Sequence record: MK295204
DNA length: 64,000 nucleotides
Source of the DNA: Shigella phage vB_SdyM_006
Direction: 5' to 3' (one strand)
The notes beneath the pieces were generated by a model. That model was not told where the DNA came from and did not search any database. It worked only from the letters and a program-made list of their open reading frames with translations. The position numbers and the translations under genes were made by a program. Below, piece by piece: positions 1 through 64,000 of the stretch. How positions within the stretch are numbered: position 1 is the first letter of the stretch; each line of letters begins with the position of its first letter.

Positions 1-1244
1 CATTCCCTAATATGATCGGGTTTGATATCGCTGGTGTTCAGCCAATGAATGGACCAACTGGTCAGTACTTCTCATTACGTTCTATTTACGGTGAAGATCC
101 ACTGGCTAAAGATGCTAAAGAAGCATTCCATCCTATGTTTGCACCAGATGCAATGTACGGTGGTCGTGGTTCTCACGAAGTATTCGAAAAAATCGAAGCT
201 TCAAAATCATTAACCGAAGGTAAAGTTTACACATTTGAATTTGCCGAAACTGGTACTGCACATTTACAAGCTGTAGAAGCTGTTACTATTGCAGGTACAG
301 ATGTAGAAGTAGATGTTCTTAAGAATATTGAAGCTGGTAAATTAGTAGAAATCGCAGAAGCAATGGCAACAAGTATTGCGGAACTGCAACAAAGCTTTAA
401 TAAGTCTAAAGACAATCCATGGGATGAAATGACTTTCCGTATCGACAAACAAGTTGTTGAAGCGAAATCAAAACAACTTAAAGCAAGTTATTCTATCGAA
501 CTGGCACAAGATTTACGTGCAGTACATGGTATGGATGCTGATGCTGAGTTGAGTTCTATCCTGGCTACAGAAATTCTGTTAGAAATGAACCGTGAATTAG
601 TTAACTGGATTAACTATACTGCTCAACCTGGTAAAACTGGTATGACATTAACCATGGGTTCAAAAGCAGGTGTATTTGACTTCCAAGACCCAATCGATAC
701 ACGTGGTGCAAGATGGGCTGGTGAAAGCTTCAAATCTCTGTTATACCAAATCGATAAAGAAGCTGCAGAAATTGCACGTCAAACTGGTCGTGGTGCTGGT
801 AACTTCTTGATTGCTTCACGTAACGTTGTTAATATCTTAGCTTCTGTTGATGTTAACGTTACTCCAGCTGCTCAAGGTTTAGCACGTGGTCTGAATACAG
901 ATACAACTAAAGCAGTATTTGCCGGTGTTCTTGGTGGTAAATACAAAGTTTATATTGACCAATACGCTCGTCAAGATTACTTCACTGTTGGTTATAAAGG
1001 TGCTAACGAAATGGATGCAGGTATCTACTACTGTCCATACGTTGCATTAACACCATTACGTGGTAGCGATCCTAAGAACTTCCAACCAGTAATGGGCTTC
1101 AAAACTCGTTACGGTATTGGTATTAACCCATTTGCTGATTCTCGTTCACAAGCTCCAACAGACAGAATCACTTCTGGTATGCCTTCTTTAGATTCAATCG
1201 GTAAGAATGCTTACTTCCGCCGTGTGTGGGTTAAAGGTGCATAA
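1..1244 (+). CDS. 23: major capsid protein gp23, 3' portion (gene starts upstream of window)
   Basis: Frame is open from window edge; C-terminal region matches T4 gp23 as recalled; hairpin terminator follows. Confidence 0.9.
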   Translation, partial: FPNMIGFDIAGVQPMNGPTGQYFSLRSIYGEDPLAKDAKEAFHPMFAPDAMYGGRGSHEVFEKIEASKSLTEGKVYTFEFAETGTAHLQAVEAVTIAGTDVEVDVLKNIEAGKLVEIAEAMATSIAELQQSFNKSKDNPWDEMTFRIDKQVVEAKSKQLKASYSIELAQDLRAVHGMDADAELSSILATEILLEMNRELVNWINYTAQPGKTGMTLTMGSKAGVFDFQDPIDTRGARWAGESFKSLLYQIDKEAAEIARQTGRGAGNFLIASRNVVNILASVDVNVTPAAQGLARGLNTDTTKAVFAGVLGGKYKVYIDQYARQDYFTVGYKGANEMDAGIYYCPYVALTPLRGSDPKNFQPVMGFKTRYGIGINPFADSRSQAPTDRITSGMPSLDSIGKNAYFRRVWVKGA

Positions 1245-1257
1245 TCTTTAAGTTTAA

Positions 1258-1280
1258 AGCCCGGGAAACCGGGCTATTTT
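1258..1280 (+). terminator. intrinsic terminator after gene 23
   Basis: Stem AGCCCGG, loop GAAA, stem CCGGGCT, then ATTTT. Confidence 0.6.
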
Positions 1281-1362
1281 ATTAATATTTTATCGTAAAG
1301 TATTAATAAAATATTTTAAACTCTAACAACTAAAAAGATTTATACTTTAAGAGAGAAATAAA

Positions 1363-2613
1363 ATGACCAATAAGATTCAAAAATTATTGCGCGAATCAAG
1401 TACAACAGCCAGTTCATCTAATGGACGTCCTGATCTTGTTGGGTTAACACGCGCAACACATGATTTAATTTTTACAGATTTAATTGCAATACAGAATACA
1501 AATCAGCCAGAAGCGACTCTTTATGGTGTCAAATATTTAAATGACAATAAAGATATGAGTTTTATGACACCAGCTACATATTCTGGTGCTATAAAATCAA
1601 GAGAAAATATCGAAGAACTTGACCCATCTAAATCATATTCTAAAGATGATATGTTTAAATTTGAAGAAGTGGTTTATAAAGTCGTTAAAGATAATCCATT
1701 TACAGATTTGACGTCATTACCAAAAAATGAAGCTTTAGGCCAAGCAATTATAGATGGTTCTATTAGATTTATGTCTGAAGCGGCATTAACTGGGCATTTT
1801 GAAAAGAAAGACGTAGAAATAGCAGAAGCTTCTGTCAGATTAGATCGTTGGAATATTCCTGTAAGAACAAGAAAAATTAAAACAGAGCTCACAGTTGAAT
1901 TTGCTCAAGACTTAAATTCAAACCAGTTTGAAGCAGGTGCCGTAATTGATGACATGTTAGCTACTATTTTAGCTGAAGATGTTAATAAAGACGTTATCCA
2001 AAAAATTATGACTGTTTCTAGTCGATATAAGGTTAAAGGAATTTCTGATAAAGGAATGTTAGATTTAACCAAAACGGATGTTGCTCCTGAACAAGGACGT
2101 ACTTTATATCGTTATATTTGTGAAATGAATGCGTCTATCGAAAGAAATACAACTTATGATGGGACATATGTTTTAGCTAGTTCAAGATGTGCTGCTATTT
2201 TGTCTGCATCAGGTTGGATGGATATTAATCCTGATTATCCTTTAGCCGCTGGCACACTTAAAAATGGCTTACCTGTTTATTCTGACCCTTGGTCTCCTGT
2301 TGACTATGTAGTTGTAGGAACTAAACAAAACCTTGGTGAGCTAGAACATGTAGGTTCTTTATTCTATGCACCTTATATTGATTTTGATGGCGCAGGTGCT
2401 TATAAATTAGTTGTCGATCCAGATAGTTTACAACCTAAACTTGCTTTAATGGTCCGATATGGGTTATCAATTAATCCATATACAGTCATTGAAGTAGACG
2501 AAACACCTCAAAAAGAATCTATGTTAGTTCAAGGTGATGATTGGGACAATTTAGTTGGTAAGTCTAAAATGTCATATATTTTAGGTGTTCAATTACCTAA
2601 ACTTATAGAATAA
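1363..2613 (+). CDS. 24: head vertex protein gp24
   Basis: 416 aa paralog of gp23 directly downstream, as in T4; RBS GAGAG before ATG. Confidence 0.85.
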   Translation: MTNKIQKLLRESSTTASSSNGRPDLVGLTRATHDLIFTDLIAIQNTNQPEATLYGVKYLNDNKDMSFMTPATYSGAIKSRENIEELDPSKSYSKDDMFKFEEVVYKVVKDNPFTDLTSLPKNEALGQAIIDGSIRFMSEAALTGHFEKKDVEIAEASVRLDRWNIPVRTRKIKTELTVEFAQDLNSNQFEAGAVIDDMLATILAEDVNKDVIQKIMTVSSRYKVKGISDKGMLDLTKTDVAPEQGRTLYRYICEMNASIERNTTYDGTYVLASSRCAAILSASGWMDINPDYPLAAGTLKNGLPVYSDPWSPVDYVVVGTKQNLGELEHVGSLFYAPYIDFDGAGAYKLVVDPDSLQPKLALMVRYGLSINPYTVIEVDETPQKESMLVQGDDWDNLVGKSKMSYILGVQLPKLIE

Positions 2614-2641
2614 TTTATTTAATTTCCGGTAATTTATTACC

Positions 2642-2669
2642 TTTTTTGGGAACTTCGGTTCCCTTTTTA
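2642..2669. terminator. bidirectional intrinsic terminator between convergent genes
   Basis: TTTTTT, stem GGGAAC, loop TTCG, stem GTTCCC, TTTTT; between gp24 (+) and 2670..3233 (-). Confidence 0.65.
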
Positions 2670-3233
2670 TTAGAAAAAATCATCTAATGTAAACTCTTTA
2701 TATCCTATCATTTCTTTGAATTCGCACATCACTATTGGGTTATATAAATTATAAGTCTTTATCCCTAAATAACGTGCTAGATAAACAGCTGTTCTTGTCC
2801 CTCCAGAAACATTCCCATATTTATCCTCAGGTGCCCAAAATATAACTGAATCAACAGGATTTTCTAAAGTAGGTGTTAATATTTGCATACAATTTCTACA
2901 TTGAAGATGTTTAACAGTTTTAGAAACACTGTCTAATTTAGGATAAAATCTTCTTATAATATTAGCGGCTTTTTCTTGGATTTCGTCATTAAAGTCTGTA
3001 AATATATGAACACCATTCCCAGAATAGTGATTATTGAACCCCTGGTGAGGAATAATAACACATTTATTTTCAGATGAGTATTTCTTCATAAACAAATAAT
3101 CACTCCCAGGCGCTCCTCCTGATGTTCCTAGCACTCCTAAATTAGAAATATATTCTCCACCACTTATTAAAATATTAGATAAACGACTTGGTATTTTTCT
3201 TGACCCTATTAAAGCTACAGAATTTTTAACCAT
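2670..3233 (-). CDS. DprA/Smf-like SLOG (Rossmann-fold) protein
   Basis: Motifs IGSR, TSGGAPGSD and SGGTRTA resemble DprA/LOG-type nucleotide-binding fold; ATG with GAGGT RBS; a terminator hairpin sits immediately upstream. Confidence 0.5.
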   Translation of the reverse strand: MVKNSVALIGSRKIPSRLSNILISGGEYISNLGVLGTSGGAPGSDYLFMKKYSSENKCVIIPHQGFNNHYSGNGVHIFTDFNDEIQEKAANIIRRFYPKLDSVSKTVKHLQCRNCMQILTPTLENPVDSVIFWAPEDKYGNVSGGTRTAVYLARYLGIKTYNLYNPIVMCEFKEMIGYKEFTLDDFF

Positions 3234-3241
3234 GCTAACCT

Positions 3242-3262
3242 CAAAAAGGACCCGAAGGTCCT
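3242..3262 (-). terminator. intrinsic terminator directly upstream of the SLOG-like gene
   Basis: On minus strand: stem GGACC, loop TTCG, stem GGTCC, then TTTTT, then RBS and ATG at 3233. Confidence 0.55.
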
Positions 3263-3267
3263 TTAAT

Positions 3268-3423
3268 TTATTGTAAAGCTAAAATTAAACCCACAATAAT
3301 AAACCATAACACAAACCCAATCCATAATGGTGATAACACCCATAGCCAAGACCAAGCAATGACACCAACTAGTTTTAAAACAATAAACACAATACCTAGT
3401 ACACCCAAAAATCCAATTTTCAT
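3268..3423 (-). CDS. small hydrophobic membrane protein (51 aa), not in ORF track
   Basis: ATG 1 nt after stop of upstream gene; translation MKIGFLGVLGIVFIVLKLVGVIAWSWLWVLSPLWIGFVLWFIIVGLILALQ is almost entirely hydrophobic (about two TM helices). Confidence 0.35.
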   Translation of the reverse strand: MKIGFLGVLGIVFIVLKLVGVIAWSWLWVLSPLWIGFVLWFIIVGLILALQ

Positions 3424-3424
3424 A

Positions 3425-3670
3425 TTACCAACCTGTTATTTGTATTATATTAGAATCAAATTGGGTTCTTTTAACAGTTAACCCTTCGTTTTGTAATTTT
3501 GTAATAACTTTCTCTTGGACTCGGTATGAGATTTCACCTAGAGTCCAAGTTAAACTATCATACCCATGTTTAGATTTAAGCATTAATCGCTTTGCAATAT
3601 CATTAAACACCTGTTTAGATTCAAGCTCAACTAAGCTATCTTTAGAATCTTTTAATTTATCAATAAACAT
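3425..3670 (-). CDS. hypothetical protein (81 aa)
   Basis: ORF in leftward operon downstream of rnlB. Confidence 0.5.
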   Translation of the reverse strand: MFIDKLKDSKDSLVELESKQVFNDIAKRLMLKSKHGYDSLTWTLGEISYRVQEKVITKLQNEGLTVKRTQFDSNIIQITGW

Positions 3671-3677
3671 AATAAAC

Positions 3678-4682
3678 CTATTTTGTAATTAAATTGACCC
3701 AATCTTTTCGAATGAATTCTTGTATTTCTTTTTGAATAGATTTCTTGATTAATGCTGGGTCATCGTAATCAAGAATATCATGCCCGTCTTTTAACATATC
3801 TTTTAAAACATCCTGCATCATTAGACCTTGAACTTTGCCAAAATCTTTTGAAGATATTTCGCCAACATGGCTAATCACATTAGATAAACGTTGTGCAGTG
3901 ATATATGATGTAGAAAAATTAACCAGTTCTTGGTCGTCATTTGATAATTCTGGTGTAGGTCTAATTGTTTTTACTTTACCAGTTTCTTTGAACTTAGCAT
4001 TTTTACATTTAAAAATTACACGGCTTTTATTATTGAACTGTGTTGGAGTAATAGGTTTAAGAACATAACCTTCTGCAATATTTTCTGAACCTTCTTTTTG
4101 AGGACCAAATACGTGGGCATTTGCAGCCGGAATACCATGTTCTTTTACTATTGCATTAAATTCTGGGATTAAAGAATCAAATGAACGCTCTAAATTACTT
4201 AATTCATCAAAGTCACCAGTTAAAATAACAGGGCAGATTTTAAGATTTGTTTTAGAAGATAACATTCTTAAAAATAAAGCATCTACTAAATCACCATTAA
4301 TTAAAATATCAAATACCCAGAAATCTTTTTCTTCGTAATCTACTTCTCGTTGAATACCAGGGCCTGCATATTCGCCAAAGACTGTTAAAAGTTCTAAGTC
4401 AGGCATTGATTCTTTAACAGTATTAAACATGTCAAGAATGTTTTGTTTATAACGCTTTAAGATTAATTCGTATCCAAAAAATGCTTCAGATTCACCAATA
4501 AGATTAGTTCGTTTTGCACAAACAACATCTACACCATCACAAATAAAACTAAAATTAGTCCCATGTATTTTTTCTTGGGCAATCCAAGGAATACCTGGTG
4601 CTGTTTTTCCTTCAAAAAAGGCCTTTTCTACTAATTTAGTGTTATCAATATTTTCAATAGAATCATATTTAATAAATTGCAT
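3678..4682 (-). CDS. rnlB: RNA ligase 2
   Basis: 334 aa, same length as T4 Rnl2; nucleotidyltransferase motif EKIHGTN and co-linear similarity to T4 Rnl2. Confidence 0.9.
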   Translation of the reverse strand: MQFIKYDSIENIDNTKLVEKAFFEGKTAPGIPWIAQEKIHGTNFSFICDGVDVVCAKRTNLIGESEAFFGYELILKRYKQNILDMFNTVKESMPDLELLTVFGEYAGPGIQREVDYEEKDFWVFDILINGDLVDALFLRMLSSKTNLKICPVILTGDFDELSNLERSFDSLIPEFNAIVKEHGIPAANAHVFGPQKEGSENIAEGYVLKPITPTQFNNKSRVIFKCKNAKFKETGKVKTIRPTPELSNDDQELVNFSTSYITAQRLSNVISHVGEISSKDFGKVQGLMMQDVLKDMLKDGHDILDYDDPALIKKSIQKEIQEFIRKDWVNLITK

Positions 4683-5018
4683 TTATACCTCAAACAATCG
4701 TATTTTAAGACTAGTTGTATATTTGATTTCTAAATTATAAACTTTACCACTATAAACAACAAGAATTTTATTTGGGTTTTCTTCACACCACATTATATTA
4801 TCGTCATTAATAATGTTTAAAAATTCTAGCTCTGAATAACAAGCCCACGAGAATGATTTACTTAAAAACTCTTTTAAATCAAGCCAATCGGTTTCGTCAC
4901 AAATAGCAGGACTCATAACAGCAAGTTTGTGGGTATATGTTTCTTTATCACACCAACGAGTAAAAAACACTTCACGTTTTTCTTCTAAAGGAATAACACC
5001 AGCAGTATACCAAGACAT
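4683..5018 (-). CDS. hypothetical protein (111 aa)
   Basis: ORF; C-terminus resembles that of the next ORF. Confidence 0.5.
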   Translation of the reverse strand: MSWYTAGVIPLEEKREVFFTRWCDKETYTHKLAVMSPAICDETDWLDLKEFLSKSFSWACYSELEFLNIINDDNIMWCEENPNKILVVYSGKVYNLEIKYTTSLKIRLFEV

Positions 5019-5027
5019 AATAATTCC

Positions 5028-5312
5028 TTATTTGATTGGGATGATTCTAAATTTGTATTCACCGCCACGAGTAAATTTAACTTCTAACTGAGTTGATTCA
5101 CCAATGTAAAGAACCAAAATTGAATTTTTATTAGAACGTAACCAGTCTTGATATTCTTCAAAAGACTTGCGTAAAGATGGGATGCTATTTTTATATCGGC
5201 CTAAAATAGTCCATGAGAATTCACCACTGCCCATCCATTTAGTGGAACGGTCATATTTTAAAAGGTTTTCAATATCAATATTTAACCATGTTTTAAAGTT
5301 TTCTTTAATCAT
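5028..5312 (-). CDS. hypothetical protein (94 aa)
   Basis: ORF; C-terminal pattern ILVLYIGE..LEVKF resembles ILVVYSGK..LEIKY of 4683..5018. Confidence 0.5.
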   Translation of the reverse strand: MIKENFKTWLNIDIENLLKYDRSTKWMGSGEFSWTILGRYKNSIPSLRKSFEEYQDWLRSNKNSILVLYIGESTQLEVKFTRGGEYKFRIIPIK

Positions 5313-5500
5313 TTTCTTACCTTCATTCGTTTACGATAAACTACTTTTTCGCGAGTTTTAAATTCCTTCTGTTTTTGTTCAACTTCAATATAAACAGAAG
5401 CCATTTCTTTAGCTGTTCCACCCATTTTTCTGGCTATATCAACAAAGTGCATACCTTGTTGTTTAAGAAAGTGGATTTTTATTTTATCATGATTTGTCAT
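5309..5500 (-). CDS. small basic protein, possible helix-turn-helix
   Basis: Track ORF starts at TTG (5512); first ATG at 5500; Lys/Arg-rich C-terminus. Confidence 0.4.
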   Translation of the reverse strand: MTNHDKIKIHFLKQQGMHFVDIARKMGGTAKEMASVYIEVEQKQKEFKTREKVVYRKRMKVRK

Positions 5501-5660
5501 TATTTTCTTCAAAATCTTTACAGATATCCAAGAGTTTTTTGTTTAAAGCTTCAACAAATTCTGTAGCTGAATCAGGGTATTCGTTAAATAAATAACACAA
5601 ATACTCACTATGTATTTCATGGGCCACTTGAGAAACCATAGTCTTAAGTTCTTTATTCAT
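5487..5660 (-). CDS. hypothetical protein (57 aa from ATG with GAGG RBS)
   Basis: Track ORF extends to 5693 overlapping the macro gene; internal ATG at 5660 has RBS and removes the overlap. Confidence 0.4.
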   Translation of the reverse strand: MNKELKTMVSQVAHEIHSEYLCYLFNEYPDSATEFVEALNKKLLDICKDFEENNDKS

Positions 5661-5664
5661 ATAA

Positions 5665-6099
5665 TCACCTCTCAATAATGTGTATTCTATCATCTAAAAT
5701 ATCATTAAGCATAGGACCAATGACATCCCAATTTAAGCCACCATTAGAACACCCTGGTTTAGGCAGGAGAACTCTTTTAAAATTGTTATTAGATACTATC
5801 TCCATTAATTCTAATGCACTCTTACGTATCAGGTCTTTATCAGACTTGTTATACCAATCATGTTTAGTAGGAAATGATATTAAATTAATGTTATTATATT
5901 TCGTAAGAATTCTGCATACATGGCCGTATTGGATTAAGGATTTAGCCATGATTAAGTCTAAATTAGGAACCTTCAACGAAAAGAGACGGGCAATTCCGGC
6001 TCCCATAACAGCTCTTTTATTTTTCTTGATATTCATGTTTGTTGTAATGCAAATAGCATCACAAGGGATATCAAGAATATTTCCAGATACTATTTTCAT
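5665..6099 (-). CDS. macro-domain protein (ADP-ribose binding/hydrolase fold)
   Basis: 144 aa; N-terminal SGNILDIPCDAICITTN, glycine loop VMGAGIA, C-terminal PKPGCSNGG fit minimal macro domain. Confidence 0.75.
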   Translation of the reverse strand: MKIVSGNILDIPCDAICITTNMNIKKNKRAVMGAGIARLFSLKVPNLDLIMAKSLIQYGHVCRILTKYNNINLISFPTKHDWYNKSDKDLIRKSALELMEIVSNNNFKRVLLPKPGCSNGGLNWDVIGPMLNDILDDRIHIIER

Positions 6100-6518
6100 A
6101 AAGCTTCTTTTAAAACTTCTATAGCATGCTTAATTTCAAAAGGGATACCTTCTGATGGATGCTGGCGAATGTTATCGTCAATATGACTAAAATCCATGCC
6201 AATTACACGGACTTTATATTTTTGCTCACTATCAAATTCTGATATATTAGAACCCCAAGTGTTTGATGATGTAACTTCTTTAGTCTCAAAATAAGTACAT
6301 CCACAATGACAATATTCGTGCCAAAAATCACAGTCTTTATCAAATAAAGGGTGGTCTTCGCGAAGAGTTAAATATACCGCATAACTCCAATCCGGACGAC
6401 CATCATTAAATAAAGCTTTATAACTAGGTGGTAATCCTGTAAACCATGAAGTAACTTCAATAGCTTCGCCTTTCTTTTTATCTGCATGAACAGTGTATAC
6501 ATATTTTTGAATAGACAT
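6096..6518 (-). CDS. Cys/His-rich protein coupled to macro-domain gene
   Basis: Stop overlaps macro start (ATGA); contains CDFWHEYCHCGC cluster; no family recognised. Confidence 0.55.
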   Translation of the reverse strand: MSIQKYVYTVHADKKKGEAIEVTSWFTGLPPSYKALFNDGRPDWSYAVYLTLREDHPLFDKDCDFWHEYCHCGCTYFETKEVTSSNTWGSNISEFDSEQKYKVRVIGMDFSHIDDNIRQHPSEGIPFEIKHAIEVLKEAL

Positions 6519-6716
6519 TTATTTTACCTCAATAATAGTGAGTTCAGTATCTTCTGTCAAATCACAAAAGTCAAAAGCCAATGCAGCAATACCTGGGTAT
6601 TCTGATTCGTCAATAATACATTCAGTATTATTATTTTTGATGTCTAAGGCTAATTGATAATTAGACGTAGTAAATCCAAGTTCAAGTTCTTCGCACCATA
6701 CGGTATACTTTTTCAT
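6519..6716 (-). CDS. small protein, tandem paralog A (65 aa)
   Basis: Begins MKKYTVWCEE, ends TIIEVK; paralog of adjacent gene. Confidence 0.55.
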   Translation of the reverse strand: MKKYTVWCEELELGFTTSNYQLALDIKNNNTECIIDESEYPGIAALAFDFCDLTEDTELTIIEVK

Positions 6717-6911
6717 TTATTTTACCTCAATGAGTTCACAATCGTATAAACAACTACACAGTTCACAAAAAGAATAAGCCGATGCATATGAATCAGTGTC
6801 TATCCAAAACCCAAGATTATCAATAGCACCTTTACGAACTTCATAAGCAAGTTGATAATCAACTGTTTCAAATCCAATTTTCTTTTCTTCGCACCATACT
6901 ATATATTTCAT
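6717..6911 (-). CDS. small protein, tandem paralog B (64 aa)
   Basis: Begins MKYIVWCEE, ends ELIEVK; abuts paralog A. Confidence 0.55.
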   Translation of the reverse strand: MKYIVWCEEKKIGFETVDYQLAYEVRKGAIDNLGFWIDTDSYASAYSFCELCSCLYDCELIEVK

Positions 6912-7756
6912 GAGTATTCCTTGTCATAATAAGAATCTGGAGTAAAAATATTTAACATATTTGTAGAATTATCAATAGTAATAATATTTTCCTGTTCAAC
7001 TTCAGGTGTATAATATTTTAAAAACTCTTCTTTAACGTATTTTACTGGATCACTTTTATAATCGTCAGTAGAAATATCAAATAATTCAATTGTATACGTA
7101 TCAAGCCATTTTTCAGAACATGTTAATCGTCCACATAATAATCCATCATAAACGATAGCATATTCAATATGGCCCCATTTATATGAGCTATCAGCGTCGT
7201 GTCTGATTAGATAAAACTTAATATCAGAATTCTCACAATCATCACTAATATTGTCACGAACATCGTATTCATTGAGCTCGGTCAATTCACTTAAAGCATT
7301 AATAAACAGGTTTTTATATTGAGGGCCAGTTACTAACTTATCTTCTGTTAGTTCTTTCTCAATAAATTCTTTTAAAGTTAAAACTGGCAATTCATACTTA
7401 GGAAATAATGCAGTTTCAGTAATAGTGCCGATATTCAATTCGGCCAATTTCTTAATAACAGAATCTTCAGCTTTATCAGAATCAGTCCAAATATGAAGAA
7501 CTTTAAAATTATGATTATTCCAAATTTTTTGTGGGTCAACATCAATCACATCTTGGGTTTTAGACAAAAACATTAAAAGGTAATCAGAATCATTCCACCC
7601 TACTGGGTTTTCGTATTTTTGAATGACTAGATATTGGAAATCAGTCATTAATGCATTATATCTTTCTTTAGAAGCTAAAGAAGTAGAATCCATAGATGAA
7701 GAAAAAGCTTCAATAACACTAGCTGGGTTTTTAATTAACATTTTGAATAGTCCCAT
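6908..7756 (-). CDS. hypothetical protein (282 aa)
   Basis: ORF with ATG; ATGA overlap with downstream gene. Confidence 0.55.
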   Translation of the reverse strand: MGLFKMLIKNPASVIEAFSSSMDSTSLASKERYNALMTDFQYLVIQKYENPVGWNDSDYLLMFLSKTQDVIDVDPQKIWNNHNFKVLHIWTDSDKAEDSVIKKLAELNIGTITETALFPKYELPVLTLKEFIEKELTEDKLVTGPQYKNLFINALSELTELNEYDVRDNISDDCENSDIKFYLIRHDADSSYKWGHIEYAIVYDGLLCGRLTCSEKWLDTYTIELFDISTDDYKSDPVKYVKEEFLKYYTPEVEQENIITIDNSTNMLNIFTPDSYYDKEYS

Positions 7757-7977
7757 GTGATTTTAACACGATCATGATATATTACTCTATCATGGCTTTT
7801 TGAAACTGTAAATCCTTTTTCTTTAAGAATTTCAATCAACGCATCTTTAATGGCTTCATTTTCTGGAAGCTTTGCGTAATGCTCTGTACTATCATGCAAA
7901 GCCAGTTGGCAAATATCATTTAACACAATAGCTAAATTGTGTTCAACAACAGTATTTTTAAGATCAGATAAATTCAT
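7735..7977 (-). CDS. hypothetical protein (80 aa), first gene of leftward accessory operon
   Basis: ORF with ATG; candidate GTTTAC promoter upstream. Confidence 0.5.
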   Translation of the reverse strand: MNLSDLKNTVVEHNLAIVLNDICQLALHDSTEHYAKLPENEAIKDALIEILKEKGFTVSKSHDRVIYHDRVKITWDYSKC

Positions 7978-8010
7978 ATTATTCTCACAGTTGCGAATTG
8001 ATGATGTGTA

Positions 8011-8039
8011 TACTATATTATAAAATAGTGTTTGTAAAC
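8011..8039 (-). promoter_or_regulatory. candidate early promoter for leftward accessory operon
   Basis: Minus strand GTTTAC, 16 nt spacer, TATAGT. Confidence 0.35.
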
Positions 8040-8062
8040 ATCTAAAATAATTTAAAATAAAT

Positions 8063-8091
8063 GTTTACTTTTGCTGTCATTATGATATTAT
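8063..8091 (+). promoter_or_regulatory. T4-type early promoter, copy 1 of repeated promoter/5'UTR cassette
   Basis: GTTTAC (8063-8068), 17 nt, TATTAT (8086-8091); followed by conserved leader ending GGAGTATATTATG. Confidence 0.6.
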
Positions 8092-8133
8092 ATACATATT
8101 GAAACGAAACATGAAAAACAAATGGAGTATATT

Positions 8134-8478
8134 ATGAATAAGACACAAATCAATGCAGTTTTAAAAACTTTAGGTTATGGTAATTTACGTTATTCTAATG
8201 GTAAAACATACCGCAGAGGAAACTCTATGGTTAAAGGTTTTCATTTAATTTCTACTGGTGCATGTATGGTGACTTCACCAGAAACACAAAAATTTAGTGA
8301 TCTTGTTAATGAGTTAAAACAACATTTTGAATTACAATCATATTATGACAATTGCATGGCAATATTTGTGACAGGAAAATTAAAAATTGTTGTTTGTTTA
8401 ACAAATTTTAATACATACGGTGGCTTAAACCCAGATTATAAAACATGGTTTGCATCTGTTAATATTGAAAAGTTATAA
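8134..8478 (+). CDS. hypothetical protein (114 aa), rightward moron-like gene
   Basis: ATG at 8134 preceded by GGAG; opposite orientation to neighbours; own promoter and terminator. Confidence 0.55.
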   Translation: MNKTQINAVLKTLGYGNLRYSNGKTYRRGNSMVKGFHLISTGACMVTSPETQKFSDLVNELKQHFELQSYYDNCMAIFVTGKLKIVVCLTNFNTYGGLNPDYKTWFASVNIEKL

Positions 8479-8481
8479 AAC

Positions 8482-8509
8482 AAAAATGGGACCGTAAGGT
8501 CCCATTTTC
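8482..8509. terminator. bidirectional intrinsic terminator
   Basis: AAAAA, stem ATGGGACC, loop GTAA, stem GGTCCCAT, TTTT; between 8134..8478 (+) and gp54 (-). Confidence 0.6.
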
Positions 8510-9422
8510 AAATTAATCTTGTTACAGCTCCTATTCCTCCTCCAGCACCACCTAATCTTGTTAAATTTCTTAATGAAGAGCTTAAAGAGTTTTCTTCTGA
8601 AATTGTATCTATGGCACCAATTGCTTTTGATTCTAACCAATCAAGAGCTGCTTGCCTACCGACAGAACCTACCTGCATCACCCTGTATGCGAATGTAACA
8701 TCAAAAACAGCAATAGTATTATTATCTTCATATGAAAGTTCAGGAGCACCTACCGACATAGGAACACACCCTGTGAACATGGCAACAGTATGTGGAAGAC
8801 CGTTTCTATTGTGTAAATTAACCTGGATATCGGCTTCAACATCTATAGGTAAAGCACGTAGTCCTGTGATTGGGTCTTCAACTGAATTCACCCAATCTTG
8901 CATAGCTCGATAATTACTTGCTTCTGAATCCATCCTAAACGAAATTATCAACGGGTCATATTCTCTAGATAGAACTTTTATATTAGGTGAATTATGATTT
9001 TTATCCATCTCATAAGATAGTCTGTTTTCTGGTAATTTGACAGAATAAACCATTAACCCAGATGTTGGAAATGCCATATTAAAGAAATCTAATAGATAAG
9101 TCCCTACTTCAAATTCTCCTAATAATGATTGAACCACACGATTAGACATGGCTCCTAAAAGATATTTAGAAACACCAGATTTTCTCACTAGTTTTTGAGT
9201 ACCAGCAACAACTAGACTTGATACTGCACTAGTTACATCATTTTGAGATATTCCAAGAAAATCTGTATCTATAGGTAAATTGTTAAACAAAAAACCACCA
9301 AAATTATCTAAAAGCTCATTAGTTTTTGATGATGGGGCTGTGGCAAAAACAACACTAAACATGTTTGTTCTTTGGAAGTCAAGATTGACAGCTTGGCTTT
9401 TAAATTCTTCTAATGTATACAT
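8508..9422 (-). CDS. 54: baseplate tail-tube initiator gp54-like
   Basis: 304 aa; position and size fit T4 gene order 29-48-54. Confidence 0.65.
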   Translation of the reverse strand: MYTLEEFKSQAVNLDFQRTNMFSVVFATAPSSKTNELLDNFGGFLFNNLPIDTDFLGISQNDVTSAVSSLVVAGTQKLVRKSGVSKYLLGAMSNRVVQSLLGEFEVGTYLLDFFNMAFPTSGLMVYSVKLPENRLSYEMDKNHNSPNIKVLSREYDPLIISFRMDSEASNYRAMQDWVNSVEDPITGLRALPIDVEADIQVNLHNRNGLPHTVAMFTGCVPMSVGAPELSYEDNNTIAVFDVTFAYRVMQVGSVGRQAALDWLESKAIGAIDTISEENSLSSSLRNLTRLGGAGGGIGAVTRLI

Positions 9423-10465
9423 TATAACAATCCTTCTGCAAACAAAGTTCCACGATTTAGTGTTAAAATCTCTCTAAACGTTATTTCAAGAGTAAACGTA
9501 CTTGGTAAATTTGGGGCCATGGCTAGACCATTAAAATGTCCATTAGGAGATTTGTCAAATCTTATACTAGAAATCTGGGCTGGTCCAAATATATCAGTTC
9601 GGCCATCATAAGAAGATGTTTTACCAAAATTTCGTATAACCCATATTGTTGGGTTACTTACAACAAGAACATTAGTTAAAAAACTTGTAATATTTTCCAA
9701 TATTGTTCCTGAAGTATCAGCACCGTCTGGGGTATTAGGATTTATTAATGTTGTTTTATACCATTCATCAATAGCGGCTTTAATTTCTTTAGCAAATTTA
9801 GACACACCTGTTTCACCATAAGAGAAATAACTAAATATTTCGTAAATATACAAAATTTGTATAAGGTCTTGTGGAGTCCTTGGTGTTAAATGCCAGGTAA
9901 AAACTTTAGTTCTATTATCCGCTCCAGCATACATAGATCTAGCTGTAGTATAAATTTGTTCGCCTTTATCAGCCATAATTCCTTGTGTAATCGAATCTAA
10001 TGCACCAAAAACAGCCGTTGACGCAACATTACTCAAAGCACCTGTTACGCTACCACCACCTTTAGTTAATAAAGAATCTCCAACATCATTAAATCTATGA
10101 GAAATGTTATCTACGTCAGATTGACTTCTTGGCATTAATATATTAGCAACAGATTCTTGACTAAAGGTGGTTGTCCCACCTTTTTTAGAAAAATCAATAT
10201 TAATTGCGTCAACGGCATTTTGTTTTTTTCTAAAGTCTCTTAATGAGCCTGTATCGCGTGCATTATAATTATATGCAGTAAATAACAGCCCGTTTTTATA
10301 TAAGTCATTAAGTCTAAAATCTAAAGCATTATCTGTACCAGAGGCTCGTTCTGCTGGAAACTGAGCCACTAATGTTTTGGTTTGAGTATTTGTTGGATTA
10401 GAAGACCCAGCAGATATTTTTGTTCCTATTTTCTCTACTTCTTCATCCAGAACTTTTATTTTCAT
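9422..10465 (-). CDS. 48: baseplate tail-tube cap gp48-like
   Basis: 347 aa; synteny between gp29 and gp54. Confidence 0.65.
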   Translation of the reverse strand: MKIKVLDEEVEKIGTKISAGSSNPTNTQTKTLVAQFPAERASGTDNALDFRLNDLYKNGLLFTAYNYNARDTGSLRDFRKKQNAVDAINIDFSKKGGTTTFSQESVANILMPRSQSDVDNISHRFNDVGDSLLTKGGGSVTGALSNVASTAVFGALDSITQGIMADKGEQIYTTARSMYAGADNRTKVFTWHLTPRTPQDLIQILYIYEIFSYFSYGETGVSKFAKEIKAAIDEWYKTTLINPNTPDGADTSGTILENITSFLTNVLVVSNPTIWVIRNFGKTSSYDGRTDIFGPAQISSIRFDKSPNGHFNGLAMAPNLPSTFTLEITFREILTLNRGTLFAEGLL

Positions 10466-12186
10466 TAATTAACCTCTAAAGCTTTATACATGCCAGGAGC
10501 AGCATATCCTGTTACAGGATTTTGTTGAATAACAGTCTTATTATTAGCTACATTGTTTTGGACATTAGCTGTATTTGTGGTCGTTTGAGATGATGTTTCT
10601 GTTGTTTCTATATTATTGATATTTTCTGCACTTGTGTAAGCTTGAGATTCTTTAGGATCTTCAGGTTTAATAGATGGGATCTGCTCTAATAACAAATCTG
10701 ATCTATCTAATGCATCTATTCCTAATTTATAATAATCCGAATCGACTTCAACATCTTGGTTATCAACAATAGAACTTGCAAGTTCTCTTAATTCGCCAGC
10801 TATTTTAGTTAAAGCCTCTGGGTTATTTCTATGAGCTTCAGATAAGGCCATTAATTGATTTAATCTAGCTTCAGTTTTTACTTGTTCTTCTATATCGCCC
10901 ATTTCTGGTGCAGATTCATCTTGCTTTTTAGCTAAAGCAATAGCCCTATCAGCATCTTCTCTACTTATAACATTATTTTTTACATAAGTGTTTGCAGCTT
11001 CTTCTATAGACCCACCTGTAAATCTTGCTCTAGCTTTTATCATTGATAAATAGCCTTCATCATCACTTTTGGCGGTATTTCTAATGTCGTTACCACGAAC
11101 TTTAGCCATTAACTTAAGTTCATCTTCGTTAGGCATATAACCTGTATTTTTATTATATGCTTCTATAGTTGCAACTTCTAATTCGTCAGCCCAGTCGTCC
11201 TGCCCTATAGCTCGTAATAATGAAGATAACATTTTTCCTAATGCGTACTGTAAGCCTTGTAAAAGATTTTCTAAAACGTTTACCATACCTTTTACAATGG
11301 CTAATGCTAAATTACCAAAATCGCCTTCTTTCCAGAATTTTTTGACATCTTCTAGTGTAGCAAATATAGAACGCAATATCGGGGCTAGTGGTCCAAGTTT
11401 TTCTTCAAAATCGTCAAAGGCTTCATTAAATAATTTACCCCAATATTTAAAATGAATCATTATAAGGTCCATAGCTAATACTATAGCCAACATTATTGCT
11501 GCCCATTTGGCAGCAAACAACGCCGCTGTTACAGTGTATTTAAACAACATATCAGCTATTCTGTTTGTCATCCCATAAGCAGATTTGAACCCAGTTTTAA
11601 CATTTTTATTTAAAGAATTTAAAACTTTAGATAAAGAGTCTTTTTCTTTATTGTCATCTTTAGGTTCTTTCTTTTTCTTCTCTTCTTCTGGGACCGGTGC
11701 TCTATCGACGTCATCTCTTCTAATAACAAGGTCTTTAATAGCAGATTCTAGTTTATTATCTTCAACCGGAACAGGGAGTTTAGAAAAAGCTTCTTCGGTC
11801 TCAGAAACTTCTGGTTCTACAATTTCCTGTTTTTCTGGTTTAAATTTTTCTTTTAACATATTACTTAATTTAGATATGTTCGAAGAAAAAGAATTTGATA
11901 ATTTAGAATTACTTGTTGCTAAGTCTTTTAAGTTATTATTTGTTTCTTGACTAGAATCTATTAATAACTCAACACCAGCTTGAACATCTTCTACAGAAGA
12001 AACAACTTTAGAAGTCCCAGATTCTACGGTTTCTGCAACTAGCTCAATACCATTTGATAAGTCATCTAAAGAATCAGAAACATTAAGCATAGAGTTAGCA
12101 ACATTTTCTTGGCCTTTAGATTCTTTAGATATTTTATTTTTTTCTTCTATTACTTTATTTCTTCTAAACGAATCAGGTGTTTTCAT
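10465..12186 (-). CDS. 29: baseplate hub / tail length determinator gp29-like
   Basis: 573 aa (T4 gp29 about 590 aa); synteny. Confidence 0.65.
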   Translation of the reverse strand: MKTPDSFRRNKVIEEKNKISKESKGQENVANSMLNVSDSLDDLSNGIELVAETVESGTSKVVSSVEDVQAGVELLIDSSQETNNNLKDLATSNSKLSNSFSSNISKLSNMLKEKFKPEKQEIVEPEVSETEEAFSKLPVPVEDNKLESAIKDLVIRRDDVDRAPVPEEEKKKKEPKDDNKEKDSLSKVLNSLNKNVKTGFKSAYGMTNRIADMLFKYTVTAALFAAKWAAIMLAIVLAMDLIMIHFKYWGKLFNEAFDDFEEKLGPLAPILRSIFATLEDVKKFWKEGDFGNLALAIVKGMVNVLENLLQGLQYALGKMLSSLLRAIGQDDWADELEVATIEAYNKNTGYMPNEDELKLMAKVRGNDIRNTAKSDDEGYLSMIKARARFTGGSIEEAANTYVKNNVISREDADRAIALAKKQDESAPEMGDIEEQVKTEARLNQLMALSEAHRNNPEALTKIAGELRELASSIVDNQDVEVDSDYYKLGIDALDRSDLLLEQIPSIKPEDPKESQAYTSAENINNIETTETSSQTTTNTANVQNNVANNKTVIQQNPVTGYAAPGMYKALEVN

Positions 12187-12691
12187 TTTGGAATAATCCT
12201 AATATGTCGTCGCCATAAACAACTTTGTCTTCAAGGTTTATAGCAATACTTTTTCCAAGTTCATCAGCCCATTTATACACAAAAGCTGGCATACTACCAA
12301 AATCAACTTTTTCTAAACATAATGTTTCTAAAAGTTCTTTAGCTGAAGTGAATCTTTCTCCTGGTAATATGTCTCTAAATTTATATTCTTTTCCTTGATA
12401 AGTAAATTTAGGTGTTGGTAATAGATAAACATCATTTATTGAGTAAGTTTTATCTTTATATACGAATGTGTCTGTACATTTACCATTAAATTCGGCTAAA
12501 TGAAGCAAGACTAAATGAGCTTCTTTAAATGACAAATTTTTATCTACAGAATCAAGAACTATTTTTAAAGTATCTTCTGGAGATTTAGCTTCTTTGAATT
12601 TGTCATAATAATTAAGTCCGAGTTTAGGAATTGTTAATTCTTTTCCATTTATATTAATCTTCTTCAGTGGAAGAATTATCTTTAATTTCAT
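12173..12691 (-). CDS. 28: baseplate hub distal subunit gp28-like
   Basis: 172 aa; synteny. Confidence 0.6.
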   Translation of the reverse strand: MKLKIILPLKKININGKELTIPKLGLNYYDKFKEAKSPEDTLKIVLDSVDKNLSFKEAHLVLLHLAEFNGKCTDTFVYKDKTYSINDVYLLPTPKFTYQGKEYKFRDILPGERFTSAKELLETLCLEKVDFGSMPAFVYKWADELGKSIAINLEDKVVYGDDILGLFQNENT

Positions 12692-13799
12692 TTTTTACCT
12701 TAATATGATCTACTGGTTTAAGAATTTTACTATTACTGAACATGTAAATATGTGTAAAACTCTGATTATTAGACATTTCATGTATAACAGAATCTACATA
12801 AAAAGTACTTAAGAACTGATTCTTAGGGTCATAGAATTCTAATTTATTTCCAGGCGTTATATCAAAATCCCCATAAGTTGTACATTTTGCATAGGAATCA
12901 TATTGAGCCATTGTATTTAATTTAGTCGCTTCTTCATACCCATTTCTAAATAACTGATCTGAATACCCGCCATTTCTCGAAACTAAAATAGAATTTTCGC
13001 CATTTCCATTCACTATCCTAGTACAAGTTTTATCAATCATACTAAAAGAATATATAGTCGAGTTTTCGTATGGGTTTCTATTATGAGAATTTGTTTTTGT
13101 TATCCATTCAAAATCATATGCAAGTGGATATTCAAGTTGATCTGCAAATTGTCCAACCATTAACGGTTCTCCGACTACCATTTCCTTAACTTTTGAATTA
13201 ATGATTTGTTGGAAATCTGTGACGTGGATCCCATTAAAATCATCCCAAACCAAAGCAAACATATCAGATGCAACAGAAATACCAGTATCTCTAACATAGT
13301 CCATATATTCCTTAATTCCAAGAACCCATGGAACTAAAGGAACGTGAATATTCGTGCCAGTGATCGTAGGTTTCAATAAAGGGGTGTCGGTATATAAAAC
13401 ATTTATCATTTCTTCTATAGTCTCTGTGGCGTTCTTGAAGAACACTCGACTAAATTTAAGATTTTTATTTTTATACGGTGGAATCAATTGCATTGTAATA
13501 ATGTTATCGCCTTTTTGATCAACTGATACAGAAGAATATTTTACGGCATAAATTCTATTTTTAGTTATTGATGTATTTGCATTACCTACAGAAATTTGGA
13601 TTATTTGGTCTCCATCTAATTTAGTATGCATATTTTTATGATCGTAAATTTGTAACATCCCTTCGTTGGTCCCGTATAAATCATCTCTAATTGTCAACGA
13701 AGTAAAAGTTCCTGCTAATTCTATAAATCGGTTTTCTAACCAAGCATCATAACTTTGGTATAATTTTATCGATATATTAGGATAACCCACCTTTTGCAT
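12654..13799 (-). CDS. 27: baseplate hub subunit gp27-like
   Basis: 381 aa (T4 gp27 391 aa); synteny. Confidence 0.65.
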   Translation of the reverse strand: MQKVGYPNISIKLYQSYDAWLENRFIELAGTFTSLTIRDDLYGTNEGMLQIYDHKNMHTKLDGDQIIQISVGNANTSITKNRIYAVKYSSVSVDQKGDNIITMQLIPPYKNKNLKFSRVFFKNATETIEEMINVLYTDTPLLKPTITGTNIHVPLVPWVLGIKEYMDYVRDTGISVASDMFALVWDDFNGIHVTDFQQIINSKVKEMVVGEPLMVGQFADQLEYPLAYDFEWITKTNSHNRNPYENSTIYSFSMIDKTCTRIVNGNGENSILVSRNGGYSDQLFRNGYEEATKLNTMAQYDSYAKCTTYGDFDITPGNKLEFYDPKNQFLSTFYVDSVIHEMSNNQSFTHIYMFSNSKILKPVDHIKVKNEIKDNSSTEED

Positions 13800-14550
13800 G
13801 TTTTTTGTCCTTTAAATCTTTTTCTATTAATGCTAATGTGATTGTCCTGTTCATTGGGGTCATTTTCTCTATATCGTTTAGAGAATAGCCTTGTTTAACC
13901 ATGATATGATTAATTTTATAAAATGCTATAATTTCCTCTTCAGACAAAATTATTTTAAACAGGTCTAAAATGTTTCTATATACCATTTCGTGAGTATCAC
14001 AACAACTAAATTTAACAGGGATATAAATTGGATATATCTCTTTTATTATTTGTTCAAAATCATCTAGAGAAATAACAGACATAACAAGATTTTTATTCTC
14101 TTGGTCTAAATCTTCCCATATATAAGAACCATTATTGTCTTCAATTTTATATATACAGCTGTCAAATAATTTTTTTATATCAGTTGTCATTATATCTGTA
14201 AAATCAAAATGAATTTTTATTCCTGAAGTTTCTAGAACAGGTCTTTTAAGTCTTTTCAATTCTAAGTTTAAAAAGGTCTTCTTTTCTTTACCACATTTAG
14301 GGCATTTAAAACGTATAGGAAGAACAGATTTACCAATAGATGAAGTAAACCAAATTATAAATGCATAAGCTCTATATATTTTTGGCATATAAGGAAATGA
14401 CTCTTCTAATAATTCATCTAGTATTTGTTCTGCTTCTTCTTGATTTTTTTCTATTTCACTCCGTACAAATAATAATTGTAAATAATCATCATTAGTAAAC
14501 TGACGAATTCTGTATGTTTTTTCTGGTGTGACTATTCTTATTATGTTCAT
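13777..14550 (-). CDS. 51: baseplate hub assembly catalyst gp51-like
   Basis: 257 aa; first gene of leftward late operon; TATAAATA upstream. Confidence 0.6.
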   Translation of the reverse strand: MNIIRIVTPEKTYRIRQFTNDDYLQLLFVRSEIEKNQEEAEQILDELLEESFPYMPKIYRAYAFIIWFTSSIGKSVLPIRFKCPKCGKEKKTFLNLELKRLKRPVLETSGIKIHFDFTDIMTTDIKKLFDSCIYKIEDNNGSYIWEDLDQENKNLVMSVISLDDFEQIIKEIYPIYIPVKFSCCDTHEMVYRNILDLFKIILSEEEIIAFYKINHIMVKQGYSLNDIEKMTPMNRTITLALIEKDLKDKKHAKGGLS

Positions 14551-14566
14551 AGTGTCTCCTCTTATT

Positions 14567-14574
14567 TATTTATA
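14567..14574 (-). promoter_or_regulatory. late promoter TATAAATA for gp51 operon
   Basis: Exact TATAAATA on minus strand, 17 nt from gp51 ATG. Confidence 0.6.
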
Positions 14575-14578
14575 AATA
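14571..14578 (+). promoter_or_regulatory. late promoter TATAAATA for gp26-gp25
   Basis: Exact TATAAATA on plus strand, 18 nt before gp26 ATG; overlaps minus-strand copy. Confidence 0.6.
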
Positions 14579-14595
14579 GATAAAAAGGAGACACT

Positions 14596-15180
14596 ATGTT
14601 TGAAATAACATGTAACGACATAACATACAACGCTAGATATTTCACTCTAGACGAATACGAGGACGTTCTTAATAAAATAACTGATAATAATATTAAAGAC
14701 GCCATTAGTGGGCTCTTAATTGATTGTATAGACTCCTACGATACAAACTTGCCTAAACACTATGCAGAATGTATTTTTCTTAAATTATGGGCTCACAGTT
14801 TAGGTGGAGTAACTAAAGAACTAAATGATATTTTTGTTAATTTTAATTATATAGAAACACCTAAAGAAAAAGGATTTATTTACAAATTAGATGGATTGAG
14901 TCTCAAAATGAGATATCCAAAATTATTTGAAGACTCTGATAAATTAGAAATGGTCATAAATTGTATTGACTCAGTATTATTAGAAGACCAAACAGAAATT
15001 AAAGCTTCAGAGCTTTCTTCAGATGATTTAAACGTTTTATATTCATACTTGACGAAAGACGTAATTTTTTCGTTAAGAGACGAATTACTTAGACCTAAAC
15101 CGTATATCGCTTTTCCTGTTGATGACGAAATTAAAACAATAGAAGGGTTTAAAAATTTATTAGAGGTGATAGATGAGTAA
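14596..15180 (+). CDS. 26: baseplate hub subunit gp26-like
   Basis: 194 aa; AGGAG RBS; directly upstream of gp25. Confidence 0.65.
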   Translation: MFEITCNDITYNARYFTLDEYEDVLNKITDNNIKDAISGLLIDCIDSYDTNLPKHYAECIFLKLWAHSLGGVTKELNDIFVNFNYIETPKEKGFIYKLDGLSLKMRYPKLFEDSDKLEMVINCIDSVLLEDQTEIKASELSSDDLNVLYSYLTKDVIFSLRDELLRPKPYIAFPVDDEIKTIEGFKNLLEVIDE

Positions 15181-15559
15181 AATGAATGTTTTATATTCTG
15201 ACTTAGACCCTAAAATGGAAAAAGGCTGGGATAAAGACCTGCATAAAGTCGTAGGAGATAGGGCTGTCAAAAATTCTATTCTAGGAATAATTAGTACTAG
15301 GAAAGGGTCTAGACCCTTTGACCCAGAATTTGGGTGTAATATAACAGACCAATTATTCGAAAATATGAGTCCATTAATAGAAGACACTATAGAGCGATCT
15401 ATAGTTTCGGCTATTAAAAATTATGAGCCAAGAGTACAAAGATTAAAAGTTTCTGTTACTGCATTGTATGATTCAAATTCTATAGTTGTAGATATTATTT
15501 TTTCTATTGTAGATAATCCAGACACATTAGAACAGATAAAAGTTCAATTATCAAAATAG
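15173..15559 (+). CDS. 25: baseplate wedge protein gp25
   Basis: 128 aa; motif TRKGSRPFDPEFGC and overall co-linearity with T4 gp25. Confidence 0.9.
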   Translation: MSKMNVLYSDLDPKMEKGWDKDLHKVVGDRAVKNSILGIISTRKGSRPFDPEFGCNITDQLFENMSPLIEDTIERSIVSAIKNYEPRVQRLKVSVTALYDSNSIVVDIIFSIVDNPDTLEQIKVQLSK

Positions 15560-15760
15560 TTTACTATAGTTATTAATTTATTACTTAATAGTTATATATA
15601 ATATATAAAGAACTTAATAAAATAATAAAAATTCTGGAGCTGCGCTCCAGATTTCTTTAGAAATAGTAACATATAGTTATTAATTTATTACTTAATAGTT
15701 ATATAGAATATACTATACTTTTAATAAATTAATTTACTAGAGTTACTATTAATAGGCTAT
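15560..15760. repeat. AT-rich intergenic repeat region, copy 1
   Basis: Two copies of ATAGTTATTAATTTATTACTTAATAGTTATATA (from 15566 and 15673); about 85 bp near-identical to 52358..52441. Confidence 0.8.
15634..15650 (+). terminator. hairpin inside repeat region
   Basis: Stem CTGGAGC, loop TGC, stem GCTCCAG, then ATTTCTTT. Confidence 0.5.
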
Positions 15761-15798
15761 TATAATAAAATGGTTATAATGAATCATTTGGAGGAACT

Positions 15799-16209
15799 AT
15801 GAATTTAGAAGAATTACAAACAATGTTATCAGAAGATTTAAGAATTGATCCATTAAAACTTCAATATGAAGCTGCAAATAATCCAACATTATATGGAAAA
15901 TGGTTAAAAATTTATTCTGATATAAAGAAAGGAATTATTTCTTATGAAGCTAATAAGAAAAAACTTTTAAAACAAAGATTAGACCATTATACTGGACGTG
16001 GTGATGAAGTGTGTATGGACTTATATGAAAAATCAGAACTTAAAACTGTTATTGCAGCTGACCCAGAAATTTTGAAAACACAAACATCTGTGGAATATAG
16101 AACATTATTATTGGATTTTGCATCAAAAGCTTTAGATGCTATTAAAGCCCGTGGATTTAGTATTAAGCACATTCTAGAATGTAGACAATTTGAGGCAGGA
16201 ACAAAATGA
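15799..16209 (+). CDS. uvsY: recombination mediator UvsY
   Basis: 136 aa; KLQYEAANN and LLDFxSxALDAIKxRGFxIKHI match T4 UvsY. Confidence 0.9.
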   Translation: MNLEELQTMLSEDLRIDPLKLQYEAANNPTLYGKWLKIYSDIKKGIISYEANKKKLLKQRLDHYTGRGDEVCMDLYEKSELKTVIAADPEILKTQTSVEYRTLLLDFASKALDAIKARGFSIKHILECRQFEAGTK

Positions 16210-16577
16210 CAAGCATTGATGTATTGAATCAACAGATTGATTTAGCTTCTTCAATTGAAGGAATTACTGACAAAACTCCTGTAATAAAATCAATGAAACA
16301 CTATTTAAGAGATATAAATAATATTAAGCCAATGGCTGAAGGTATACTTAAAAGTAATAAATTACCTGATTATACATTATCTCAAATCATTGAAGAACTA
16401 AAAGGATGGGCTATGGACCATATTTGTGTAGTTTGTAAAAAGCCTATTGATGAGAGTTTAGTTATCTATAACGATAATAATGAACCTGTTCATCCGGGGC
16501 CTTGTTATAATTTTGCTAAAGAACAACCTGTAACAGAATCAGGTCATTCTTTAAATGAAGTAGAATTATTAATGTAA
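16206..16577 (+). CDS. hypothetical Cys-rich protein downstream of uvsY
   Basis: 123 aa; CVVCKK...HPGPCY suggests zinc ribbon. Confidence 0.5.
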   Translation: MTSIDVLNQQIDLASSIEGITDKTPVIKSMKHYLRDINNIKPMAEGILKSNKLPDYTLSQIIEELKGWAMDHICVVCKKPIDESLVIYNDNNEPVHPGPCYNFAKEQPVTESGHSLNEVELLM

Positions 16578-16583
16578 AAAATA

Positions 16584-16609
16584 AAAGACGAGGGTTACTC
16601 GTCTTTTTC
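16584..16609. terminator. bidirectional terminator
   Basis: Stem AAAGACGAG, loop GGTTAC, stem CTCGTCTTT, flanked by A- and T-runs. Confidence 0.55.
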
Positions 16610-16816
16610 TGTTTCTAAATCTTCTAATTCTAATCTCTTGCCTTCTAAGGCATCTCTTATAGAGATATCATCAGTATCTTTAATTTCTAATTCTTTTATA
16701 CGTTTAGAATAATATTTTTCTAATTCGTCTAAACCAGCCAATGTTTGACATTCTCTTATTTTGTTCATAAAAGTTTCGACACTAGCTTCGATTAAAATAT
16801 CTTTAAATTTTAACAT
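16595..16816 (-). CDS. UvsW.1-like small protein
   Basis: 73 aa directly downstream of uvsW. Confidence 0.5.
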   Translation of the reverse strand: MLKFKDILIEASVETFMNKIRECQTLAGLDELEKYYSKRIKELEIKDTDDISIRDALEGKRLELEDLETEKDE

Positions 16817-18315
16817 AATTTTACCTCTCTCATAGAATAATCAAATTGTTCACTTGCATACCTTTCTATACGTTCTAAAGCGTGTTTTAATGCATAATTT
16901 AAATGTACATATTTCTTTTTAGAATTTTTAGATTTAGGTTTTACACCCATGTCATCTACAATGTCCCAAAGAACACCTTCAGCTTTAGAACCATGTAATC
17001 TAAGAACACGTCCAATAGATTGTAATACGGTTACTTTTGATTTAATTGGGTGTGCAAATATAACATGGTGTAAATTTTTTATAGATACACCAGCACTGAA
17101 AACACCATAAGAAGCGACTACAACCATCCCTGAGCGTTTTTCTGCTAAGGCCTTTATAATATCTCTATCTTTGTCTTTAACTTCTCCTGCGATAAAGAAG
17201 ACGTTTTCTTCGCCATATATAGCCTTACATGCCTCGTATAGATCTTTACCATGGGCTATTCTATCAAACATAACAAACACATTTTCATTTTTAGATGCTA
17301 ATTTACATGCAAGTTTAGCTATCCATTCATTACGCTGTTTAGCTTTAATAATGATTTTAATTTCATCTTGATACGAAAATCCTTTAACTTTTTCTGTAAA
17401 CGCATCCGGGTATCTTAAAAACAAAGTATTAATTTTAAGTTTAGACACTTGTCCTGCTTCCATTAGTTCAGCCGTGGACACTGGTTTGTATATATCTCCA
17501 AATAATCCGATATATTGCATTACATTAGCTTTGCCATCTTTAACGGTTCCTGTTAGCCCGAATTTAAATTTACAGTTGTTTAATCCGTTAATAATAGTAC
17601 TAATACTTTTACCAGTCGCTAAATGACACTCATCATTCATTAACATTCCAAATTGACTAAACCATTCTTTTGGTTGCTTAATAGCTGTCTGCCAGGTTGA
17701 TACGTAAACCAAAGCATCAGAATCTTTAGCTGTACCGCCTTTTATTCCTAATAACATTTCTTTAGAAAATAGTCTATAGTCGACTAAGTCATCAATCATT
17801 TGTTTAACAAGAATAGTTGTTGGAACTAAAATTAAAACTTTACCTTGAAAGTTTTCTATATAATAACGTGCTAAGAGCGCCTGGATCAACGATTTACCAG
17901 CTGATGTAGGTAAATTCAATAAAGCTCTATTTTGTGTTAAGCCTTTAACTACAGAATCTTTTTGATACCAATGAGGCGTTATCTTAGATGACCCAGAATA
18001 TATTTCTTTAGAATCTATCCAATCAGAAACTTCTTTTTCAGTAATATCGCCATTATCATATATTTTAGGATCCGTTTCTACAGTATAGTCCATATTAGAA
18101 GCAAACTTTTTAACATAGTTCACAAGCCCGTATGGTAATAAGCCGTCATACCCTAAAATTCTAATCTTGCCGTCCCATTGACCATATTTAAATTTTGGAT
18201 TAAATTGGTACCCAGGAGTTTCGAAAGAGAAATAATCTCTTAATTCAAAGAACACAGAATCTTCACACTCGATTTTTACACTACTATAATCGTAAAACTT
18301 TAATTTAATATCCAT
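16810..18315 (-). CDS. uvsW: DNA/RNA helicase UvsW
   Basis: Strong co-linearity with T4 UvsW from MDIKLKFYDYS; helicase motifs LNLPTSAGKS and DECH; track ORF has 13-codon extension, start placed at MDIK. Confidence 0.9.
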   Translation of the reverse strand: MDIKLKFYDYSSVKIECEDSVFFELRDYFSFETPGYQFNPKFKYGQWDGKIRILGYDGLLPYGLVNYVKKFASNMDYTVETDPKIYDNGDITEKEVSDWIDSKEIYSGSSKITPHWYQKDSVVKGLTQNRALLNLPTSAGKSLIQALLARYYIENFQGKVLILVPTTILVKQMIDDLVDYRLFSKEMLLGIKGGTAKDSDALVYVSTWQTAIKQPKEWFSQFGMLMNDECHLATGKSISTIINGLNNCKFKFGLTGTVKDGKANVMQYIGLFGDIYKPVSTAELMEAGQVSKLKINTLFLRYPDAFTEKVKGFSYQDEIKIIIKAKQRNEWIAKLACKLASKNENVFVMFDRIAHGKDLYEACKAIYGEENVFFIAGEVKDKDRDIIKALAEKRSGMVVVASYGVFSAGVSIKNLHHVIFAHPIKSKVTVLQSIGRVLRLHGSKAEGVLWDIVDDMGVKPKSKNSKKKYVHLNYALKHALERIERYASEQFDYSMREVKLC

Positions 18316-18329
18316 TACTTTCACCTTGT

Positions 18330-18337
18330 TATAAATA
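18330..18337 (+). promoter_or_regulatory. late promoter TATAAATA for inh-like/hoc
   Basis: Exact TATAAATA 33 nt before ATG at 18371. Confidence 0.5.
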
Positions 18338-18343
18338 CATATA

Positions 18344-18351
18344 TATTTATA
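18344..18351 (-). promoter_or_regulatory. late promoter TATAAATA upstream of uvsW
   Basis: Exact TATAAATA on minus strand about 29 nt before uvsW ATG. Confidence 0.45.
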
Positions 18352-18370
18352 CAAAGCCTAAGAGGACATT

Positions 18371-19084
18371 ATGAAAATTGATCAACAATATATTGATTCT
18401 TTAACTGAAGAATATACTTCAGGCGAAATTGATAGAAAAACAGCTAAACAAAAATTAACAGATTATGCTAAAGAATCTTTTAATTTTGATTTAAACAAAC
18501 AAAAAAGTTTTGAGAATATGATTGTTCAGCTTAAAGAAATGATCGATAATTATGTAGAACCCGAATTAGAAGAACAAGATGGAATTTCTATTAAAGATCT
18601 AATTACCGCAGCTGACCAATTAGATGGTAAAAGTGTTTTTAATGATGCCAATGAAGAAGCATTAGAATTACTTTCAGATGTTTCTTATGATGGAATTAAA
18701 CCAGATTTGGTAATTAAAACACCCCAACCACAAATTACTAAAGAAGAAATTATTGATAAACCAGAAAAATCTTTAATAAGTAAGAATTTAGAAGTTAAAG
18801 AAGAAATTAAATCCCAAGAATATATGCCGGAATCGGCAAAATATGTTCTTCCTGATGGGTTCTCTCCAACTATTACATTAATTGGTAAAACTCCTGGATA
18901 TTATACTCTTCCATGGTGGATTTATCAATGGATTTTAGAAAATGAAGATTGGAAAGATAGGCCAGAAGAATGCCCCGAGTATTCAGCTATTAATATTTTA
19001 AAATCATTGATTTACTTTATTAATAGAGATGGACAGGTCAAAATTAGAGAAACAAGAAATTCAAGATTTTATACCCTAAAATAA
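18371..19084 (+). CDS. acidic protein at the inh position
   Basis: 237 aa (T4 Inh 226 aa); position immediately upstream of hoc; no sequence confirmation. Confidence 0.4.
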   Translation: MKIDQQYIDSLTEEYTSGEIDRKTAKQKLTDYAKESFNFDLNKQKSFENMIVQLKEMIDNYVEPELEEQDGISIKDLITAADQLDGKSVFNDANEEALELLSDVSYDGIKPDLVIKTPQPQITKEEIIDKPEKSLISKNLEVKEEIKSQEYMPESAKYVLPDGFSPTITLIGKTPGYYTLPWWIYQWILENEDWKDRPEECPEYSAINILKSLIYFINRDGQVKIRETRNSRFYTLK

Positions 19085-19093
19085 GGATTATAT

Positions 19094-19918
19094 ATGAGTA
19101 TAGTACTAAAATTAACACCAGAGAACCCTAAAATTACTATAGGAGAATCTCAAGAATTCACCATGACTACAGAGAATCAAACAGATGAGACTCTAAAATA
19201 TGAATGGTATATTAATGAAGACATATATGAAGCCACAAATAAAAATATGACATATACACCTGATAAATCAGGTGAATTTATTATAAAATGTAAAGTATCT
19301 TCTTTAGGATTAGAAGGGGAAACCGTTTTAGGCGAAGAATCCACCACTTTAACTGTAAATCTTAAAACTATAACCGATTTGACGACAAATATTACAGGCC
19401 CAAAAGAAGCAGAATATGGCGAAGAATTTGAACTTGTTGTAAATGCTGAAACTACAGCAGAATCTCCTAAATATACATATAAATGGTCTAGTGGTGAAAC
19501 TACAAAAAAAATAAAGGTAATTGAATCTGAAGAAGGTGAAAAAACTTTTACATGTACAGTAACATGTAAATCAACTAATTATGAACCCGCTACTTCAACA
19601 TCAGAACATAAAGTTTCTATATCAAAACCCGTAGTTCCTGAACCAGATCCGTCTTGTGAATCATGTAGATATATTCATCCTTTAGACCATAGAGAATCAG
19701 CATATTTATGGGTAGGATACTGGGTACTAGAAGAAATAGAAAAAGCCGTGGAAGAAGGAATTGATTGGAAGAAGCCAGATGATACTGATCTAAAATATAA
19801 ATGTGATTTGAAGACCCTCGCATTTATGTTAGAAAAATACCCTAATGTAGATGTACAAGAATCAAGAAATGGATATATCTTATCTAAAGACGATATTGAA
19901 AATGGGGTTATTTACTAA
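19094..19918 (+). CDS. hoc: outer capsid protein Hoc (two Ig-like domains plus capsid-binding C-terminus)
   Basis: C-terminus HPLDHRESAYLW...DVQESRNGYI matches T4 Hoc; two Ig-like repeats rather than three. Confidence 0.85.
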   Translation: MSIVLKLTPENPKITIGESQEFTMTTENQTDETLKYEWYINEDIYEATNKNMTYTPDKSGEFIIKCKVSSLGLEGETVLGEESTTLTVNLKTITDLTTNITGPKEAEYGEEFELVVNAETTAESPKYTYKWSSGETTKKIKVIESEEGEKTFTCTVTCKSTNYEPATSTSEHKVSISKPVVPEPDPSCESCRYIHPLDHRESAYLWVGYWVLEEIEKAVEEGIDWKKPDDTDLKYKCDLKTLAFMLEKYPNVDVQESRNGYILSKDDIENGVIY

Positions 19919-19920
19919 AC

Positions 19921-19947
19921 AAAAAAGGGACCAATTGGTCCCTTTTT
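19921..19947. terminator. bidirectional terminator after hoc
   Basis: AAAAAA, stem GGGACC, loop AATT, stem GGTCCC, TTTTT. Confidence 0.6.
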
Positions 19948-19951
19948 ATTT

Positions 19952-20221
19952 TTATTTTCTAAAGATCTTACCAAATTTGCTAATCACAAAATTCTCACCA
20001 ACTTTAATATCGATACGAATAGAAACATGTCCTATTGTATCAGTATTCAACATATCACTTAAAGACATTGAAGAATGTCTTTCGAAATCTTCAACAATAT
20101 TAAACCCATCATTATCACAATGAGTGTCAATAAATTCTTTAAGCTTTACTGAGCTTCCTTCAGATAAAATAGGGTCATTATAGAAACGACAAGATGATTC
20201 AAATAATTTTAAAGTAACCAT
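19952..20221 (-). CDS. hypothetical protein (89 aa)
   Basis: Track start is TTG at 20281; ATG at 20221 has AAGGAG RBS. Confidence 0.5.
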   Translation of the reverse strand: MVTLKLFESSCRFYNDPILSEGSSVKLKEFIDTHCDNDGFNIVEDFERHSSMSLSDMLNTDTIGHVSIRIDIKVGENFVISKFGKIFRK

Positions 20222-20281
20222 GATATTCTCCTTTGTTGTTGATGTAAGTATAGTAACACTACACAAAGGAGATGTAAACAA

Positions 20282-22345
20282 TTAAATAATAAATTTTTCT
20301 GGGACAAAAGTAAGATCAACAGCTGTTGATAATAATTCTAGCCCTTTTTGACTAATTTTACCAGTATTTTCTTTTAAGAATTCTTTAAACCCAATTTTTT
20401 CGATTTTTCCTTCAGATAAAAACTTATTTCCGTCAATAAGTTCGCTTTCATCTAGTAATTCTGGATCCACTACAGATGTTTCTACTAATATTGGTCTATT
20501 AAATTCTATATCACGAGCGTTTTCATAACCGTGGATAGAATGAATCTTAAGAGCTAAACCTCTAGGTAAAATCACCTCGCATTCACTAGAGTATTTTGAC
20601 ATATTACCAGGAATAATAACATTGACTTTATGTGCACCTTTAATAGTTATACCCATAGAAATGTTAATATCTGTTTTCTTAGTTGCTTTCTTACCATTAA
20701 CGGCTACACCAATATTTTTTGGTGTCATAACTGTTGATATAACATCATCGAATGTTTCGGATTCAAAAGTTACTGTAGTCGCGTTAGGTTTAATATTATC
20801 AAGAACATCATTTCGTTCCCCAAAAATAATTGGAGCTAATGAAGTCGAAATATAATTAGGAAAATATAATGTTTTATTTTTAGCAGCTTTTTCTACGTCG
20901 GCATAAGGTAATTTTTGTGCTCTATATAAAATAGTTCCTTTTTCTAACTTGGTTCCTTTTTTGAAGGCCCCATCTAAGACAGGAATTTTGTTTTCATACA
21001 CAGATTTTAAACTTTTATCTTTACCAAGCAAAAAGTCGTTCATTTCTTCATATCCACGTAAAGCATAATCTGTGATAACTTTTCGCTCTTCTTCTGTTAA
21101 ATCCATTTCTGTTTCGGTTCTAAATAACTCTTCTAAAGGAGTATAGAAAACATTTCTGTTTAAAGCAGAGATACAGCCTCTTAAAGCTCTAGTCTTAGCC
21201 ACATTATCGTCAGGTCCATATGTTTCTAAATCTTCGGCTATTTTTTTGTAAACATCCATAGCATTATTAGAAGTTTTGAGCGCATTGTTAATTATCAATA
21301 TATACGGTTTTGCTAATTTATATTTTTCTTCACTAGATAAATGATAAAAATTTTCAACACCATACCCAGATATGCGTTCTAAAGAATCTAATAAAAATCT
21401 AGCTTCTAGATCTGATTCTTCTTCACTCACGGCCGAATTTATTTTATCTAAAAACACAGATTTAGATTCATCAATTTTATTAAGGACATTTTTATGAACT
21501 AATGCAATTTTTGTAGAATCACTTTGGACAATAGGAGGATTATCTTGTAGTTCAATATATTTTCTTCTTCCTTCTTCAGAATAATTTTCTAAGTCTTCTG
21601 GTTTAGAAACACCATACATTGCTGATAATAATTCACGTCTAGAAACTTTAGTTTTTGAAATGACAGATCGTTCACTTCTTGTGTTTTCTTGTGCTGCAAT
21701 ACTTCCTGCAATGGCTTCTAATTTAGACACTTGCTTGCCAGTTTTGTCATTGATATACACATCACCTACTTTAGAATCGACTTTAGTATATAAGTCAGAA
21801 TCAATACCAGGAATCCCAGCGATGTCTTCTAAAGGTCTGTTTTTACGATATATTAAAACATAAGCATGTTTACCTGTAAATTGATACAAATCTTCTAAGA
21901 CAACAAATTTACCACCAGTACGTTGCATAGCCAGACGTTTGATTATTCTTTGTAATGTCTTTTCTTGGCCTTTCATTTTTTTAGCAGGGAATCTAAATAA
22001 AACTGCGTCCATTTTAAGTTTTTTAACTTGTTCGTATACAGTGTCAAAAATAGTATTCAATGCCCCAATAGGGTCTGAGCCTAAACCATTTCTTAATTCT
22101 GCTGCATTACCATTTTTAGACAAACTCATCAAAAACACTTGAACAAATTTATCACCTTGCTTTACTGCTTTTAATGCATCGCCTTTAGATAAATAAGACA
22201 CCATTCTAACTAAAAGATTGTCATTTCCAGGAACACTGACATTCCATAATTGAGGGACCTTAGCCCTTTTATTAAGATTAATAGCTTTATATTGAGCTAT
22301 TTCTGAATCAAAAACCTCATTTAAATTAATTTCATTTAATTCCAT
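20282..22345 (-). CDS. alt: ADP-ribosyltransferase Alt
   Basis: 687 aa (T4 Alt 682 aa); R-S-E type motifs YRAQ, YISTS, ECEVILPRG; late promoter upstream. Confidence 0.85.
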   Translation of the reverse strand: MELNEINLNEVFDSEIAQYKAINLNKRAKVPQLWNVSVPGNDNLLVRMVSYLSKGDALKAVKQGDKFVQVFLMSLSKNGNAAELRNGLGSDPIGALNTIFDTVYEQVKKLKMDAVLFRFPAKKMKGQEKTLQRIIKRLAMQRTGGKFVVLEDLYQFTGKHAYVLIYRKNRPLEDIAGIPGIDSDLYTKVDSKVGDVYINDKTGKQVSKLEAIAGSIAAQENTRSERSVISKTKVSRRELLSAMYGVSKPEDLENYSEEGRRKYIELQDNPPIVQSDSTKIALVHKNVLNKIDESKSVFLDKINSAVSEEESDLEARFLLDSLERISGYGVENFYHLSSEEKYKLAKPYILIINNALKTSNNAMDVYKKIAEDLETYGPDDNVAKTRALRGCISALNRNVFYTPLEELFRTETEMDLTEEERKVITDYALRGYEEMNDFLLGKDKSLKSVYENKIPVLDGAFKKGTKLEKGTILYRAQKLPYADVEKAAKNKTLYFPNYISTSLAPIIFGERNDVLDNIKPNATTVTFESETFDDVISTVMTPKNIGVAVNGKKATKKTDINISMGITIKGAHKVNVIIPGNMSKYSSECEVILPRGLALKIHSIHGYENARDIEFNRPILVETSVVDPELLDESELIDGNKFLSEGKIEKIGFKEFLKENTGKISQKGLELLSTAVDLTFVPEKFII

Positions 22346-22375
22346 TTTATCACCTTTATAATAAGAATATATTAC

Positions 22376-22383
22376 TATTTATA
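22376..22383 (-). promoter_or_regulatory. late promoter TATAAATA for alt
   Basis: Exact TATAAATA on minus strand about 30 nt before alt ATG. Confidence 0.55.
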
Positions 22384-22387
22384 CCAA

Positions 22388-22410
22388 AAAGGAGACCGAA
22401 GTCTCCTTGT
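22388..22410 (-). terminator. intrinsic terminator (UUCG tetraloop family)
   Basis: Minus strand AAGGAGAC-TTCG-GTCTCCTT then T-run; same hairpin at 27314..27336, near-copy at 26969..26992. Confidence 0.6.
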
Positions 22411-22425
22411 TTTTATATTATTTAT

Positions 22426-22635
22426 TTATTCACCAATTTCTTCTAAGAAATTCTCATAATCAGTTGGGAATCTTTTCCAAAACTTTTTAATTTTTTGTTC
22501 TTTATTCTTGCATTCTGCCAATGAAATCATTAAACCGTTATCAGAATCAGATTCAACTCGTGTTAATGTTAAACCTAATTCAGAAAGTGCTGTTAAGTGA
22601 TTTTGTGCCAATACATATAAATATAAATCAAACAT
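22426..22635 (-). CDS. hypothetical protein (69 aa)
   Basis: Track ORF starts at TTG; ATG at 22635 preceded by GGAGTATATT leader of cassette copy 2. Confidence 0.5.
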   Translation of the reverse strand: MFDLYLYVLAQNHLTALSELGLTLTRVESDSDNGLMISLAECKNKEQKIKKFWKRFPTDYENFLEEIGE

Positions 22636-22675
22636 AATATACTCCGTTGTTTCCGTGTGTTGTTTCAATATGTAT

Positions 22676-22704
22676 ATAATAACATGTCTACAGCAAAAGT
22701 AAAC
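22676..22704 (-). promoter_or_regulatory. T4-type early promoter, cassette copy 2
   Basis: Minus strand GTTTAC, 17 nt, TATTAT; leader near-identical to copies at 8063 and 22989. Confidence 0.6.
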
Positions 22705-22723
22705 ATGTTATTGTGGCTTTTTA

Positions 22724-22960
22724 TTAAATAATTCTAGCTATCAATGCAGAAGTATTAATACTAACAGTAAATTCCATTGGCGTTTCATCTTCTTCAGAAC
22801 TAATTACCATTGAATGGATTTCGGTAACACCAGATACGGATAAAACTCTATCTTCAATAATAGTTATATGTGAAGAATATTCAAAAGGACCATATGGGTC
22901 TCCATCTAATCTAGATGTATCTTTAAGCATTTTTAACAATTCAGCACTTGATAATTTCAT
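22724..22960 (-). CDS. hypothetical protein (78 aa)
   Basis: Track ORF extends through promoter; ATG at 22960 preceded by GGAGTATATA. Confidence 0.5.
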   Translation of the reverse strand: MKLSSAELLKMLKDTSRLDGDPYGPFEYSSHITIIEDRVLSVSGVTEIHSMVISSEEDETPMEFTVSINTSALIARII

Positions 22961-22988
22961 TATATACTCCATTTTCGTATGTTGTTTC

Positions 22989-23017
22989 AATATGTATATA
23001 ATAACATGTCTACAGCA
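22989..23017 (-). promoter_or_regulatory. T4-type early promoter, cassette copy 3
   Basis: Minus strand GTTTAC, 17 nt, TATTAT, directly after terminator hairpin. Confidence 0.6.
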
Positions 23018-23022
23018 AAAGT

Positions 23023-23038
23023 AAACAAAAAAGAGCCT
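23023..23038 (-). terminator. intrinsic terminator fused to early promoter
   Basis: Minus strand stem AGAGCC, loop GAAA, stem GGCTCT, TTTTTT, then GTTTAC. Confidence 0.55.
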
Positions 23039-23045
23039 TTCGGCT

Positions 23046-23249
23046 CTAAATAATTTTTGATAAATCATCTTGTATTGCTAAGATTTTATGAAAATCTGAT
23101 TCTCTTATAGGACAAGACTTATCTAACTTAAATGATATTAAAGAATTCATAAAGATAGATTCTATTTGTTCTTCTAAATCATCTATTAAAATATTCTTCT
23201 GGTGATTGTCCAAAGATTTCATAAAAGTCATTTGCCTCTTGTTTATCAA
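23046..23249 (-). CDS. hypothetical small protein, start uncertain
   Basis: ORF overlaps ligase 3' end by 71 nt as drawn; true start may be an internal ATG. Confidence 0.3.
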   Translation of the reverse strand: MINKRQMTFMKSLDNHQKNILIDDLEEQIESIFMNSLISFKLDKSCPIRESDFHKILAIQDDLSKII

Positions 23250-24651
23250 GACGTCTCATTTTAACACGTGGTAAAAATAAACTATATGTTTCTCGTCCAT
23301 CAACTTTTTGAGCTGCATTACATACACCCGAGATAATCATACCGACAAGTTTACCTTTCTTATGAAGATCCCATAATAAACGACGGTCTAATTCATGACG
23401 TTTATCGAGTGGAATCCAGATTTTTTCTTTTGAACCTTTTACCTTTTCGTAATCTTTATCCTTAAAACCAGAACCACAGTCAACTAAAATAGTCCCATCT
23501 CTAGACCTTAAATTGACACCACCTAATTTTTCAGGGTCTTTAGAATGTGGATACGCACCAATAATTTCTAAATCAAAATCTTTTTCTTCTTTAAATTTTA
23601 CTTGGTCACAAGTACGTCCATCAGACCAAACACCAAGTTTATTTTTTAGAATAATACCTTCTAACTTCATATCAACATATTTTCTGTAAATAACTTGGGC
23701 TTCTTCTAAAGTCTTAACTTCTTCTGATGGAATTAATTCTAAACGTCCTGCTTTTTTAGTAATTAATTCTAAATTTTTTAACCTTTCTTTGTAAGGTTTA
23801 TTAATTTCTGAATTATCAGTCTGTGTACCTTGTGTAACTTCATAGTTAATTAGATCCCAGACCTGGAATTTAACACAATCTGCTTCGGTTTTTGAAATGG
23901 TTCCTTGGATTGATTTATTTGCAATACCGTTACCTTCTTCTCTAGAAGCAACAATATTTTCTTCTTCGTCTTCATCAAAGAATAAATCTAGACCTTGTTT
24001 TGTTGATTTAGGAAAATAAACTAGTTCACCATCAAGAACAACGTTTCCTAATCCTTCAGTGATAGATACAATTTCTTCTTTTAGCAAATCTAGACCAAGA
24101 TATTCGCTACCAGAACGAGAATATAAATTAACTTCCCCGTCTACAACTTCGGCAAAACATCTAGCACCATCTGCTTTAAGCTGAGCTAATGCTGGGAATT
24201 TAATTTTAGATACATTAGCTTTACTAAAAGGCGCTGCTAAAAACTGCGGCTGCTTTGGTAATAAATTTTCCCATACTTTGTTTGGAATACTTCTTCCTAC
24301 ACCACATTCCAAGTCACGTTTGACAATGCGTTTAATTAATGCTGCATCTTTAGGGCATAAACTTTCTAATACATCTTTTAAAGCAGCAATTGCAGCATGT
24401 CCTGTTAAAACCCGTTCACCTAAAACATTTTCTAAAAAATCTAAAGCGTCACGAAGTGTTTTAGATTCGGTTTTAGGTTCATATTCTGGAATCTTTTTAA
24501 TATGGAATTTGACTCTTTGAGAATATGTTAATCTAAACACATCTTTTACTAATAAATTGTTTTTATATTTTAAAAGAATATTTTCTTTTTCTTTTAATGA
24601 ATCCGTAGAAGCTAGTTCTACAATAATATCGTATACCATACCTTTTTCCAT
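23179..24651 (-). CDS. 30: ATP-dependent DNA ligase gp30
   Basis: Active-site KADGAR (KxDG) and long co-linearity with T4 DNA ligase; start may be second ATG (24639). Confidence 0.9.
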   Translation of the reverse strand: MEKGMVYDIIVELASTDSLKEKENILLKYKNNLLVKDVFRLTYSQRVKFHIKKIPEYEPKTESKTLRDALDFLENVLGERVLTGHAAIAALKDVLESLCPKDAALIKRIVKRDLECGVGRSIPNKVWENLLPKQPQFLAAPFSKANVSKIKFPALAQLKADGARCFAEVVDGEVNLYSRSGSEYLGLDLLKEEIVSITEGLGNVVLDGELVYFPKSTKQGLDLFFDEDEEENIVASREEGNGIANKSIQGTISKTEADCVKFQVWDLINYEVTQGTQTDNSEINKPYKERLKNLELITKKAGRLELIPSEEVKTLEEAQVIYRKYVDMKLEGIILKNKLGVWSDGRTCDQVKFKEEKDFDLEIIGAYPHSKDPEKLGGVNLRSRDGTILVDCGSGFKDKDYEKVKGSKEKIWIPLDKRHELDRRLLWDLHKKGKLVGMIISGVCNAAQKVDGRETYSLFLPRVKMRRLDKQEANDFYEIFGQSPEEYFNR

Positions 24652-24660
24652 TTATAGTCC

Positions 24661-25296
24661 TTATTTTATACTATTTAATGATTCTTCTAAGTCTGGTAAA
24701 ATGGATTCAAAATCATACCAGTCTTTAACATTGATAATAGGACAATCTGGCAAATCACGTTGTCCACGTGGCATATGAATCAAAGGTAGTCTCGAAATAA
24801 CTTTATGACAATCTTCAAGATTATGAGCCAAATCATCAACAAAACATAAAAGATTTTTAGTGTGTTTAACTTTAACATCTAAATAATGAGGAGTTTTAGA
24901 TTCACCATAATTCACAAGTAAAATATCACTAAATGCATTAGGAAATAAAGAATTCAAATTATATAACCGATTAAACAATGCCTGGTTAGTAGTTCCTAAA
25001 GCTGTGATAGCAACAAATTCATACTTATGTTTAAGCCTATTAATGACTTCAATGGCATCAGTATATCCAGTTAGATACTTAATATATTTTGAGTTATTGT
25101 ATTCCGTCATTAATTTTAAGCCAAGTTCTTCATTACAACGGAACATTTCGCCTGGCGACATAAAAACATTTTCTGTGATAACTCTTAAAATATTTGATGT
25201 ATCAATACCATAATCTTGTGCAAAATAAGGAAGTCCAGATGCCCACTGGACTAAAATGCCATCAACGTCAGTTAAAATAACAGGTTTTACTTGCAT
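24661..25296 (-). CDS. HAD-like phosphatase-fold protein
   Basis: N-terminal LTDVDGIL resembles HAD motif I. Confidence 0.45.
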   Translation of the reverse strand: MQVKPVILTDVDGILVQWASGLPYFAQDYGIDTSNILRVITENVFMSPGEMFRCNEELGLKLMTEYNNSKYIKYLTGYTDAIEVINRLKHKYEFVAITALGTTNQALFNRLYNLNSLFPNAFSDILLVNYGESKTPHYLDVKVKHTKNLLCFVDDLAHNLEDCHKVISRLPLIHMPRGQRDLPDCPIINVKDWYDFESILPDLEESLNSIK

Positions 25297-25739
25297 TATG
25301 CATCCTCATATTTAATTGCCATAAGAGCCTTTTTAGTGAATTCGTAGATGTCAATATTTTTAACACCTTGGCTTAAAATAGATTCCACTGTTTTATCAAG
25401 AACTGGCTTAATAAAAGGTCCTTGAAGATTCATTGTTCCAGTTCTATCTTTAAATGCGATAACGAATTTACGATCGACCCAATTATTTTTGGGTTCAAGA
25501 TTTTCTATTTTTTCAAAATAACCATGTTCATCAACGTCAATAATAAACGCTACTGTAAAATCGTCTTCGGTTAAAGTTTCGTCACCACATTTAAGTTTTT
25601 TGACATGTCCACTTTCGTCAAGTTCAATAACTTTAAATGGGCTATTTGAGATAGCATTAGCAATACGTTCATTAGAATAATTTTCATCAACAAATCCGTC
25701 AATGTCAATTAATTTATACCAACCATTTAATTCAAACAT
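25296..25739 (-). CDS. hypothetical protein, tandem paralog (147 aa)
   Basis: SNSPFKVIELDESG resembles GKNPFKVLALGPGN of next gene. Confidence 0.5.
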   Translation of the reverse strand: MFELNGWYKLIDIDGFVDENYSNERIANAISNSPFKVIELDESGHVKKLKCGDETLTEDDFTVAFIIDVDEHGYFEKIENLEPKNNWVDRKFVIAFKDRTGTMNLQGPFIKPVLDKTVESILSQGVKNIDIYEFTKKALMAIKYEDA

Positions 25740-25746
25740 AGTATTC

Positions 25747-26199
25747 TCACTTAAAAGTAATAGATTGGGTGATTTCAGCAGTTTTATCTAAAGTATACAT
25801 TTCAACTTTACCAGTAGGATTTTTTGTTAAAAATGCTTCGATACTTTTATGTGCTGATTCTTCATCTAGAGGAACTGAAGAAGTTTCTACACCGTTTAAA
25901 ATTTGGACTAAAACTACACGGGCTGACGGGACTACAACTTCATTAAAATACTCCACTTCATATTTAGAAATCACCACTGTTAATTGAGAGTCAAAATCAG
26001 AAGGTGTGTATTCTTTTCCGTTAATTGAAATTAAAACAACATCACGATTGCCAGGCCCAAGAGCTAAAACTTTAAAAGGATTTTTCCCAATAAGGTTATA
26101 AATTTTTTCATTATATGCCGAGTACTCTTTAAACTCGTGTTCATTGATAAGTTGATAAGATTTACCGATTTCAAATTCAAAAGCTGTTTTAGTTTTCAT
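25747..26199 (-). CDS. hypothetical protein, tandem paralog (150 aa)
   Basis: See previous feature. Confidence 0.5.
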   Translation of the reverse strand: MKTKTAFEFEIGKSYQLINEHEFKEYSAYNEKIYNLIGKNPFKVLALGPGNRDVVLISINGKEYTPSDFDSQLTVVISKYEVEYFNEVVVPSARVVLVQILNGVETSSVPLDEESAHKSIEAFLTKNPTGKVEMYTLDKTAEITQSITFK

Positions 26200-26200
26200 A

Positions 26201-26521
26201 TTAGGACCTTATTTTTAAGATTGTTTTCATTGCAGCAACTAATGGTTTTTTATCCTCAACCCAGTCATCACAACATAAATTTTCATTATCGAAATTATTG
26301 TATCTAGAACCTAGACAATGTAAACCGATAAATGTATCATTTGATGTTTTTGTTACACTGATATCATGGTCTAACATTAAGACCCAAGCTTGATTAATAT
26401 TATTACATGGATCAAATTTTAAGCCATTAATATAAACAAATAACTTAAACCCTTGGTTTTCTACTGTGTATTCATACCCAAGACTTTTAGCTAGTTCAAT
26501 ATTAATATCAAGTTCAGTCAT
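26201..26521 (-). CDS. hypothetical protein (106 aa)
   Basis: ORF. Confidence 0.5.
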   Translation of the reverse strand: MTELDINIELAKSLGYEYTVENQGFKLFVYINGLKFDPCNNINQAWVLMLDHDISVTKTSNDTFIGLHCLGSRYNNFDNENLCCDDWVEDKKPLVAAMKTILKIRS

Positions 26522-26955
26522 AACCGTCTCCTTAAAGATGTCAATATACCACAGAATTCTTGGTTTGTTAATATAGTTTCGAACTTATTTTCGCATCCTA
26601 TAGTATGAACTAATGTTTTATCGCCTGTTGCTCTCAGAGCATCTCTGAATGATTTATTCTGATTAAACATATGAATATATGCTCTGACTAGTAAACGTTT
26701 GTAGGCTTCACTGTGACGATTAATAGGGCATCCATTATACCACATAGTGTCATTTTTCATTTTAGGACCAGCTAATTTGGCCTTTAATCCATGCAGTTTA
26801 AACACTTCAGATTGTTCTTTAGGGTCTTTAATTTTTAATCCTTGTAAAAATCCTTCTATACTGCCAAAGAGCTGATTGTCCATTTTAAAAGGATGCTCAG
26901 CAAAATTACTTAAAGCACATGAAGGCCAAGGGCCTCTAGAATGAATATCAATCAT
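26518..26955 (-). CDS. NADAR (YbiA-like) domain protein
   Basis: LSNF..PF, S.E.F.Q..K and MFNQN..FRDALRATGDKTLVH align with E. coli YbiA motifs FSNF..P, TSEHYFQAQKF and KFEQH..LRALLLATAPAKLVEH. Confidence 0.7.
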   Translation of the reverse strand: MIDIHSRGPWPSCALSNFAEHPFKMDNQLFGSIEGFLQGLKIKDPKEQSEVFKLHGLKAKLAGPKMKNDTMWYNGCPINRHSEAYKRLLVRAYIHMFNQNKSFRDALRATGDKTLVHTIGCENKFETILTNQEFCGILTSLRRRL

Positions 26956-26968
26956 ATATCCTCTAAAC

Positions 26969-26992
26969 CAAAAAAGGAGACCGGAGTCTCCT
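26969..26992 (-). terminator. intrinsic terminator (tetraloop family)
   Basis: Minus strand AGGAGAC-TCCG-GTCTCCT then TTTTTT. Confidence 0.55.
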
Positions 26993-26999
26993 TAATCAT

Positions 27000-27236
27000 T
27001 TATAGTGTCACCAAATCCAAGATACGCTCTATTTGGTCAATAATTGCTTTGCCAGAGTCATTATCGTAAACAAACTTTGTTAATGCTATATTTCTTATAG
27101 TAGTTGTTTTTGCTAATTCTTTAAGATCGTTATTAAAGAAATAAAGTGCGTCGGCTTCATTGTCGAAATACTTATTATAAACCTTTTTTTCTTTAACAAT
27201 TCTGTATACTAAATTATATTGAGTTGATGTTGACAT
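27000..27236 (-). CDS. hypothetical protein (78 aa)
   Basis: ATG with GGAGG RBS; early promoter upstream. Confidence 0.5.
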   Translation of the reverse strand: MSTSTQYNLVYRIVKEKKVYNKYFDNEADALYFFNNDLKELAKTTTIRNIALTKFVYDNDSGKAIIDQIERILDLVTL

Positions 27237-27264
27237 TTTAGACCTCCGTTATTAATTGTGATCT

Positions 27265-27294
27265 ATAATATCCTTTTTTAAAAGAGAAGTAAAC
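27265..27294 (-). promoter_or_regulatory. T4-type early promoter
   Basis: Minus strand GTTTAC, 18 nt, TATTAT, immediately after terminator. Confidence 0.5.
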
Positions 27295-27313
27295 ACTTAT
27301 TTTCAATAAAACC

Positions 27314-27336
27314 AAAAAAGGAGACCGAAGTCTCCT
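27314..27336 (-). terminator. intrinsic terminator (UUCG tetraloop family)
   Basis: Same hairpin as 22388..22410. Confidence 0.6.
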
Positions 27337-27342
27337 TAAATT

Positions 27343-27474
27343 TATTTCTTGTTTCCTAAATTAGCTAAAAACTTAGCTCGCCCATTTTCTTGTCGTTTAA
27401 CAAATCCAACCAGTTTGTCTAGGTCTTGGTTAATACGTTTATTTGTTTTTCGTTTGTAACCTTTACGTGCGGAC
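27343..27474 (-). CDS. small basic protein (43 aa), not in ORF track
   Basis: ATG at 27474; translation MSARKGYKRKTNKRINQDLDKLVGFVKRQENGRAKFLANLGNKK. Confidence 0.3.
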
Positions 27475-27485
27475 ATAGTAATTCC

Positions 27486-27731
27486 TTATTTCAATGTAAC
27501 AATATAATGACGAACAGCTTTACGTGCATTAGAACTTAAATGCTTAGCATATTTTAAATTATCATTTTCGATAAGCTCTTGGTGAAGATTTTTTTGTTCT
27601 GGATTTAAGTGTTTAAAACCTTCAAGAACTTTAAGTGCTTCAGCCAGAACATCGATTGATGCACCATAGTTTTCATGGCCATTTTGGAAAGAATTACGTT
27701 GGATATCTAAAATTGTTTTTACAAAAGTCAT
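27486..27731 (-). CDS. hypothetical protein at the rIII position
   Basis: 81 aa directly downstream of gp31 in transcription order (T4 rIII 82 aa); synteny only. Confidence 0.4.
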   Translation of the reverse strand: MTFVKTILDIQRNSFQNGHENYGASIDVLAEALKVLEGFKHLNPEQKNLHQELIENDNLKYAKHLSSNARKAVRHYIVTLK

Positions 27732-27804
27732 AGATGCCTCAAAAATGCGAGGTTAATATTTAGTGGTCATAATGACCACCGGTTTAGAACACATGTTCAT
27801 ATAG

Positions 27805-28122
27805 TTATTTATACACTGCTGCAATAGATTTATAATGAGCAGTAATAAATTTTATTGGGAATTCACTAGCTTTTTTATCATTAAAAACAGTTTCTGGATG
27901 AGGAACATTACGCATGTTACCTGTAGGTAAAGGGACCTTATCACCGATCTCAAAATAACCTTGAGGAACACAATCACCAATGGCATAAATTTCACCATAT
28001 TGTGGTAATTCACCTTGTTGACGAACACCAATAACAATACCTGAAGCCGAAACTTCTTCGGTCCCAGCTGATTCTGCTTTTGCTGCTATAATAACGCTTT
28101 CACCTAATGCTTTAATATCCAT
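27805..28122 (-). CDS. 31: co-chaperonin gp31 (GroES-like)
   Basis: 105 aa; RNVPHP and C-terminal HYK resemble T4 gp31. Confidence 0.8.
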   Translation of the reverse strand: MDIKALGESVIIAAKAESAGTEEVSASGIVIGVRQQGELPQYGEIYAIGDCVPQGYFEIGDKVPLPTGNMRNVPHPETVFNDKKASEFPIKFITAHYKSIAAVYK

Positions 28123-28451
28123 TAAACCAACCTTAAAATGTCTTCATACTTCATAGAATTAACAGAAATAATTGATTCTGTTGTAATAGAACGCCATGCA
28201 TTAATCTCTGTATCAAATACTCGGATATATGATGGTGTTTTTGTTTCTTTTTCTGTTAAAGGTTTAGAACTATCTTGTTTAGGATGATGTTCTTCAGGAA
28301 TAATATCATAATCTAGTGTACAGCGAATAACTCTAATAGAACCATCTTTTTTAGTAAAAACAATTTCATTTTTACCATTATGTAGTAAGGTTTTAATTAA
28401 AGCAGTTAATTTAGCTTTTCTTTCTTCTGTAAGTTTCATTTTACACCACAA
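28122..28451 (-). CDS. hypothetical protein (109 aa)
   Basis: ORF between cd and gene 31. Confidence 0.45.
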   Translation of the reverse strand: MWCKMKLTEERKAKLTALIKTLLHNGKNEIVFTKKDGSIRVIRCTLDYDIIPEEHHPKQDSSKPLTEKETKTPSYIRVFDTEINAWRSITTESIISVNSMKYEDILRLV

Positions 28452-28987
28452 TAGTTAGTTATAGTAGACCAATCAATATGATTGAGATTAGAACGCTCAT
28501 ATTTAATAACTTCAATTCCAGAATCTAATAAAATCTGGTCCCATCCAGGAACATTGCGATCATATGTTTCTGCATAAACAAGTTTTTTAATACCAGATTG
28601 AGCAATCGCTTTAGCACAATCAGGACATGGCGATAATGTTACATACATTGTTCCGCCATCAATAGAAATACCATTACGAGCAGCAAAAATAATTGCATTT
28701 AATTCTGCATGGATTTCATGTTTAGAAGACCATGCATTATGTTGCTCACGGAATTCCATATTTAATCCTGTAATAGTTTTAGGACGAGGACCTGGAACAA
28801 TAATAGGTTTAGTCCAACCTTTTTCTGCTGCATGGTCGCAGCAATTGACGCCACCAGTAGGAGAACCATTATAACCAGTAGAAATGATTCTTCCACCTTT
28901 TTCAATAACAGCACCAACTTTCCAAGAAACACATTTAGATTCTTGAGAAATGATATAAGCAAGTTGGAGATATGTCGAAGCTTTCAT
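28436..28987 (-). CDS. cd: dCMP deaminase
   Basis: Zinc-binding deaminase motifs HAELNAI and PCPDCA. Confidence 0.9.
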   Translation of the reverse strand: MKASTYLQLAYIISQESKCVSWKVGAVIEKGGRIISTGYNGSPTGGVNCCDHAAEKGWTKPIIVPGPRPKTITGLNMEFREQHNAWSSKHEIHAELNAIIFAARNGISIDGGTMYVTLSPCPDCAKAIAQSGIKKLVYAETYDRNVPGWDQILLDSGIEVIKYERSNLNHIDWSTITNYCGVK

Positions 28988-29273
28988 TAGAACGATCCTC
29001 TATGTATTCTAAACATTTAGACGGAGTTTGAACCTGTACATCATAAGTATGGCTCTCATAATTGAATTCTGCTTTAACAACATATTTTAAAGCATGTTCT
29101 GGGTCCATTAATTGAATTAATGTATGGATTGTTGATTTCAAATTTAATTGAAGTTTCCAATCGCATATCTCAAATAAATTATTTTTATGCCATTGTTCAA
29201 TATACAAACGAAGAAACTCATCCAAATTTTCTGGAGATGCATGATTTAATTCTTTTACAACTTTAATACTCAT
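28935..29273 (-). CDS. hypothetical protein (112 aa)
   Basis: ORF. Confidence 0.45.
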   Translation of the reverse strand: MSIKVVKELNHASPENLDEFLRLYIEQWHKNNLFEICDWKLQLNLKSTIHTLIQLMDPEHALKYVVKAEFNYESHTYDVQVQTPSKCLEYIEDRSNESFDISPTCLYHFSRI

Positions 29274-29275
29274 TA

Positions 29276-29614
29276 TTATTCCTTAAGCATATACATATAA
29301 ACTAAATAGGTTGTGTTTCTAGTTTTTACAATAGCTACTCTATCATCTAACATTTTAAAGCTCTTTACAGTAGATGTACTAACATAAGTTTCATCTTTAA
29401 ATCGATTAGAAATATCACTGTAAATAAGTCCAGAAATACCAAATCTGGCTTCTAAATTAACTTCAAGAATATGCTCTAATTTATCAGACATTCGATGTCC
29501 GATAACAGCTAGAATAGCATCGCATGCACAAGCATTTCGAATAGAAGATAATTCAGATTCTTGGTTTTGCCCTATTTTATCTTCAATTGCGTTAATCAAT
29601 TTTTCTGTTTTCAT
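29276..29614 (-). CDS. hypothetical protein (112 aa)
   Basis: ORF directly downstream of DAHP synthase gene. Confidence 0.5.
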   Translation of the reverse strand: MKTEKLINAIEDKIGQNQESELSSIRNACACDAILAVIGHRMSDKLEHILEVNLEARFGISGLIYSDISNRFKDETYVSTSTVKSFKMLDDRVAIVKTRNTTYLVYMYMLKE

Positions 29615-30585
29615 TATAAGTCCACAATTAATTGTGCAGTGTCAAAGATATCAATACAAGGATCTGTAATTGATACACCCCATAAAAGATTATCGGAAAT
29701 CTTTTGATTACCTTCTATTAAATTACTTTCAATCATAAGCCCAAAAGTATTTTTAGCTTTAATTGCTTCTTTAGCTACATTAATTTGGTTTTTAAAATTA
29801 CCTTCACAATTAGCGTGTGAGCAGTCAACCATAACTGGAATCTCTAAAGACTCAATATATTCTTTAGAATAATTAGTTTTATATTCTTTACCGATTTTAC
29901 CACCACGTAAAATAATATGCGTATTTAGATTTCCACTTGCATAGATTTTACTAATCACGCCATCCATATTAATACCTAAATACGAATGTGGAAAAGCTGA
30001 ACTCTTCATAGCATCTAATGCTACTTGAATATCACCTGATGTTGAATTTTTAAATCCAACGGCCATAGGCAGCCCAGAAGCTATTTCACGATGAGTCTGT
30101 GATTCTGTTGTTCTAGCGCCGATAGCAGTCCAACTAAAAATACCAGATAGATACTTAATAGTAAATGGGTCTAAGACCTCTGTCGCCAAAGGAAGCCCAA
30201 GATTCAATAGTTCTATGCATAAGTGACGAGCAATTCTTAACCCTTCATCCATGTTAAACGAACCATTTAATTCAGGGTCATTAACAAGTCCTTTCCAACC
30301 TACGGTTGTACGTGGCTTTTCAAAATAGACCCGCATTACTAAAAGACATTTATCACCAATATGGTTTTGTAATCTTTTTAAATACTGCCCGTAAATGACC
30401 GCTTGTGCTGGGTCATGAATAGAACAAGGCCCAACAACGATCAGTTTTTTAGAACTCACGCCAGAAATAATATCTTTAACTTCTTGGCGATGATTTTCCA
30501 CTTGTTGCTTTAATTCATCAGAAATTGGCAACTCATCATGTAGCTCTTGTGGTGTGCTAATAGTTTTAACGTGCATGGATATCAT
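29614..30585 (-). CDS. DAHP synthase (type I alpha, AroG-like)
   Basis: LIVVGPCSIHD, MRVYFEKPRTTVGWKGLVNDP, IGARTTESQTHREIASGL match E. coli AroG nearly residue for residue; ATG with GAGG RBS. Confidence 0.85.
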   Translation of the reverse strand: MISMHVKTISTPQELHDELPISDELKQQVENHRQEVKDIISGVSSKKLIVVGPCSIHDPAQAVIYGQYLKRLQNHIGDKCLLVMRVYFEKPRTTVGWKGLVNDPELNGSFNMDEGLRIARHLCIELLNLGLPLATEVLDPFTIKYLSGIFSWTAIGARTTESQTHREIASGLPMAVGFKNSTSGDIQVALDAMKSSAFPHSYLGINMDGVISKIYASGNLNTHIILRGGKIGKEYKTNYSKEYIESLEIPVMVDCSHANCEGNFKNQINVAKEAIKAKNTFGLMIESNLIEGNQKISDNLLWGVSITDPCIDIFDTAQLIVDL

Positions 30586-30901
30586 ATTCCTCTGAATGGA
30601 TTAAATGAGTATCATCTTCGATTTTTAACCATAACGTTAATTTAAAAATACCTAAACGACAACTGATATCCCATTCAACATCTGATTTAAATAGTGTTTT
30701 GAAAATACGATTGACCTGATAAACAATAGCTTCATCAGTAGAAGCATAATCAGAACACATGGAAATTACGCCTTGAGCCATATCTGATATTGATAATTGC
30801 TTAGGAACTTTGTATACATTACACATAAAGAATTCTCCAAGTATATCCACCTTCTGGATATTCACCAATAATAAAATATTGAATACCTTTTGGCGATTCA
30901 A
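30566..30901 (-). CDS. hypothetical protein (111 aa)
   Basis: ORF. Confidence 0.45.
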   Translation of the reverse strand: MNRQKVFNILLLVNIQKVDILGEFFMCNVYKVPKQLSISDMAQGVISMCSDYASTDEAIVYQVNRIFKTLFKSDVEWDISCRLGIFKLTLWLKIEDDTHLIHSEEYDIHAR

Positions 30902-31030
30902 CTGTTACTAAAACTTCATTAATAAACCCAGAATTAATAGTATTGTGTGAGTTTAAAGTTACAGTTGAATCAACTATTTTTTCTGAGAGAGCTTTTGCAA
31001 ACTCTCTAACTTTATTTTTAAACATTATAA

Positions 31031-31222
31031 TTAACCTAAGTTTAAAACAACTTTTTTAATTTCGCAATCAGGGCCGAAACGAGTATCTATTGCATCTTTA
31101 GCTTCTTTGAATGATTTGTACAAACACAAATGTTCTTCTCGTTTTCGTGTAAAGATTCCTTGCGAAATAGAAATACCTTGAATCATAAAAGTATTTTTAC
31201 GAAAAATTGCAAATAATTCCAT
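31031..31222 (-). CDS. hypothetical protein (63 aa)
   Basis: ORF. Confidence 0.4.
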   Translation of the reverse strand: MELFAIFRKNTFMIQGISISQGIFTRKREEHLCLYKSFKEAKDAIDTRFGPDCEIKKVVLNLG

Positions 31223-32220
31223 TAAAAGTCACCTCTATTAACTTGCCAGCACTCAAGTCCAAGAACTCGCCACATATCAACTACTTGTTGACGGTCATCT
31301 AAAACATAAAGAACATTATACCTATTTGCAATGTGTTTGTAAAACAATTCTTTCTTAACAATAGAATCTTTTCTATGATCTTTATGACTACGCATAATAA
31401 GCTTAGAATATTTTACGCCGTGTTTGTTAAGCCATTTTTCGGTCCCAATACGATGCTCTTTTTCTTCACCTTCTTCGCGTCCAGATGTTAATAATATCTC
31501 AACACCTAAATCATGCATCATATTAATATGATTAATAACATTTTGACGAGGTGTATCTTTCCATAATTTATACAGGTCATGTGGGCTACGATGATTGTTG
31601 TCAGCAATAGTTCCATCAATATCAACAATAATAGCTTTAGGCAAATCTAAAGTCTTAGACCAATCAGGAACACCATGCAAGTAATGTTGCATTTTTTCAT
31701 AAAACGAATAAATTACTGCTGGAGGAACTGCTGATTCTCCACGGTACAAGTTTCGTTTATATAGTGTTTCTAAGTCTTCATCAAAATAAACCCAATCAAG
31801 CTGGTATTTAAAGGTTTTAGCAATATCTTTCCATTTATCTCGTGTTTTTGGATTTAAGTTTGTGTCTGACACAATAACAATGCGATGACCAGATTTATTA
31901 AGCCATTCAACTGCGAGCAATTGCTGTTTATCTGTAACTTCTCGCTCACGTTGTTTTGATGGCTTATATTCATTACGCTTGCAATTAAATAGTTCACAGC
32001 GTAAATCATCACGATTAACATTTAGAACAATACCTGGATTAGCAGATACCATTTCTTCAGCCCAAGTAGATTTACCAGAACCTGGTGCACCAACTGTCAT
32101 AATAATTTGTTTTACAAATTCTTCTTTTGGTTTTGGAATATCATAACCCATGTACTTAAGAACCTGTTCATTTTCAATATTAACCCAAGTAATATCATCA
32201 CTTTGCATTGGTACAAACAT
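31222..32220 (-). CDS. pseT: polynucleotide 5'-kinase / 3'-phosphatase
   Basis: P-loop GAPGSGKST, phosphatase DIDGT, C-terminal WRVLGLECWQV match T4 Pnk; true start probably internal. Confidence 0.9.
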   Translation of the reverse strand: MFVPMQSDDITWVNIENEQVLKYMGYDIPKPKEEFVKQIIMTVGAPGSGKSTWAEEMVSANPGIVLNVNRDDLRCELFNCKRNEYKPSKQREREVTDKQQLLAVEWLNKSGHRIVIVSDTNLNPKTRDKWKDIAKTFKYQLDWVYFDEDLETLYKRNLYRGESAVPPAVIYSFYEKMQHYLHGVPDWSKTLDLPKAIIVDIDGTIADNNHRSPHDLYKLWKDTPRQNVINHINMMHDLGVEILLTSGREEGEEKEHRIGTEKWLNKHGVKYSKLIMRSHKDHRKDSIVKKELFYKHIANRYNVLYVLDDRQQVVDMWRVLGLECWQVNRGDF

Positions 32221-32395
32221 AATAATCCTTATTCTTTAATCAAAGAATTCATAAATTCGATAAAAGCTTCACGTGCATCATTGAGTTGCTCAGCCGTTTT
32301 ATTATATTCGTCGTAATCAGTCACATGTCTAAGAGATGTTCCTAATTGTTCGAATTGGCTAAACAACCCATATAAAATATGAAACTCTAGAGGAG

Positions 32396-33109
32396 TCATT
32401 TTAATTCCTGCTCAATTTTGTCAATGATTGCATAAATTTCATGTTTAACTGGAGTAACGGTTTTACCTGATTTTTTAAACAACTTAGAAGCTTCTTCAGG
32501 ATTTGTTTTATACAATTTTTTAGCTTCTTCTTTGATGATAGTGGCTTCTTCAACTGCAGACATAAGTTCTTTAAGCTTTTTACGAAGATCTTCGATATCA
32601 TTATTACATGGAACAAAATCTTTTTCTAAAATCATAAAACGATGCCATTGAGTAACAGAAATTGGGTCAGTTAATTTAAAATCTGATATTTCTGTTTTAC
32701 CAGGAATAATGATATCATTATCAGTCTCAGCAACTTTGACTACAACATGAGTCACTTTGTCATCTTCAATAGTTGGAATAAACCGAGGTCTTAAATCAGG
32801 ATTTGCCTTTTTAGTAGAATGCAAAGAAGCAAATCGTTTAAACCGAGTATCTGTAATACTATGGACAAACGAAGCATCATTAAGCATATATACGTTCTGG
32901 TCATCTTCAAGAATGTGCACATCACCTGGGAGATGTAACATATATCCTGACGATGAAGCAGGGCTAGAATTGAAACCTGGTAAATGATTAACTTCAGAAT
33001 AATCGATCTTAAAAAGACCATCAGATCTTCGTGTTGCATTGACAGTAATAGGGAACACAATACCTGCCATGCTTGCAAAACCATTATGGCTTGTTAATTT
33101 AATTTTCAT
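32396..33109 (-). CDS. hypothetical protein (237 aa)
   Basis: N-terminal GIVFPITVNAT resembles next ORF. Confidence 0.5.
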   Translation of the reverse strand: MKIKLTSHNGFASMAGIVFPITVNATRRSDGLFKIDYSEVNHLPGFNSSPASSSGYMLHLPGDVHILEDDQNVYMLNDASFVHSITDTRFKRFASLHSTKKANPDLRPRFIPTIEDDKVTHVVVKVAETDNDIIIPGKTEISDFKLTDPISVTQWHRFMILEKDFVPCNNDIEDLRKKLKELMSAVEEATIIKEEAKKLYKTNPEEASKLFKKSGKTVTPVKHEIYAIIDKIEQELK

Positions 33110-33111
33110 AA

Positions 33112-33333
33112 TTATTCCTCTATAACTGAAAACTCACGTGGTGTAAAATAATAAGAATCTGTTGATGCGGATTTGTCAAATCCTTTTAATTTAATGAACT
33201 GAGATTGGGCAACGTTGATACAAGCGCTGTTATCACAATCAGGTGTAGCATAGACTTCAATAGGAAACTGAATACCTTCTAAAGAAGTAAACCTGCCATC
33301 ACATAATATTTTTACTTTTATCATAATTTTCAC
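33112..33333 (-). CDS. hypothetical protein (73 aa), paralogous N-terminal domain
   Basis: GIQFPIEVYAT shared with 32396..33109. Confidence 0.45.
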   Translation of the reverse strand: MKIMIKVKILCDGRFTSLEGIQFPIEVYATPDCDNSACINVAQSQFIKLKGFDKSASTDSYYFTPREFSVIEE

Positions 33334-33607
33334 ACTTAGGTTCGTTTAAGTCAACACGGTAATAACATACCATAGTTTTCATTTGTTGTAAATATCTTTT
33401 TACATCTTCAAGCCAAATTCTTAAATCTTGAGAGTCTTTATAAGATAAAGCAACTTGTGGGCCGTCTTTATTAATGACTTTCCATTTTACATCTAATGGC
33501 TGAACAGGAGCTGGCCATTGTGGATGGATTTTAGGCACTTCCTGTGGTGCAGGAACAACGCTATTGCACCCGGTTAATAACATAATAGGAATTATCAGAT
33601 GTTTCAT
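33299..33607 (-). CDS. outer-membrane spanin (o-spanin) lipoprotein
   Basis: Signal peptide with lipobox LLTGC, Pro-rich periplasmic segment; follows i-spanin as in T4. Confidence 0.7.
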   Translation of the reverse strand: MKHLIIPIMLLTGCNSVVPAPQEVPKIHPQWPAPVQPLDVKWKVINKDGPQVALSYKDSQDLRIWLEDVKRYLQQMKTMVCYYRVDLNEPKCENYDKSKNIM

Positions 33608-33963
33608 TTCGTTTCCTCTACAACACTATCAGTGAACTTTTTAAACGAATTATTAATAAGTTTAGACACTAGTCCAGGTTTAGATTCAACGATATGTTCA
33701 CGAGCTGCATCTTTTTTTAGTTTATAAGTTATGCTATTGGTTTCCGTCTGAATAGAACTAAACTTATCGTTTAAAGCGTTGTATTGCTTTATTTGATTAT
33801 TAAGTTTTTCTTTATAATCATCAAATTCTGTATTAAGCTTTTGTAGTGCTTTTTCTGTTTGATCTAGTTTTGTTGCATTTTCTGTGTATAAATGGAATAA
33901 TACCCCATTACTCAAAATAAGAACAAGACCAATAACTAAATAAATTTTTGTGTTCATTGACAC
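33604..33963 (-). CDS. inner-membrane spanin (i-spanin)
   Basis: N-terminal TM helix IYLVIGLVLILSNGVLF then coiled-coil-like periplasmic domain. Confidence 0.65.
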   Translation of the reverse strand: MSMNTKIYLVIGLVLILSNGVLFHLYTENATKLDQTEKALQKLNTEFDDYKEKLNNQIKQYNALNDKFSSIQTETNSITYKLKKDAAREHIVESKPGLVSKLINNSFKKFTDSVVEETK

Positions 33964-34454
33964 ACCTTAAAAATTGTGTTAATGATGTCGTCAGAAGATA
34001 ATCCTCTGAATAGAATATGATTTCTTGATGTTGAAGAACTACAGGAAAAAGAAGGGATTAAAGAAGCCATATCATCGTATGTTAGTTCTTTATGCATAAT
34101 ACCAAGTTGGTGTTTTTCATAAATCGGGTCAACGATAATATAGCATTTATGGCCATTGATATGAACATTAGGCTGTGAAATATTAATAAAGACCTCTGCA
34201 TCAGTGTTAGCTAAATAACTTTCTAAAAATGACTTCATTTCTTGAACAGCTTCAGGTAATTTTTCGCGTCGTTCTTCAGAAACACGATTATTATATTCTT
34301 TTTGTTTGAGTGATTTAGATTTATTACGACCTAAAGCTGCTCTTAAATCAGACAAATAGCCTACGCGTTTAGAGCCTTTCCAAACAGATAACCCATCATG
34401 ACGGTCTCCAAAAGAAGCCACTACCATATCATTTGTAATTAGTTGTAAATCCAT
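33954..34454 (-). CDS. hypothetical protein at the alc position
   Basis: 166 aa (T4 Alc 167 aa) between rnlA and spanins; synteny and size only. Confidence 0.4.
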   Translation of the reverse strand: MDLQLITNDMVVASFGDRHDGLSVWKGSKRVGYLSDLRAALGRNKSKSLKQKEYNNRVSEERREKLPEAVQEMKSFLESYLANTDAEVFINISQPNVHINGHKCYIIVDPIYEKHQLGIMHKELTYDDMASLIPSFSCSSSTSRNHILFRGLSSDDIINTIFKVCQ

Positions 34455-34511
34455 GTTAACCTCTCATTTTCAAATTTGTCTTACTATATTATAAAAATGA
34501 GAGGTTGTAAA

Positions 34512-35630
34512 CTACTTTTTATATACTTCTGGGATAAAAAATGTGTAGTATTTAACAAATAGATCGTTTAAACATGATAATAATACGTCATAGTCAAATC
34601 CATTATACATTTTCATATAGGCAGAAAACACTTGTGGCACGCCTGCTTTATTGAATTCTGTCTGACCATTGATTGCGTAGTCTTTTCGATCTTTTCCAAG
34701 ATTTGCTTCATAAACCATTTTAACAGATTCAACTTGGTCATGAATAGCTTGAGTATAGACTTCTTCAAAGGCTTTAATTTTTTCTAAAGATTCTTGGTCA
34801 TTTGCAAATAATGATTTCAAATCGTCAGAGGTTCCTTCTACAATTGCTTTAAAAAGGTCTTCATTTGAAGTAATAGAATCTTTTGTTCTGTGTAAAGAAA
34901 CATAAGCATAACTTTTTACTTTAAATTTAGTCCCATCAGACATCTGAGCAACAACGCCTTCAATACCTTGTGATTCATAAACACGCTCTACCCAACCTTC
35001 TTCAGGTTCGTATCTAGTAACCAAAATTGGTCTTAATTCTTTAATTGCTTTTAAAGAGTCATAATCAATATATTCGCCGGTTTCATTATGACGAGCATTT
35101 AACAAGATTAAAGCTGGCTCAGAGTATTTAAGAACAATACGATTTGTTGGTGCAACATATTCAAAATTAAAAGTGTACTCAGGGTTATCTTTAATCACTT
35201 TCCTAACTTCAGAATACATTTCACTATTGATTAGTTTACATGCCTCTAGAGCCTGTTCTGAGCTAATAGAACCTTTAGATTTTAGATAAACGAACCCGTC
35301 AACAAGATAAGAACTAATTAATGAGCCGTCAGCTTTATCCATGAGATATTCTACTTTAGAAAGATCTAAATCCATTGTCATAGGATTTTCGTTTAAATTA
35401 AAAAACTTTTCCATAGGTCTAGAAAGAACTTTGACTGGATTATTATCTTTATCAAGTTCAAACATAATACCACGACATTCTAAAGCATCTGGCAATAACC
35501 AATCTGAATATGAAGCATAATTATAATTAAAAATCCTTCCTTTTTTATCTATACTCAAATTTACGTCATTATAGAAAAACTTTGTTCTATCATACTCGCA
35601 TAAAGCCATCAAATTGTCAAATAGTTTCAT
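34512..35630 (-). CDS. rnlA: RNA ligase 1
   Basis: FNYNYASYSDWLLPDALECRGIMFE, RPMEKFFNLNENP, KADGSL match T4 Rnl1. Confidence 0.9.
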   Translation of the reverse strand: MKLFDNLMALCEYDRTKFFYNDVNLSIDKKGRIFNYNYASYSDWLLPDALECRGIMFELDKDNNPVKVLSRPMEKFFNLNENPMTMDLDLSKVEYLMDKADGSLISSYLVDGFVYLKSKGSISSEQALEACKLINSEMYSEVRKVIKDNPEYTFNFEYVAPTNRIVLKYSEPALILLNARHNETGEYIDYDSLKAIKELRPILVTRYEPEEGWVERVYESQGIEGVVAQMSDGTKFKVKSYAYVSLHRTKDSITSNEDLFKAIVEGTSDDLKSLFANDQESLEKIKAFEEVYTQAIHDQVESVKMVYEANLGKDRKDYAINGQTEFNKAGVPQVFSAYMKMYNGFDYDVLLSCLNDLFVKYYTFFIPEVYKK

Positions 35631-36037
35631 TCTTTTTCCTTATGTTGTGTATTCCAATCAGGGTTAAACATTTTAATAAAAATTGGCTCTTCAAGGTCCA
35701 TAGTACTTATTTCCATTTGCCCTAAATCATTTTTAGCCACTAAGTCAAAACACTGACGATAATAAAATATTACAGATTTACCTTGATTTAAAGAATCATA
35801 GATATTTTTAGATTTAGTGGAATCTGAAGTCCAAGTTTGCCTGTTCATGGAAGTTCTGTAATAATTTATCCTCTTTCTAAGATTTTTAGTTTTACCAATG
35901 TAAACTAATTGTCCATCAACTTCTATAGCGTATATTACATTTCTTTTTGTTTTAAGCTCTTTTGGAATAGGTGATATTTCATTATTGTCTAAATTGAGCT
36001 CTAAATATTTTACAAATCCGAATTGTTTAAATGACAT
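35627..36037 (-). CDS. denA: endonuclease II (GIY-YIG)
   Basis: 136 aa, same length as T4 DenA; VIYAIEVDGQLVYIGKT; position between rnlA and nrdB. Confidence 0.8.
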   Translation of the reverse strand: MSFKQFGFVKYLELNLDNNEISPIPKELKTKRNVIYAIEVDGQLVYIGKTKNLRKRINYYRTSMNRQTWTSDSTKSKNIYDSLNQGKSVIFYYRQCFDLVAKNDLGQMEISTMDLEEPIFIKMFNPDWNTQHKEKE

Positions 36038-36044
36038 AAAAATA

Positions 36045-36060
36045 AAGGGCCGAAGCCCTT
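36045..36060 (-). terminator. intrinsic terminator after nrdB
   Basis: Minus strand AAGGGC-TTCG-GCCCTT then TATTTTT. Confidence 0.5.
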
Positions 36061-36064
36061 CTCC

Positions 36065-37237
36065 TTATAAGTATTTCTTAAATCCATCTAAAACTTCTGG
36101 ATTAATATCTTCATCAATTTGAGAAATTAAATAAGAATCGATTTCAACTTCTTGAGGTGCTGATTGAACACCTTCAGAATTTAGATATTTAGACATCCAG
36201 ACTAAAGGATTTTTAAGACCTTTATATGGACTATTTAATCCAGCATGACGCATTCGGATATCAGTAATATAGTCTACATAGCCTTTAAGATTTGTATGGT
36301 TTAAACCTGAGACAGTCCCAAATTTAAACAGATCATCTACCCAATCTTTTTCTTGTTGATTTACTTCTAAGAATAATGTAGTAGCTTCTTCTTCAAGTTC
36401 ATCTGCGATTTTTTTCCAGTGTTCGCCTTCTTTACCAGATTGCCATTGACGAATCATATATTGAGTGCCTTTAAGATGTAATTGTTCATCACGGGCAATC
36501 AACTTCATGATTTTGGTATTGCCTTCAAGAACACCTTTGTTTTCGAAGAAATTAAATGTACACGCAAAAGATACATAAAACCGAATAGCTTCTAAAGCAT
36601 TAATGGCATGCATACATAGATATAGTTTACGCATGGCATCATCTAAATCTTTTTCATATCGATTCCAAGCGCCAATTAATTGGAATCCTGTTGGGTCTCG
36701 TTGTTCTTCTTCCTCAATAATGTCTTTAATATTTTCGTATTCTCTGATAGCCTTAATTAAAGAATCATAATATTTTGTGATTGATTCTGCACGAGCCATA
36801 ATAGCATCATCAAGAACAATTTCGTCAAATTCTTTTGATGGGTCTTCATAAAGATTACGCATAATATGAGTATAAGACCTAGAATGAATTGTTTCGCTAA
36901 ATGACCATGTTTGAATCCATGTTTCTAATGAGACATCAGAACAAATAGACAATAAAGCTTCTGATGGACCACGTCCTTGAATAGAATCAAGAAGTGTTTG
37001 ATATTTTAAGTTATTAGTAAAAATTCTTTTTTCGTGTTCAAGTAATTTGTCGTACTGTGATTTGTCTGTCATTAAATTAACTTCTTCTGGCCGCCAAAAA
37101 AAGCTTAAAGCTTTTTCAGTCAAATCTTCAAAGACTCGATGTTTTACTGTTTCGTAACGTGCAATACCTGTTGATTCACCAAAGAACATTGGCTGAGACA
37201 TGATGTCGATTTGTTCTTTATTAAAAATAGTTGCCAT
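36065..37237 (-). CDS. nrdB: ribonucleotide reductase beta subunit (class Ia), uninterrupted
   Basis: Co-linear with T4 NrdB (FFWRPEEVNL, SYTHIMRNLY, EAIRFYVSFACTFNF); single continuous ORF. Confidence 0.95.
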   Translation of the reverse strand: MATIFNKEQIDIMSQPMFFGESTGIARYETVKHRVFEDLTEKALSFFWRPEEVNLMTDKSQYDKLLEHEKRIFTNNLKYQTLLDSIQGRGPSEALLSICSDVSLETWIQTWSFSETIHSRSYTHIMRNLYEDPSKEFDEIVLDDAIMARAESITKYYDSLIKAIREYENIKDIIEEEEQRDPTGFQLIGAWNRYEKDLDDAMRKLYLCMHAINALEAIRFYVSFACTFNFFENKGVLEGNTKIMKLIARDEQLHLKGTQYMIRQWQSGKEGEHWKKIADELEEEATTLFLEVNQQEKDWVDDLFKFGTVSGLNHTNLKGYVDYITDIRMRHAGLNSPYKGLKNPLVWMSKYLNSEGVQSAPQEVEIDSYLISQIDEDINPEVLDGFKKYL

Positions 37238-37377
37238 TTTAATCCTTAATTTTTCTTTTTACAAGGGTCCCATCTTTTACTGCTTTGTCATAAGCAATTT
37301 TAATTAATCGTAGACGTTCCACTTTAGAATTTCTAATTTTGTTAAAATCTATCTCGGACGAATCCGAGATAGTTGTA

Positions 37378-39618
37378 TTATAACTTACAGCTTTCGCAAT
37401 CTGACTGTCCTTGATCTTCATCTTGATTATTACCATCATTAGTATTATGATAATACATAGTTTTTCCACCTAATGACCAGAAGTATAACATATCATCCAT
37501 GATTACGCTCATTGGTACCTTAGATTTTTCATAAATACTTGGAGTGTAATAAGTATTAACAGAAATACTTTGGTCTACAAACTTCTGCATAATAGCAGCT
37601 TGAGTTAAATAACCTTTCATTCCGCGTTTACTTAGGTCCCAGGCATAATCATAAAGATCTTCATTAAACTCAATATTAGGAACAACTTGATTAAACGACC
37701 CGTCTTTAGAAGCTTTAGCTGTTACAGATTTTCTTGGTGGTTCAATACCATTTGTGCTATTAGAAACTTGAGAAGACGATTCACACGGCATTAATGCAGA
37801 TAAAGTACTGTTTCTGATACCATATTTCTTAAGGTCTTTTCTTAAAGATTCCCAATCACAAACATATTCCGGTTTAACAATTTTATCTAAATTTTTATTA
37901 TACCAATCAATAGGTAATAAGCCTTGAGAATACTTAGTTTCGTGATAAAGTTCGCATGGACCTTTTTCTTTAGCTAAATCAACAGAAGCTCTGATTAATG
38001 CATATTGTAGTCGTTCAAATAACTCATGAGTAAACTGTTGTGCATTATCATAATTTAAGAACTGAGAAGCTAACGCCGCTGCATAGTTAGTTACACCCAT
38101 TCCTAATGCTCTACGTTTTTTAGCAATTAAAGCTTTTTCAACAGGATAATCTTGATAATCTAATAAAGCATCTAATGCTCGGACACCGACACGTGCAATT
38201 TTATTAATTTGTTCTTGGTCTTGATAATCAAAAGAATCTAGAACAAATGCACTTAATGTACATAAAGCTATTTCGCCATCAGGTTTGCCTACATCACTTG
38301 TTGGCAATGTAATTTCAGCACATAAATTACTTAATCTGATAGGTGATGTTCTTCTGATAAAAGAACCTTGTCTATTAACATTATCGACAAAGAACGGATA
38401 AATTCTTGCAGTGTTAGCTCGTTCAGTTAATAGAATAGAAAATACTTCTGAAGCCTTAATTCGTTTTTTACGAATATTAGGGTCTTTTTCTGCTGCTTCA
38501 TATAAATTACGGAATTTCTCTTCATCAGAAAAATATGAATCATACATTCCTTGGACTTCATGTGGGCTGAACAGAGTAATATAATCGTTATTAATTAAAC
38601 GTTCAATCATAAGGTTATTAATTTGAATTCCATAGTCAAGATGTCGAATACGGTTTTCTTCAATGCCTTTATTATTTTTTAGAACAAGCAATTTTTCTAA
38701 TTCAAGATGCCAAATTGGATAATATAATGTAGCAGACCCACCACGAATACCACCTTGAGAACAACTTTTTACAGAAGCCAAATGAGTTTTCCAGAAAGGA
38801 ATAACGCCAGTGTGTCTTACTTCGCCTGAACCAATTTTAGAACCTTCAGCACGATACATACCAGCATTAATGCCAATCCCAGCTCGTTTAGAAATATATT
38901 TGATAATTGAACGGTTTGTTTCATTAATAGAATCTAATGAGTCACCACTATCAATAACAACACAAGAGCTAAATTGACGAGTAGGTGTTCGTACACCAGC
39001 TAAAATAGGTGTAGGTAATGATAATTGTTTATCCGAGACTACGTCATAGAATTCAATGACCTGGTTTAATCGATTATTAGTTTCTTCTTGGAATAAGCAC
39101 ATCCCAATTAGCATAAATGCATATTGAGGAGTCTCGTAAATAATTCCAGTCGAACGGTCTTTAACTAAGTATTTACTTATTAATTGCATTGTCCCTGCAT
39201 AAGTAAATTTAAAATCTTTATCATGATTGATATGATTTTCTAATTCTTCAATTTCTTGTGCTGTATATTTACTTAAAATCTCAGAATCATATAATCCCAG
39301 GTTTACATTACGAGAAATTAATTCAATAAATGGAATAGGATTAGATTGTCCATATACTTTTTTACGTAATGCAATATGCTCTAAATTAGAAGCCACATAC
39401 TGATAATCTGGGGTTTCTTTTGAAATATTAGAAGCAGCAACTTTAATAATTGTTCGTTGAATCTGCTCTGTGGTCATATTATCTGTAAACATTGGTCTAG
39501 AGATTTCCATTACTTCATATGGGTCCACTGATGTATTTCTGCATGCAATCTCTAGTACATTAATAATTTTAGATTCGTCAAAATCTTGAGTTACACCTGA
39601 TGATTTAATTACTTTCAT
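37378..39618 (-). CDS. nrdA: ribonucleotide reductase alpha subunit (class Ia)
   Basis: 746 aa, ATP-cone N-terminus, C-terminal CESC; upstream of nrdB as in T4. Confidence 0.9.
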   Translation of the reverse strand: MKVIKSSGVTQDFDESKIINVLEIACRNTSVDPYEVMEISRPMFTDNMTTEQIQRTIIKVAASNISKETPDYQYVASNLEHIALRKKVYGQSNPIPFIELISRNVNLGLYDSEILSKYTAQEIEELENHINHDKDFKFTYAGTMQLISKYLVKDRSTGIIYETPQYAFMLIGMCLFQEETNNRLNQVIEFYDVVSDKQLSLPTPILAGVRTPTRQFSSCVVIDSGDSLDSINETNRSIIKYISKRAGIGINAGMYRAEGSKIGSGEVRHTGVIPFWKTHLASVKSCSQGGIRGGSATLYYPIWHLELEKLLVLKNNKGIEENRIRHLDYGIQINNLMIERLINNDYITLFSPHEVQGMYDSYFSDEEKFRNLYEAAEKDPNIRKKRIKASEVFSILLTERANTARIYPFFVDNVNRQGSFIRRTSPIRLSNLCAEITLPTSDVGKPDGEIALCTLSAFVLDSFDYQDQEQINKIARVGVRALDALLDYQDYPVEKALIAKKRRALGMGVTNYAAALASQFLNYDNAQQFTHELFERLQYALIRASVDLAKEKGPCELYHETKYSQGLLPIDWYNKNLDKIVKPEYVCDWESLRKDLKKYGIRNSTLSALMPCESSSQVSNSTNGIEPPRKSVTAKASKDGSFNQVVPNIEFNEDLYDYAWDLSKRGMKGYLTQAAIMQKFVDQSISVNTYYTPSIYEKSKVPMSVIMDDMLYFWSLGGKTMYYHNTNDGNNQDEDQGQSDCESCKL

Positions 39619-39629
39619 TTTATTCCTTT

Positions 39630-40196
39630 CTAGATATAATATTGATCTATTTTTCTAATATGGCTTTTAATAAACGAACTTAATATGGATGACAATTTTA
39701 TAGAATTTTCTACATTGTAACACCCCATAATCTTTTTATCACAAGATGCTAAAGAAAACATATAAACAGGTTCTTTGTTTTCATCATTTAAATAATTAAC
39801 AATAGATACAGCAGAAGAAAAATGGTTATTGTTTTTATCATCTGTTAAAAAATCTTTGATACATATTTCTGTCTTAGATTCTGCATGGTATTTCCAACTA
39901 TCTAGATATTTCACAAGTTTATTAAGCTTAGTTTTATAATGGGATAAAATTTTATCTGCACATATTTTATTAGGGGTTTTACCGTATGAATAAAAACTTG
40001 GTGTGTGTAAAATAATATGTCTAGTCCCGAAATTAAATCCTATAGATGCCACTAAATTTATAGGTCTATTTTTATTTCTTATCTTTTTGTATTCTAAAGA
40101 AACAGATTCTGATAAAACAATCCATTCGGATTCGTTAATTTCATAAAAAGCATTATTTGATATTTCTGTGGAAATATCAGTTTTATTAATATACAT
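39630..40196 (-). CDS. hypothetical protein (about 188 aa)
   Basis: Track start is TTG at 40241; ATG at 40196 avoids overlap with upstream gene. Confidence 0.45.
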   Translation of the reverse strand: MYINKTDISTEISNNAFYEINESEWIVLSESVSLEYKKIRNKNRPINLVASIGFNFGTRHIILHTPSFYSYGKTPNKICADKILSHYKTKLNKLVKYLDSWKYHAESKTEICIKDFLTDDKNNNHFSSAVSIVNYLNDENKEPVYMFSLASCDKKIMGCYNVENSIKLSSILSSFIKSHIRKIDQYYI

Positions 40197-40203
40197 AAAA
40201 GTC

Positions 40204-40488
40204 TCACAAATATATTTTATCATTAAACAGTTTATTAACAACTTCGGCTATTATATCACCATGGCATGGCTTAGGATAACATGTGCAACCAAGTCTAGAG
40301 CCTCTTAAAACTTCAAGATGATGTTTATTTATTTCGCCAGTTTTTATTTTATTAAGAAAATATGGGATAAACCTTTTGATGTTTTCTTCTCTAGTTCCAT
40401 CTTTAAAAGGATTACCCCACATTGTCCCTCTTTGAATATTAATATCAAAGTCAGAGTTATATTTATTAACGACTCTACAATGTTTCAT
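40204..40488 (-). CDS. DUF4326-like small protein
   Basis: WGNPF near N-terminus and LGCTCYPKPCHGDI near C-terminus fit the DUF4326 pattern as recalled. Confidence 0.5.
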   Translation of the reverse strand: MKHCRVVNKYNSDFDINIQRGTMWGNPFKDGTREENIKRFIPYFLNKIKTGEINKHHLEVLRGSRLGCTCYPKPCHGDIIAEVVNKLFNDKIYL

Positions 40489-40649
40489 TAACTATACATT
40501 AAAGGAAGAATTACAACAAACAATAATAGCATAATTAATAATAATTCCATTATATCTCCTTAAACCAAGGTTGGGTTTCTTCATACAAAAATCCGGCCAT
40601 TAAACAAATAACAGGAAACCAAATAATAAAAGCTATTAAATATTCCATG

Positions 40650-40997
40650 TTAGTCCTTTGGCTTCATGAATTCTAATAAAGCTTCTTTAAGTTCGCTAAT
40701 ATTAAGCCAGGCATTAAATTCTGATTTATATTCTCTAAAGTCTATAATATATTCTAAAGGAACAATAGAACCCAATTTTAGTTCATGTGTATAATCAAAC
40801 AGTAACGTTGAACCAGAATAACAACTAATTTTTAAATTTTCGTATTCGTTATAATTAAATTCAATTGTCTTATCAAATGGGTCTACATCATACAATAATT
40901 CGCATTTATACAATTCGGAACAAAGGGATTCTACAGAATCCCAAATTCCTAAAGTGTGCTCATAATCATCATAGACCGCTTGGACTAAAAAATTCAT
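40650..40997 (-). CDS. hypothetical protein (115 aa)
   Basis: ORF. Confidence 0.45.
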   Translation of the reverse strand: MNFLVQAVYDDYEHTLGIWDSVESLCSELYKCELLYDVDPFDKTIEFNYNEYENLKISCYSGSTLLFDYTHELKLGSIVPLEYIIDFREYKSEFNAWLNISELKEALLEFMKPKD

Positions 40998-41005
40998 AAT
41001 ATTTC

Positions 41006-41857
41006 CTATACACTGAAAGGGTATTTAATAGCAGGGTGATATTGATAATCTTGTACTTCAAAATCATCTACAGTGACCCAGGTTTCAATATCTTCTAATG
41101 ATCTGATATTATCATTAATAATAAGTTTAGGTGCATTAAACGGCGTCCTAGACACATGCTCTGGGACTAAAGATAATTGGTCTTCATAGATATGGGCATT
41201 TGTTATCTTATGAAACACTTTACCAGGTTTATTTGCTGTAATCTGGGCCATTAAATGTAAAAGCACATAACACTGAATCATATTAAAATTTAAACCTAAT
41301 GGGACATCACATGATCTTTGGTATGAAGTTAAATATAAAGTCCCATTAACGAGAGAAAAATTATGGGTATGCATACAAGGACGTAAACAACCTAAGTCAA
41401 ATTCTCCTGGATTCCAGAACGTTAGGATTTCTCCACGATCATCAGTTCCTTCACTTAAATTATCATAGATTTTTCTGAGTTGGTCAATAGTGCTATTAGG
41501 TCCTTGCCATTGTCGTCCTTGAACACCATAAACACGGCCCATATCGTCTTCACCTTTGCGATGAGGGTTATTTAGCCATGCTTGATTTTCATTAGCGTTT
41601 GCATTCCATGTATTACAACCAATTTCACGAAATTGCGCTGCATTGTCGTAACCACGAAGATATCCTAACAGTTCAGCAATAGCAGCTTTATAAAAGCTTT
41701 TACGAGTTGTATCAATTGGGAATTCAGAATATTCTAGGTCGGCATTAATAATAACACGACAAAATTTTCCAGTTCGTTTATTATATACGTCTTGGCCTTC
41801 ATTATAAATCTTTTTTAATAATTGTTGATACTGATTCTTTTCTAAGATCTTTTCCAT
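41006..41857 (-). CDS. td: thymidylate synthase family protein, uninterrupted
   Basis: [29 protein letters not shown] align with ThyA; active-site region reads LRPCMH not the usual PCH; position between frd and nrdA. Confidence 0.8.
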
Positions 41858-42147
41858 TTATTATCACTCACGTACACCAATTGTTTAAAAGATAGTTTAA
41901 GCTGTTCTATAGATACTTTAGAATCCGCTGTAACGAATTCTAATTCACCCATTCCTAGCATTTTACCATCAACCCAAAGTTCAATACATGTCATGTCCCA
42001 CCAATTTTTTCTAGAATTCAAGAAATCTCTAACTTGTTCTAAGTTAGAGAAAACTCCTGCGTTTCTAGAGGATTCACACATATTATGGTCAACAACAATA
42101 AGTATCTTCGACATTTTTATCCACCAAAACAAAATAAATTTGCTCAC
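41842..42147 (-). CDS. hypothetical protein
   Basis: ORF; start uncertain. Confidence 0.4.
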
Positions 42148-42496
42148 CTTGTTTAATAAAATATCCGTAGATTTTTACTTCAGTATCTTTAACTTTAACA
42201 TACCCTTCAGAAACGGCTTTTGTTATGTCAAATAGTGTAGTACGAATATAAACCAAGCCATCTTTAGTTCTAATAGATGTACATGATGAATTTATATTTG
42301 AGCCAAGTTCTTTTATATCACAAGAAATCTCATAAATACCATGGTGTAATTCTCGTTCTTGACAATTTCTATAATTAGATTTAAAAGTTTTTAAAGAAAT
42401 AGAATCTAAAAAGAATGTTCTTGAAGGAGGCGCTTTAACTAATTTCCATGAGCACATTGGTTGTACAAACTTTTTATACAATTTAATTTCAGCCAT
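42089..42496 (-). CDS. hypothetical protein, tandem paralog (135 aa)
   Basis: Shares W.LV.APK, HG.YE, ISEG with next ORF. Confidence 0.5.
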   Translation of the reverse strand: MAEIKLYKKFVQPMCSWKLVKAPPSRTFFLDSISLKTFKSNYRNCQERELHHGIYEISCDIKELGSNINSSCTSIRTKDGLVYIRTTLFDITKAVSEGYVKVKDTEVKIYGYFIKQGEQIYFVLVDKNVEDTYCC

Positions 42497-42890
42497 TATT
42501 CAAGTCCTCATTTATTAAAGGATAAAGACAAATAATACGGCCATTTTTTCTAAAGATACCTTTAACTGTAATTAAGTTATTTTCAATTTTAGTATGTCCT
42601 TCAGAAATAGATTTAAAAAGACGACATAAACATGTGTCCATTTTAACAGCTCGTTTATCTGTGATATCTGAATTTGTCAAATATAAATCGTGTCCATTAC
42701 CGCCATATTCTCTATCAATTTTATAATTTTTTAATTCGTAGACACCATGCGGCATAACATCAACATGTTCTTTTCGTATTAAAGATTTATACCCATCGAT
42801 AGTAAGGTCTTTAAAGAATAAGAAATGTTCTTTAGGTGCTTCTACAAGAACCCAATTATTTTGTTCTTCAAATCTGTGAATTAGTTGCAT
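42489..42890 (-). CDS. hypothetical protein, tandem paralog (133 aa)
   Basis: See previous feature. Confidence 0.5.
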   Translation of the reverse strand: MQLIHRFEEQNNWVLVEAPKEHFLFFKDLTIDGYKSLIRKEHVDVMPHGVYELKNYKIDREYGGNGHDLYLTNSDITDKRAVKMDTCLCRLFKSISEGHTKIENNLITVKGIFRKNGRIICLYPLINEDLNNG

Positions 42891-43510
42891 ACTCGTTCCA
42901 GTATAGTTTCTTCGATATAATTTTTAATATCGATATCGTTAAAATAATCAGTAACATATAAATGAGATTCTACTAACTTAAATTTAGCGTATCCACTCAA
43001 ATATTGCCCAATAGATTTATCTAAAAATGTATCTGCAGGATTTGTATCTGCATGTAAAACAGAAGTCCAAATAATCCTATCACAAAATTCAAATGAAGCT
43101 TCGATTAAACGTTTACCACCTATAATAGAAACTAAGTTCTTAGGGTTCTTGTTGTTAAATGTTGGAGCAACTTCGGCTTCTTTACAGATTTGTTCTAATT
43201 CATAAGGACCCCATGGTCCTACTATTTCTTTATCAGCAGGTTTTCCGTCTAATGAAAGTAGTTCACCTCTAGGGTCATCAACAAGAACAATAGAAATTCG
43301 GTCTTTCAATTTAGGCATAGACATAAATGTTTTAGGGCCCATGATAACATACGAATCAATTTGAGACGTAACAGGAACCATTCTAGGAGCTATAGTTCTT
43401 GATCTGAAGTTATCCATATCTTTTTTAATACGTGGCCAAGGAAGGGTTCCTTTGAATCCTATTCCGTATCCTTTCTGGTCGTATTGAGTTGCAAAAACGG
43501 TCTGAATCAT
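42881..43510 (-). CDS. frd: dihydrofolate reductase
   Basis: GFKGTLPW and VIMGPKTF resemble DHFR motifs; adjacent to td. Confidence 0.75.
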   Translation of the reverse strand: MIQTVFATQYDQKGYGIGFKGTLPWPRIKKDMDNFRSRTIAPRMVPVTSQIDSYVIMGPKTFMSMPKLKDRISIVLVDDPRGELLSLDGKPADKEIVGPWGPYELEQICKEAEVAPTFNNKNPKNLVSIIGGKRLIEASFEFCDRIIWTSVLHADTNPADTFLDKSIGQYLSGYAKFKLVESHLYVTDYFNDIDIKNYIEETILERVCN

Positions 43511-43544
43511 AGAATCTCCAAAGGGACTTTCGTCCTTTAATTTA

Positions 43545-43895
43545 TTAAGCTAGCCAAAAATCTTTATTCGTACCAAAAATATTAATTGTGACCTTATCAG
43601 CAGTCTCATCATATTTTTTATTAACTAAAACTAGGTCATCAATCTTGTGACATACACGAAGTTTCTTATAAAAATAATTTAATATTTCATAAAGTTCTTT
43701 TGTTTCTTCACGCGGTTCGTTAGACATACAATAACAACGAATAGCAGATAAATCATATCCAAATTCTTCTGGGCCCATAAGTTTTGCATTAATTTCTGCA
43801 GGGTCAACATCTTTATAACAACACATAGGGTAGACAGTCCCATCCATGTCACGAAATTTGAAGCCGTAATCTGCCAGTGTTTTTAAAGTTTTCAT
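43545..43895 (-). CDS. hypothetical protein (116 aa)
   Basis: ORF. Confidence 0.45.
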   Translation of the reverse strand: MKTLKTLADYGFKFRDMDGTVYPMCCYKDVDPAEINAKLMGPEEFGYDLSAIRCYCMSNEPREETKELYEILNYFYKKLRVCHKIDDLVLVNKKYDETADKVTINIFGTNKDFWLA

Positions 43896-43902
43896 ATTGT
43901 TC

Positions 43903-44406
43903 TCACATTTTTACCAAAGTTTCTTTTAAAAATTCATATGCACTGATGAAGTCTTTTTCTTCAGTATATCCAAGTTCAGGTATTTCAATAGAAGGGTCTT
44001 TAAATCTAGCTTCAAGAGTTTTTATCATTTTCTTGACACCTTTTTTATCTAAAAATACCGCTTTACCTGGTGTATATAAATTCGCAGAATACACTTTATG
44101 CTTAGTGGGCCCATCTACAATCTTACCTTCATCTAAAGGTTCTAAAAACTGTATTGTAAATTGAGTAAACAAATAAGGTGTAATAACCCATGGAACAAAT
44201 ACACCATCAACACAGAGTCGATAACAAGATTGATTAATTCGTTTAAGCCCAAATTCAACATCCCATTTACTAAAATCATTATTTGTAATATAATTAGCAA
44301 TTTGAGTATTTTGAACTCCATTTTTAGCATTAATGAATTTATTAAAATCTTCTTTAGATTTAAATTTGTACCGACATACGTTTTTAAGGTTTTTAGGCTG
44401 TTTCAT
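43903..44406 (-). CDS. hypothetical protein (167 aa)
   Basis: ATG with GAGG RBS; early promoter upstream. Confidence 0.5.
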   Translation of the reverse strand: MKQPKNLKNVCRYKFKSKEDFNKFINAKNGVQNTQIANYITNNDFSKWDVEFGLKRINQSCYRLCVDGVFVPWVITPYLFTQFTIQFLEPLDEGKIVDGPTKHKVYSANLYTPGKAVFLDKKGVKKMIKTLEARFKDPSIEIPELGYTEEKDFISAYEFLKETLVKM

Positions 44407-44434
44407 AATCTACCTCATTTGTTTTGATGTGTCC

Positions 44435-44463
44435 ATAATATCACGCTAAAAATCTTTGTAAAC
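44435..44463 (-). promoter_or_regulatory. T4-type early promoter
   Basis: Minus strand GTTTAC, 17 nt, TATTAT, just after gp32 terminator. Confidence 0.55.
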
Positions 44464-44482
44464 ATTTATTTTCTATAAAACC

Positions 44483-44508
44483 AAAAAAGGAACCCGAAGG
44501 TTCCTTTT
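44483..44508 (-). terminator. intrinsic terminator after gene 32
   Basis: Minus strand AGGAACC-TTCG-GGTTCCT then TTTTTT. Confidence 0.6.
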
Positions 44509-44517
44509 ATTAAGAAA

Positions 44518-45414
44518 TTAGATGAGTTCGTTTAAAATATCATCAACTGACTGGTCAGTCATTGAGCTTTCACCCAAATCAACTGGTTCGTTAAATGAAG
44601 ACATTTGACTAGAAAAATCATCTTGAGCAGATAAATTATCTAATTCGGCATCAATATCAGCAGAAGCATTTGATGCAGAACCTGCAACCATTCCAACACC
44701 CATAACTTGTTTAAACTTAGTTTCTAACTCAGCATAAGGTTTAAACTGGTCTTTAGCAACGATAGCTTGTAAATCTACACATTGATCAATAATTGATTTT
44801 TGAACAGCTTCATCATCAATATTAGGAATTTCTGATTGTGCATAGAACTTACAGTCATCATAATTAGGGAAATTACTTACTTTTTTAACTTTAAGAGCAA
44901 AGTTAGCACCTTCAAAAGGACAGAAAATATTTACTGGTGTCTCACCCATTTCGATATCAACGTTTGCCATAGAATCAATCTTATCCATGATTTTTTGACC
45001 GAAACGATATTTAAATACTTTACCTTCATTTTCAGGAGCACTTGGGTCTTTAACAACTAAAATATTAGCCCAATAAGAATGTTTACGTTTAATCAGTTTA
45101 TATTCTTCTGGATTAGTATTGTATGAGTCTTTTTCTGTTAAATATTTACACACTGGGCATGAATCATAATCGCCGTGTGTAGAACTACAATTATTGATAT
45201 ACCATTTACCATTTTTCTTAAAACCATGATTTGTTAGTTTAACAAATGGAGTAGCATTATCATCTTTAGCTGGTAAAAAACGAATTACTGCGTTACCATT
45301 ACCTGCGGCATCAGTTTTTAATTTCCATTCGTTTTTATCTTCGTTTTGAAAACCACCACCTTTTAAGCCAGCTAATTGTTCTTGAAGTTCTGTTACTGAT
45401 TTACGTTTAAACAT
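44518..45414 (-). CDS. 32: single-stranded DNA-binding protein gp32
   Basis: [51 protein letters not shown] match T4 gp32. Confidence 0.95.
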
Positions 45415-45455
45415 ACTTTTACCTTTATATTATTTACAGTTTTACTTTATTTACT

Positions 45456-46109
45456 TTAATATTTACATGCATTGATTGTTTCAACAAAAACTTTCTTTGC
45501 CGTTTCACTATCTATTTCTAGAAGTTTTTTATATGAACTTAATTTAGTTGAATATGTAGACCAAACTAAGTCAGTCGAACATTGGTCATGTTTATTTATA
45601 ATACCTAAAAACGAATCAAGTAAAATAAAAGTTTCATAACCAATGATATTAGATTGGAGAAGTTTGAATATATAAGATGTTTGTGTTTTAGTATTATATT
45701 CAAATATATCTTTAAGCGAACTTACATTTATCTTTTTAGAGAAGTAATAAATGTTTTTAAGGTCTTCTTTATAAACATCAGAAAGACCTTGTAATTTACC
45801 AATATATTCTCTATAAAATACCAAGGCGTCGGCGTCGGATATTTCACCTATCCAAGCATCTTGGTTAGCTACTAAATTAGAAATAAAAATATAAACAAGT
45901 TCATTAAGTTTATATTTATCAGAAAGTTTTTCAAAAAAATATTTATCACGACGTTTATTATAAGCCGCATCCGATATACGCATTGTCCAGTTATACTTAA
46001 TTACATCGTATTTACCGTTCATATGATTTTTTAACATCAAATATAATTGGTACACACTTTTACCGGTAATATATCTATTTGAATTATGTGGAATACGGAC
46101 TTTAATCAT
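45456..46109 (-). CDS. 59: helicase loader gp59
   Basis: 217 aa, co-linear with T4 gp59 (GKSVYQLYLMLKNHMNGKYDVIKYNW, ISNLVANQDAWIG). Confidence 0.95.
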   Translation of the reverse strand: MIKVRIPHNSNRYITGKSVYQLYLMLKNHMNGKYDVIKYNWTMRISDAAYNKRRDKYFFEKLSDKYKLNELVYIFISNLVANQDAWIGEISDADALVFYREYIGKLQGLSDVYKEDLKNIYYFSKKINVSSLKDIFEYNTKTQTSYIFKLLQSNIIGYETFILLDSFLGIINKHDQCSTDLVWSTYSTKLSSYKKLLEIDSETAKKVFVETINACKY

Positions 46110-46113
46110 AATA

Positions 46114-46383
46114 TTAAAATAAGAAATCTAATGTATTCATTGTAAAAGATTTACGAACAGATGGACGAAGCTCGTTGTTTTCTAAAGCTTCTTTAGTAAT
46201 TTTATCAACTATAGCACCTGGTAAATACTTATTACATAAATTGTATGGAATAGAATTTTCTTCTAACCAATTTGTAGAAGCTTCTAAATAAGAAGCTCCT
46301 TCTTTAACTTTTTGTTCAATTAAAGCTCCAACTAATGTTGGGTCTTCTATATCAATATTATTGGTTTGGGAACAAAGAGTCAT
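46114..46383 (-). CDS. 33: late transcription co-activator gp33-like
   Basis: 89 aa between 59 and dsbA; synteny only. Confidence 0.5.
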   Translation of the reverse strand: MTLCSQTNNIDIEDPTLVGALIEQKVKEGASYLEASTNWLEENSIPYNLCNKYLPGAIVDKITKEALENNELRPSVRKSFTMNTLDFLF

Positions 46384-46627
46384 ATAAATCTAATGCCTCG
46401 TCAGTTTCTGCTTCGAATCGTTCACGAGTTTGTTTATGGTAAATTGCAAATACACGATTCCACATTTTAGAATCAACACCTAATTCGTCTTTGGCTTGGT
46501 TTTTAATGTCTTTAATTTTTTCGGCGTATCCTTCCATAATAGTTTTTTGGTCAGATGCATCTTTAATCATTGCTGCTAATTTTTCACCATGGACTGCTTC
46601 ATCAAATTCAATTTTTTCTTTAGACAT
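46358..46627 (-). CDS. dsbA: dsDNA-binding protein DsbA-like
   Basis: 89 aa (T4 DsbA 89 aa) between rnh and 33; synteny. Confidence 0.5.
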   Translation of the reverse strand: MSKEKIEFDEAVHGEKLAAMIKDASDQKTIMEGYAEKIKDIKNQAKDELGVDSKMWNRVFAIYHKQTRERFEAETDEALDLYDSLFPNQ

Positions 46628-46635
46628 AATTACCT

Positions 46636-47553
46636 CTAAAACATGTTAATATCTTTAGTTAATTTAACTAAACCGGATTTTATAAAATATGGATAAATTT
46701 TACTTCTTCCAGGAACTTTAAAATTATCAAACTCATCAATAATTTTTGTTTTAATATCTTCTGGAATACAAGTCATATCTATCATAATCTTGTTTTCATT
46801 AAAGCGTTTAAGTTCTTCTTCAGAAAGATGTTTTTCTGGACCATCGTCTAAACAATCTTGAATTAACTTAGACGAAATACTTGGTGCACGTTCACCTTCT
46901 AAACGAGTAAACCAGTAGTCTGAACGGCATTTTACACCAGCTACAGCATCTTTTCTATCACCTTTAAGAAGTTTAGTCATTAAAAACTCTGGGATAGGTT
47001 CTTTTGATTTAACCATCTTTTTAAGTTGTGGTGCCCATTGTTCAACATTATTATGTATATGCAATTGTTTATAGTCACCATCTGAAGAAATAATCATTAT
47101 TTTTCTGTCTAAACATTCTCTAAGAGTAAGAACGCCGATAATATCATCAGCTTCAACTCGTGGAATGTCAATAGAATAATAAGGCATATTATCTTTAAAT
47201 TCGGCTTTAATTATTTCCATTGCTGAAAAATAACCTTCCCAATCAAAAGAAGTATTATCTTCACGGGCGGCTGCACGTGTTTTCTTGTAATAATACCCGT
47301 AGTCTCGACGCCAATAGCCGTTATTAGCATTATCAAAAGCTAGCACTGTAATTGGATATTTGTCATTAAATTTTTTAAGATTGTACCTGATACTGTTTAA
47401 GATAATATGGCGTAACATCCCGATTTTAATAGGAACATTTTGGAATTCTTGTAAGGCTGAAGCTAATGCAATTTGAGACATATCAAAAAACTTAATTCCA
47501 GGTTTTTCGTCTTCTTCGTCTTCAAAAAATGCGCTTAAATTAACTTGATTCAT
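46636..47553 (-). CDS. rnh: RNase H (FEN-family 5'-3' exonuclease)
   Basis: FDMSQIAL, YWRRDYGYYYKK, IISSDGDYKQLH co-linear with T4 RNase H; track start is GTG at 47610, ATG at 47553. Confidence 0.9.
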   Translation of the reverse strand: MNQVNLSAFFEDEEDEKPGIKFFDMSQIALASALQEFQNVPIKIGMLRHIILNSIRYNLKKFNDKYPITVLAFDNANNGYWRRDYGYYYKKTRAAAREDNTSFDWEGYFSAMEIIKAEFKDNMPYYSIDIPRVEADDIIGVLTLRECLDRKIMIISSDGDYKQLHIHNNVEQWAPQLKKMVKSKEPIPEFLMTKLLKGDRKDAVAGVKCRSDYWFTRLEGERAPSISSKLIQDCLDDGPEKHLSEEELKRFNENKIMIDMTCIPEDIKTKIIDEFDNFKVPGRSKIYPYFIKSGLVKLTKDINMF

Positions 47554-47591
47554 AAATCCTCTAATAAATATAGTAAAGAAAGGAGCCATAT

Positions 47592-50500
47592 ATGACTTTA
47601 AATAAATCACTTAAAGCAACGTACGGACTTGATGCCTCTAATGAAAAAGTTATAAATGTCGGATTAGCTGACAAAAATACTTTAACAGATGGCGTTAATG
47701 TCGAATTTTTAATTCAAGAAAACACAATCCAAGCATACGACAAAAATCGTGGATATGAAAAAGGCTTTGCTGTTATATTTGAAAATAGAATTTATGTTTC
47801 AAATCAAAAAATAGAATCTCCAGCTGGAGATTTTGAGCCTCATAAATGGTTTTCTTTACGTGTAGACCCTAAATGGGACACGGTATTTGAAACCGTAGCA
47901 TCAGGTCAAATTATAACATCAGGACAGTTTATTGCAGCTAATACGTCAATAAACGATTTATATTTTAAATTGCCTAGAAAACCACAACCAGGTGATACAA
48001 TTTGTATCAAAGAGGTCTCTGGTAATTCAGGCTATAAGTTCCTTAAAATAGGTAAAACCGATAATAATATTTTATGGAACGGAACTAATGTTGAAGAATT
48101 ATATCTAACACGTCCGTATTCGCAAACTTATTTTATATTTTCTGGGAACGTTTGGAATGTATTTCAAATAGAGCACGAAGATATTGGTAGAATAATATCT
48201 ACTTCACCATTAAAGCAACAAGTTTCTTCTGGAGAGAGATTATATAGATTATCCAATACTGGTCCTATCAATATCATGTTACCTAAATATGCTATGCATG
48301 GTGATGTTATTGAGATGTTTGATATTGATGGATTAACTTCAATAAATCACTTAACTCTTTACACGTCTGAAGGGTCTGGGCATGCTATAGGAACTTTAGG
48401 ACAATCTAAATTAGAAATAAGAACTATTGGTAACGGGCGATTAGTATTTGATAGTTCTAATAATCTATGGAGATTATGGGACGGCGATATAAGAACTCGT
48501 TTAAAAACTATCAAAGAAGATCGTAAACTATTACCTAATGAACAGGTTCTTGTCTATGGGATGAATAATACAGTTAAAGAAACCGTCACTCTAACGTTAC
48601 CTAGAAATATTGCTGTCGGTGACACAGTTGAGATTTCTTTAGGTTATATGAGAAAAGGCCAGACAGTTATCATAAAGACTGAGGGCGATGATATTATTGG
48701 GACTGATAAAACATTATTACAATTCCCTAAACGATCTCAGTATCCGCCTGAAATGACCTGGGTTGAAGTAAAAGAACTTGTGTTTAATGGTACTGATGAT
48801 TATTTACCTTATTTAAAATTTGCGTATGTAGAAACATTATCTGATTTAGGGTGGGCAGTTCAACATTATCGTCCTAATGTTGAGCGTGTAGATTTTAAAA
48901 ATCCAGAAAGAATCGGATTGATAGCATTAGCTACTCAAGATCAAGCAAACAAAGATCATGAAAACAACCCAGAAAAAGAATTGGCTGTAACACCATTTAC
49001 TTTGGCAAATAGAGTTGCTACAGAAGAACGACGTGGTATTGCTAAAACAGCAAAAACTTCTATGGTCAATCAAAACTCAAATGGAAAATTTGAAGATGAC
49101 ACAATTGTCACACCTAAAAAATTAAACGAACGAACAGCTACAGAAGAACGACGTGGCCTAGCCGAAATTGCTACTCAAGAAGAAACAAATACAGGTAAAG
49201 ATGATACGACTATTGTTTCTCCATTAAAACTCGAGAACAGGAAAGCCTCAGAAACTTTATCTGGTATTGCTAAAATAGTCCCATCTAAAGGAACGCCAGG
49301 AACACAGCGTGATAAACAAGGAACTGGTGTTTATAATTACACGGATAATAAGACTATTGTTTCTCCTTCAGCTATACATGAGCTTTTAAGTACAGAAAAT
49401 TCTCATGGTGTTGTTTATTTAGCTTCTGAAACTGAAGTTATTGAAGCACCAGATATGGACCCTAAATTTCCTGTTGCTGTAACTCCGGTTCAATTACATA
49501 AGAAAACTGCTACAGAAGATAGAATAGGTTTCTCTCAAATCGCTACACAAGAAGAAACTGATGAAGGAACTGATAATTTTAAATTTATAACACCTAAAAA
49601 ATTAAATGATCGAAGATCAACAGAAACTTTAGAAGGTATCTCAAGATACGCTACTTATGAAGAGTTTAAAAAAGGTGATTCAAATTTAATATCCGAGCCT
49701 AATAAAATAAAACAGTTTTTACAAGAAGCAAGAATAAAAGTTGTTCCTGAATCTGGAATAGTTTTTACTGGTAATATTTGGGACACATGTAATTTTGATA
49801 TCAAACCTTCAACTGAAGTTGATAGAGGGACATTAAAATTATCAACTCAAGGCCAAGCTAATACTGGTGAAGATGATACAACAGCAATTACACCTAAAAA
49901 ATTACATAATAAAAAATCAACTGAATTGGTTGAAGGTATAATCCAACTTTCTAATTACGCTGAAACAATAGCAGGTGATGTTAATAATAAAGCAATATCT
50001 CCTCAGAATTTTGTTTTAGCTGTTCAAACAGAAAATAATGGATTAGAAGCCTCTACTTCTTTACGTGGATTTGTTAGACTGTTAGATGGTGCTAGTATTT
50101 GGCAAGGAACAGATGAATCTGGTAGTGACCCGGATAATGAAGACTTTTTGCATAATGGATATGCAGTATCTCCACGAGAATTAAATAAAGCTTTAAGTCA
50201 TTATCTTCCTATCAAAGGAAAAGCAGTTAACTCTACTTTATTTGATGACTTAAAAACTTCTGATTTTATTAGAAGAAACATAGACCAAGAAATTGATGGG
50301 GATATGACTTTTAATAACCCAGTTATTCTTAAAGATACATTAGTTTCTACAAGTTCTGGTAAATTTGAATCACTAGAAAGTAAAACGGTTTCTGTCGGTG
50401 ACGGTACTAAAGGTTCAATAAACTTTTTGTCTGCTACACCATGGAAAATTGATGTACAAGATGATTTCAAAATTAACAATGTAAAAATTGATAAAGATGA

Positions 50501-51248
50501 AGTTATCCATTCTAAAGGATTAGAAACAATTTCTCATGTTGACACTTCAGAATATAGATTAAATGGTAAAACATTTATTTCTGGACAAGGTACTATCAAT
50601 GTAGGTGATGCTGAATCTCAAATTAGATTCCAATCCAAAAATCCTAATGATGTTAGAATTTCTGGCTCTACAATTATTGTTAATACCAATTTAGAAGAAA
50701 AAGGTAATAAGCACTTTATTAATCGTAAACAAGATACCGTTGACGGAGATATTGAATTTACTAAACCAGTTAAAATCAATATCCAAGAAAATATGGTTGA
50801 AGTTTCCGAAGGTATATTTGTTGCCAAAATAACTTCTAAACAAGAATATGAGAAATATCCAGGTATTGCAGTTCCTAAAATAGACCAAGAAACACAAAAA
50901 GTTATTGATTATACTTATGTTAAAGGACCTGGTACACTTACTCAATATGGTGATACTAAATCTTATACATACAGAATCTGGGCTCCACAAGCTTTAGGTC
51001 AAGAAGATAATCATAACAACTATTCATTATGGATGCAGGTTTATAATCCAGTTAAAGGAGAATTTGATGCATGGGGTAGAATATACACATCTCAAAATCC
51101 ACCAACTGCTGCTGAAATAGGAGCTGTGTCTTCATCTGGTTCTACTTTCGAAACACTTAAAGTTAATCAATGGTTACAAGTTGGACCTGTAAGAATGGTT
51201 CCAGACCCAGTAACTAAAACTGTAAGGTATATATGGATCGATGAGTAA
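47592..51248 (+). CDS. 34: long tail fibre proximal subunit gp34
   Basis: 1218 aa; N-terminus matches T4 gp34 pattern (GLDA..K.INV.LAD...TDGVNV..LIQENT.Q.YD..RGY). Confidence 0.9.
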   Translation: MTLNKSLKATYGLDASNEKVINVGLADKNTLTDGVNVEFLIQENTIQAYDKNRGYEKGFAVIFENRIYVSNQKIESPAGDFEPHKWFSLRVDPKWDTVFETVASGQIITSGQFIAANTSINDLYFKLPRKPQPGDTICIKEVSGNSGYKFLKIGKTDNNILWNGTNVEELYLTRPYSQTYFIFSGNVWNVFQIEHEDIGRIISTSPLKQQVSSGERLYRLSNTGPINIMLPKYAMHGDVIEMFDIDGLTSINHLTLYTSEGSGHAIGTLGQSKLEIRTIGNGRLVFDSSNNLWRLWDGDIRTRLKTIKEDRKLLPNEQVLVYGMNNTVKETVTLTLPRNIAVGDTVEISLGYMRKGQTVIIKTEGDDIIGTDKTLLQFPKRSQYPPEMTWVEVKELVFNGTDDYLPYLKFAYVETLSDLGWAVQHYRPNVERVDFKNPERIGLIALATQDQANKDHENNPEKELAVTPFTLANRVATEERRGIAKTAKTSMVNQNSNGKFEDDTIVTPKKLNERTATEERRGLAEIATQEETNTGKDDTTIVSPLKLENRKASETLSGIAKIVPSKGTPGTQRDKQGTGVYNYTDNKTIVSPSAIHELLSTENSHGVVYLASETEVIEAPDMDPKFPVAVTPVQLHKKTATEDRIGFSQIATQEETDEGTDNFKFITPKKLNDRRSTETLEGISRYATYEEFKKGDSNLISEPNKIKQFLQEARIKVVPESGIVFTGNIWDTCNFDIKPSTEVDRGTLKLSTQGQANTGEDDTTAITPKKLHNKKSTELVEGIIQLSNYAETIAGDVNNKAISPQNFVLAVQTENNGLEASTSLRGFVRLLDGASIWQGTDESGSDPDNEDFLHNGYAVSPRELNKALSHYLPIKGKAVNSTLFDDLKTSDFIRRNIDQEIDGDMTFNNPVILKDTLVSTSSGKFESLESKTVSVGDGTKGSINFLSATPWKIDVQDDFKINNVKIDKDEVIHSKGLETISHVDTSEYRLNGKTFISGQGTINVGDAESQIRFQSKNPNDVRISGSTIIVNTNLEEKGNKHFINRKQDTVDGDIEFTKPVKINIQENMVEVSEGIFVAKITSKQEYEKYPGIAVPKIDQETQKVIDYTYVKGPGTLTQYGDTKSYTYRIWAPQALGQEDNHNNYSLWMQVYNPVKGEFDAWGRIYTSQNPPTAAEIGAVSSSGSTFETLKVNQWLQVGPVRMVPDPVTKTVRYIWIDE

Positions 51249-52359
51249 TATAATGGTTGAATTCGGCCAAGATTATGTAGGTGCTCAAACGTTTGCAGAG
51301 AACAATGCACTTACATATAAGTTAACTATTAAGGCTAGTAATAAAAACACACAGGGTGAATCCTGTGTGTTAATTAACGATAATCAAATAACAACTGAAT
51401 GCGATACTGGTATTAATGTTTGGGTCATTAATAATATAGGTAAACTTGATAATACTATGTGTTTTGATGTATCAACAGAATCTGGTATAACAGCATTTAT
51501 AACATTTTTGAAAGAACAAACTTCTGGAATAATTTGTTTAGCTTCATCTAACGAATTAGATTCAACTCAAGTCTTAGCTGATTATATGAAATCTATAGGT
51601 TCTGCTTCATGGAATAATTTTATGATTTCTAAAATCAAAACAGTGTCTTATGCAGCAGTCTATCGTCCAGAATTAAAATCCATTGTTCTGGAATCTATAC
51701 AATATTCTGATGGAATTAAAGAAGATGAATTACTTGAGTTAGAAACCATTTTTGATTCTAATAATTCTATAGGAATAACAGGATTTCCTGGTTCAATCGT
51801 ATATGATTATAAAGAATACACGTCAATTGAACAAGATTATAAAAAATGGCCTACTAATCTTTTAAATAACAAGCTTTCTGATTATGGTCTTAAACCTGGC
51901 GATTGGGTTTCTTTGAGTGCTTCTATATTTGGAGATAAAGAATTAAAAGATGACGGTGGATGGACTAGAATAGATTGTAGATGGGTATTTGGTAATGCAT
52001 GGAAACAATCATTTTATTTAGAAAGTACATTGAAAGGGAATTATCCTGTTCAGTCTATGGTTAATCCTGGTATCTGGGAATCTAAAACAGTTTATTCTCA
52101 AATACCAGAAGGTGTAGATGGATTTGTTATAATAGCTTCAAGATATAATTCAGACTTAGGCCATTCTGCTGTAAAAAATGTTGCATTCGGAAGAGCTGCA
52201 GAACCTATAATAGAAAAATCTGATAGACAAATAGGTATAAATGGTATTAGAAATTCTTTTGTAAAAGAGGAAGAACAAAAAGTAGGATCGTTATTAAGTT
52301 TGTTAAATCTTAAAGACAAATCCGACACAGTTTCTTCTATAAACTTTAAAGAAATATAG
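51241..52359 (+). CDS. 35: long tail fibre hinge protein gp35
   Basis: 372 aa (T4 gp35 372 aa); follows gp34. Confidence 0.7.
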   Translation: MSNIMVEFGQDYVGAQTFAENNALTYKLTIKASNKNTQGESCVLINDNQITTECDTGINVWVINNIGKLDNTMCFDVSTESGITAFITFLKEQTSGIICLASSNELDSTQVLADYMKSIGSASWNNFMISKIKTVSYAAVYRPELKSIVLESIQYSDGIKEDELLELETIFDSNNSIGITGFPGSIVYDYKEYTSIEQDYKKWPTNLLNNKLSDYGLKPGDWVSLSASIFGDKELKDDGGWTRIDCRWVFGNAWKQSFYLESTLKGNYPVQSMVNPGIWESKTVYSQIPEGVDGFVIIASRYNSDLGHSAVKNVAFGRAAEPIIEKSDRQIGINGIRNSFVKEEEQKVGSLLSLLNLKDKSDTVSSINFKEI

Positions 52360-52525
52360 TAACATATAGTTATTAATTTATTACTTAATAGTTATATAGA
52401 ATATACTAGACTTTTAATAAATTAATTTACTAGAGTTACTAATTTATTACTTAATAGTTATATATAATATAAAGAACTTAATAAAAATAATAAATTCTGG
52501 GAGCTTTGCTCCCAGTTTTCTTTAG
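52358..52525. repeat. AT-rich intergenic repeat region, copy 2 (rearranged)
   Basis: 52358..52441 near-identical to 15663..15748; 52441..52515 similar to 15574..15650, including hairpin. Confidence 0.8.
52497..52515 (+). terminator. hairpin inside repeat, compensatory variant of 15634..15650
   Basis: Stem CTGGGAGC, loop TTT, stem GCTCCCAG, then TTTTCTTT. Confidence 0.5.
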
Positions 52526-52547
52526 AAAATGCTCTTTTATAAATAGT

Positions 52548-52555
52548 ATAAAGAA
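52548..52555 (+). promoter_or_regulatory. late promoter TATAAATA for gene 36
   Basis: Exact TATAAATA 11 nt before gp36 ATG. Confidence 0.5.
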
Positions 52556-52565
52556 AGGAGATTAT

Positions 52566-53030
52566 ATGGCAGATCTTAAAAGAGGAAGTACTGCTGGAGG
52601 AGAATTAATCCTTACACAAGGTAATTTTCCATTAATTCCAGTAGGAAATTCCTTATATTTTAATAAGCATAAAGTCTATACCGAACACGATAAGCCTACA
52701 GCAGAAGAAGTTGATTCTGTTTCGGCATCTAAAGGTGGAGAATTTAAAGAAAGAGTAATTTTTAAAGAATTACAGGTAGGGAAACAAGACCCTTTAATTA
52801 TTAAAGACCATTCTATAGCTGGGACTGAAATAATTCTTAAACAATTAGAAATTAAAAACTTAGAAAAATCATTACTAGTTCTTAATCCTGATAATCCAGA
52901 ATTACTTCAAGTTCAATCAATGAAAACAGATAGATTGGTTTTAGACACAATATCAACTCAACCTAATCATGCAGTTAGATATGACCAAGTGGTTCTTGTT
53001 GGAGATATTATAGATTTTGGAGAATTCTAA
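52566..53030 (+). CDS. 36: long tail fibre distal connector gp36
   Basis: MADLKRGSTAGGELILTQGNFPL matches T4 gp36 N-terminus; track ORF has 20-codon extension; AGGAG RBS. Confidence 0.85.
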   Translation: MADLKRGSTAGGELILTQGNFPLIPVGNSLYFNKHKVYTEHDKPTAEEVDSVSASKGGEFKERVIFKELQVGKQDPLIIKDHSIAGTEIILKQLEIKNLEKSLLVLNPDNPELLQVQSMKTDRLVLDTISTQPNHAVRYDQVVLVGDIIDFGEF

Positions 53031-55123
53031 TGGCAAAAATTCCAAGAATACAATTTAAAAGAACTAAAACACCAGGAACAAAGCCTTCAAAAGATATTTT
53101 AGCTGAAGGTGAATTAGCAATTAACTTAGCTGATAGAACTCTTTTTACAAAATCCGGAGATGATATTATTGATCTTGGCTTTGCTAAAGGCGGCACAGTT
53201 AATGGAGATATTAATCAAGAAGCTGGAAATTTTACAACCAATGGGTCAATGACTGCTAAAACATACATTGATATAAAAAATAGCTTAAATGACAAAAAAA
53301 TATTTAGGCTTTCTTATGAAGGAGATCGTGGCGCTTTATTGTCTGTTAATGAAGGCGACAATAAATGGAAAACTATACTTGTTCCATTAGACGAAGATGG
53401 GACTAAAACTATAGCTACTCGTGAACACGTAGGAAAAATGGTTTCTACTAATGATGGAGAAACCAAATTAAGGGCTCCAAACCAGACTAACTTATTGATT
53501 GCAAAAGACAATAAAGAACTTGTTTGGTACGATGGATCCACTAATAATAGAATGGTTAATTTTGGTGCAGGTGGTTTAGATTTAGCCCACAAAGGTAGTG
53601 ATATTGTCGGAGTTAGTTTATACAAAAAAGATGGCAATCAGGTTCGAATAGAAACCCATGCCCATTCATCGGCCCTTATGTTAGCTTTTGCATATAAAGA
53701 TTCTGCAGGAAATAATTCATATGTAATCAATATGCCAAAAGAAAATGGTATATTAGCTACACAAGGATGGACAGATGCCAAATACTATAAAAGGAATGAC
53801 AGCCCATCGTTCAAAGAATACGTTAATGTTTTTCATAATACCACAGGGTCTTATACTCAATTAGGATATGGTAATGCAGGTGCTACATGGTCAGTTAACA
53901 CAGGCGGCAATTGGTATATATTAAAACATCCCCTAGCTAATGGTACAGTTGCTTCTCAAGAATGGAGTCAAGCTACGCATTACAATAAATCAGAATCTGA
54001 TAATAGATATGTTAAAATTGGTATAGGTGGTGGTTACCCACTACATAATTATAATGCAGGTGGCCATGGCTATTCTACTTGGAATGAAAAAGGTGTACGT
54101 CAAGCTTATATAGGATTCGCAAATGATGGTTCTACAGAATTTACCATTAGTAACGAAAAAGGATCTAATAGTACTATTAACCTTAAAGCGGGTAATGTTT
54201 TAGTTAATGGTGTAACTATCGCCTCTCAAAACTGGGTAATTTCTAATTTTTATAAAAAAACAGAAACATATAATAAATCTGAAATTGATGGCAAAGTTAA
54301 TGGACGATTAACACAGGCCCAAGGTGATGCTAGATATTATACTAAAACCGATTCTGACGGTCGTTACTTACGAATGAATATCACCAACAAAACTAGTATG
54401 CCGGTATTCTATAGAACAGCAAACTATGGAGATGATGCAAACCAACGTGATTTAAATTACGCAGGATTTTATAGAACTAACGGATTAAACAGCTTACCGA
54501 GTCTCATAATTCATGTTCCTCATAGTAGTGGGCTAGCTCATGGAAGAGGTATAGGATTTGACTACGGTTCAGCCGGATATGGGATTTATACTTATGCATA
54601 TGATGCGAATGGAAAATATCAAGGTCAAAAATCTATCGCATTGAGCGAGTATCACTATTCAAAAACTGTATCAGATGATAGATATTACCAGAAGTCTCAA
54701 ACATATTCTAGAGCAGAAGTTGATTCTAGAGTAAACGGAAGATTAACTCAAGCCACGGCGGATGGAAGATACGCGTATAAAGGTGGTGCTAATGCTCAAA
54801 ACTTTGGTGCTAACATAGTTGATGCTGCTGACGTTAATATTCGTTCAGATTTAACTGTAAAATCAAATTTAGTTAAAATAAATAATGCTATACAAACTGT
54901 TAAAACATTAACAGGGTATACATATGATTTAAAATTAAACGATAATACATATAAACAATCTGCAGGTATAATAGCACAAGATGTACAAAAAGTTCTACCA
55001 GCATTAGTTACAGAGGACTCTTTAGGATTATTATCTGTTAATTATAATGGTTTAACTGCAGTTCTTGTTAATGCTATAAATGAATTATCTGAAAGATTAG
55101 AAAGATTAGAACGAGGTGTATAA
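53030..55123 (+). CDS. 37: long tail fibre distal subunit gp37 with C-terminal intramolecular chaperone domain
   Basis: N-terminus IQFKR.K..GT.P....LAEGELAINL.DRT.FTK matches T4 gp37; C-terminus has SDLTVKSNLVKI and GIIAQDVQKVLPALV pattern. Confidence 0.85.
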   Translation: MAKIPRIQFKRTKTPGTKPSKDILAEGELAINLADRTLFTKSGDDIIDLGFAKGGTVNGDINQEAGNFTTNGSMTAKTYIDIKNSLNDKKIFRLSYEGDRGALLSVNEGDNKWKTILVPLDEDGTKTIATREHVGKMVSTNDGETKLRAPNQTNLLIAKDNKELVWYDGSTNNRMVNFGAGGLDLAHKGSDIVGVSLYKKDGNQVRIETHAHSSALMLAFAYKDSAGNNSYVINMPKENGILATQGWTDAKYYKRNDSPSFKEYVNVFHNTTGSYTQLGYGNAGATWSVNTGGNWYILKHPLANGTVASQEWSQATHYNKSESDNRYVKIGIGGGYPLHNYNAGGHGYSTWNEKGVRQAYIGFANDGSTEFTISNEKGSNSTINLKAGNVLVNGVTIASQNWVISNFYKKTETYNKSEIDGKVNGRLTQAQGDARYYTKTDSDGRYLRMNITNKTSMPVFYRTANYGDDANQRDLNYAGFYRTNGLNSLPSLIIHVPHSSGLAHGRGIGFDYGSAGYGIYTYAYDANGKYQGQKSIALSEYHYSKTVSDDRYYQKSQTYSRAEVDSRVNGRLTQATADGRYAYKGGANAQNFGANIVDAADVNIRSDLTVKSNLVKINNAIQTVKTLTGYTYDLKLNDNTYKQSAGIIAQDVQKVLPALVTEDSLGLLSVNYNGLTAVLVNAINELSERLERLERGV

Positions 55124-55716
55124 TGGCAGTAACAGGACCACGAGTCGGTAGTTCTGCTAAAGCAGAAACCGGCCTAGCTAGTATGAAGGCCGCCGGCGCT
55201 AAATTAGGTTTAAGTGTCCCTTTTAAAATGTCACAAATGATTGGTAAAAGTGTAGCAGTTAAATGTATTATGGGTTCAGCACAGAAGCCAGTGTTTAATC
55301 AACAAATCTATTTTGTCTATGCATCAAAAGGGGTACTACAAAGTCCGAGAATACCAAGTACATTGAACATTGGTGATATACCTGAATCTAACCCGCCATT
55401 GAACACTACTTATAAAATTGAAGATGTGGAAGTTATCTCTATATACCGTTCTGATGATGTGGCTAAAACTAAAAATGAATATGGTTTTGGTATTCAAACA
55501 AAAGATTATAAACAACCGTGTAATGAGATAGAAGTTGAAATTAAAGGATATAAAGCTAAATTGAAATTAGTGTGGCGTGTTGGGGGTTATGCAAAGCCAA
55601 CATTTTATGTAAGCACTCGTGATGTTGGTAATAACAACTGGCAAGACGTTAGAGATGTTTATGATTTCTTACAAGCTGGCAAAGAATACGAATTTATTAT
55701 TAAAAAGGTGAGTTAA
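55123..55716 (+). CDS. hypothetical protein at the gene-38 position
   Basis: 197 aa between gp37 and holin t; no glycine-rich motifs; position only. Confidence 0.4.
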   Translation: MAVTGPRVGSSAKAETGLASMKAAGAKLGLSVPFKMSQMIGKSVAVKCIMGSAQKPVFNQQIYFVYASKGVLQSPRIPSTLNIGDIPESNPPLNTTYKIEDVEVISIYRSDDVAKTKNEYGFGIQTKDYKQPCNEIEVEIKGYKAKLKLVWRVGGYAKPTFYVSTRDVGNNNWQDVRDVYDFLQAGKEYEFIIKKVS

Positions 55717-55757
55717 CAATATTTTGCGCATAATTTAATTAGTTTAAGAGAACAACT

Positions 55758-56381
55758 ATGGATAAAGGCTTTTTTCTAAGCCTGCTTGATACATTGTTTA
55801 AAGACGCCGATGGAAAATTAATCCTTTGGCGTCTTCTTTCTATAGGAGTACTTGGGATTGGATGTTTTTTATATGTCGCTAGAAATGAATTTTTGGAATT
55901 ATATAAAAACACTAGATATGAGGCTTATCAACAAGTTCAAAAACAAGAAAGAGAACTTAAATTTGAAAAAGCTGTTGTAGACCAATTGCAAATAGTCCAT
56001 GTATCATCTGAAGCAGAGTTCAGTGGAATAACTGAATTTAGACCTGTAGGATTAAATTATTTTTTTGATTTAATTGCTTATGAAGGGAAACTTCCTGAGG
56101 AATTAAACTCAAAAAATTTAGGAGGCTGGCCTGTAGATAAAACTGCAGAAGAATATATCAATCATATGAATGGACATTATTATACATCAACAGAACATTT
56201 TAGATTACCAACAAGGACTAAAATAGAAAATAAATGGTTGTTTTCTTGTCCTTATTATAATTTAAATAATAATTATGCCGGGAGTATATTTATGATGTGG
56301 CCTGAAAAACCTGAGATAAATGAAGATAGACTTAATATTATATGTTCTCAGGCTTCCAGGACCATAGGTAGGACTAAATAA
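55758..56381 (+). CDS. t: holin T
   Basis: LDTLFKD, QLQIVHVSSEAEFSGITEFRP, LNYFFDLIAYEGKLP, SCPYYNL match T4 holin. Confidence 0.95.
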   Translation: MDKGFFLSLLDTLFKDADGKLILWRLLSIGVLGIGCFLYVARNEFLELYKNTRYEAYQQVQKQERELKFEKAVVDQLQIVHVSSEAEFSGITEFRPVGLNYFFDLIAYEGKLPEELNSKNLGGWPVDKTAEEYINHMNGHYYTSTEHFRLPTRTKIENKWLFSCPYYNLNNNYAGSIFMMWPEKPEINEDRLNIICSQASRTIGRTK

Positions 56382-56383
56382 AA

Positions 56384-56779
56384 TTACGAATATAATCTAT
56401 CATATTGTTGTTTATGTTGTGACTGAAAGGATTCTACACAACATTTACAATATGGAAATAACTTGTCTTCAGAATTATTCGATTCTGAAAATGAACTAAT
56501 CATTAATTGTTTACCACATCCTTTACAAACTTTTGTTGATTTAACAAATGTGTCTGGGCATGGCTCTACTAATAATTTTGATAAAACCGATTTACCTAAT
56601 GTAACCACTACTAAATCCGATTGTAAATAATTGTTTTTACAATCACCCCAATCAACATAAATAGTACGTCGCCCTCTATCTTTAACTACACCAATTTTAT
56701 TAATAGGGTTTTGTTTATCGCCTATATAGTATTTTGATGACGGACTAATATAAACTAAATCGCCAGTTTTAATGTGCAT
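56384..56779 (-). CDS. hypothetical protein with C-terminal Cys cluster
   Basis: 131 aa; CKGCGK ... CKCC suggests zinc ribbon. Confidence 0.45.
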   Translation of the reverse strand: MHIKTGDLVYISPSSKYYIGDKQNPINKIGVVKDRGRRTIYVDWGDCKNNYLQSDLVVVTLGKSVLSKLLVEPCPDTFVKSTKVCKGCGKQLMISSFSESNNSEDKLFPYCKCCVESFQSQHKQQYDRLYS

Positions 56780-56781
56780 AA

Positions 56782-57036
56782 TTAATCCTTATGATGTTTG
56801 CTTGTAGCGGTTTTAATAATTGTGTTGTTATTAACAAAATCTTCAGCTTCTTGTTCAGAAACAATTTTGATAACTAATGTGTCTTCGCCATTTTCTAAAC
56901 GTTCTTCTAAAGGGCATATCGAATCCACATAATCTTTAATAGATTTGATATAATTATTGTCTGTTACTACTCGCTGAGTCCCAGAAGCAAACATATCCAC
57001 TTTACCATTTCTTTTATAAGATGCAATAGAATACAT
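56782..57036 (-). CDS. hypothetical protein (84 aa)
   Basis: ORF. Confidence 0.45.
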   Translation of the reverse strand: MYSIASYKRNGKVDMFASGTQRVVTDNNYIKSIKDYVDSICPLEERLENGEDTLVIKIVSEQEAEDFVNNNTIIKTATSKHHKD

Positions 57037-57395
57037 TATAAGTGACCTTCTTCTTGATTTAAGTTAATTTTATATTCAAATACGTGAGCGTAATAACCGT
57101 TATGAATATTAACAAGTTCTAAATAATACCCACCTGTGATTTCAAAACAGATACTATTAAAATAATTAGAATTGTCATCGCCAATAGAAAAGTCTGTTAG
57201 CCCAATAAAGCAAACATCTTCCGGAAGATCTTCAAATTCAACTGAGGTAAAGCCATCATCAGATTTTTGATAAAATTTATAATACGCTGATTCACAACAG
57301 TGTTGAGAAGACACATCGTATCCAACAAAATTATCATTTTGATCAATAAAATTTGTTGTAGTAGACCACTCTTTTACACATTTCTTTTTAATCAT
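57036..57395 (-). CDS. hypothetical protein (119 aa)
   Basis: ORF. Confidence 0.45.
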   Translation of the reverse strand: MIKKKCVKEWSTTTNFIDQNDNFVGYDVSSQHCCESAYYKFYQKSDDGFTSVEFEDLPEDVCFIGLTDFSIGDDNSNYFNSICFEITGGYYLELVNIHNGYYAHVFEYKINLNQEEGHL

Positions 57396-57739
57396 TTTTT
57401 AAGTTCCAATTCTTCTTTAGAAAACCAACGAATCATACCGTATTTGTCAACACACGCATAAGATAAACTATCACTATCATCAATCTCGTGAACAGTAAGT
57501 TCTTCGCCAATAGAAACATCAGATTCACAACCTACTAGATTCTTAGTAAATACAACCTTATCACCAACAGAGAATCCTTCATATAGATTCCAGTCTTCTA
57601 GTTTAAATTTACCTTTTAGTCCAGGACTTAATTCAATTTCTAAAGGATAATCACCACCTGAAACACCTACAAGAGTTCCTTTAATATTACCATTTATGAC
57701 AGTAGCACCAATATTGATACCATTACCAACTTTAAACAT
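57392..57739 (-). CDS. hypothetical protein (115 aa)
   Basis: ORF. Confidence 0.45.
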   Translation of the reverse strand: MFKVGNGINIGATVINGNIKGTLVGVSGGDYPLEIELSPGLKGKFKLEDWNLYEGFSVGDKVVFTKNLVGCESDVSIGEELTVHEIDDSDSLSYACVDKYGMIRWFSKEELELKK

Positions 57740-57740
57740 A

Positions 57741-58013
57741 TTAACCTCTATTTAAATGCATTTCAATAATAGAATAAGTCGATTTATGGCCCATATTAAA
57801 TTCTTCAATTAATTGTTTTTTCTCGTCTTCAGTTAATGACTTAATTAAAGACTTTAAGTTACTTCTATTAAATAACTTTCCGTTATTACGAATACCTAAC
57901 TCATTAATGAACGCTATGAAAAGATTTTCATCTTCAATTATATCTTCACTTTCGAATTTGATAAGAATTGAGATAACAGCAAAAATTTCAGATAAAGTTT
58001 CCAATTTGTTCAT
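57741..58013 (-). CDS. asiA: anti-sigma-70 factor AsiA
   Basis: 90 aa, same length as T4 AsiA; SILIKF, DIIE, FIAFINE, LIEEFN match. Confidence 0.85.
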   Translation of the reverse strand: MNKLETLSEIFAVISILIKFESEDIIEDENLFIAFINELGIRNNGKLFNRSNLKSLIKSLTEDEKKQLIEEFNMGHKSTYSIIEMHLNRG

Positions 58014-58236
58014 TTTGTACCTTGCTATGTGTATTAAAAATAGGTAAATATGTTACTAATTCAGCAGATGGCATTACAATATCCCATTCGGATAAAATAT
58101 CCATCATTCCTGATAAATATGGTTTTCCATCACAATATAAATGGCAACCATCTGGACTATATACTTCGTTTCCTGTTATTCTTGACTTAACTCGGAATCC
58201 TTTCCGAGCTTTATCCATTGCACTAAAGAAATTCAT
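57988..58236 (-). CDS. hypothetical protein (82 aa) between motA and asiA
   Basis: ATG with GAGG RBS. Confidence 0.5.
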   Translation of the reverse strand: MNFFSAMDKARKGFRVKSRITGNEVYSPDGCHLYCDGKPYLSGMMDILSEWDIVMPSAELVTYLPIFNTHSKVQNEQIGNFI

Positions 58237-58242
58237 TTAACC

Positions 58243-58848
58243 TCACTTAGAAGCTTCTATGATATTAGTCATATTTTCTTCTGTTAATTTAATATCTACA
58301 TAATAATTATTGCCTTTAAATTTAATTTCAGCGCCAATTGCTTTATATTTTTCTAATAACTGTTCTGATAATTTGTAACCAAATACACGGATTTCACCTT
58401 TATGTCTGATTTCGAATTGACGAATTCCATTAGTACGTTTTTCTAAACGTAATTCTAAATTACTTCTGTTTTCGAAAATTCCTTTGATAGCAAAAGGAGA
58501 TAATTCTTTCATTTTATCAGCAATATCTATCATTTCTTGAGTGATACCACGTGGTTTACGTGTTGACTTAATTTTAGAAGGATTTTCTTCTGCATAGATA
58601 TCAGCAGCTTTAAGAACAACCTCTGTACCTTGTTCAGTTGTAACTAACCCATCACCAGATTTTTCAATAAAACCTTTCTTAATAAGAACACCAATATTTG
58701 AATTGATTGATGCAGCTGAAATTTCTGGAAGTGCTTCACGAATATCCTTAGCTTGTAAGAAATTAGTTTTAGCAACAACTAAAAGAATAGCACCAGTTTT
58801 TTCGTTTAATTCTGAGTTTGCTTTTAAAACATAAGATAATTTAGACAT
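58243..58848 (-). CDS. motA: middle-transcription activator MotA
   Basis: NSNIGVLIKKGFIEKSGDGL matches T4 MotA; track ORF runs through its promoter; ATG at 58848 has GGAG RBS. Confidence 0.85.
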   Translation of the reverse strand: MSKLSYVLKANSELNEKTGAILLVVAKTNFLQAKDIREALPEISAASINSNIGVLIKKGFIEKSGDGLVTTEQGTEVVLKAADIYAEENPSKIKSTRKPRGITQEMIDIADKMKELSPFAIKGIFENRSNLELRLEKRTNGIRQFEIRHKGEIRVFGYKLSEQLLEKYKAIGAEIKFKGNNYYVDIKLTEENMTNIIEASK

Positions 58849-58892
58849 AATAGACTCCGATGATAAATTGTTCATTTCGTTTTGATGATAAG

Positions 58893-58922
58893 ATAATACT
58901 ATATCTAAAAAGCTTTGTAAAC
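58893..58922 (-). promoter_or_regulatory. T4-type early promoter for motA
   Basis: Minus strand GTTTAC, 18 nt, TATTAT, directly after terminator. Confidence 0.55.
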
Positions 58923-58942
58923 AGTTATTTTCAATAAAATGC

Positions 58943-58966
58943 AAAAAGGAGCACAAGGCTCCTTAA
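58943..58966 (-). terminator. intrinsic terminator
   Basis: Minus strand AAGGAGCC-TTGT-GCTCCTT then TTTT; near-identical hairpin at 59901..59920. Confidence 0.55.
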
Positions 58967-58974
58967 ATATAAGA

Positions 58975-59412
58975 TTAATAACTGATTTTTAATCTATCAC
59001 AAATTTCTTTTAGATGATTAATTCTATGTTCAGGTAGATTTTTGTCTAAAATAACTAAACCATATTCATCAGGATGATAATCACCTAAGAATTTGATTTG
59101 ATGGTTTATTATAGCAAACTGGTTGATATTAGCATCAAATCTATCAATAGTTTCTTTTAAACCACTTTTAGCAACTAAAATGTCATTATTGTCTCTTTTA
59201 AATAATGTAATCCATTTATCTACAAAAGACTTATCTTCATGTGCTTTTTCTGTATAACCTTTAGACATCATTAATTTACGAAACCTTTCCATATTTAATG
59301 GACGCACCCAATAATCAATATCTCTTGGTGGTGTTTTGTAATAATAATCTCTAGCGGTCCCGCCAATGATATGATAATTAATATTATTATCACTTAATAT
59401 TTTAGAAATCAT
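58975..59412 (-). CDS. minimal nucleotidyltransferase-fold protein (CCA-adding/poly(A) polymerase head-domain-like)
   Basis: 145 aa; HIIGGTARDYYYKTPPRDIDYWV fits GG.RD...D.D signature of Pol-beta superfamily class II head domain. Confidence 0.5.
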   Translation of the reverse strand: MISKILSDNNINYHIIGGTARDYYYKTPPRDIDYWVRPLNMERFRKLMMSKGYTEKAHEDKSFVDKWITLFKRDNNDILVAKSGLKETIDRFDANINQFAIINHQIKFLGDYHPDEYGLVILDKNLPEHRINHLKEICDRLKISY

Positions 59413-59600
59413 TCTTTAATAGCCCATCCTTCTTTATACATTGTTCTTACATAAAATAGTTCAGTAAAATCAAATCCATCTTCTGACATGATAAATGGCC
59501 CTTCCATGTAAAAATATTCTTCATCAGAAAAATACTTATGGGTTATTTTATACCCTTTGTGCATAAGAAGTAAAGCTTCACCACGAGATAAATTATACAT
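59409..59600 (-). CDS. hypothetical protein (63 aa)
   Basis: ATGA overlap with nucleotidyltransferase gene. Confidence 0.45.
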   Translation of the reverse strand: MYNLSRGEALLLMHKGYKITHKYFSDEEYFYMEGPFIMSEDGFDFTELFYVRTMYKEGWAIKE

Positions 59601-59838
59601 ATTGACCTTCTGTTAAAGAATTCAAGTATACATCCCAGAATGAATCAAATATTGATTTGATAGATGAATCTGGACCAATCACACATGACGCAGAACAAAA
59701 ATCTTCAAAATCAATAGTCGGCATGGTTTTACCAGCAGCTGTTATATAAATTGATGCCAAAGGCCATTCTGGATTTTTAGCTGTTAATAAAGAAACCATC
59801 GCAATAAACTGTTCAAATAATCTAATTTTCTTGTTCAT
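59593..59838 (-). CDS. hypothetical protein (81 aa)
   Basis: Track ORF extends to 59910; ATG at 59838 has GAAGGA RBS. Confidence 0.45.
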   Translation of the reverse strand: MNKKIRLFEQFIAMVSLLTAKNPEWPLASIYITAAGKTMPTIDFEDFCSASCVIGPDSSIKSIFDSFWDVYLNSLTEGQYV

Positions 59839-59866
59839 TTCTATTCCTTCTATAAAGTGTGTACTT

Positions 59867-59896
59867 ATAATATCATGATAACATTTGTATGTAAAC
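59867..59896 (-). promoter_or_regulatory. T4-type early promoter
   Basis: Minus strand GTTTAC, 18 nt, TATTAT, directly after gp52 terminator. Confidence 0.5.
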
Positions 59897-59900
59897 AAAA

Positions 59901-59920
59901 AAAGGAGCACAAGGCTCCTT
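59901..59920 (-). terminator. intrinsic terminator after gene 52
   Basis: Same hairpin as 58943..58966, then TTTTTTT. Confidence 0.55.
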
Positions 59921-59923
59921 AAA

Positions 59924-61279
59924 TTACGCTAAAATATTATCAATATCTTTTTTGTACTCAACATCAGGTGTTGTAGACTTCCAATACTGATATTCTTTTT
60001 TATGTTCTTTTGCAGAATCTTCTAGTTTTTTAATTTCGTCTTTTGTCATGTGATATAAATTCATAGAAATCAATTTATCAGCAAAAGGCTTAAGGTCTTG
60101 GAATTGTTCAATTGATTCTAATGCAGCTTTTTTACTTTTACCAGATAGTTCAATAGTGCCATCAAGGACTTTTTTAATAAAAACAACTTTGGCTTTTGCG
60201 TATTCGTACCCATATTCTGATTCAGAAATTTTTAGGTCAATTCGTTTTTGATAAAACGGCTTTCTTACTTCAACAAAATATTTAATTAGCTCAGATGCTG
60301 TTTTAAAATCATCCCTAATTCTACCTTGGTCATCAATAACTGTAAAAAACTGACCTATTTTTTGAGACAACCCAAACTCTTTAATAATTTGTTCATGTCG
60401 TTCTTTAGGGTCTGTTTTAAGGTCAAAATCTTTTTTCAATGTAATCTTAAACCCAAATTTAACTTGACCTGTTTTTTCGTCTTTACCAGAAAGGTCATCA
60501 TATTCTGCTATTTTACCTTGATTAACCAAATTATCTAAAACTTTTACCGTATAGTCTTCTCGTTCCCATTTATATGGAATTTCTGTAATTGTTAGTTGTG
60601 TTTTACCTTTAAGTTCATATGTTCCTTGTAGTTCAACACCAGCTTCAGTAGGAATAATTTTACCATTAAACTGTGGGTATTGAACTTCAGGTTCTTTATC
60701 TAACTTACCTTCAATTGCTAATTTAGTGCATTCAACAACAGATTTTAAAGAATGTGGAAGAATATTTGTTGCATAACCAGTTGCAATACCTTTTACGCCA
60801 TTTAAAAGAACAGTAGGAATAATAGGCAAATAAAATTTAGGAGGAACATGTTCAATATCTTTGTGCTCTGGAGAAATCTCAATATCTTTATATAAATCAA
60901 AGAAATTCTGAGAGATTCTACAGAAAACATAACGAGCTGCACCACCTTTTTGGATTAATCTTGAACCAAAAGCACCTTGCCCATCTAAAAAAGGAACATT
61001 ATTATTCCAATCATTTGCCATTAATTTACCAGCTTCGGCAGCAGAGCCTTCACCATGATGATAACCAATTTCAGCTACACCACCAGACAAACCAGCTAAT
61101 TTATGGAATTTCTTTCTATCACCTTTAGCTTTTTCTAAAGCACGGTAAATTATAAATCGCTGAACAGGTTTAAATCCATCAACTAGATTAGGAATAGCAC
61201 GTTCTTCAACTGTATAAAGTGCATACTCTTTAGCTTCTATGTCAATAATACTTTTTAATGAACGGATATTTAATTCCAT
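59924..61279 (-). CDS. 52: DNA topoisomerase II medium subunit gp52
   Basis: 451 aa (T4 gp52 about 441 aa); GyrA-like N-terminus (AIPNLVDGFKPVQRFIIY, active-site-Tyr region ARYVFCRIS); AGGAG RBS. Confidence 0.8.
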   Translation of the reverse strand: MELNIRSLKSIIDIEAKEYALYTVEERAIPNLVDGFKPVQRFIIYRALEKAKGDRKKFHKLAGLSGGVAEIGYHHGEGSAAEAGKLMANDWNNNVPFLDGQGAFGSRLIQKGGAARYVFCRISQNFFDLYKDIEISPEHKDIEHVPPKFYLPIIPTVLLNGVKGIATGYATNILPHSLKSVVECTKLAIEGKLDKEPEVQYPQFNGKIIPTEAGVELQGTYELKGKTQLTITEIPYKWEREDYTVKVLDNLVNQGKIAEYDDLSGKDEKTGQVKFGFKITLKKDFDLKTDPKERHEQIIKEFGLSQKIGQFFTVIDDQGRIRDDFKTASELIKYFVEVRKPFYQKRIDLKISESEYGYEYAKAKVVFIKKVLDGTIELSGKSKKAALESIEQFQDLKPFADKLISMNLYHMTKDEIKKLEDSAKEHKKEYQYWKSTTPDVEYKKDIDNILA

Positions 61280-61296
61280 TATTACTCCTAATACAA

Positions 61297-61314
61297 AAAG
61301 GCCTTTCGGCCTTT
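61297..61314 (-). terminator. intrinsic terminator
   Basis: Minus strand AAAGGCC-GAAA-GGCCTTT then TTGTAT. Confidence 0.5.
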
Positions 61315-61333
61315 AAAGTTAAATATTTTTTGA

Positions 61334-61822
61334 TTAATTATATTTAAAAGAAAACCCTTCTTTAATTCGAGTTTTAACTTCATACATATTATTATAAATA
61401 TCGGTTTCTGTTTTAGCTAATTTACCAAACAAAGTTCCTTGTTTACCAATCTTATTTGTTAAATATTTAGCGTCTTGCATAGATACATAATAAATTTCAA
61501 TAGTCGATGCATCTAAATGACGTTTTAACTTAGCAGATGGACGATATTTAGGATTAGTAATTTTATTAATTACACTGTATAATCCACATGAAGTTTTATA
61601 TTTGTCACTGACTCGAATACGGCCTAAAGAATACATATTAAGCCCTTCACCAGAGAATTTATCTACAAAGAAATAAAAACCCGGCTTATACATCCCAGAA
61701 TCATCTTCACCGTTAATAATAATATCGATATTATAATGACCACGTTGTTTTTCTAAAGTTGCAACTAAAGAAGAAAATCCAGAAATAGCCTTTTTATTAA
61801 AAATCATAATAACCTCTTTCAC
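61334..61822 (-). CDS. hypothetical protein (162 aa)
   Basis: ORF. Confidence 0.5.
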   Translation of the reverse strand: MKEVIMIFNKKAISGFSSLVATLEKQRGHYNIDIIINGEDDSGMYKPGFYFFVDKFSGEGLNMYSLGRIRVSDKYKTSCGLYSVINKITNPKYRPSAKLKRHLDASTIEIYYVSMQDAKYLTNKIGKQGTLFGKLAKTETDIYNNMYEVKTRIKEGFSFKYN

Positions 61823-61846
61823 ATTAATTGATATGACATATTATAC

Positions 61847-62467
61847 TTAAAAATTTTTGGATGTAAACACTTTAAAACAAAAATTTTTATCATGATTAAT
61901 TCTTCCGGTCAAATAATATCCGTCGAATTTAGATTTCTGAATACTACCATTCTTTGTGGATAAAGCATACTGATCTGATAAAATATAAGGAATAAGTCTG
62001 AATGTGTTCTGAGAGACTTTTTCTGTTTTGAATATAATTATAACATCGGCTACGCCGAATTTCAAGAACGGTCCTAGGTTTATCCCTGTCACACCAGGAC
62101 AATCTCCGTCTATACCAGAATTAACAACGACCCATTTAGAGCCAGATTGATGTGTTTTAACTTCAATTCTTAAACCAGAATAGACTGGATGTGCTATAAC
62201 ATCATAAGCATACGTATACGGGTCATTTATATCTTCTTGACCATGATTAATAAATCCATTAACATGTTCTCTTACATATTCTTCTGCTAGTATAGCAACC
62301 ATACATTTTTCAAAGCATTGATGGATTGTTTGATCTGGGTTTGATTCTAATGAATATTTAGTTGTAGATTTTATTTTTTCTTTAACTTCTTCAGATACAT
62401 CACTTAAAGACATGATTCTAGGTTTTAATTCGGTAAGCCTTTGCCAGCCAGGATTTGTTTCTACCAT
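61847..62467 (-). CDS. hypothetical protein (206 aa), possible PD-(D/E)xK-like motif
   Basis: AYDVIAHPV...LRIEVKT has D ... E.K spacing; weak. Confidence 0.4.
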   Translation of the reverse strand: MVETNPGWQRLTELKPRIMSLSDVSEEVKEKIKSTTKYSLESNPDQTIHQCFEKCMVAILAEEYVREHVNGFINHGQEDINDPYTYAYDVIAHPVYSGLRIEVKTHQSGSKWVVVNSGIDGDCPGVTGINLGPFLKFGVADVIIIFKTEKVSQNTFRLIPYILSDQYALSTKNGSIQKSKFDGYYLTGRINHDKNFCFKVFTSKNF

Positions 62468-62484
62468 TTTATCTCCATACGAAA

Positions 62485-62502
62485 AATGGGCCGAAGCCCA
62501 TT
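62485..62502 (-). terminator. intrinsic terminator
   Basis: Minus strand AATGGGC-TTCG-GCCCATT then TTTT. Confidence 0.5.
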
Positions 62503-62519
62503 ATTTAATAATTTAATGT

Positions 62520-62720
62520 TTATTTAGATAATTCTTTAATATCTTTATGATATCCTGCTTTAACTTCTCGTAATGCAGATAAACCACAAGAAGGTTCTCT
62601 ACCAGAAATAACACAACTATTAATTTGGGCTTCAACCTGAAGTAATTTGCCAAATAAGTATTCACGTTCTACAGCACAGCCATATTTAGCTTTTCCAAAT
62701 CTTCTTTCTATAGATTTCAT
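62520..62720 (-). CDS. hypothetical protein (66 aa)
   Basis: ORF. Confidence 0.45.
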   Translation of the reverse strand: MKSIERRFGKAKYGCAVEREYLFGKLLQVEAQINSCVISGREPSCGLSALREVKAGYHKDIKELSK

Positions 62721-62783
62721 TTAAGTACTCCCACTAAGAATTAAGTATGAGAGTACTATACTATTAAAACTACAGTTTGTAAA

Positions 62784-64000
62784 CTATCTAAATCGTTTTT
62801 TGAATGTTTCAGTAACATCTTCAAGAACAGTATAACCACATGTTCTCATTTTAGCATCATTATAGTCAACAGGAATAGAAACTACATCACGTGGATGAAC
62901 CTTAACTGACACAATACGTCGATTACCGACAGCACCAATATATGATTCAGAACATACATGAAGACCAGAAGAACACGTTACATTGTCGTCTTCATCAACG
63001 GTATTTCTTGGAACTTCAACACGTTTTCCTGGTGAATTATCAAAAGTACCACTAAAACAATCTTTATAATCGTTACGGACATATTTCCATGCAATAAAAT
63101 GACCATCTTCTGTGATTTCAATATCCGTTGCCATTAAGAAATCATATAAACGTGCTACCGCTTTACGACTAGGATTCAACATTAAATTTTCTAAGAATGG
63201 TAGCAAGAATTCGAAATCTTTACCTTCTTTCATCATCTCGATAATTTTACGAGTTAATCCAGAATCAACAACAAGGTCTTTGTAATATAATGTAGAGCCT
63301 TCAATTTTGATATGGCCTTTTGTGTATGATTTAATAGCACGGCGTGTATTAATTAAATCCAAAGCCTTTTTAACGTGAGTCTGTTCTTTTTGGACATCGC
63401 CTTCAGAAATAGCAGACATTGCTTTTGATAATTGATTTAAAGCCGTAGTAAAGTTATCATGGTCTTTACCTGCATTATATGTTTTAGTCCCAACAGTAAT
63501 AGAAATAAATTTACTATTAGCATTCCATACTAAATTTTCTAATTCAGGCTCTTGCTTAACAACTTCAGGCTTAGATTCAGGTTCTTGTTTAATAGGTTTA
63601 GCTCTAAGAGTTTTAACATGTGTAGTGATATCTGATCTTTGATTATCATGATTAGGTGCATAAACAATACGGCTTAATTCTAAATCTGCAACTTTTAAAA
63701 TACCAGGAACAAATAAATCATTTTCTCCTGAGAAATTGTCTCGATTTTTAGGGTTATTGATACACAACGTGTGGCATTTTAATACAGGAGATTTTAATGC
63801 TGGGTCAATAAGAACATCATCAGCAAAAATCCAAGAATAAGTCTCATTTTTTGAAGGAACAAATTCTTGTTCTTTTAATACACGTGTAATTGTATCTGAA
63901 GAAACATTAAAGTGACGAGCAATCAAAGCTTTAGTTTTTCCTTCAGAAAACAGACGATAAACCGTCTGTTTTTGTTGTTCGTTTAAAATTTTAACAGCCA
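62784..64000 (-). CDS. helix-turn-helix domain protein, N-terminus beyond window
   Basis: Track start at 63926 is TTG; frame stays open to window edge; N-terminal TVYRLFSEGKTKALIARHFNVSSDTITRVL looks like an HTH. Confidence 0.5.
   Translation of the reverse strand, partial: AVKILNEQQKQTVYRLFSEGKTKALIARHFNVSSDTITRVLKEQEFVPSKNETYSWIFADDVLIDPALKSPVLKCHTLCINNPKNRDNFSGENDLFVPGILKVADLELSRIVYAPNHDNQRSDITTHVKTLRAKPIKQEPESKPEVVKQEPELENLVWNANSKFISITVGTKTYNAGKDHDNFTTALNQLSKAMSAISEGDVQKEQTHVKKALDLINTRRAIKSYTKGHIKIEGSTLYYKDLVVDSGLTRKIIEMMKEGKDFEFLLPFLENLMLNPSRKAVARLYDFLMATDIEITEDGHFIAWKYVRNDYKDCFSGTFDNSPGKRVEVPRNTVDEDDNVTCSSGLHVCSESYIGAVGNRRIVSVKVHPRDVVSIPVDYNDAKMRTCGYTVLEDVTETFKKRFR

Follow-up and report, generated by a model that had tools for sequence, protein, structure and literature searches.

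Phage proteins that resemble DprA are very common and are routinely called 'DprA-like recombination mediator', a label that rests on homology. We found no experimentally characterised phage SLOG or DprA-like protein in the literature and no measured binding or activity for any member of the family, and a literature search for phrog_768 found nothing. Free nucleotides, too, are ligands of SLOG pockets, LOG and ThsA being examples. Two functions have already been published as predictions, namely that of an extra ssDNA-binding protein (Iyer 2021, PMC7824862) and, for viral SLOGs, the processing or sensing of immune signals derived from ADPr (Iyer 2022, PMC9503650). In the ShosTA defence system, ShosA (PsyrA) is a DprA-like antitoxin that binds ssDNA and RecA; residues R52, R143 and R170 of HpDprA correspond to R139, R234 and R261 of ShosA, and ssDNA binding is abolished in the ShosA double mutants R139E/R261E and R139E/R234E (PMC12961424). 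ADP-ribosylated ssDNA is a substrate of NADAR/AdfN and of DarG macro enzymes (PMC11825919). The C-terminal tails of T4 gp33, gp55 and gp43 are interchangeable clamp epitopes on unstructured linkers and compete for the sliding clamp gp45 (Geiduschek & Kassavetis 2010, PMC2988020). Here we compare a DprA-like gene of a T4-like phage with these systems.

Position, fold and family of the DprA-like protein

The window, that is, the whole 64,000-nt stretch of Shigella phage vB_SdyM_006 DNA (MK295204) that was analysed, carries the gene on its minus strand, with the ATG at 3233-3231 and the TAA at 2672-2670. The gene and its surroundings are as follows.

1363..2613, plus: gp24 capsid vertex protein, the convergent neighbour
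2670..3233, minus: DprA-like SLOG-fold protein of 187 aa, the same as phiP4-3 gp100
3268..3423, minus: hydrophobic small ORF of 51 aa between rnlB and the DprA-like gene (phrog_1374)
3425..3670, minus: ORF of 81 aa, a paralog of 7735..7977 (phrog_8208)
3678..4682, minus: rnlB, a T4 Rnl2-type RNA ligase and conserved upstream neighbour (Pfam RNA_ligase and T4_Rnl2_C; synteny)
5665..6099, minus: macro-domain-like 'phosphatase' ORF of 144 aa in the same leftward cluster (PHROG 335, E=1.6e-25; Pfam Macro, 21.5 bits against a cut-off of 22)

The original prediction of a 187-aa protein is thus borne out, and so is its placement between gp24 and rnlB, except that two small ORFs intervene on the rnlB side. 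The DprA-like gene closes a leftward cluster of early/middle type and lies downstream of rnlB. Its product is 100% identical to gp100 of Proteus phage phiP4-3, and RefSeq already labels it "DprA-like DNA recombination-mediator protein". The macro-like ORF is also intact in phiP4-3, where it is under-annotated.

The three motifs named in the prediction are present, IGSR at residues 9-12, SGGAPGSD at 38-45 and SGGTRTA at 143-149, and they sit on the most conserved columns of a 110-sequence family alignment. Invariant or near-invariant columns are G10, S11, R12, S38, G39, A41, G43, D45, G144, G145, T146 and A149, and the glycine-rich loops G10-S11-R12, S38-G39-G40-A41-x-G43-x-D45 and G144-G145-T146 show full or more than 90% conservation over the 110 sequences. 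The PHROG 768 profile matches residues 3-179 on profile positions 3-182 of 191 (E=9.1e-57, 192.7 bits). The AF2 model (pLDDT 96.1, pTM 0.91) consists of a single Rossmannoid domain with a tail of 6-7 residues, the pLDDT being 94-98 in the core and about 71 at the terminal residues; it has the three-layer alpha/beta fold of known SLOG members, with the core strands followed by glycine-rich loops. The RefSeq label agrees with the evidence from profiles, structure prediction and fold searches, which strongly supports placing the predicted product, as a minimal DprA-like protein of one domain, in the SLOG Rossmannoid superfamily and in phage family PHROG 768. A word-index homolog search returned only 9 proteins, and an exhaustive search was used for the family instead. 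The PHROG 768-type family has 1,397 phage records from many phage families, with about 2,000 cluster representatives. The DprA-like phage proteins are only mildly basic, with a median pI of 8.6 and a pI below 6 in 13% of members.

Scores against DprA models are low for the single protein, 17.2 bits for Pfam DprA (PF02481), below its gathering threshold of 29.6 and over residues 4-80 only, and 11.7 bits for the TIGR00732 equivalog, below its cut-off of 191.15. At the family level, Pfam DprA is matched at E<0.01 by 66 of the 110 members (best 1.5e-8), and the family profile matches HpDprA structures with E=1.4e-5. R12 of the GSR motif is 99% conserved and aligns to the Arg of GTRR in HpDprA and to GSR in E. 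coli Smf. The motifs G-S-R and SGGAxGxD and, judged by collinearity, R-N-x-x-Q and GGT are common to the ORF product and DprA, and each family invariant sits inside a motif shared with DprA. The motif order is collinear with Smf over the whole domain and the statistically supported DprA alignment covers the N-terminal ~60 residues only, so in the C-terminal half a correspondence to the RNR helix motif and the SGS..TA loop of DprA is proposed by collinearity. A LOG-type enzyme was ruled out: VSGGTRTAVYLA stands in place of PGGxGTxxE, and D45 is the only acidic position conserved in at least 60% of the family.

Transcription signals around the gene

The signals that bracket the gene are listed below.

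2628..2668, plus: two tandem intrinsic terminators of the gp23/gp24 late unit (GGTAATTTATTACC-T6 and GGGAACTTCGGTTCCC-T5), conserved in PM2 and MP1
3239..3242, minus: Shine-Dalgarno GAGG 5 nt before AUG, read from the sequence
3245..3264, minus: UUCG-tetraloop hairpin (core GGACC-UUCG-GGUCC) with a U-run abutting the RBS, terminator-like or RNA-stabilising (fold -15.9 kcal/mol, z=-2.7)

On the sense strand the order is AAAGGACC-UUCG-GGUCCUUU (3264..3245), UU, GAGG (3242..3239), five nucleotides and AUG, and the U-run after the hairpin has only 5 U before GAGG. The hairpin and U-run described earlier are therefore present, at a spacing of about 5 nt from the RBS and not of about 10 nt. It had also been argued that no promoter fits between the two bracketing signals, and the 34 nt that separate the ORF from the stop codon before it are indeed too few for one. 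No TATAAATA late promoter occurs within 2300-8500. A MotA-box-like site at 3582 (TGCTTAA-13-TATGAT) is not above chance, nor are the 42 sigma70-like sites found against 36.7 expected, and no promoter is claimed from them. The terminator scan lists the 3245..3264 hairpin on the plus strand.

The UUCG hairpin is kept in PM2, where the U-run is degenerate (tail UUUAGGG), and it is missing in MP1 and KEN39; in Jiaodavirus, the DprA-like gene overlaps rnlB by 1 nt (stop/start) and the hairpin is absent. Because of this overlap and the degenerate U-run of PM2, the comparison of sequences indicates that, as a general rule, the gene is co-transcribed as the last part of a long leftward unit of early/middle type, and the claim that the gene is expressed only through terminator read-through appears over-stated. 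The mRNA would come from far-upstream promoters, with candidates near 8040, and pass through a leaky UUCG hairpin; the promoter distance and the leaky hairpin would then make this a delayed-early or middle gene rather than an oddly insulated one.

Downstream of the gene, the hairpins at 2628-2641 and 2648-2663 are followed by T6 and T5 runs on the plus strand only, and their minus-strand side shows A6 and GGAAAUU without a U-run. The 'bidirectional terminator' proposed earlier for this place has to be dropped, as A-runs follow on the strand of the ORF. Since the U-runs lie on the gp24 strand, these hairpins are attributed to termination of gp23/gp24 transcripts.

The C-terminal tail and the sliding clamp

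The following two features concern the tail.

2673..2690, minus: C-terminal tail TLDDFF (residues 182-187), a putative gp45 sliding-clamp-binding epitope by its likeness to T4 tails, its rarity and its low pLDDT
46114..46383, minus: gp33 late-transcription co-activator with the reference clamp-binding tail NTLDFLF (PHROG 254, E=3e-23)

The protein ends in the peptide IGYKEFTLDDFF, whose TLDDFF matches the validated gp45-binding tails of T4 gp43 (...SLDFLFG), gp55 (...SLDFLYEAND) and gp33 (...TLDFLL). The strict tail motif was found at the C-terminus of 2 of the 637 ORFs, against 0.14 expected. Across T4-like family members the tails read TLDDFF (window), SLDWLF, SLDFLF, TLDFLYD, TLDFLW and SLEDLFG, and in the same phage gp33 ends in NTLDFLF and gp43 in SLADLFDF. 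When the last residue of the tail was compared with those of each phage's own tails, it followed them in three lineages (F/F/F in phiP4-3, I/I/I in RB49 and L/L in KEN39). The annotated N-terminus of RB49 (MFDQLQDLFG...), which also resembles a clamp motif, was set aside as a probably over-extended start.

The tail has a pLDDT of about 71 in the AF2 monomer, consistent with a flexible tail. In an AF2 chimera, built from gp45, a (G4S)6 linker and the 14-mer tail, the linker had a pLDDT of about 40 and the last 10 residues reached 80 with a short helix at LDDF, a modest gain over the monomer baseline of 71. These comparisons suggest that the tail of T4-like DprA-like members is a predicted gp45 clamp-binding epitope, which would imply action on phage DNA at the replication fork. 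The tail is missing in PAK_P3 and in the Acinetobacter T4-like phage DP45, and most of the ~2,000 cluster representatives lack it. The residues of the DprA-like pocket are strictly conserved throughout these representatives, which argues that the core function predates the tail and is independent of it.

Genomic context, candidate functions and comparison with known systems

In every sampled T4-like lineage except RB49 and Acinetobacter DP45, the DprA-like gene follows rnlB. In other phages different neighbours are found; an SSB gene adjoins it in the Chaseviridae phage 'flopper' and lies nearby in Schitoviridae C121, and in PAK_P3 the gene stands beside DNA ligase and helicase genes. The DprA-like domain is fused to NADAR/Phage_30_3 domains in P0034, P0153, P0031 and P0060, the partner in P0034, P0153 and P0060 being of the AdfN/gp30.3 type; to DUF4326 in P0041 and P0077; and to a macro domain in one plasmid protein. 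It also occurs within giant multi-SLOG+NADAR proteins. NADAR, DUF4326 and macro, fusion partners in these other lineages, are three standalone genes in the phage of the window, which has a nudix gene as well. Besides the macro-like ORF given above, they are as follows.

26518..26955, minus: standalone AdfN/gp30.3-type NADAR, of the DNA ADP-ribosyl-glycohydrolase family (Pfam Phage_30_3, 145 bits)
40204..40488, minus: standalone DUF4326 protein (Pfam DUF4326, 74.5 bits)

We tentatively favour, at a little under even confidence, the reading that the DprA-like protein is a clamp-tethered ssDNA-binding accessory factor. The pocket would bind ssDNA, or the phosphate backbone or an end of a nucleic acid, as in DprA, and the tail would tether the protein to sliding clamps; tethering of this kind would therefore direct it to single-stranded regions at phage replication, recombination or repair intermediates. 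A mediator-type role, in which ssDNA is handed to UvsX/RecA in competition with gp32/SSB, is conceivable, although T4-like phages already encode the recombination mediator UvsY. Alternatively, enzymes that clear ADP-ribose adducts from ssDNA (AdfN-type NADAR, macro and DUF4326) may rely on the protein as the partner that targets ssDNA. The evidence leans towards a nucleic-acid reading over a nucleotide-signal reading because of the DprA-shared invariants, the lack of a LOG-type Glu, the clamp-binding-type tail in T4-like members and the SSB adjacency elsewhere. Against the favoured reading stand the sub-threshold DprA scores and the short supported alignment, the missing SAM and winged-helix domains, the only mildly basic pI, the small gain in tail confidence in the chimera and the free nucleotides bound by other SLOG pockets.

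A nucleotide-signal reading, the more speculative idea of the original prediction, in which the protein binds, sequesters or degrades a soluble NAD- or ADP-ribose-derived nucleotide (a cADPR isomer or a TIR/Thoeris-type signal) as an anti-defence sponge or enzyme, is less likely than the clamp-tethered ssDNA factor and on its own account rather unlikely. The fusions and multi-SLOG proteins, the NAMPT gene 1.3 kb downstream of the DprA-like gene in a Slopekvirus, the macro-like, NADAR, DUF4326 and nudix genes in the phage of the window and the published prediction for viral SLOGs (PMC9503650) all speak for it. Nevertheless, since ADP-ribosylated ssDNA is now an established substrate of the NADAR and macro partners, the fusions are not specific evidence for a small-molecule ligand. 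Moreover, the closest relatives in sequence and structure are DprA proteins and not ThsA, YpsA or LOG; in BFVD the family clusters apart from the viral SLOGs of the YspA/YAcAr type (TM 0.7-0.84 versus 0.4-0.5); the Glu of PGGxGTxxE is missing, leaving D45 as the only conserved acidic residue; and a clamp-binding tail is of no obvious use to a sponge for a soluble ligand. Mimicry of ShosA, by which the protein would neutralise ShosT during infection, draws on the ssDNA- and RecA-binding DprA-like nature of this antitoxin and on a weak PADLOC match to PsyrA, and is the least credible of the readings. The match is not significant (E=0.054, 10.6 bits, residues 3-59 only), by which a ShosA ortholog is ruled out; the SAM domain and the extra C-terminal helix of ShosA are absent, DprA proper is the closer relative, and no ShosT PRTase toxin lies beside the ORF, its neighbours being rnlB and small ORFs. 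As ShosA does not bind ShosT directly (PMC12961424), simple mimicry would have no obvious mechanism.

The linkage to rnlB raises a further alternative, in which the protein would belong as an accessory subunit to a module for RNA repair or nick sealing, binding RNA or RNA-DNA ends and passing them on to Rnl2, possibly with the macro-like 'phosphatase'; we know of no established biological role for RNA ligase 2. An rnlB gene directly upstream of the DprA-like gene, or a short distance from it on that side, is present in Bragavirus (window, PM2), Gualtarvirus, Jiaodavirus, Slopekvirus, Roskildevirus, Ceceduovirus and two metagenomic contigs, and in Slopekvirus the pair has been relocated jointly away from gene 24. 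On the other side, the stretch gp24-rnlB-hoc is a plastic slot for insertions, where T4 has rnlB without a DprA-like gene; the RB49 copy sits at gp24, and the ~5 kb upstream of it contain no annotated RNA ligase; and the family is widespread among phages whose sampled neighbourhoods show no annotated RNA ligase (PAK_P3, N4-like phages and Chaseviridae members). We regard such a partnership as improbable. One representative, P0093, reads as Rnl2 plus the DprA-like domain and was not relied on; both halves are truncated, the domain by its first 63 residues and Rnl2 by a part of its sequence, and an error of assembly or gene calling may have produced it. The tail itself could also be the main functional part, with an early protein occupying gp45 and modulating the switch from replication to late transcription, and the SLOG domain serving only as sensor or scaffold. 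The shared tail type of the competing clients gp33, gp55 and gp43 (PMC2988020) and the early/middle-type gene cluster without a late promoter fit such a clamp competitor, and yet the strict conservation of the pocket in mostly tailless representatives makes it very unlikely.

Returning to the clamp-tethered ssDNA factor, a more specific version would make the protein a new T4-type clamp client, a replisome-tethered DprA-like reader that finds ADP-ribosylated (DarT-type) or damaged ssDNA at forks and clears the damage with the separate AdfN-type NADAR, macro and DUF4326 enzymes, possibly with Rnl2, as a clamp-coupled anti-DarTG counter-defence; in this full form it is speculative and improbable. 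If the clamp tether is true, the short list of T4 clamp clients grows, and the protein would point to an ssDNA process that is coupled to replication and that T4 lacks at this locus, perhaps one that deals with ADP-ribosylated DNA. The clamp-type tail, the near-constant linkage to RNA ligase 2 and the AdfN-type NADAR, DUF4326 and macro fusions sharpen a vague label into specific and cheap experiments.

Compared with other PHROG 768 members (RB49 ORF164, PAK_P3 gp149 and phiP4-3 gp100), the protein has the same size and motifs and a full-length match, with no feature that distinguishes it from its close relatives, and the 'DprA-like DNA recombination-mediator protein' name of the family is a homology-based annotation. 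With DprA/Smf it shares, by collinearity in the C-terminal half, the motif order G-S-R, SGxAxGxD, R-N helix and (S)GG/S-T-x-x-A. It differs in having only the ~165-residue core, without SAM and without the C-terminal winged helix (DML1), in the phage family's own middle segment LPWxGFN ... HPxW, and in the putative clamp-binding tail added in T4-like members. ShosA is alike in its DprA-like fold, whereas the phage protein has no significant HMM match, SAM or PRTase partner and is encoded by a lytic phage. Unlike the LOG phosphoribohydrolases and the ThsA SLOG sensor, it has no catalytic Glu, no fused effector and no sequence-level match; the ThsA-type arrangement of a SLOG coupled to a SIR2 or TM effector, with gcADPR binding, is not that of the ORF product. 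The viral SLOGs of the NAD+/ADPr network (Iyer et al. 2022) belong to the same superfamily and have the same fusion partners, Macro, NADAR and DUF4326; in contrast to the YspA/YAcAr SLOGs, the DprA-like family is a well-separated BFVD cluster of its own, nearer to DprA than to YpsA or ThsA. The likeness to the T4 gp43, gp55 and gp33 epitopes lies in [ST]LD(F/D)(L/F)(F/Y/L) at the extreme C-terminus after a low-confidence linker, and, in the three lineages compared, the DprA-like tail varies alongside the phage's own gp33 and gp43 tails. The difference from these clients is that the putative epitope is borne by a SLOG-fold protein, which is no known component of the replisome or of transcription.

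Locus, family and fold of the DprA-like protein

The window corresponds in essence to Proteus phage phiP4-3 (Straboviridae, Bragavirus): the first 8 kb are 97.9% identical, and 2670-3290 shows no differences. The DprA-like protein shares 100% identity with phiP4-3 gp100, labeled "DprA-like DNA recombination-mediator protein" in RefSeq and hypothetical in GenBank. Its placement between gp24 and rnlB in the original prediction was confirmed, and two small ORFs (51 and 81 aa) also intervene on the rnlB side.

1363..2613 (+), gp24, convergent neighbor of the DprA-like gene
2670..3233 (-), DprA-like ORF, 187 aa; ATG 3233-3231, TAA 2672-2670
2673..2690 (-), C-terminal tail TLDDFF of the DprA-like protein; hydrophobic-acidic, of the type of gp45-binding epitopes
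3678..4682 (-), rnlB, on the other flank

The motifs IGSR, SGGAPGSD and SGGTRTA, quoted in the original prediction of a SLOG/DprA-like fold, are found in the ORF, at the positions that are invariant across the family. The match to PHROG 768 ("DprA-like DNA recombination-mediator protein") was full-length (E=9e-57), and an exhaustive HMMER search gave 2,078 cluster representatives at E<=1e-3, the majority being standalone proteins of ~180 aa. One metagenomic representative of 299 aa (P0093) reads as Rnl2 joined to this domain, a true fusion or else an assembly/frameshift artefact. The consensus of a 110-sequence alignment was GIGSRxTP...SGGAxGAD...LPWxGFN...HPxW...KLHxRNxxQVLG...GGTxTA, with G10, G39, D45, R113, G144 and T146 invariant, and besides D45 no conserved acidic residue was found in the family. 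AlphaFold2 (AF2) with this alignment gave a model of pLDDT 96.1 and pTM 0.91, and the family profile matched H. pylori DprA structures over the N-terminal 55 positions (E=1.4e-5). In BFVD, the protein falls in a tight cluster of ~20 phage structures (TM 0.7-0.84), whereas the YspA/YAcAr viral SLOGs are clearly more distant (TM 0.4-0.5). These profile and structure results bear out the predicted fold and family; the protein belongs to the DprA-like clade of the SLOG superfamily, as a diverged, minimal, phage-specific family and not as an orthologous DprA. Pfam DprA (PF02481) matched residues 4-80 only, at 17.2 bits and under the 29.6-bit cut-off, and TIGR00732 scored 11.7 versus 191 required. 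The motifs of E. coli Smf (GSR / SGLARGID / FPRRNRIISGL / RSGSLVTA) are collinear with those of the phage protein throughout the domain, although the alignment has statistical support for the first ~65 residues only. Unlike LOG, the protein lacks the glutamate of PGGxGTxxE.

Relatives were found by tblastn in 1,397 phage records (Klebsiella, Pseudomonas, Escherichia, Vibrio, Aeromonas, Acinetobacter and others) and 27 plasmids. Within the Straboviridae, the gene is convergent with gene 24 in Bragavirus, Gualtarvirus, Krischvirus (RB49) and Jiaodavirus; one small ORF lies between the two in Ceceduovirus, and three genes in Roskildevirus. Upstream of the gene, either directly or a short distance away, lies an Rnl2-type RNA ligase gene in Bragavirus, Gualtarvirus, Jiaodavirus, Slopekvirus, Roskildevirus, Ceceduovirus and two metagenomic contigs, the RNA ligase - HNH - DprA-like block of Slopekvirus being away from gene 24. 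No annotated RNA ligase was found near the gene in RB49 and Acinetobacter DP45, and in T4 rnlB directly abuts gene 24, leaving the slot empty. An SSB gene adjoins the DprA-like gene in the Chaseviridae phage 'flopper' and is near it in Schitoviridae C121, and in PAK_P3 the gene lies amid DNA ligase and helicase genes. In the Slopekvirus Klebsiella phage Toast, a nicotinamide phosphoribosyltransferase gene (L010:5886-7319) was observed 1.3 kb downstream of the block. The homolog of Morganella phage MP1 (L016:5625-6200) is annotated as 136 aa; since the frame extends upstream through GSR and SGGAPGSD to ~185 aa, this annotation is truncated, and the start codon is probably non-ATG.

Transcription signals around the gene

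The 34-nt gap upstream of the ORF reads, on the sense strand, AAAGGACC-UUCG-GGUCCUUU-UU-GAGG-uuagc-AUG. Part of it forms a stable hairpin with a UUCG tetraloop (3264..3245, -), and the short U-run that follows merges directly into the Shine-Dalgarno sequence. Thus the hairpin and U-run of the original prediction are present, with a spacing to the RBS of ~5 nt instead of ~10 nt, and there is indeed no room for a promoter in the gap. The downstream "bidirectional terminator" did not hold; the hairpins at 2628-2641 and 2648-2663 are followed by T-runs on the + strand only and by A-runs, not U-runs, on the minus strand of the ORF, and they therefore terminate the gp23/gp24 late unit.

The DprA-like gene is the last of ~16 co-oriented ORFs, the first of which begins near 7977 and adjoins an intergenic region between divergent genes, where candidate early promoters lie at ~8046-8010. 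A T4-type late promoter (TATAAATA) does not occur within 2300-8500, and sigma70-like matches were not above the shuffled expectation (42 versus 36.7). A single MotA-box-like match, TAATGCTTAA, followed 13 nt on by TATGAT, was observed at ~3582..3550 (-) within ORF 3425..3670; it could be a candidate T4-type middle promoter ~340 nt before the DprA-like start. This leftward cluster also holds three paralogous pairs of small ORFs, all on the minus strand: 3425..3670 and 7735..7977 (phrog_8208 twice), 4683..5018 and 5028..5312 (phrog_18468 and phrog_19888, which cross-hit), and the tandem 6519..6716 and 6717..6911 (~65 aa, both starting MK(K)Y(T/I)VWCEE).

In PM2, of the same genus, the hairpin sequence is retained and its tail is UUUAGGG. 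In MP1 the upstream gene abuts the DprA-like ORF, in the Klebsiella Jiaodavirus KEN39 the gene shares one base with the rnlB stop codon (TAATG, L008:11799), and in a metagenomic contig its start overlaps the rnlB end by 4 nt (L023:375-378). The overlaps in Jiaodavirus and this contig suggest translational coupling of the two genes. Judged from gene arrangement, the gene is as a rule co-transcribed with rnlB, closing an early/middle unit, and the hairpin of Bragavirus resembles a leaky terminator or an RNA-stabilizing element. UUCG hairpins of this sort are reportedly common in T4 intercistronic regions (Tuerk et al. 1988).

The C-terminal tail and the sliding clamp

The protein ends ...KEFTLDDFF, and pLDDT falls from 94 to 71 ahead of this tail. 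Close relatives end in SLDWLF, SLDDLF, SLDSFF, SLDFLF, TLDFLYD, TLDFLW, SLEDLFG or LDWLL. The validated T4 epitopes that bind the sliding clamp gp45 are of the same type (gp43 ...KASLDFLFG, gp55 ...SPSLDFLYEAND, gp33 ...NTLDFLL), and in the present phage gp33 (46114..46383, -) ends NTLDFLF and gp43 (phiP4-3, L005:22623-25334) ends SLADLFDF. Geiduschek & Kassavetis 2010 (PMC2988020) treat such tails as exchangeable clamp epitopes borne on unstructured linkers. When the strict motif [ST]L[DE]x[LF][FYLW] was searched in the last nine residues of the 637 ORFs of the phage, two matched, gp33 and the DprA-like protein, against ~0.14 expected. The late sigma factor gp55 of phiP4-3 (L005:15335-15883) ends ...LDAFYELSEEDTQSFSFD, with an LDxFY element placed 13 residues before the C-terminus and another acidic-aromatic stretch after it, an arrangement that differs from T4 gp55 (...SLDFLYEAND).

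The three proteins of RB49 end ...LFDI (gp43), ...NTLDI (gp33) and ...SWLDI (DprA-like), and the tail of a metagenomic relative is ...PNTLDI; for KEN39 the endings are ...SLDFLL (gp33) and ...FDIFSL (DprA-like). In the three lineages compared (phiP4-3, RB49 and KEN39), the DprA-like tail tracks the clamp tails of each phage. The tail was absent from PAK_P3, from DP45 (a T4-like phage of Acinetobacter) and from the majority of distant representatives. In an AF2 model of gp45-(G4S)6-tail, pLDDT was ~40 along the linker and 80 over the last ten residues, which formed a one-turn helix at LDDF; this is compatible with docking and supports it weakly, the tail value being little above the monomer baseline and the read-out limited to pLDDT. 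We consider it likely that the tail binds gp45.

Domain fusions and possible functions

Among the best 150 of the 2,078 representatives, four join the DprA-like domain to NADAR (P0034, P0153, P0031 and P0060) and two join it to DUF4326 (P0041 and P0077). Three of the four NADAR regions also match the gp30.3 profile, and P0031 and P0060 (~1,480 aa) additionally carry YAcAr and LDcluster4 SLOG domains. SLOG and macro domains are fused in a plasmid protein. All three partner types are separate genes in vB_SdyM_006, and the macro-like ORF lies in the same leftward cluster as the DprA-like gene.

5665..6099 (-), macro-like "phosphatase", 144 aa, intact; PHROG 335 E=1.6e-25, Pfam Macro 21.5 bits versus a cut-off of 22
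26518..26955 (-), AdfN/gp30.3-type NADAR, standalone; Pfam Phage_30_3, 145 bits
40204..40488 (-), DUF4326 protein, standalone; 74.5 bits

The macro-like ORF is annotated 'phosphatase' in PM2, and RefSeq phiP4-3 has only a 46-aa piece annotated there, though the full ORF is intact.

NADARs take ADP-ribose off guanine in DNA, and T4 gp30.3 (AdfN) defeats DarTG1, whose toxin modifies ssDNA (PMC11543638; PMC11825919); therefore, the fusion partners are enzymes acting on ADP-ribosylated ssDNA, which fits an ssDNA-binding DprA-like module as well as it fits a small-molecule binder. What follows on the function of the DprA-like protein we infer throughout. The DprA-like pocket would bind ssDNA, or a nucleic-acid backbone or end, and the tail, on strong sequence evidence, would hold the protein on phage DNA through gp45 clamps, so that it would act at replication, recombination or repair intermediates, either as a mediator-type factor or as an ssDNA-targeting partner of ADPr-removing enzymes. 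This clamp-tethered, nucleic-acid-binding reading is the likeliest of those considered, though we hold it tentatively, at slightly less than even odds.

A sponge or enzyme for soluble ADPr signals we regard as unlikely; against it stand the DprA-type invariants, the absence of the catalytic Glu, the clamp-type tail and the neighboring SSB genes. The striking linkage to rnlB would fit an accessory factor to Rnl2 in RNA or nick repair, but the family also occurs widely in phages without an annotated RNA ligase in the vicinity, and the locus is plastic; we find this reading more doubtful still. That the protein is a clamp competitor seems very improbable, and that it mimics ShosA scarcely credible; the only PADLOC match, to PsyrA/ShosA, was non-significant.

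Compared with what is known, the original identification is correct, and the protein is a member of a known, annotated, widespread family with predicted function only. Both functions proposed for it, recombination mediator and nucleotide-signal sponge, are already in print as predictions: phage DprA/Smf as possibly an extra ssDNA-binding protein (Iyer et al. 2021, PMC7824862), and viral SLOGs, for which such fusions were noted, as processing or sensing soluble ADPr signals (Iyer et al. 2022, PMC9503650). Our literature search found no experimental work on either idea. Three points appear to be new: that T4-like members carry a putative clamp-binding-type tail, that the linkage to rnlB is so consistent, and that the fusions to NADAR, macro and DUF4326 can be reinterpreted given DNA ADP-ribosylation.

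Follow-up and report, generated by a model that had tools for sequence, protein, structure and literature searches.

The 64,000-nucleotide stretch of DNA analysed here (the window) belongs to the genome of a Bragavirus, i.e. a T4-like Proteus phage, with 97% DNA identity to phage phiP4-3. Between two conserved anchors, rnlB and gene 54, it shows a compact architecture (Table 1): ten small leftward ORFs are packed between rnlB and position 7977 with no intergenic space between them, and are followed by a single promoter region (7978-8133), a one-gene cassette on the opposite strand and a single hairpin. The tight packing with ATGA overlaps remarked on in the first-pass annotation was borne out, and all the sequence features it named are present in the window. 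True ATGA start/stop overlaps occur at three of the junctions (o63/o94, o140/macro and o282/o64), while TAAATG abutments are found at three others, and rnlB is itself a member of this leftward transcription unit. For every ORF where it could be computed against phage PM2, dN/dS is below 1 (e.g. 0.15 for the macro gene, 0.18 for o140 and 0.38 for o80; o111 and o65 have a saturated dS, and PM2 lacks orthologs of o64 and o282), and the ORFs so tested are therefore real genes. In profile searches, a named family was absent for eight of the eleven genes (the ten leftward ORFs and the strand-(+) cassette).

Table 1. Genes and regulatory features of the rnlB-gene 54 interval, with positions in the window
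Feature	Position	Strand	Basis
rnlB (RNA ligase 2), conserved left anchor	3678..4682	-	phrog_548, 3e-109; annotated RNA ligase in relatives
o111, paralog of o94, adjoins rnlB	4683..5018	-	C-terminal motif shared with o94
o94, paralog of o111	5028..5312	-	C-terminal motif shared with o111
o63, T4 gp24.3 ortholog (DUF2774)	5309..5500	-	Pfam PF11242, 3e-20
o57, small acidic ORF in recombinant patch	5487..5660	-	phrog_24549
macro144, AdfM-like orphan macrodomain of the DarG2 type; predicted to be a DNA ADP-ribosyl glycohydrolase	5665..6099	-	profile and PDB matches
o140, partner of the macro gene via ATGA overlap	6096..6518	-	ORF call
o65, tandem paralog of o64, PM2/SJ-type copy	6519..6716	-	ORF call
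o64, small acidic protein, Gualtarvirus-type copy	6717..6911	-	phrog_21221; pI 4.3
o282, acidic protein	6908..7756	-	ORF call; 277 aa if start = 7741
o80, first gene of the operon	7735..7977	-	phrog_8208, E 4.5e-25
Leftward operon promoter, predicted T4-early-type (-35 GTTTACA, -10 TAGTAT/TATAAT)	8010..8046	-	consensus scan
Cassette promoter, predicted T4-early-type (A-tract, GTTTACT-N16-TATTAT)	8064..8091	+	consensus; -35/-10 conserved in 5/5 Bragavirus
moron114, one-gene early cassette, phrog_13016	8134..8478	+	GGAG ribosome-binding site
Bidirectional hairpin terminator common to gene 54 late operon and cassette	8481..8510		folding energy
Gene 54 (baseplate tail-tube initiator), conserved right anchor	8508..9422	-	phrog_45, 1e-64; 95-98% identity across Bragavirus

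The GTTTAC motif of the leftward promoter is invariant in the five aligned Bragavirus intergenic regions, which are otherwise divergent, and the predicted back-to-back early-type promoters are conserved in these five genomes. A sigma-70/T4-early-type promoter at this position is predicted to drive the ten small genes and, beyond them, rnlB. The promoter consensus also suggests that the block would be expressed early in infection.

The left limit of the block had been set at 4683, directly beside rnlB, with the proposal that related phages be compared to define its boundaries. This comparison supported an insert and moved its left limit: the variable insert proper spans ~5487-8478, between the rnlB/gp24 and gp54/48/29 core blocks. 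The leftmost 0.8 kb (o111, o94, o63) is instead part of a conserved rnlB-24.3 cluster, because o63, which marks the start of this cluster, is the ortholog of T4 gp24.3 (it shares 56% identity with gp24.3 of JS10 and 54% with the gene adjoining gp54 in PSTCR6), and the o111/o94 family adjoins rnlB even in PSTCR6. PSTCR6 has a single member of the family, Bragavirus has two, and phage MP1 has four domains distributed over three genes. The arrangement recalls the T4 24.3-24.2-rnlB early cluster in that the gp24.3 ortholog precedes rnlB and is read in the same direction, but the position of gene 24.2 is here filled by the unrelated, expanding o111/o94 family. An empty site is provided by the Providencia phage PSTCR6, where 24.3 directly follows gp54 and just two ORFs separate rnlB from gene 54; in Tevenvirinae, gene 54 is adjoined by alt and 24.3 by hoc, with alt/ligase at the corresponding position. 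Thus, the block is missing from most T4-like genomes rather than recurring in them in identical order, and on this count its recognition as an island stands. Gene-order comparison shows the hoc-to-gene-54 block of this clade to be inverted relative to T4; the junction is lineage-specific, and the inversion brings gene 54 beside the 24.3-rnlB cluster.

The block had also been described as hypervariable cargo, and neither term was supported. Its proteins show a median identity of ~70% to PM2, like the other hypothetical early genes of the window (33-100%, median ~65%), and are surpassed in divergence by the alt/30.x region. Indels between the five Bragavirus genomes involve one to three genes: o282 and o64 are confined to the lineage of phiP4-3 and the window, Pm5461 lacks o65, and an additional ORF (SJ_138) is present in SJ_PmiM. 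Relative to phiP4-3, 500-bp bins with less than 97% identity make up 5/8 of the island versus 15/107 elsewhere (Fisher p = 0.004), and recombinant patches are seen in the block. One of them holds o57, whose residues 1-55 show 100% identity to SJ_PmiM, against 86% to phiP4-3; its dS against PM2 is 0.04 (most other compared genes have about 0.7-1.4). Recent arrival as cargo is contradicted by an unremarkable G+C content and by gene order kept across two genera: the order o80, o282, o64/65, o140, macro recurs in Gualtarvirus (phages of Morganella and Providencia) at 27-66% protein identity, and part of the insert's gene order is also found in a metagenomic T4-like contig (L013). The core of the insert (o282, o64/65, o140, macro) probably goes back to an ancestor shared by Bragavirus and Gualtarvirus and has since been reshaped by the loss of genes, by tandem duplication and by the exchange of alleles among relatives infecting the same cell.

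Several of the genes are duplicated. The tandem 64/65-aa paralogs pointed out in the first-pass annotation were verified: o65 and o64 are 43% identical (E 7e-11) with a period of 198 bp, and an exact 18-nt repeat (stop/ribosome-binding-site/start) is present at both gene junctions flanking the duplication. The o64 copy shares 64-66% identity with the gene that immediately precedes o140 in Gualtarvirus, and o65 shares 68-69% with the one copy that PM2 and SJ_PmiM each carry. Further paralog families, beyond the one initially named, are o111/o94 and o80/o81, with o81 (3425-3670) matching the same phrog_8208. The o80 protein is 46-48% identical to other Bragavirus copies, weakly matches MP1 gp209 and has two tandem counterparts in Pm5461. 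The small acidic proteins o57, o64 and o65, and the likewise acidic o282, might be inhibitor-type host-takeover or anti-defence factors; o282, as also o140, gave a confident structure model that matched no known fold.

The strand-(+) gene had been called a moron with its own promoter and terminator. A promoter of its own is indeed predicted by consensus, but the terminator is shared with gene 54: the hairpin folds with a dG of -17.3 (+) and -17.8 (-) kcal/mol (z -5.8 and -5.3), and its U-run is better on the - strand. In the classical sense, i.e. a prophage-expressed gene benefiting the lysogen, the term was rejected; the genome is that of a virulent T4-like phage, and therefore it fits by analogy alone. 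The gene is present in all Bragavirus genomes, where the phiP4-3 and PM2 types are 46-47% identical, and its promoter elements are conserved although the encoded proteins are only 46% identical. It is absent from Gualtarvirus and PSTCR6 and has no match in Pfam or PDB. Its homologs in Ackermannviridae (~30% identical) stand alone between two terminators, adjoining the capsid gene. On these features of sequence and gene order, the strand-(+) gene appears to be an independently transcribed, transferable one-gene cassette, which has probably been exchanged horizontally with Ackermannviridae.

The proposal of an anti-defence island finds support in a single gene with specific DarG/AdfM homology, macro144, while such roles for the remaining genes are conjectural. 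Profile searches recovered the NCBIfam antitoxin_DarG model with an E-value of 6e-18, versus 1e-4 for the next model, and the PADLOC DarG model with 1.5e-18; the top PDB matches are the DarG macrodomains of T. aquaticus (5M31) and M. tuberculosis (5M3I), and identity to PhiKZ AdfM is 29% (E 2e-16). N21 is aligned to the catalytic N23 of PhiKZ AdfM, K79 lies in an FPTK motif and the glycine-rich phosphate loop, GCSNGGL, aligns with that of T. aquaticus DarG. The FPTK motif is shared with DarG, and its lysine is equivalent to TARG1 K84. The macrodomain extends throughout the 144 residues; the nearest 120 homologs have 141-181 residues, with the closest relatives all stand-alone proteins of ~150 aa. 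The gene is intact in 5/5 Bragavirus genomes. Its neighbors are o140 and o57, and in PADLOC and NCBIfam searches none of the island's ORFs matched DarT or the C-terminal part of DarG. A DarTG toxin-antitoxin system was considered and rejected: with 65 bits against an equivalog cut-off of 250 bits, no DarT-binding domain and no DarT partner next to it, macro144 is an orphan antitoxin-like enzyme.

The macro gene is ATGA-coupled to o140, which is found almost only alongside it, and the pair is conserved across genera at 46% and 54% identity. In the o140 protein, a set of Glu, His, Cys and Asp residues is invariant; the DarG HMMs gave no hit to it, and no resemblance to the DarT-binding domain of DarG was detected. 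Its link to the macrodomain being one of adjacency, o140 may be a metal-binding accessory or a second counter-defence protein.

Macrodomains process varied substrates (protein Glu/Asp-ADPr, RNA-ADPr, Appr-1''-p and O-acetyl-ADPr), and sequence alone cannot fix which of them a given member uses (PMC9503650). PhiKZ AdfM is an anti-DarT2 DNA glycohydrolase by experiment (PMC13309987), and DarTG has been reported in genomic islands of Morganella morganii (PMC13227991). With its substrate put forward from homology, macro144 probably removes DarT2-added ADP-ribose from phage DNA. It is unlikely that it reverses protein or RNA ADP-ribosylation by some other host defence, such as an ADP-ribosyltransferase aimed at mRNA or protein, or by a phage Alt-type enzyme, in the latter case tuning host takeover: the same phage does encode Alt (20291-22324) and the TARG1-like macrodomains, which are the nearest eukaryotic relatives by weak matches, act on proteins and nucleic-acid ends; however, similarity to DarG and AdfM is far stronger than that to TARG1 (9e-7 versus 0.06 in PDB) and the loop is of the DarG-type GxxNGGL rather than the TARG1 GCGLD form. 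Moreover, Alt-type enzymes modify arginine, and the arginine-ADP-ribose linkage is not known to be cleaved by macrodomains, which speaks against Alt reversal.

A different enzymatic role would be that of a Poa1p-type ADP-ribose-1''-phosphate phosphatase clearing the by-products of 2'-phosphotransferase-dependent RNA ligation, with the block as an RNA-repair operon: the macro gene lies ~1 kb upstream of rnlB in one leftward unit, its relatives are labelled 'phosphatase' in PHROGs and RefSeq, and links between viral macrodomains and RNA repair have been discussed (PMC9503650). We consider this distinctly improbable, since the DarG profiles (1e-18) score far above generic macro or ADP-ribose-binding models (1e-4), the conserved partner of the macro gene is o140 and not rnlB, and either gene occurs without the other, rnlB in PSTCR6 and JS10, and the macro gene in N4-like, phiKZ-like and other phages. 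In T4 itself, too, no macro gene is known to accompany rnlB on the map, and no Tpt1/KptA gene is annotated in the 50 kb of phiP4-3 inspected. That the block is no functional unit at all, but a neutral dumping ground of vertically inherited, decaying early ORFs with the macro gene as a passenger, would agree with a divergence not above that of other hypothetical early genes, the lack of named families for most of its genes and the dispensability of several of them in sister phages. This is quite unlikely given the purifying selection on every ORF with computable dN/dS and the o282-o64-o140-macro order kept across genera despite 30-66% protein divergence; co-expression is indicated by the close translational coupling of the genes and by their conserved promoters.

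The region is an ordinary variable block made up of small early genes in a T4-like phage, and both it, as a T4 hyperplastic region, and its AdfM-like macrodomain are of kinds already known. Like the hyperplastic regions described by Comeau, Arbiol and Krisch (PMC4122927, PMC2839356), it comprises small, mostly unknown early genes between core modules, and close relatives differ from each other there by indels and replacements; it departs from them in being a single tightly coupled operon. No PeSL elements (stem-loop plus early promoter) were found inside the block, where the 18-nt junction repeat flanks the duplicated gene instead, and the classical shuffling mechanism of such regions is therefore not evident here. 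The macrodomain itself corresponds to the whole macrodomain of DarG2 from DarTG2 systems (positions 2-138 of the 338-position DarG model), without the C-terminal DarT-binding domain or an adjacent DarT. With the AdfM proteins of chimalliviruses (PhiKZ gp104; PMC13309987) it has in common the stand-alone, ~150-aa DarG2-like form in a virulent phage, the catalytic Asn, the FPTK lysine and the GxxNGGL loop. It differs from AdfM, as that protein has been described, in always following the translationally coupled o140, and it occurs in Straboviridae, which have no phage nucleus, and hence carries no import signal.

Taken together, we favor, with moderate confidence, a hyperplastic early operon in which an ancestral, remodelled core with an anti-DarT2 macrodomain would be joined by a horizontally exchanged cassette. 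A further parallel is AdfN (T4 gp30.3; PMC11825919), likewise a phage-borne orphan glycohydrolase erasing DarT marks from DNA, though of the DarG1-type NADAR rather than the macro fold and acting on guanine rather than thymine. The same phage encodes an AdfN-type gp30.3 NADAR outside the region under study (26518-26955; PF08010, 1e-42), and its co-occurrence with macro144 fits the layered anti-DarT arsenals already described (PMC11825919). Made early, macro144 would hydrolyse ADP-ribose from thymidines on DarT2-modified single-stranded phage DNA, and removal of these marks would keep phage replication going, as for PhiKZ AdfM.

The region between rnlB and gene 54 (4683-8478) lies in a part of the window (3000-10500) with 97.4% DNA identity to Proteus phage phiP4-3 (Straboviridae, genus Bragavirus) and ~82% to Pm5461, PM2 and SJ_PmiM. 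As described in the first-pass annotation, it is filled with small, tightly packed leftward ORFs: ten of them (o111, o94, o63, o57, the macrodomain gene macro144, o140, o65, o64, o282 and o80, numbered by length in amino acids) span 4683-7977 with nearly no intergenic space, three ATGA overlaps (o63/o94, o140/macro144 and o282/o64) and three TAAATG abutments. RefSeq starts give shorter forms of o63 (5309-5500), o57 (5487-5660) and o282 (277 aa). The dN/dS ratio against PM2 is below 1 for every computable ORF (macro144, 0.15; o140, 0.18; o94 and o63, 0.30; o80, 0.38; the + strand gene at the right end of the block, 0.44; for comparison gp54, 0.03): the block ORFs are real genes, and constraint on them is weaker than on the structural genes.

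Features of the block and of related loci, in window coordinates
Feature	Position	Strand or place	Details
Hairpin followed by a U-run	3245-3264	- strand, between o51 and the dprA-like gene	GC-rich; -11.5 kcal/mol, z -2.6
rnlB	3678-4682	left flank of block	phrog_548, 3e-109
macro144	5665-6099	leftward	DarG-type macrodomain
18-nt repeat	6516-6533 and 6714-6731	o65/o140 and o64/o65 junctions	exact copies
Predicted promoters	7978-8121	back to back	T4-early type
+ strand gene	8134-8478	+	ribosome-binding site GGAG
Terminator hairpin	8481-8510	both strands	-17.3 and -17.8 kcal/mol, z -5.8 and -5.3
gene 54 (baseplate)	8508-9422	right flank of block	followed by genes 48 and 29
NADAR gene (gp30.3/AdfN type)	26518-26955	-	PF08010, 1e-42

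The tandem 64/65-aa genes are indeed paralogs (43% identity, E 7e-11, 198-bp period), and the exact repeat at their junctions, ATTGAGGTAAAATAAATG on the coding strand, covers the stop codon, ribosome-binding site and start codon; it is possibly a recombination site for gain and loss of small-gene cassettes. Two further paralogous pairs are o80/o81, two phrog_8208 matches lying on either side of the entire block and rnlB, and o111/o94, which have a C-terminal motif in common. The o111/o94 family is present in one copy in Providencia phage PSTCR6 and in two in Bragavirus, while in Morganella phage MP1 four domains are distributed over three genes beside rnlB (7123-8373 of its record), with gp218 containing two copies. 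A search for hidden RNA genes gave no tRNA or Rfam family in window 2000-10000. The hairpin ahead of dprA may act as a partial terminator of the leftward operon.

The left boundary of the supposed island has to be redrawn. The o63 protein is a DUF2774 member (3e-20) with 56% identity to JS10 gp24.3, and JS10 has 24.3 followed by a single ORF, rnlB and then a convergent gp24. PSTCR6 shares the gp24, dprA-like, rnlB and gp54 architecture of the window but in it just two ORFs, an o94-like gene and 24.3, separate rnlB from gp54. These layouts assign 4683-5500 to the conserved rnlB cluster and leave ~5487-8478 as the insert proper, for which PSTCR6 provides the empty-site reference. The phiP4-3 map reads ligase, alt, one ORF, hoc, inh, uvsW, uvsY, 25, 26, 51, 27, 28, 29, 48, 54 and then the block. 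Relative to the T4 order, which we take as the reference for orientation and which the phiR1-RT and Metamorpho maps support, the hoc-to-54 segment (window ~8500-20300) is inverted, and the block lies at one inversion junction. The inversion brings alt beside hoc, and gene 54 beside the 24.3-rnlB cluster; that Proteus phages carry alt was settled by local tblastn together with the phiP4-3 annotation.

The right end of the block is formed by the + strand gene, previously described as a moron with its own promoter and terminator. Its predicted promoter is well conserved: in the 144-nt gap to the leftward ORFs, all five Bragavirus genomes retain the GTTTAC -35 elements and the + strand TATTAT -10 element, against a background of divergence in the sequence around them and in the proteins on either side. 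The terminator, a strong hairpin, is however shared with gene 54 rather than private, since the better U-tract is on the gene 54 strand. The term moron itself would fit by analogy only, because the phage is virulent. Pfam, NCBIfam, PADLOC and PDB searches returned no family annotation for this gene and nothing usable for the other small ORFs. Its product is only 46-47% identical between Bragavirus lineages, as against 95-98% for its neighbours, and ~30% identical to Ackermannviridae homologs. The copy in Klebsiella phage Menlow comes just after the capsid gene and is the only gene between two annotated terminators. This setting supports a transferable one-gene cassette. Descent from the T4 small ORF beside gene 54 was also considered, and no similarity to phiR1-RT g199 or Metamorpho_075 was found.

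The view of the block as newly acquired cargo is contradicted by its phyletic pattern. Gene order is identical within Bragavirus, with differences in content: o65 is missing from Pm5461, in which the o80 type is represented twice; SJ_PmiM carries a single additional ORF adjoining rnlB; and o282 and o64 occur only in the lineage of the window and phiP4-3. Yet both are present in the same order in Gualtarvirus (Morganella phages MP1 and Rgz1; Providencia phages PSTRCR_121 and _127), in which a corresponding series follows gp54: an o80-like gene, a full-length o282 ortholog (29-30%), o64 (64-66%), o140 (46%), macro144 (54%), 24.3 (62%), several o111/o94-family genes, rnlB and o81-like, o51-like and dprA-like genes. 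A metagenomic T4-like contig likewise shows gp54, two small ORFs, and o282-like and o140-like genes before it ends. Composition gives no sign of foreign origin, with block G+C of 0.26-0.34 against 0.25-0.40 over the first 14 kb profiled. Thus, the core of the block is ancestral to a clade of Morganellaceae-infecting T4-like phages, with later losses.

As to hypervariability, what stands is a recombination-prone accessory region, and what falls is its exceptional character: the block is a typical instance of the known T4 hyperplastic regions (PMC4122927). Its proteins show 46-96% identity to those of PM2 (median ~70%), compared with 33-100% (median ~65%) for hypothetical early genes elsewhere in the 64-kb window. 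Against phiP4-3, the flanks are 100% identical whereas 4700-5700 and 6900-7500 fall to 79-98%, and bins below 97% identity are concentrated in the island (5 of 8, versus 15 of 107 elsewhere; Fisher p = 0.004). The o57 gene is 100% identical to SJ_PmiM and 86% to phiP4-3, and synonymous divergence from PM2 is 0.04-0.34 for o57, o63 and o94 as opposed to ~0.7-1.4 for most other genes compared, which indicates recent allele exchange. Elsewhere, the hoc/alt/30.x region (19100-26200) is more divergent from PM2 than the block (hoc 44%, alt 54%, several small ORFs 33-44%), with one PM2 gene lacking a counterpart. A patch inside gene 48 (9600-9800) is 88-90% identical to phiP4-3 while the rest of the gene is 100%, which suggests a small recombination tract. 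Coverage by phiP4-3 is thin, or identity only 83-93%, at 37000-40200 and 54000-54700, in the surroundings of nrdA/nrdB (where phiP4-3 has a homing endonuclease) and in the tail-fibre region.

Within this region, macro144 allows the most specific functional prediction. It matches Pfam Macro at threshold only but is recovered by the NCBIfam antitoxin_DarG model (6e-18, model positions 2-138 of 338) and the PADLOC DarG model (1.5e-18), and among solved structures it is closest to the DarG macrodomains from T. aquaticus and M. tuberculosis, with human TARG1 behind. PhiKZ gp104 (AdfM), which removes DarT2-installed ADP-ribose from DNA and protects chimalliviruses against DarTG2 (2026, PMC13309987), aligns with 29% identity (E 2e-16); N21 corresponds to the catalytic N23 of AdfM, and the FPTK lysine and GxxNGGL loop are kept. 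The nearest 120 relatives among 5.8 billion proteins are all stand-alone (141-181 aa), and tblastn recovers family members from 173 phage records spanning many groups, macrodomains being common in myoviruses (PMC9503650). On translation, each of the five Bragavirus genomes yields the 144-aa ORF intact; the 141-nt ORF annotated in phiP4-3 and Pm5461, suggestive of a pseudogene, is thus an annotation artefact, and the gene is under-annotated at 4164-4598 and 4488-4922 of the respective records, the latter also listing a probably spurious opposite-strand ORF (gp204). The phage carries a second kind of orphan DarG-like enzyme ~20 kb away, a NADAR gene of the AdfN type, AdfN being the orphan antitoxin with which T-even phages counter DarT1 (PMC11825919), and DarTG is reported from genomic islands of Morganella morganii (PMC13227991). 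From these lines of evidence, the most likely function inferred for macro144 is that of a DNA ADP-ribosyl glycohydrolase, which would be made early and counter DarT2.

Other readings of these genes were weighed against this prediction. A role for macro144 in RNA repair, tied to the neighbouring rnlB, is disfavoured: the profiles favour DarG, and rnlB and the macrodomain gene are distributed independently of each other. Action on ADP-ribosylated protein or RNA is a less likely alternative, though one compatible with the sequence. That the block is no functional unit at all is likewise disfavoured, given purifying selection on its genes and synteny across two genera.

The gene o140 is found in only 12 phage records and 8 protein clusters, and the macrodomain gene lies directly downstream in all ten records with coordinates or annotation examined; a distant relative (27%) occurs without a macro gene in an unrelated phage contig. 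Its protein has six invariant residues (E54, H56, H71, C74, H112 and D115) and a confident predicted model (pLDDT 82). Compared with solved structures and with viral predicted models, this fold was matched only by members of the o140 family, which were all that BFVD returned; nor does the protein resemble the second domain of DarG in the NCBIfam and PADLOC models. For o282, kinship with the 280-312-aa T4 30.x proteins was rejected (hhalign probability 2%). The o57, o64, o65 and o282 proteins are strongly acidic (pI 4.0-4.6), a property common among phage inhibitor proteins and only suggestive of such a role here. One might envisage o282, o64/65, o140 and the macrodomain as a conserved multi-protein counter-defence module, in which o140 or the acidic proteins replace the missing C-terminal domain of DarG by binding or inhibiting DarT, or by bringing the enzyme to replicating DNA. 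We regard this as unlikely; if true, it would constitute a split, phage-specific antitoxin with a previously undescribed partner family.

In sum, the block falls into familiar categories: it is a T4 hyperplastic region, and the orphan antitoxin that it carries is AdfM-like. The sole element of the block without precedent is the conserved o282-o64-o140-macro144 arrangement, with two proteins that are confidently folded in prediction and unmatched. Macro144 and o140 aside, its chief use is as an example whose limits are well defined and for which an empty site is available for comparison. Strictly co-inherited with the macrodomain gene, o140 gives a tangible starting point for finding accessory factors of such enzymes; for T4 AdfN, such a factor has so far only been postulated. 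If macro144 works as predicted, macrodomain anti-DarT factors would extend from nucleus-forming jumbo phages to T4-like phages infecting Proteus, Morganella and Providencia, which are phage-therapy candidates, and a single phage would possess both orphan antitoxin types, the NADAR countering DarT1 and the macrodomain countering DarT2.

Follow-up and report, generated by a model that had tools for sequence, protein, structure and literature searches.

Two overlapping genes in a Bragavirus accessory cluster

The window, by which we mean the whole 64,000-nucleotide stretch analysed here (sequence record MK295204), belongs to a Bragavirus, a T4-type Proteus phage. Its 5000-7800 stretch (2.8 kb) is 95.5% identical at the nucleotide level to phiP4-3 and 81-85% identical to PM2, SJ_PmiM and Pm5461. 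Two open reading frames (ORFs) are located there inside a minus-strand run of small, densely packed genes flanked by gp24 (head vertex) and gp54 (baseplate tail-tube initiator), and both have a G+C content of 0.33-0.34, the window as a whole being at 0.31. The features of the pair are as follows:

5665..6099, minus strand: macro gene, 144 aa, stand-alone, DarG/TARG1 clade, AdfM-like (ORF with profile and structure matches)
6096..6518, minus strand: partner gene, 140 aa, phage family without a Pfam entry, PHROG 20299/2164 (ORF)
6096..6099, minus strand: ATGA overlap of partner stop and macro start (sequence)

As had been predicted, the 144-aa protein carries the motifs DAICITTN (residues 14-21), MGAGIA (32-37) and PGCSNGG (115-121), and its start codon overlaps the stop of the partner gene in a shared 4-nt ATGA (...GCT TTA TGA / ATG AAA...). 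The 140-aa protein contains CDFWHEYCHCGC at residues 63-74. Against three Bragavirus relatives, dN/dS ranges over 0.08-0.15 in the macro gene and 0.18-0.22 in the partner gene, the partner evolving approximately 2.5 times faster; with these low ratios and many homologues for each, both are genuine genes and not chance ORFs. The original prediction also took the overlap as a sign that the two genes are translationally coupled. The overlap itself is real and termination-reinitiation coupling at the ATGA is possible, but start and stop codons overlap or abut at nearly every junction of the minus-strand cluster, in the window and in its relatives (including a 14-nt overlap among the comparable junctions of Gualtarvirus), so the arrangement characterises the cluster as a whole and is uninformative on this particular pair.

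Two further candidate features were set aside. A promoter-like TTGACA-17-TATTAT at 6560-6532 on the minus strand (11/12 match) was not counted; promoter-like sites in the region number 36 versus 32.6 by chance, and the start predicted from this one lies at or past the GAGG ribosome-binding site at 6530-6527. The plus-strand ORF at 5678-6124 (148 aa), antisense to the macro gene, was treated as a shadow ORF.

Family, fold and active site of the macro protein

Profile searches with the 144-aa protein returned the Pfam Macro family at 21.5 bits, just below its gathering cutoff of 22, together with phrog_335 (1.6e-25), the PADLOC DarG model (1.5e-18) and the NCBIfam model antitoxin_DarG (NF048014; 6.2e-18), the last covering model positions 2-138 of 338 and scoring 65 bits where the equivalog cutoff is 250. 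Searched against PDB sequences with phmmer, the protein matched the DarG of T. aquaticus (TaqDarG; 5m31, 8.8e-7) and of M. tuberculosis (MtbDarG; 5m3i, 1.1e-6), followed by Thermosipho DarTG, with TARG1 far weaker (E 0.06). The macro part of the AlphaFold model has a pLDDT of ~97, and its best Foldseek match in the PDB is TaqDarG (5M3E, E 7e-10, TM 0.79), followed in order by MtbDarG (5M3I), TARG1 and Thermosipho DarTG (7OMU); the best 50 of the 108 matches at E<=0.001 are macrodomains, engineered proteins on related scaffolds, or structural-genomics proteins without an assigned function. The model thus predicts a macro fold with a glycine-rich ADP-ribose-binding loop, and the profile and Foldseek checks bear out the macro assignment that had been made from motifs. 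Because DarG tops both the sequence and the structure libraries, the 144-aa protein is placed in the DarG/TARG1 clade of macrodomains and is specifically DarG-like.

The DarG active site appears to be largely retained. In both HMMER and MAFFT alignments, K79 in SFPTKHDW aligns with TaqDarG K80 in NFPTKKHW, and W82 with TaqDarG W83. HMMER equates N21 of ITTN with TaqDarG N22, whereas MAFFT shifts the match to N28, an alignment dependence caused by a 6-residue family-specific insertion that directly follows this putative catalytic residue; the macro family consensus keeps the Asn of TTN. TaqDarG G119 is replaced by Ser. N21, K79 (of FPTK) and W82 are therefore listed here as putative catalytic residues. 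In TaqDarG the K80 mutant is inactive, and mutation of N22 or W83 likewise impairs or abolishes activity; the TARG1 counterpart of K80 is K84, while W83, proposed to stack on thymine, is Ala at the TARG1 position (PMC5179494). The 144-aa protein is basic, with a pI of 9.4.

In fold, active-site residues and top matches by sequence and structure the protein resembles DarG2 (5M31/5M3E, 5M3I), but the profile match ending at model position 138 of 338 leaves no C-terminal DarT-binding domain. Its immediate neighbours are small phage ORFs with no Pfam match to DarT or an ADP-ribosyltransferase, the partner has no PADLOC or NCBIfam match, and the PADLOC DarG model is matched by the macro ORF only. 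Since the protein lacks a DarT-binding domain and an adjacent darT and is the product of a lytic-phage gene, it does not classify as a DarG antitoxin and is not a toxin-antitoxin component. Human TARG1 (C6orf130/OARD1) belongs to the same clade, has the catalytic lysine and also cleaves thymidine-ADP-ribose, but is eukaryotic, acts mainly on protein glutamate-ADP-ribose and has Ala in place of the Trp found in DarG and in the window protein. The macro family is currently labelled ‘phosphatase’ (RefSeq, PHROG) or carries no label, and its gene is mis-called in phiP4-3.

Orphan DarG-like phage macrodomains are already known, namely T4 tk.4, reported in 2025 (10.1101/2025.11.20.689424), and PhiKZ gp104, reported in 2026 (PMC13309987). 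The macro idea is in that respect less new than the original prediction assumed, AdfM having been described in 2025-2026. PhiKZ gp104 (AdfM) strips DNA of DarT2-made ADP-ribose in vitro and on its own rescues DarT2 toxicity (PMC13309987), and loss of T4 Tk.4 (AdfM), found by HIDEN-SEQ, sensitises T4 to DarTG2 (10.1101/2025.11.20.689424). Of the hydrolases assayed with synthetic substrates, it is those of the DarG/TARG1 clade that cleave thymidine-ADP-ribose (PMC12879935). BLASTP aligns the window protein with PhiKZ gp104 at 29% identity (E 2e-16); gp104 is likewise a stand-alone phage macrodomain of ~150 aa with DarG as its best family match, and the two proteins have the motifs ITxN (the Asn being N23 in gp104), VMGAG, FPTKxxW and PxGCxNGGL in common. 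They differ in that gp104 is much nearer DarG (133 bits on the DarG model versus 65 for the window protein and 36 for T4 Tk.4), the 6-residue insertion after the Asn is found in the window family, and PhiKZ AdfM, the activity of which is demonstrated, enters a phage nucleus, a structure that T4-like phages do not have. T4 Tk.4 is also a macrodomain of a T4-type phage, encoded in an early accessory cluster with a 4-nt overlap with its upstream gene, but it is not an orthologue of the window protein: similarity is local (48 residues, E 2e-4), the locus is another (tk-vs), and the FPTK shared by DarG and the window protein is replaced by LYTQ in Tk.4. Judged by its sequence, the 144-aa protein would be classed as an AdfM, being stand-alone, phage-encoded and homologous to DarG2.

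The partner family and its pairing with the macro gene

No match to the 140-aa protein was found in Pfam, NCBIfam, PADLOC or PDB sequences, and its sole assignment is PHROG 20299/2164, annotated as function not known. When 1.84 billion cluster representatives were searched with a profile, 96 relatives were identified at E<=1e-3. They are almost exclusively stand-alone proteins of 118-193 aa, two being much longer multi-stretch proteins of 563 and 2,324 aa; the family amounts to ~100 representatives of clusters at 50% identity. Conservation among 99 family members is as follows:

W/Y46: kept in 99 of 99
Y49: 98 of 99
H56: 88 of 99
H71: 86 of 99
G73: 98 of 99
G107: 98 of 99
D109: 97 of 99
Y/F110: 96 of 99
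H112: 97 of 99
D115: 95 of 99
L136: 97 of 99

The Cys/His cluster highlighted in the original prediction is present in the window protein but poorly kept in the family (C70 in 5/99, C72 in 21/99, C74 in 52/99 and H67 in 8/99), and C63 varies already among the nearest relatives. The partner cysteines are mostly lineage-specific, and in view of family conservation a classical zinc finger was rejected and a Cys/His zinc cluster is not supported. The AlphaFold model (pLDDT 90, pTM 0.83) comprises a five-stranded sheet and three helices, with the conserved His and Asp residues in the loops after strands 3 and 5 and before strand 4. It has no close PDB match; its nearest folds are type III secretion chaperones and YbjN-like proteins, and it may resemble these alpha-beta folds and the C-terminal domain of T4 MotA. 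A search of BFVD with the model returned family members only. The partner is acidic (pI 5.3, net charge -8; family median pI 5.2). Our low-confidence reading is that of a small metal- or ligand-binding protein with a His/Asp site that might act through binding to some macromolecule. Homology to T4 Vs or Vs.1 was considered and rejected (hhalign probability 0.1%). T4 Vs overlaps tk.4 much as the partner overlaps the macro gene.

The macro gene is adjacent to and overlaps the partner gene in all 12 phage records that have the partner (Bragavirus and Gualtarvirus), which count as a single observation because they form one syntenic lineage. The pair is kept across the two genera despite 46-54% protein identity, which is compatible with a lineage-specific functional link. 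A tblastn search with distant partner members found, among isolated phages, only those 12 Morganellaceae phage records, and a related-locus search with a narrow partner alignment found three known T4-like phages only; wider partner contexts were taken from metagenomic contigs. With our own macro HMM and the flanks examined, the macro gene was absent from all six independent partner loci. These comprise an early region with SAM lyase, primase-helicase and family-A DNA polymerase, a temperate phage locus near Rad52, a locus beside YqaJ, one directly after Rnl1 and a PNK-like kinase, and two more, and no neighbour is common to partner loci outside Bragavirus and Gualtarvirus. One of the six, a T4-like contig syntenic with the window (L007), has an Rnl2 67% identical to that of the window and the DUF2774 gene and the 94/111-aa paralogue in common with it; there the partner homologue comes immediately before DUF2774, and both the macro gene and the 68-aa gene are absent. 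The macro family for its part is found in 173 records of the phage database versus 12 for the partner, including schitoviruses (N4 relatives), PhiKZ-like phages and phages of Vibrio, Aeromonas, Listeria and Bacillus, and the partner is absent from all four independent macro loci, two of which are the closest relatives outside Morganellaceae.

Modelling of a possible complex had been suggested as a check of the original prediction. When the two proteins were modelled with AlphaFold as a partner-linker-macro fusion, from an alignment of six paired and 75 unpaired rows, each domain was predicted at pLDDT >90 but their relative placement was not confident (pTM 0.54); as a fused chain with no PAE rather than a true multimer, the model is a weak test of docking. 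Since each family occurs alone elsewhere, the partner loci have no neighbour in common and the fused model shows no confident docking, the partner appears to be independent of the macro gene. The idea of a two-gene macro module is thus not supported by our results: the two genes occur together only in Bragavirus and Gualtarvirus, and neither family needs the other in general.

A proposed role for the macro gene

The genome encodes two other proteins of relevance to ADP-ribosylation. One is the Alt-type ADP-ribosyltransferase foreseen in the original prediction, which we located at 20282-22345, 14 kb from the macro gene. The other is a NADAR protein:

26518..26955, minus strand: T4 gp30.3 homologue (NADAR, AdfN; Pfam Phage_30_3 1.2e-42, NADAR 9.6e-6)

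AdfN (T4 gp30.3) is an anti-DarTG1 guanine-ADP-ribose hydrolase (PMC11825919). It is a functional analogue of the macro protein in the role proposed here, being likewise an orphan hydrolase of the antitoxin kind that clears phage DNA of the ADP-ribose added by DarT, and differs from the macro protein in having an unrelated fold, acting on DarT1 guanine adducts only and being inactive against DarTG2. In Bragavirus PM2 the tk-vs slot, where T4 has tk.4, holds an unrelated 146-aa ORF, and no Tk.4 homologue was identified in this slot. A single macro gene was found on scanning PM2 (1-100 kb and 140-163 kb) plus the window, which stands in for the remaining part of the genome from a close relative. 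DarT-darG is a rare toxin-antitoxin family in Morganella morganii, present in <20% of strains and not assigned to type 1 or 2 in the report (PMC13227991). The context as a whole, namely no Tk.4, one macro gene, AdfN present and DarTG in Morganella, fits an anti-DarT role.

We propose that the 144-aa protein is probably an orphan antitoxin-like ADP-ribosyl hydrolase, equivalent to the macrodomain half of DarG2, and that the 140-aa gene upstream is independent of it. The most likely role of the macro gene is removal of a host defence mark from phage DNA. It would be expressed from its compact accessory cluster of early type, located between gp24 and gp54, and its basic product may bind single-stranded phage DNA. 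Host DarT2, if present, would ADP-ribosylate thymidines (TNTC motifs) in this DNA; the macrodomain would remove the thymidine adduct through a DarG/TARG1-type lysine, K79, aided by N21 and W82, allowing DNA replication and packaging to proceed. With gp30.3/NADAR (AdfN) acting on guanine adducts and the macrodomain on thymine adducts, both DarTG types would be covered. The 140-aa protein would be an independent accessory gene product, dispensable for macrodomain function, whose gene neighbours the macro gene only in the T4-like phages of Morganellaceae. An AdfM-like role is backed by the DarG score of the window protein, which falls between those of the two validated AdfMs, and of the functions originally suggested, DarG-like reversal of DNA ADP-ribosylation is the one best supported by the sequence comparisons. 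This analysis established the homology and fold of the macro protein, the catalytic residues that it retains and the distribution of the genes; the chemistry of DarT2 and DarG and the protection given by PhiKZ AdfM and T4 Tk.4 come from published work, while the substrate of the macro protein, its timing and its role in Proteus infection are what we infer.

Sequence by itself does not reveal the substrate, because TARG1, a member of the same clade, also removes protein Glu-ADP-ribose. The macrodomain could accordingly act on ADP-ribosylated protein or RNA instead of DNA, erasing the marks of host ADP-ribosyltransferase toxins or trimming modifications of the phage's own Alt/Mod type. The Alt-like enzyme encoded in the same genome and the versatility of macro domains in substrate would suit this explanation, which we nevertheless regard as unlikely: DarG ranks over TARG1 by sequence (E ~1e-6 vs 0.06) and in the same order by structure, the Trp with which DarG is proposed to stack on thymine is present, as opposed to the Ala of TARG1, and both phage homologues tested to date counter DarTG2. 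Furthermore, T4 Alt targets arginine, and we know of no report of arginine-ADP-ribose cleavage by DarG/TARG1-type enzymes. Small ADP-ribose metabolites, such as ADP-ribose-1''-phosphate from RNA repair, O-acetyl-ADP-ribose or ADPR-derived immune signals, are highly improbable substrates in our estimation. A comparative survey has argued that phage macro domains target mainly soluble ADP-ribose derivatives, and Rnl2 (RNA ligase 2) is encoded in the same cluster 1 kb downstream, but the nearest characterised relatives are DNA ADP-ribose hydrolases, and contig L007 keeps Rnl2 and its neighbours without the macro gene, indicating that the latter is not tied to RNA-repair genes. The ‘phosphatase’ label of RefSeq and PHROG, which would also favour a metabolite substrate, is an inherited annotation and not a test. 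Degradation of ADPR-based immune signals had been raised in the original prediction; nothing in the present analysis points there, and to our knowledge no macrodomain has been demonstrated to degrade the Thoeris signal gcADPR.

The remaining alternatives concern the partner. It might supply in trans the function of the DarG C-terminal domain or of AdfA/AdfB, so that a split antitoxin is rebuilt in which DarT is bound and blocked directly or the macrodomain is targeted or regulated by its partner. Such an arrangement would account for the constant overlap in the 12 records and for an acidic partner beside a basic macrodomain, and could draw on the protein-binding character of type III secretion chaperones, the precedent of T4 AdfN, which appears to need a further T-even factor, and the existence of small DarT-binding inhibitors (AdfB). 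We consider it quite improbable, as the partner family is widespread without the macro gene, including on a syntenic T4-like contig, macro relatives stand alone and PhiKZ AdfM works alone, the fused model gave no confident interface, the partner evolves faster than the macro gene and the 12 records are one lineage. There is likewise only a slim chance that the 140-aa protein is the first of a new class of phage counter-defence factor, forming a split antitoxin with the orphan DarG macrodomain in Morganellaceae T4-like phages; on a T3SS-chaperone-like scaffold with a His/Asp site, it would then bind DarT2 or sequester an ADPR-related ligand.

Returning to the reading that we prefer, an orphan DarG-like hydrolase acting on phage DNA, the novelty is modest and consists of a macro subfamily and locus that differ from those of T4's own AdfM, with an AdfN homologue in the same genome. 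The assignment offers a replacement for the ‘phosphatase’ label or blank annotation of the macro family, and it bears on the choice of Proteus, Morganella and Providencia therapy phages against DarTG-carrying strains. The 140-aa family constitutes well-defined phage dark matter, having ~100 cluster representatives, a conserved His/Asp site and a model of high confidence. Should the macro assignment hold, Bragavirus phages are equipped with the two enzyme types known to counter DarTG, a macrodomain for thymine adducts and a NADAR protein for guanine adducts. As the window macrodomain is of the DarG-proper type and is encoded at another locus than T4 Tk.4, T4-like phages would then have acquired anti-DarT2 macrodomains more than once.

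The macro gene in phiP4-3 and its antisense frame

The Bragavirus phage phiP4-3 (MG696114) carries the macro ORF whole, at 144 aa and 99.3% identity to that of the window (L001:4664-5098; record 57525-57959). Its GenBank annotation gives just a 46-aa piece at this locus (CDS 57819-57959) and leaves the rest as a gap. The short call is an error of annotation and not a pseudogene. The opposite strand of the macro gene holds one long frame:

5678-6124, + strand: 148-aa ORF antisense to the macro gene

We treated this ORF as a shadow; its translation resembles the antisense frame of Gualtarvirus, the other genus with the macro-partner pair (45% over 91 aa), a likeness to be expected opposite a conserved gene and no sign of a second one.

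Genes around the pair and metabolic genes of the window

The following features flank the pair or lie elsewhere in the window:

4683-5018, - strand: 111-aa ORF, phrog_18468
5028-5312, - strand: 94-aa ORF, phrog_19888
6519-6716 and 6717-6911, - strand: two phrog_21221 ORFs (65 and 64 aa), paralogues in tandem
6532-6560, - strand: sigma-70-like match TTGACA-17-TATTAT, near consensus (11/12)
6908-7756, - strand: 282-aa ORF, also in phiP4-3
28436-28987, - strand: dCMP deaminase
29614-30585, - strand: DAHP/KDO8P-synthase-family gene (PF00793, 6e-67)

Downstream of the macro gene, the C-termini of the 111-aa and 94-aa ORFs match each other's profile, and the two appear from sequence to be diverged paralogues in tandem; a single 112-aa version replaces them in L007, a syntenic contig with the partner and no macro gene. 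The phrog_21221 pair lies immediately upstream of the partner and is present in one or two copies in relatives. Beyond it, the region of the 282-aa ORF is an indel hot spot; Gualtarvirus has a counterpart at 30% identity, and PM2 and SJ_PmiM lack the ORF and have a gene of ~78 aa in its place. The sigma-70-like match falls within the gene upstream of the partner. The start predicted from it would lie at or beyond the GAGG ribosome-binding site of the partner, and the region has about as many promoter-like matches as chance would give.

A distant member of the partner family immediately follows genes for RNA ligase 1 and a PNK-like AAA_33/Zeta-toxin kinase (L013:2094-5399), and in the window ~1.4 kb separates the partner from the RNA ligase 2 gene. 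The family may be loosely tied to RNA-repair genes.

The DAHP/KDO8P-synthase-family gene and dCMP deaminase are metabolic genes unusual in a T4-like phage, as are the chorismate mutase and phosphoheptose isomerase of the PM2 annotation.

ADP-ribose genes and the T4 anti-DarT factors

T4 Tk.4 (L021:5923-6390), an AdfM-type macrodomain, has been reported to counter DarTG2 (bioRxiv 10.1101/2025.11.20.689424). The FPTK motif with the catalytic lysine, shared by DarG, PhiKZ AdfM and the window macro protein, is replaced by LYTQ in Tk.4, suggesting that its catalytic arrangement may differ from that of the FPTK-type enzymes. In T4, tk.4 overlaps vs by 4 nt; the corresponding slot in the Bragavirus PM2 (NC_055727; L022:40632-41072) is filled by an unrelated 146-aa ORF, and no macro signal was found in this ORF. 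Two further ADP-ribose genes lie in the window:

20282-22345, - strand: Alt-like ADP-ribosyltransferase, 687 aa (PF03496, 1.7e-14)
26518-26955, - strand: T4 gp30.3 homologue (Pfam Phage_30_3, 1.2e-42; NADAR, 9.6e-6)

The former bears out the original prediction that the same genome carries an Alt ADP-ribosyltransferase. T4 gp30.3 is the anti-DarTG1 factor AdfN (PMC11825919), and with this homologue the phage appears to be equipped with both enzymatic anti-DarT types.
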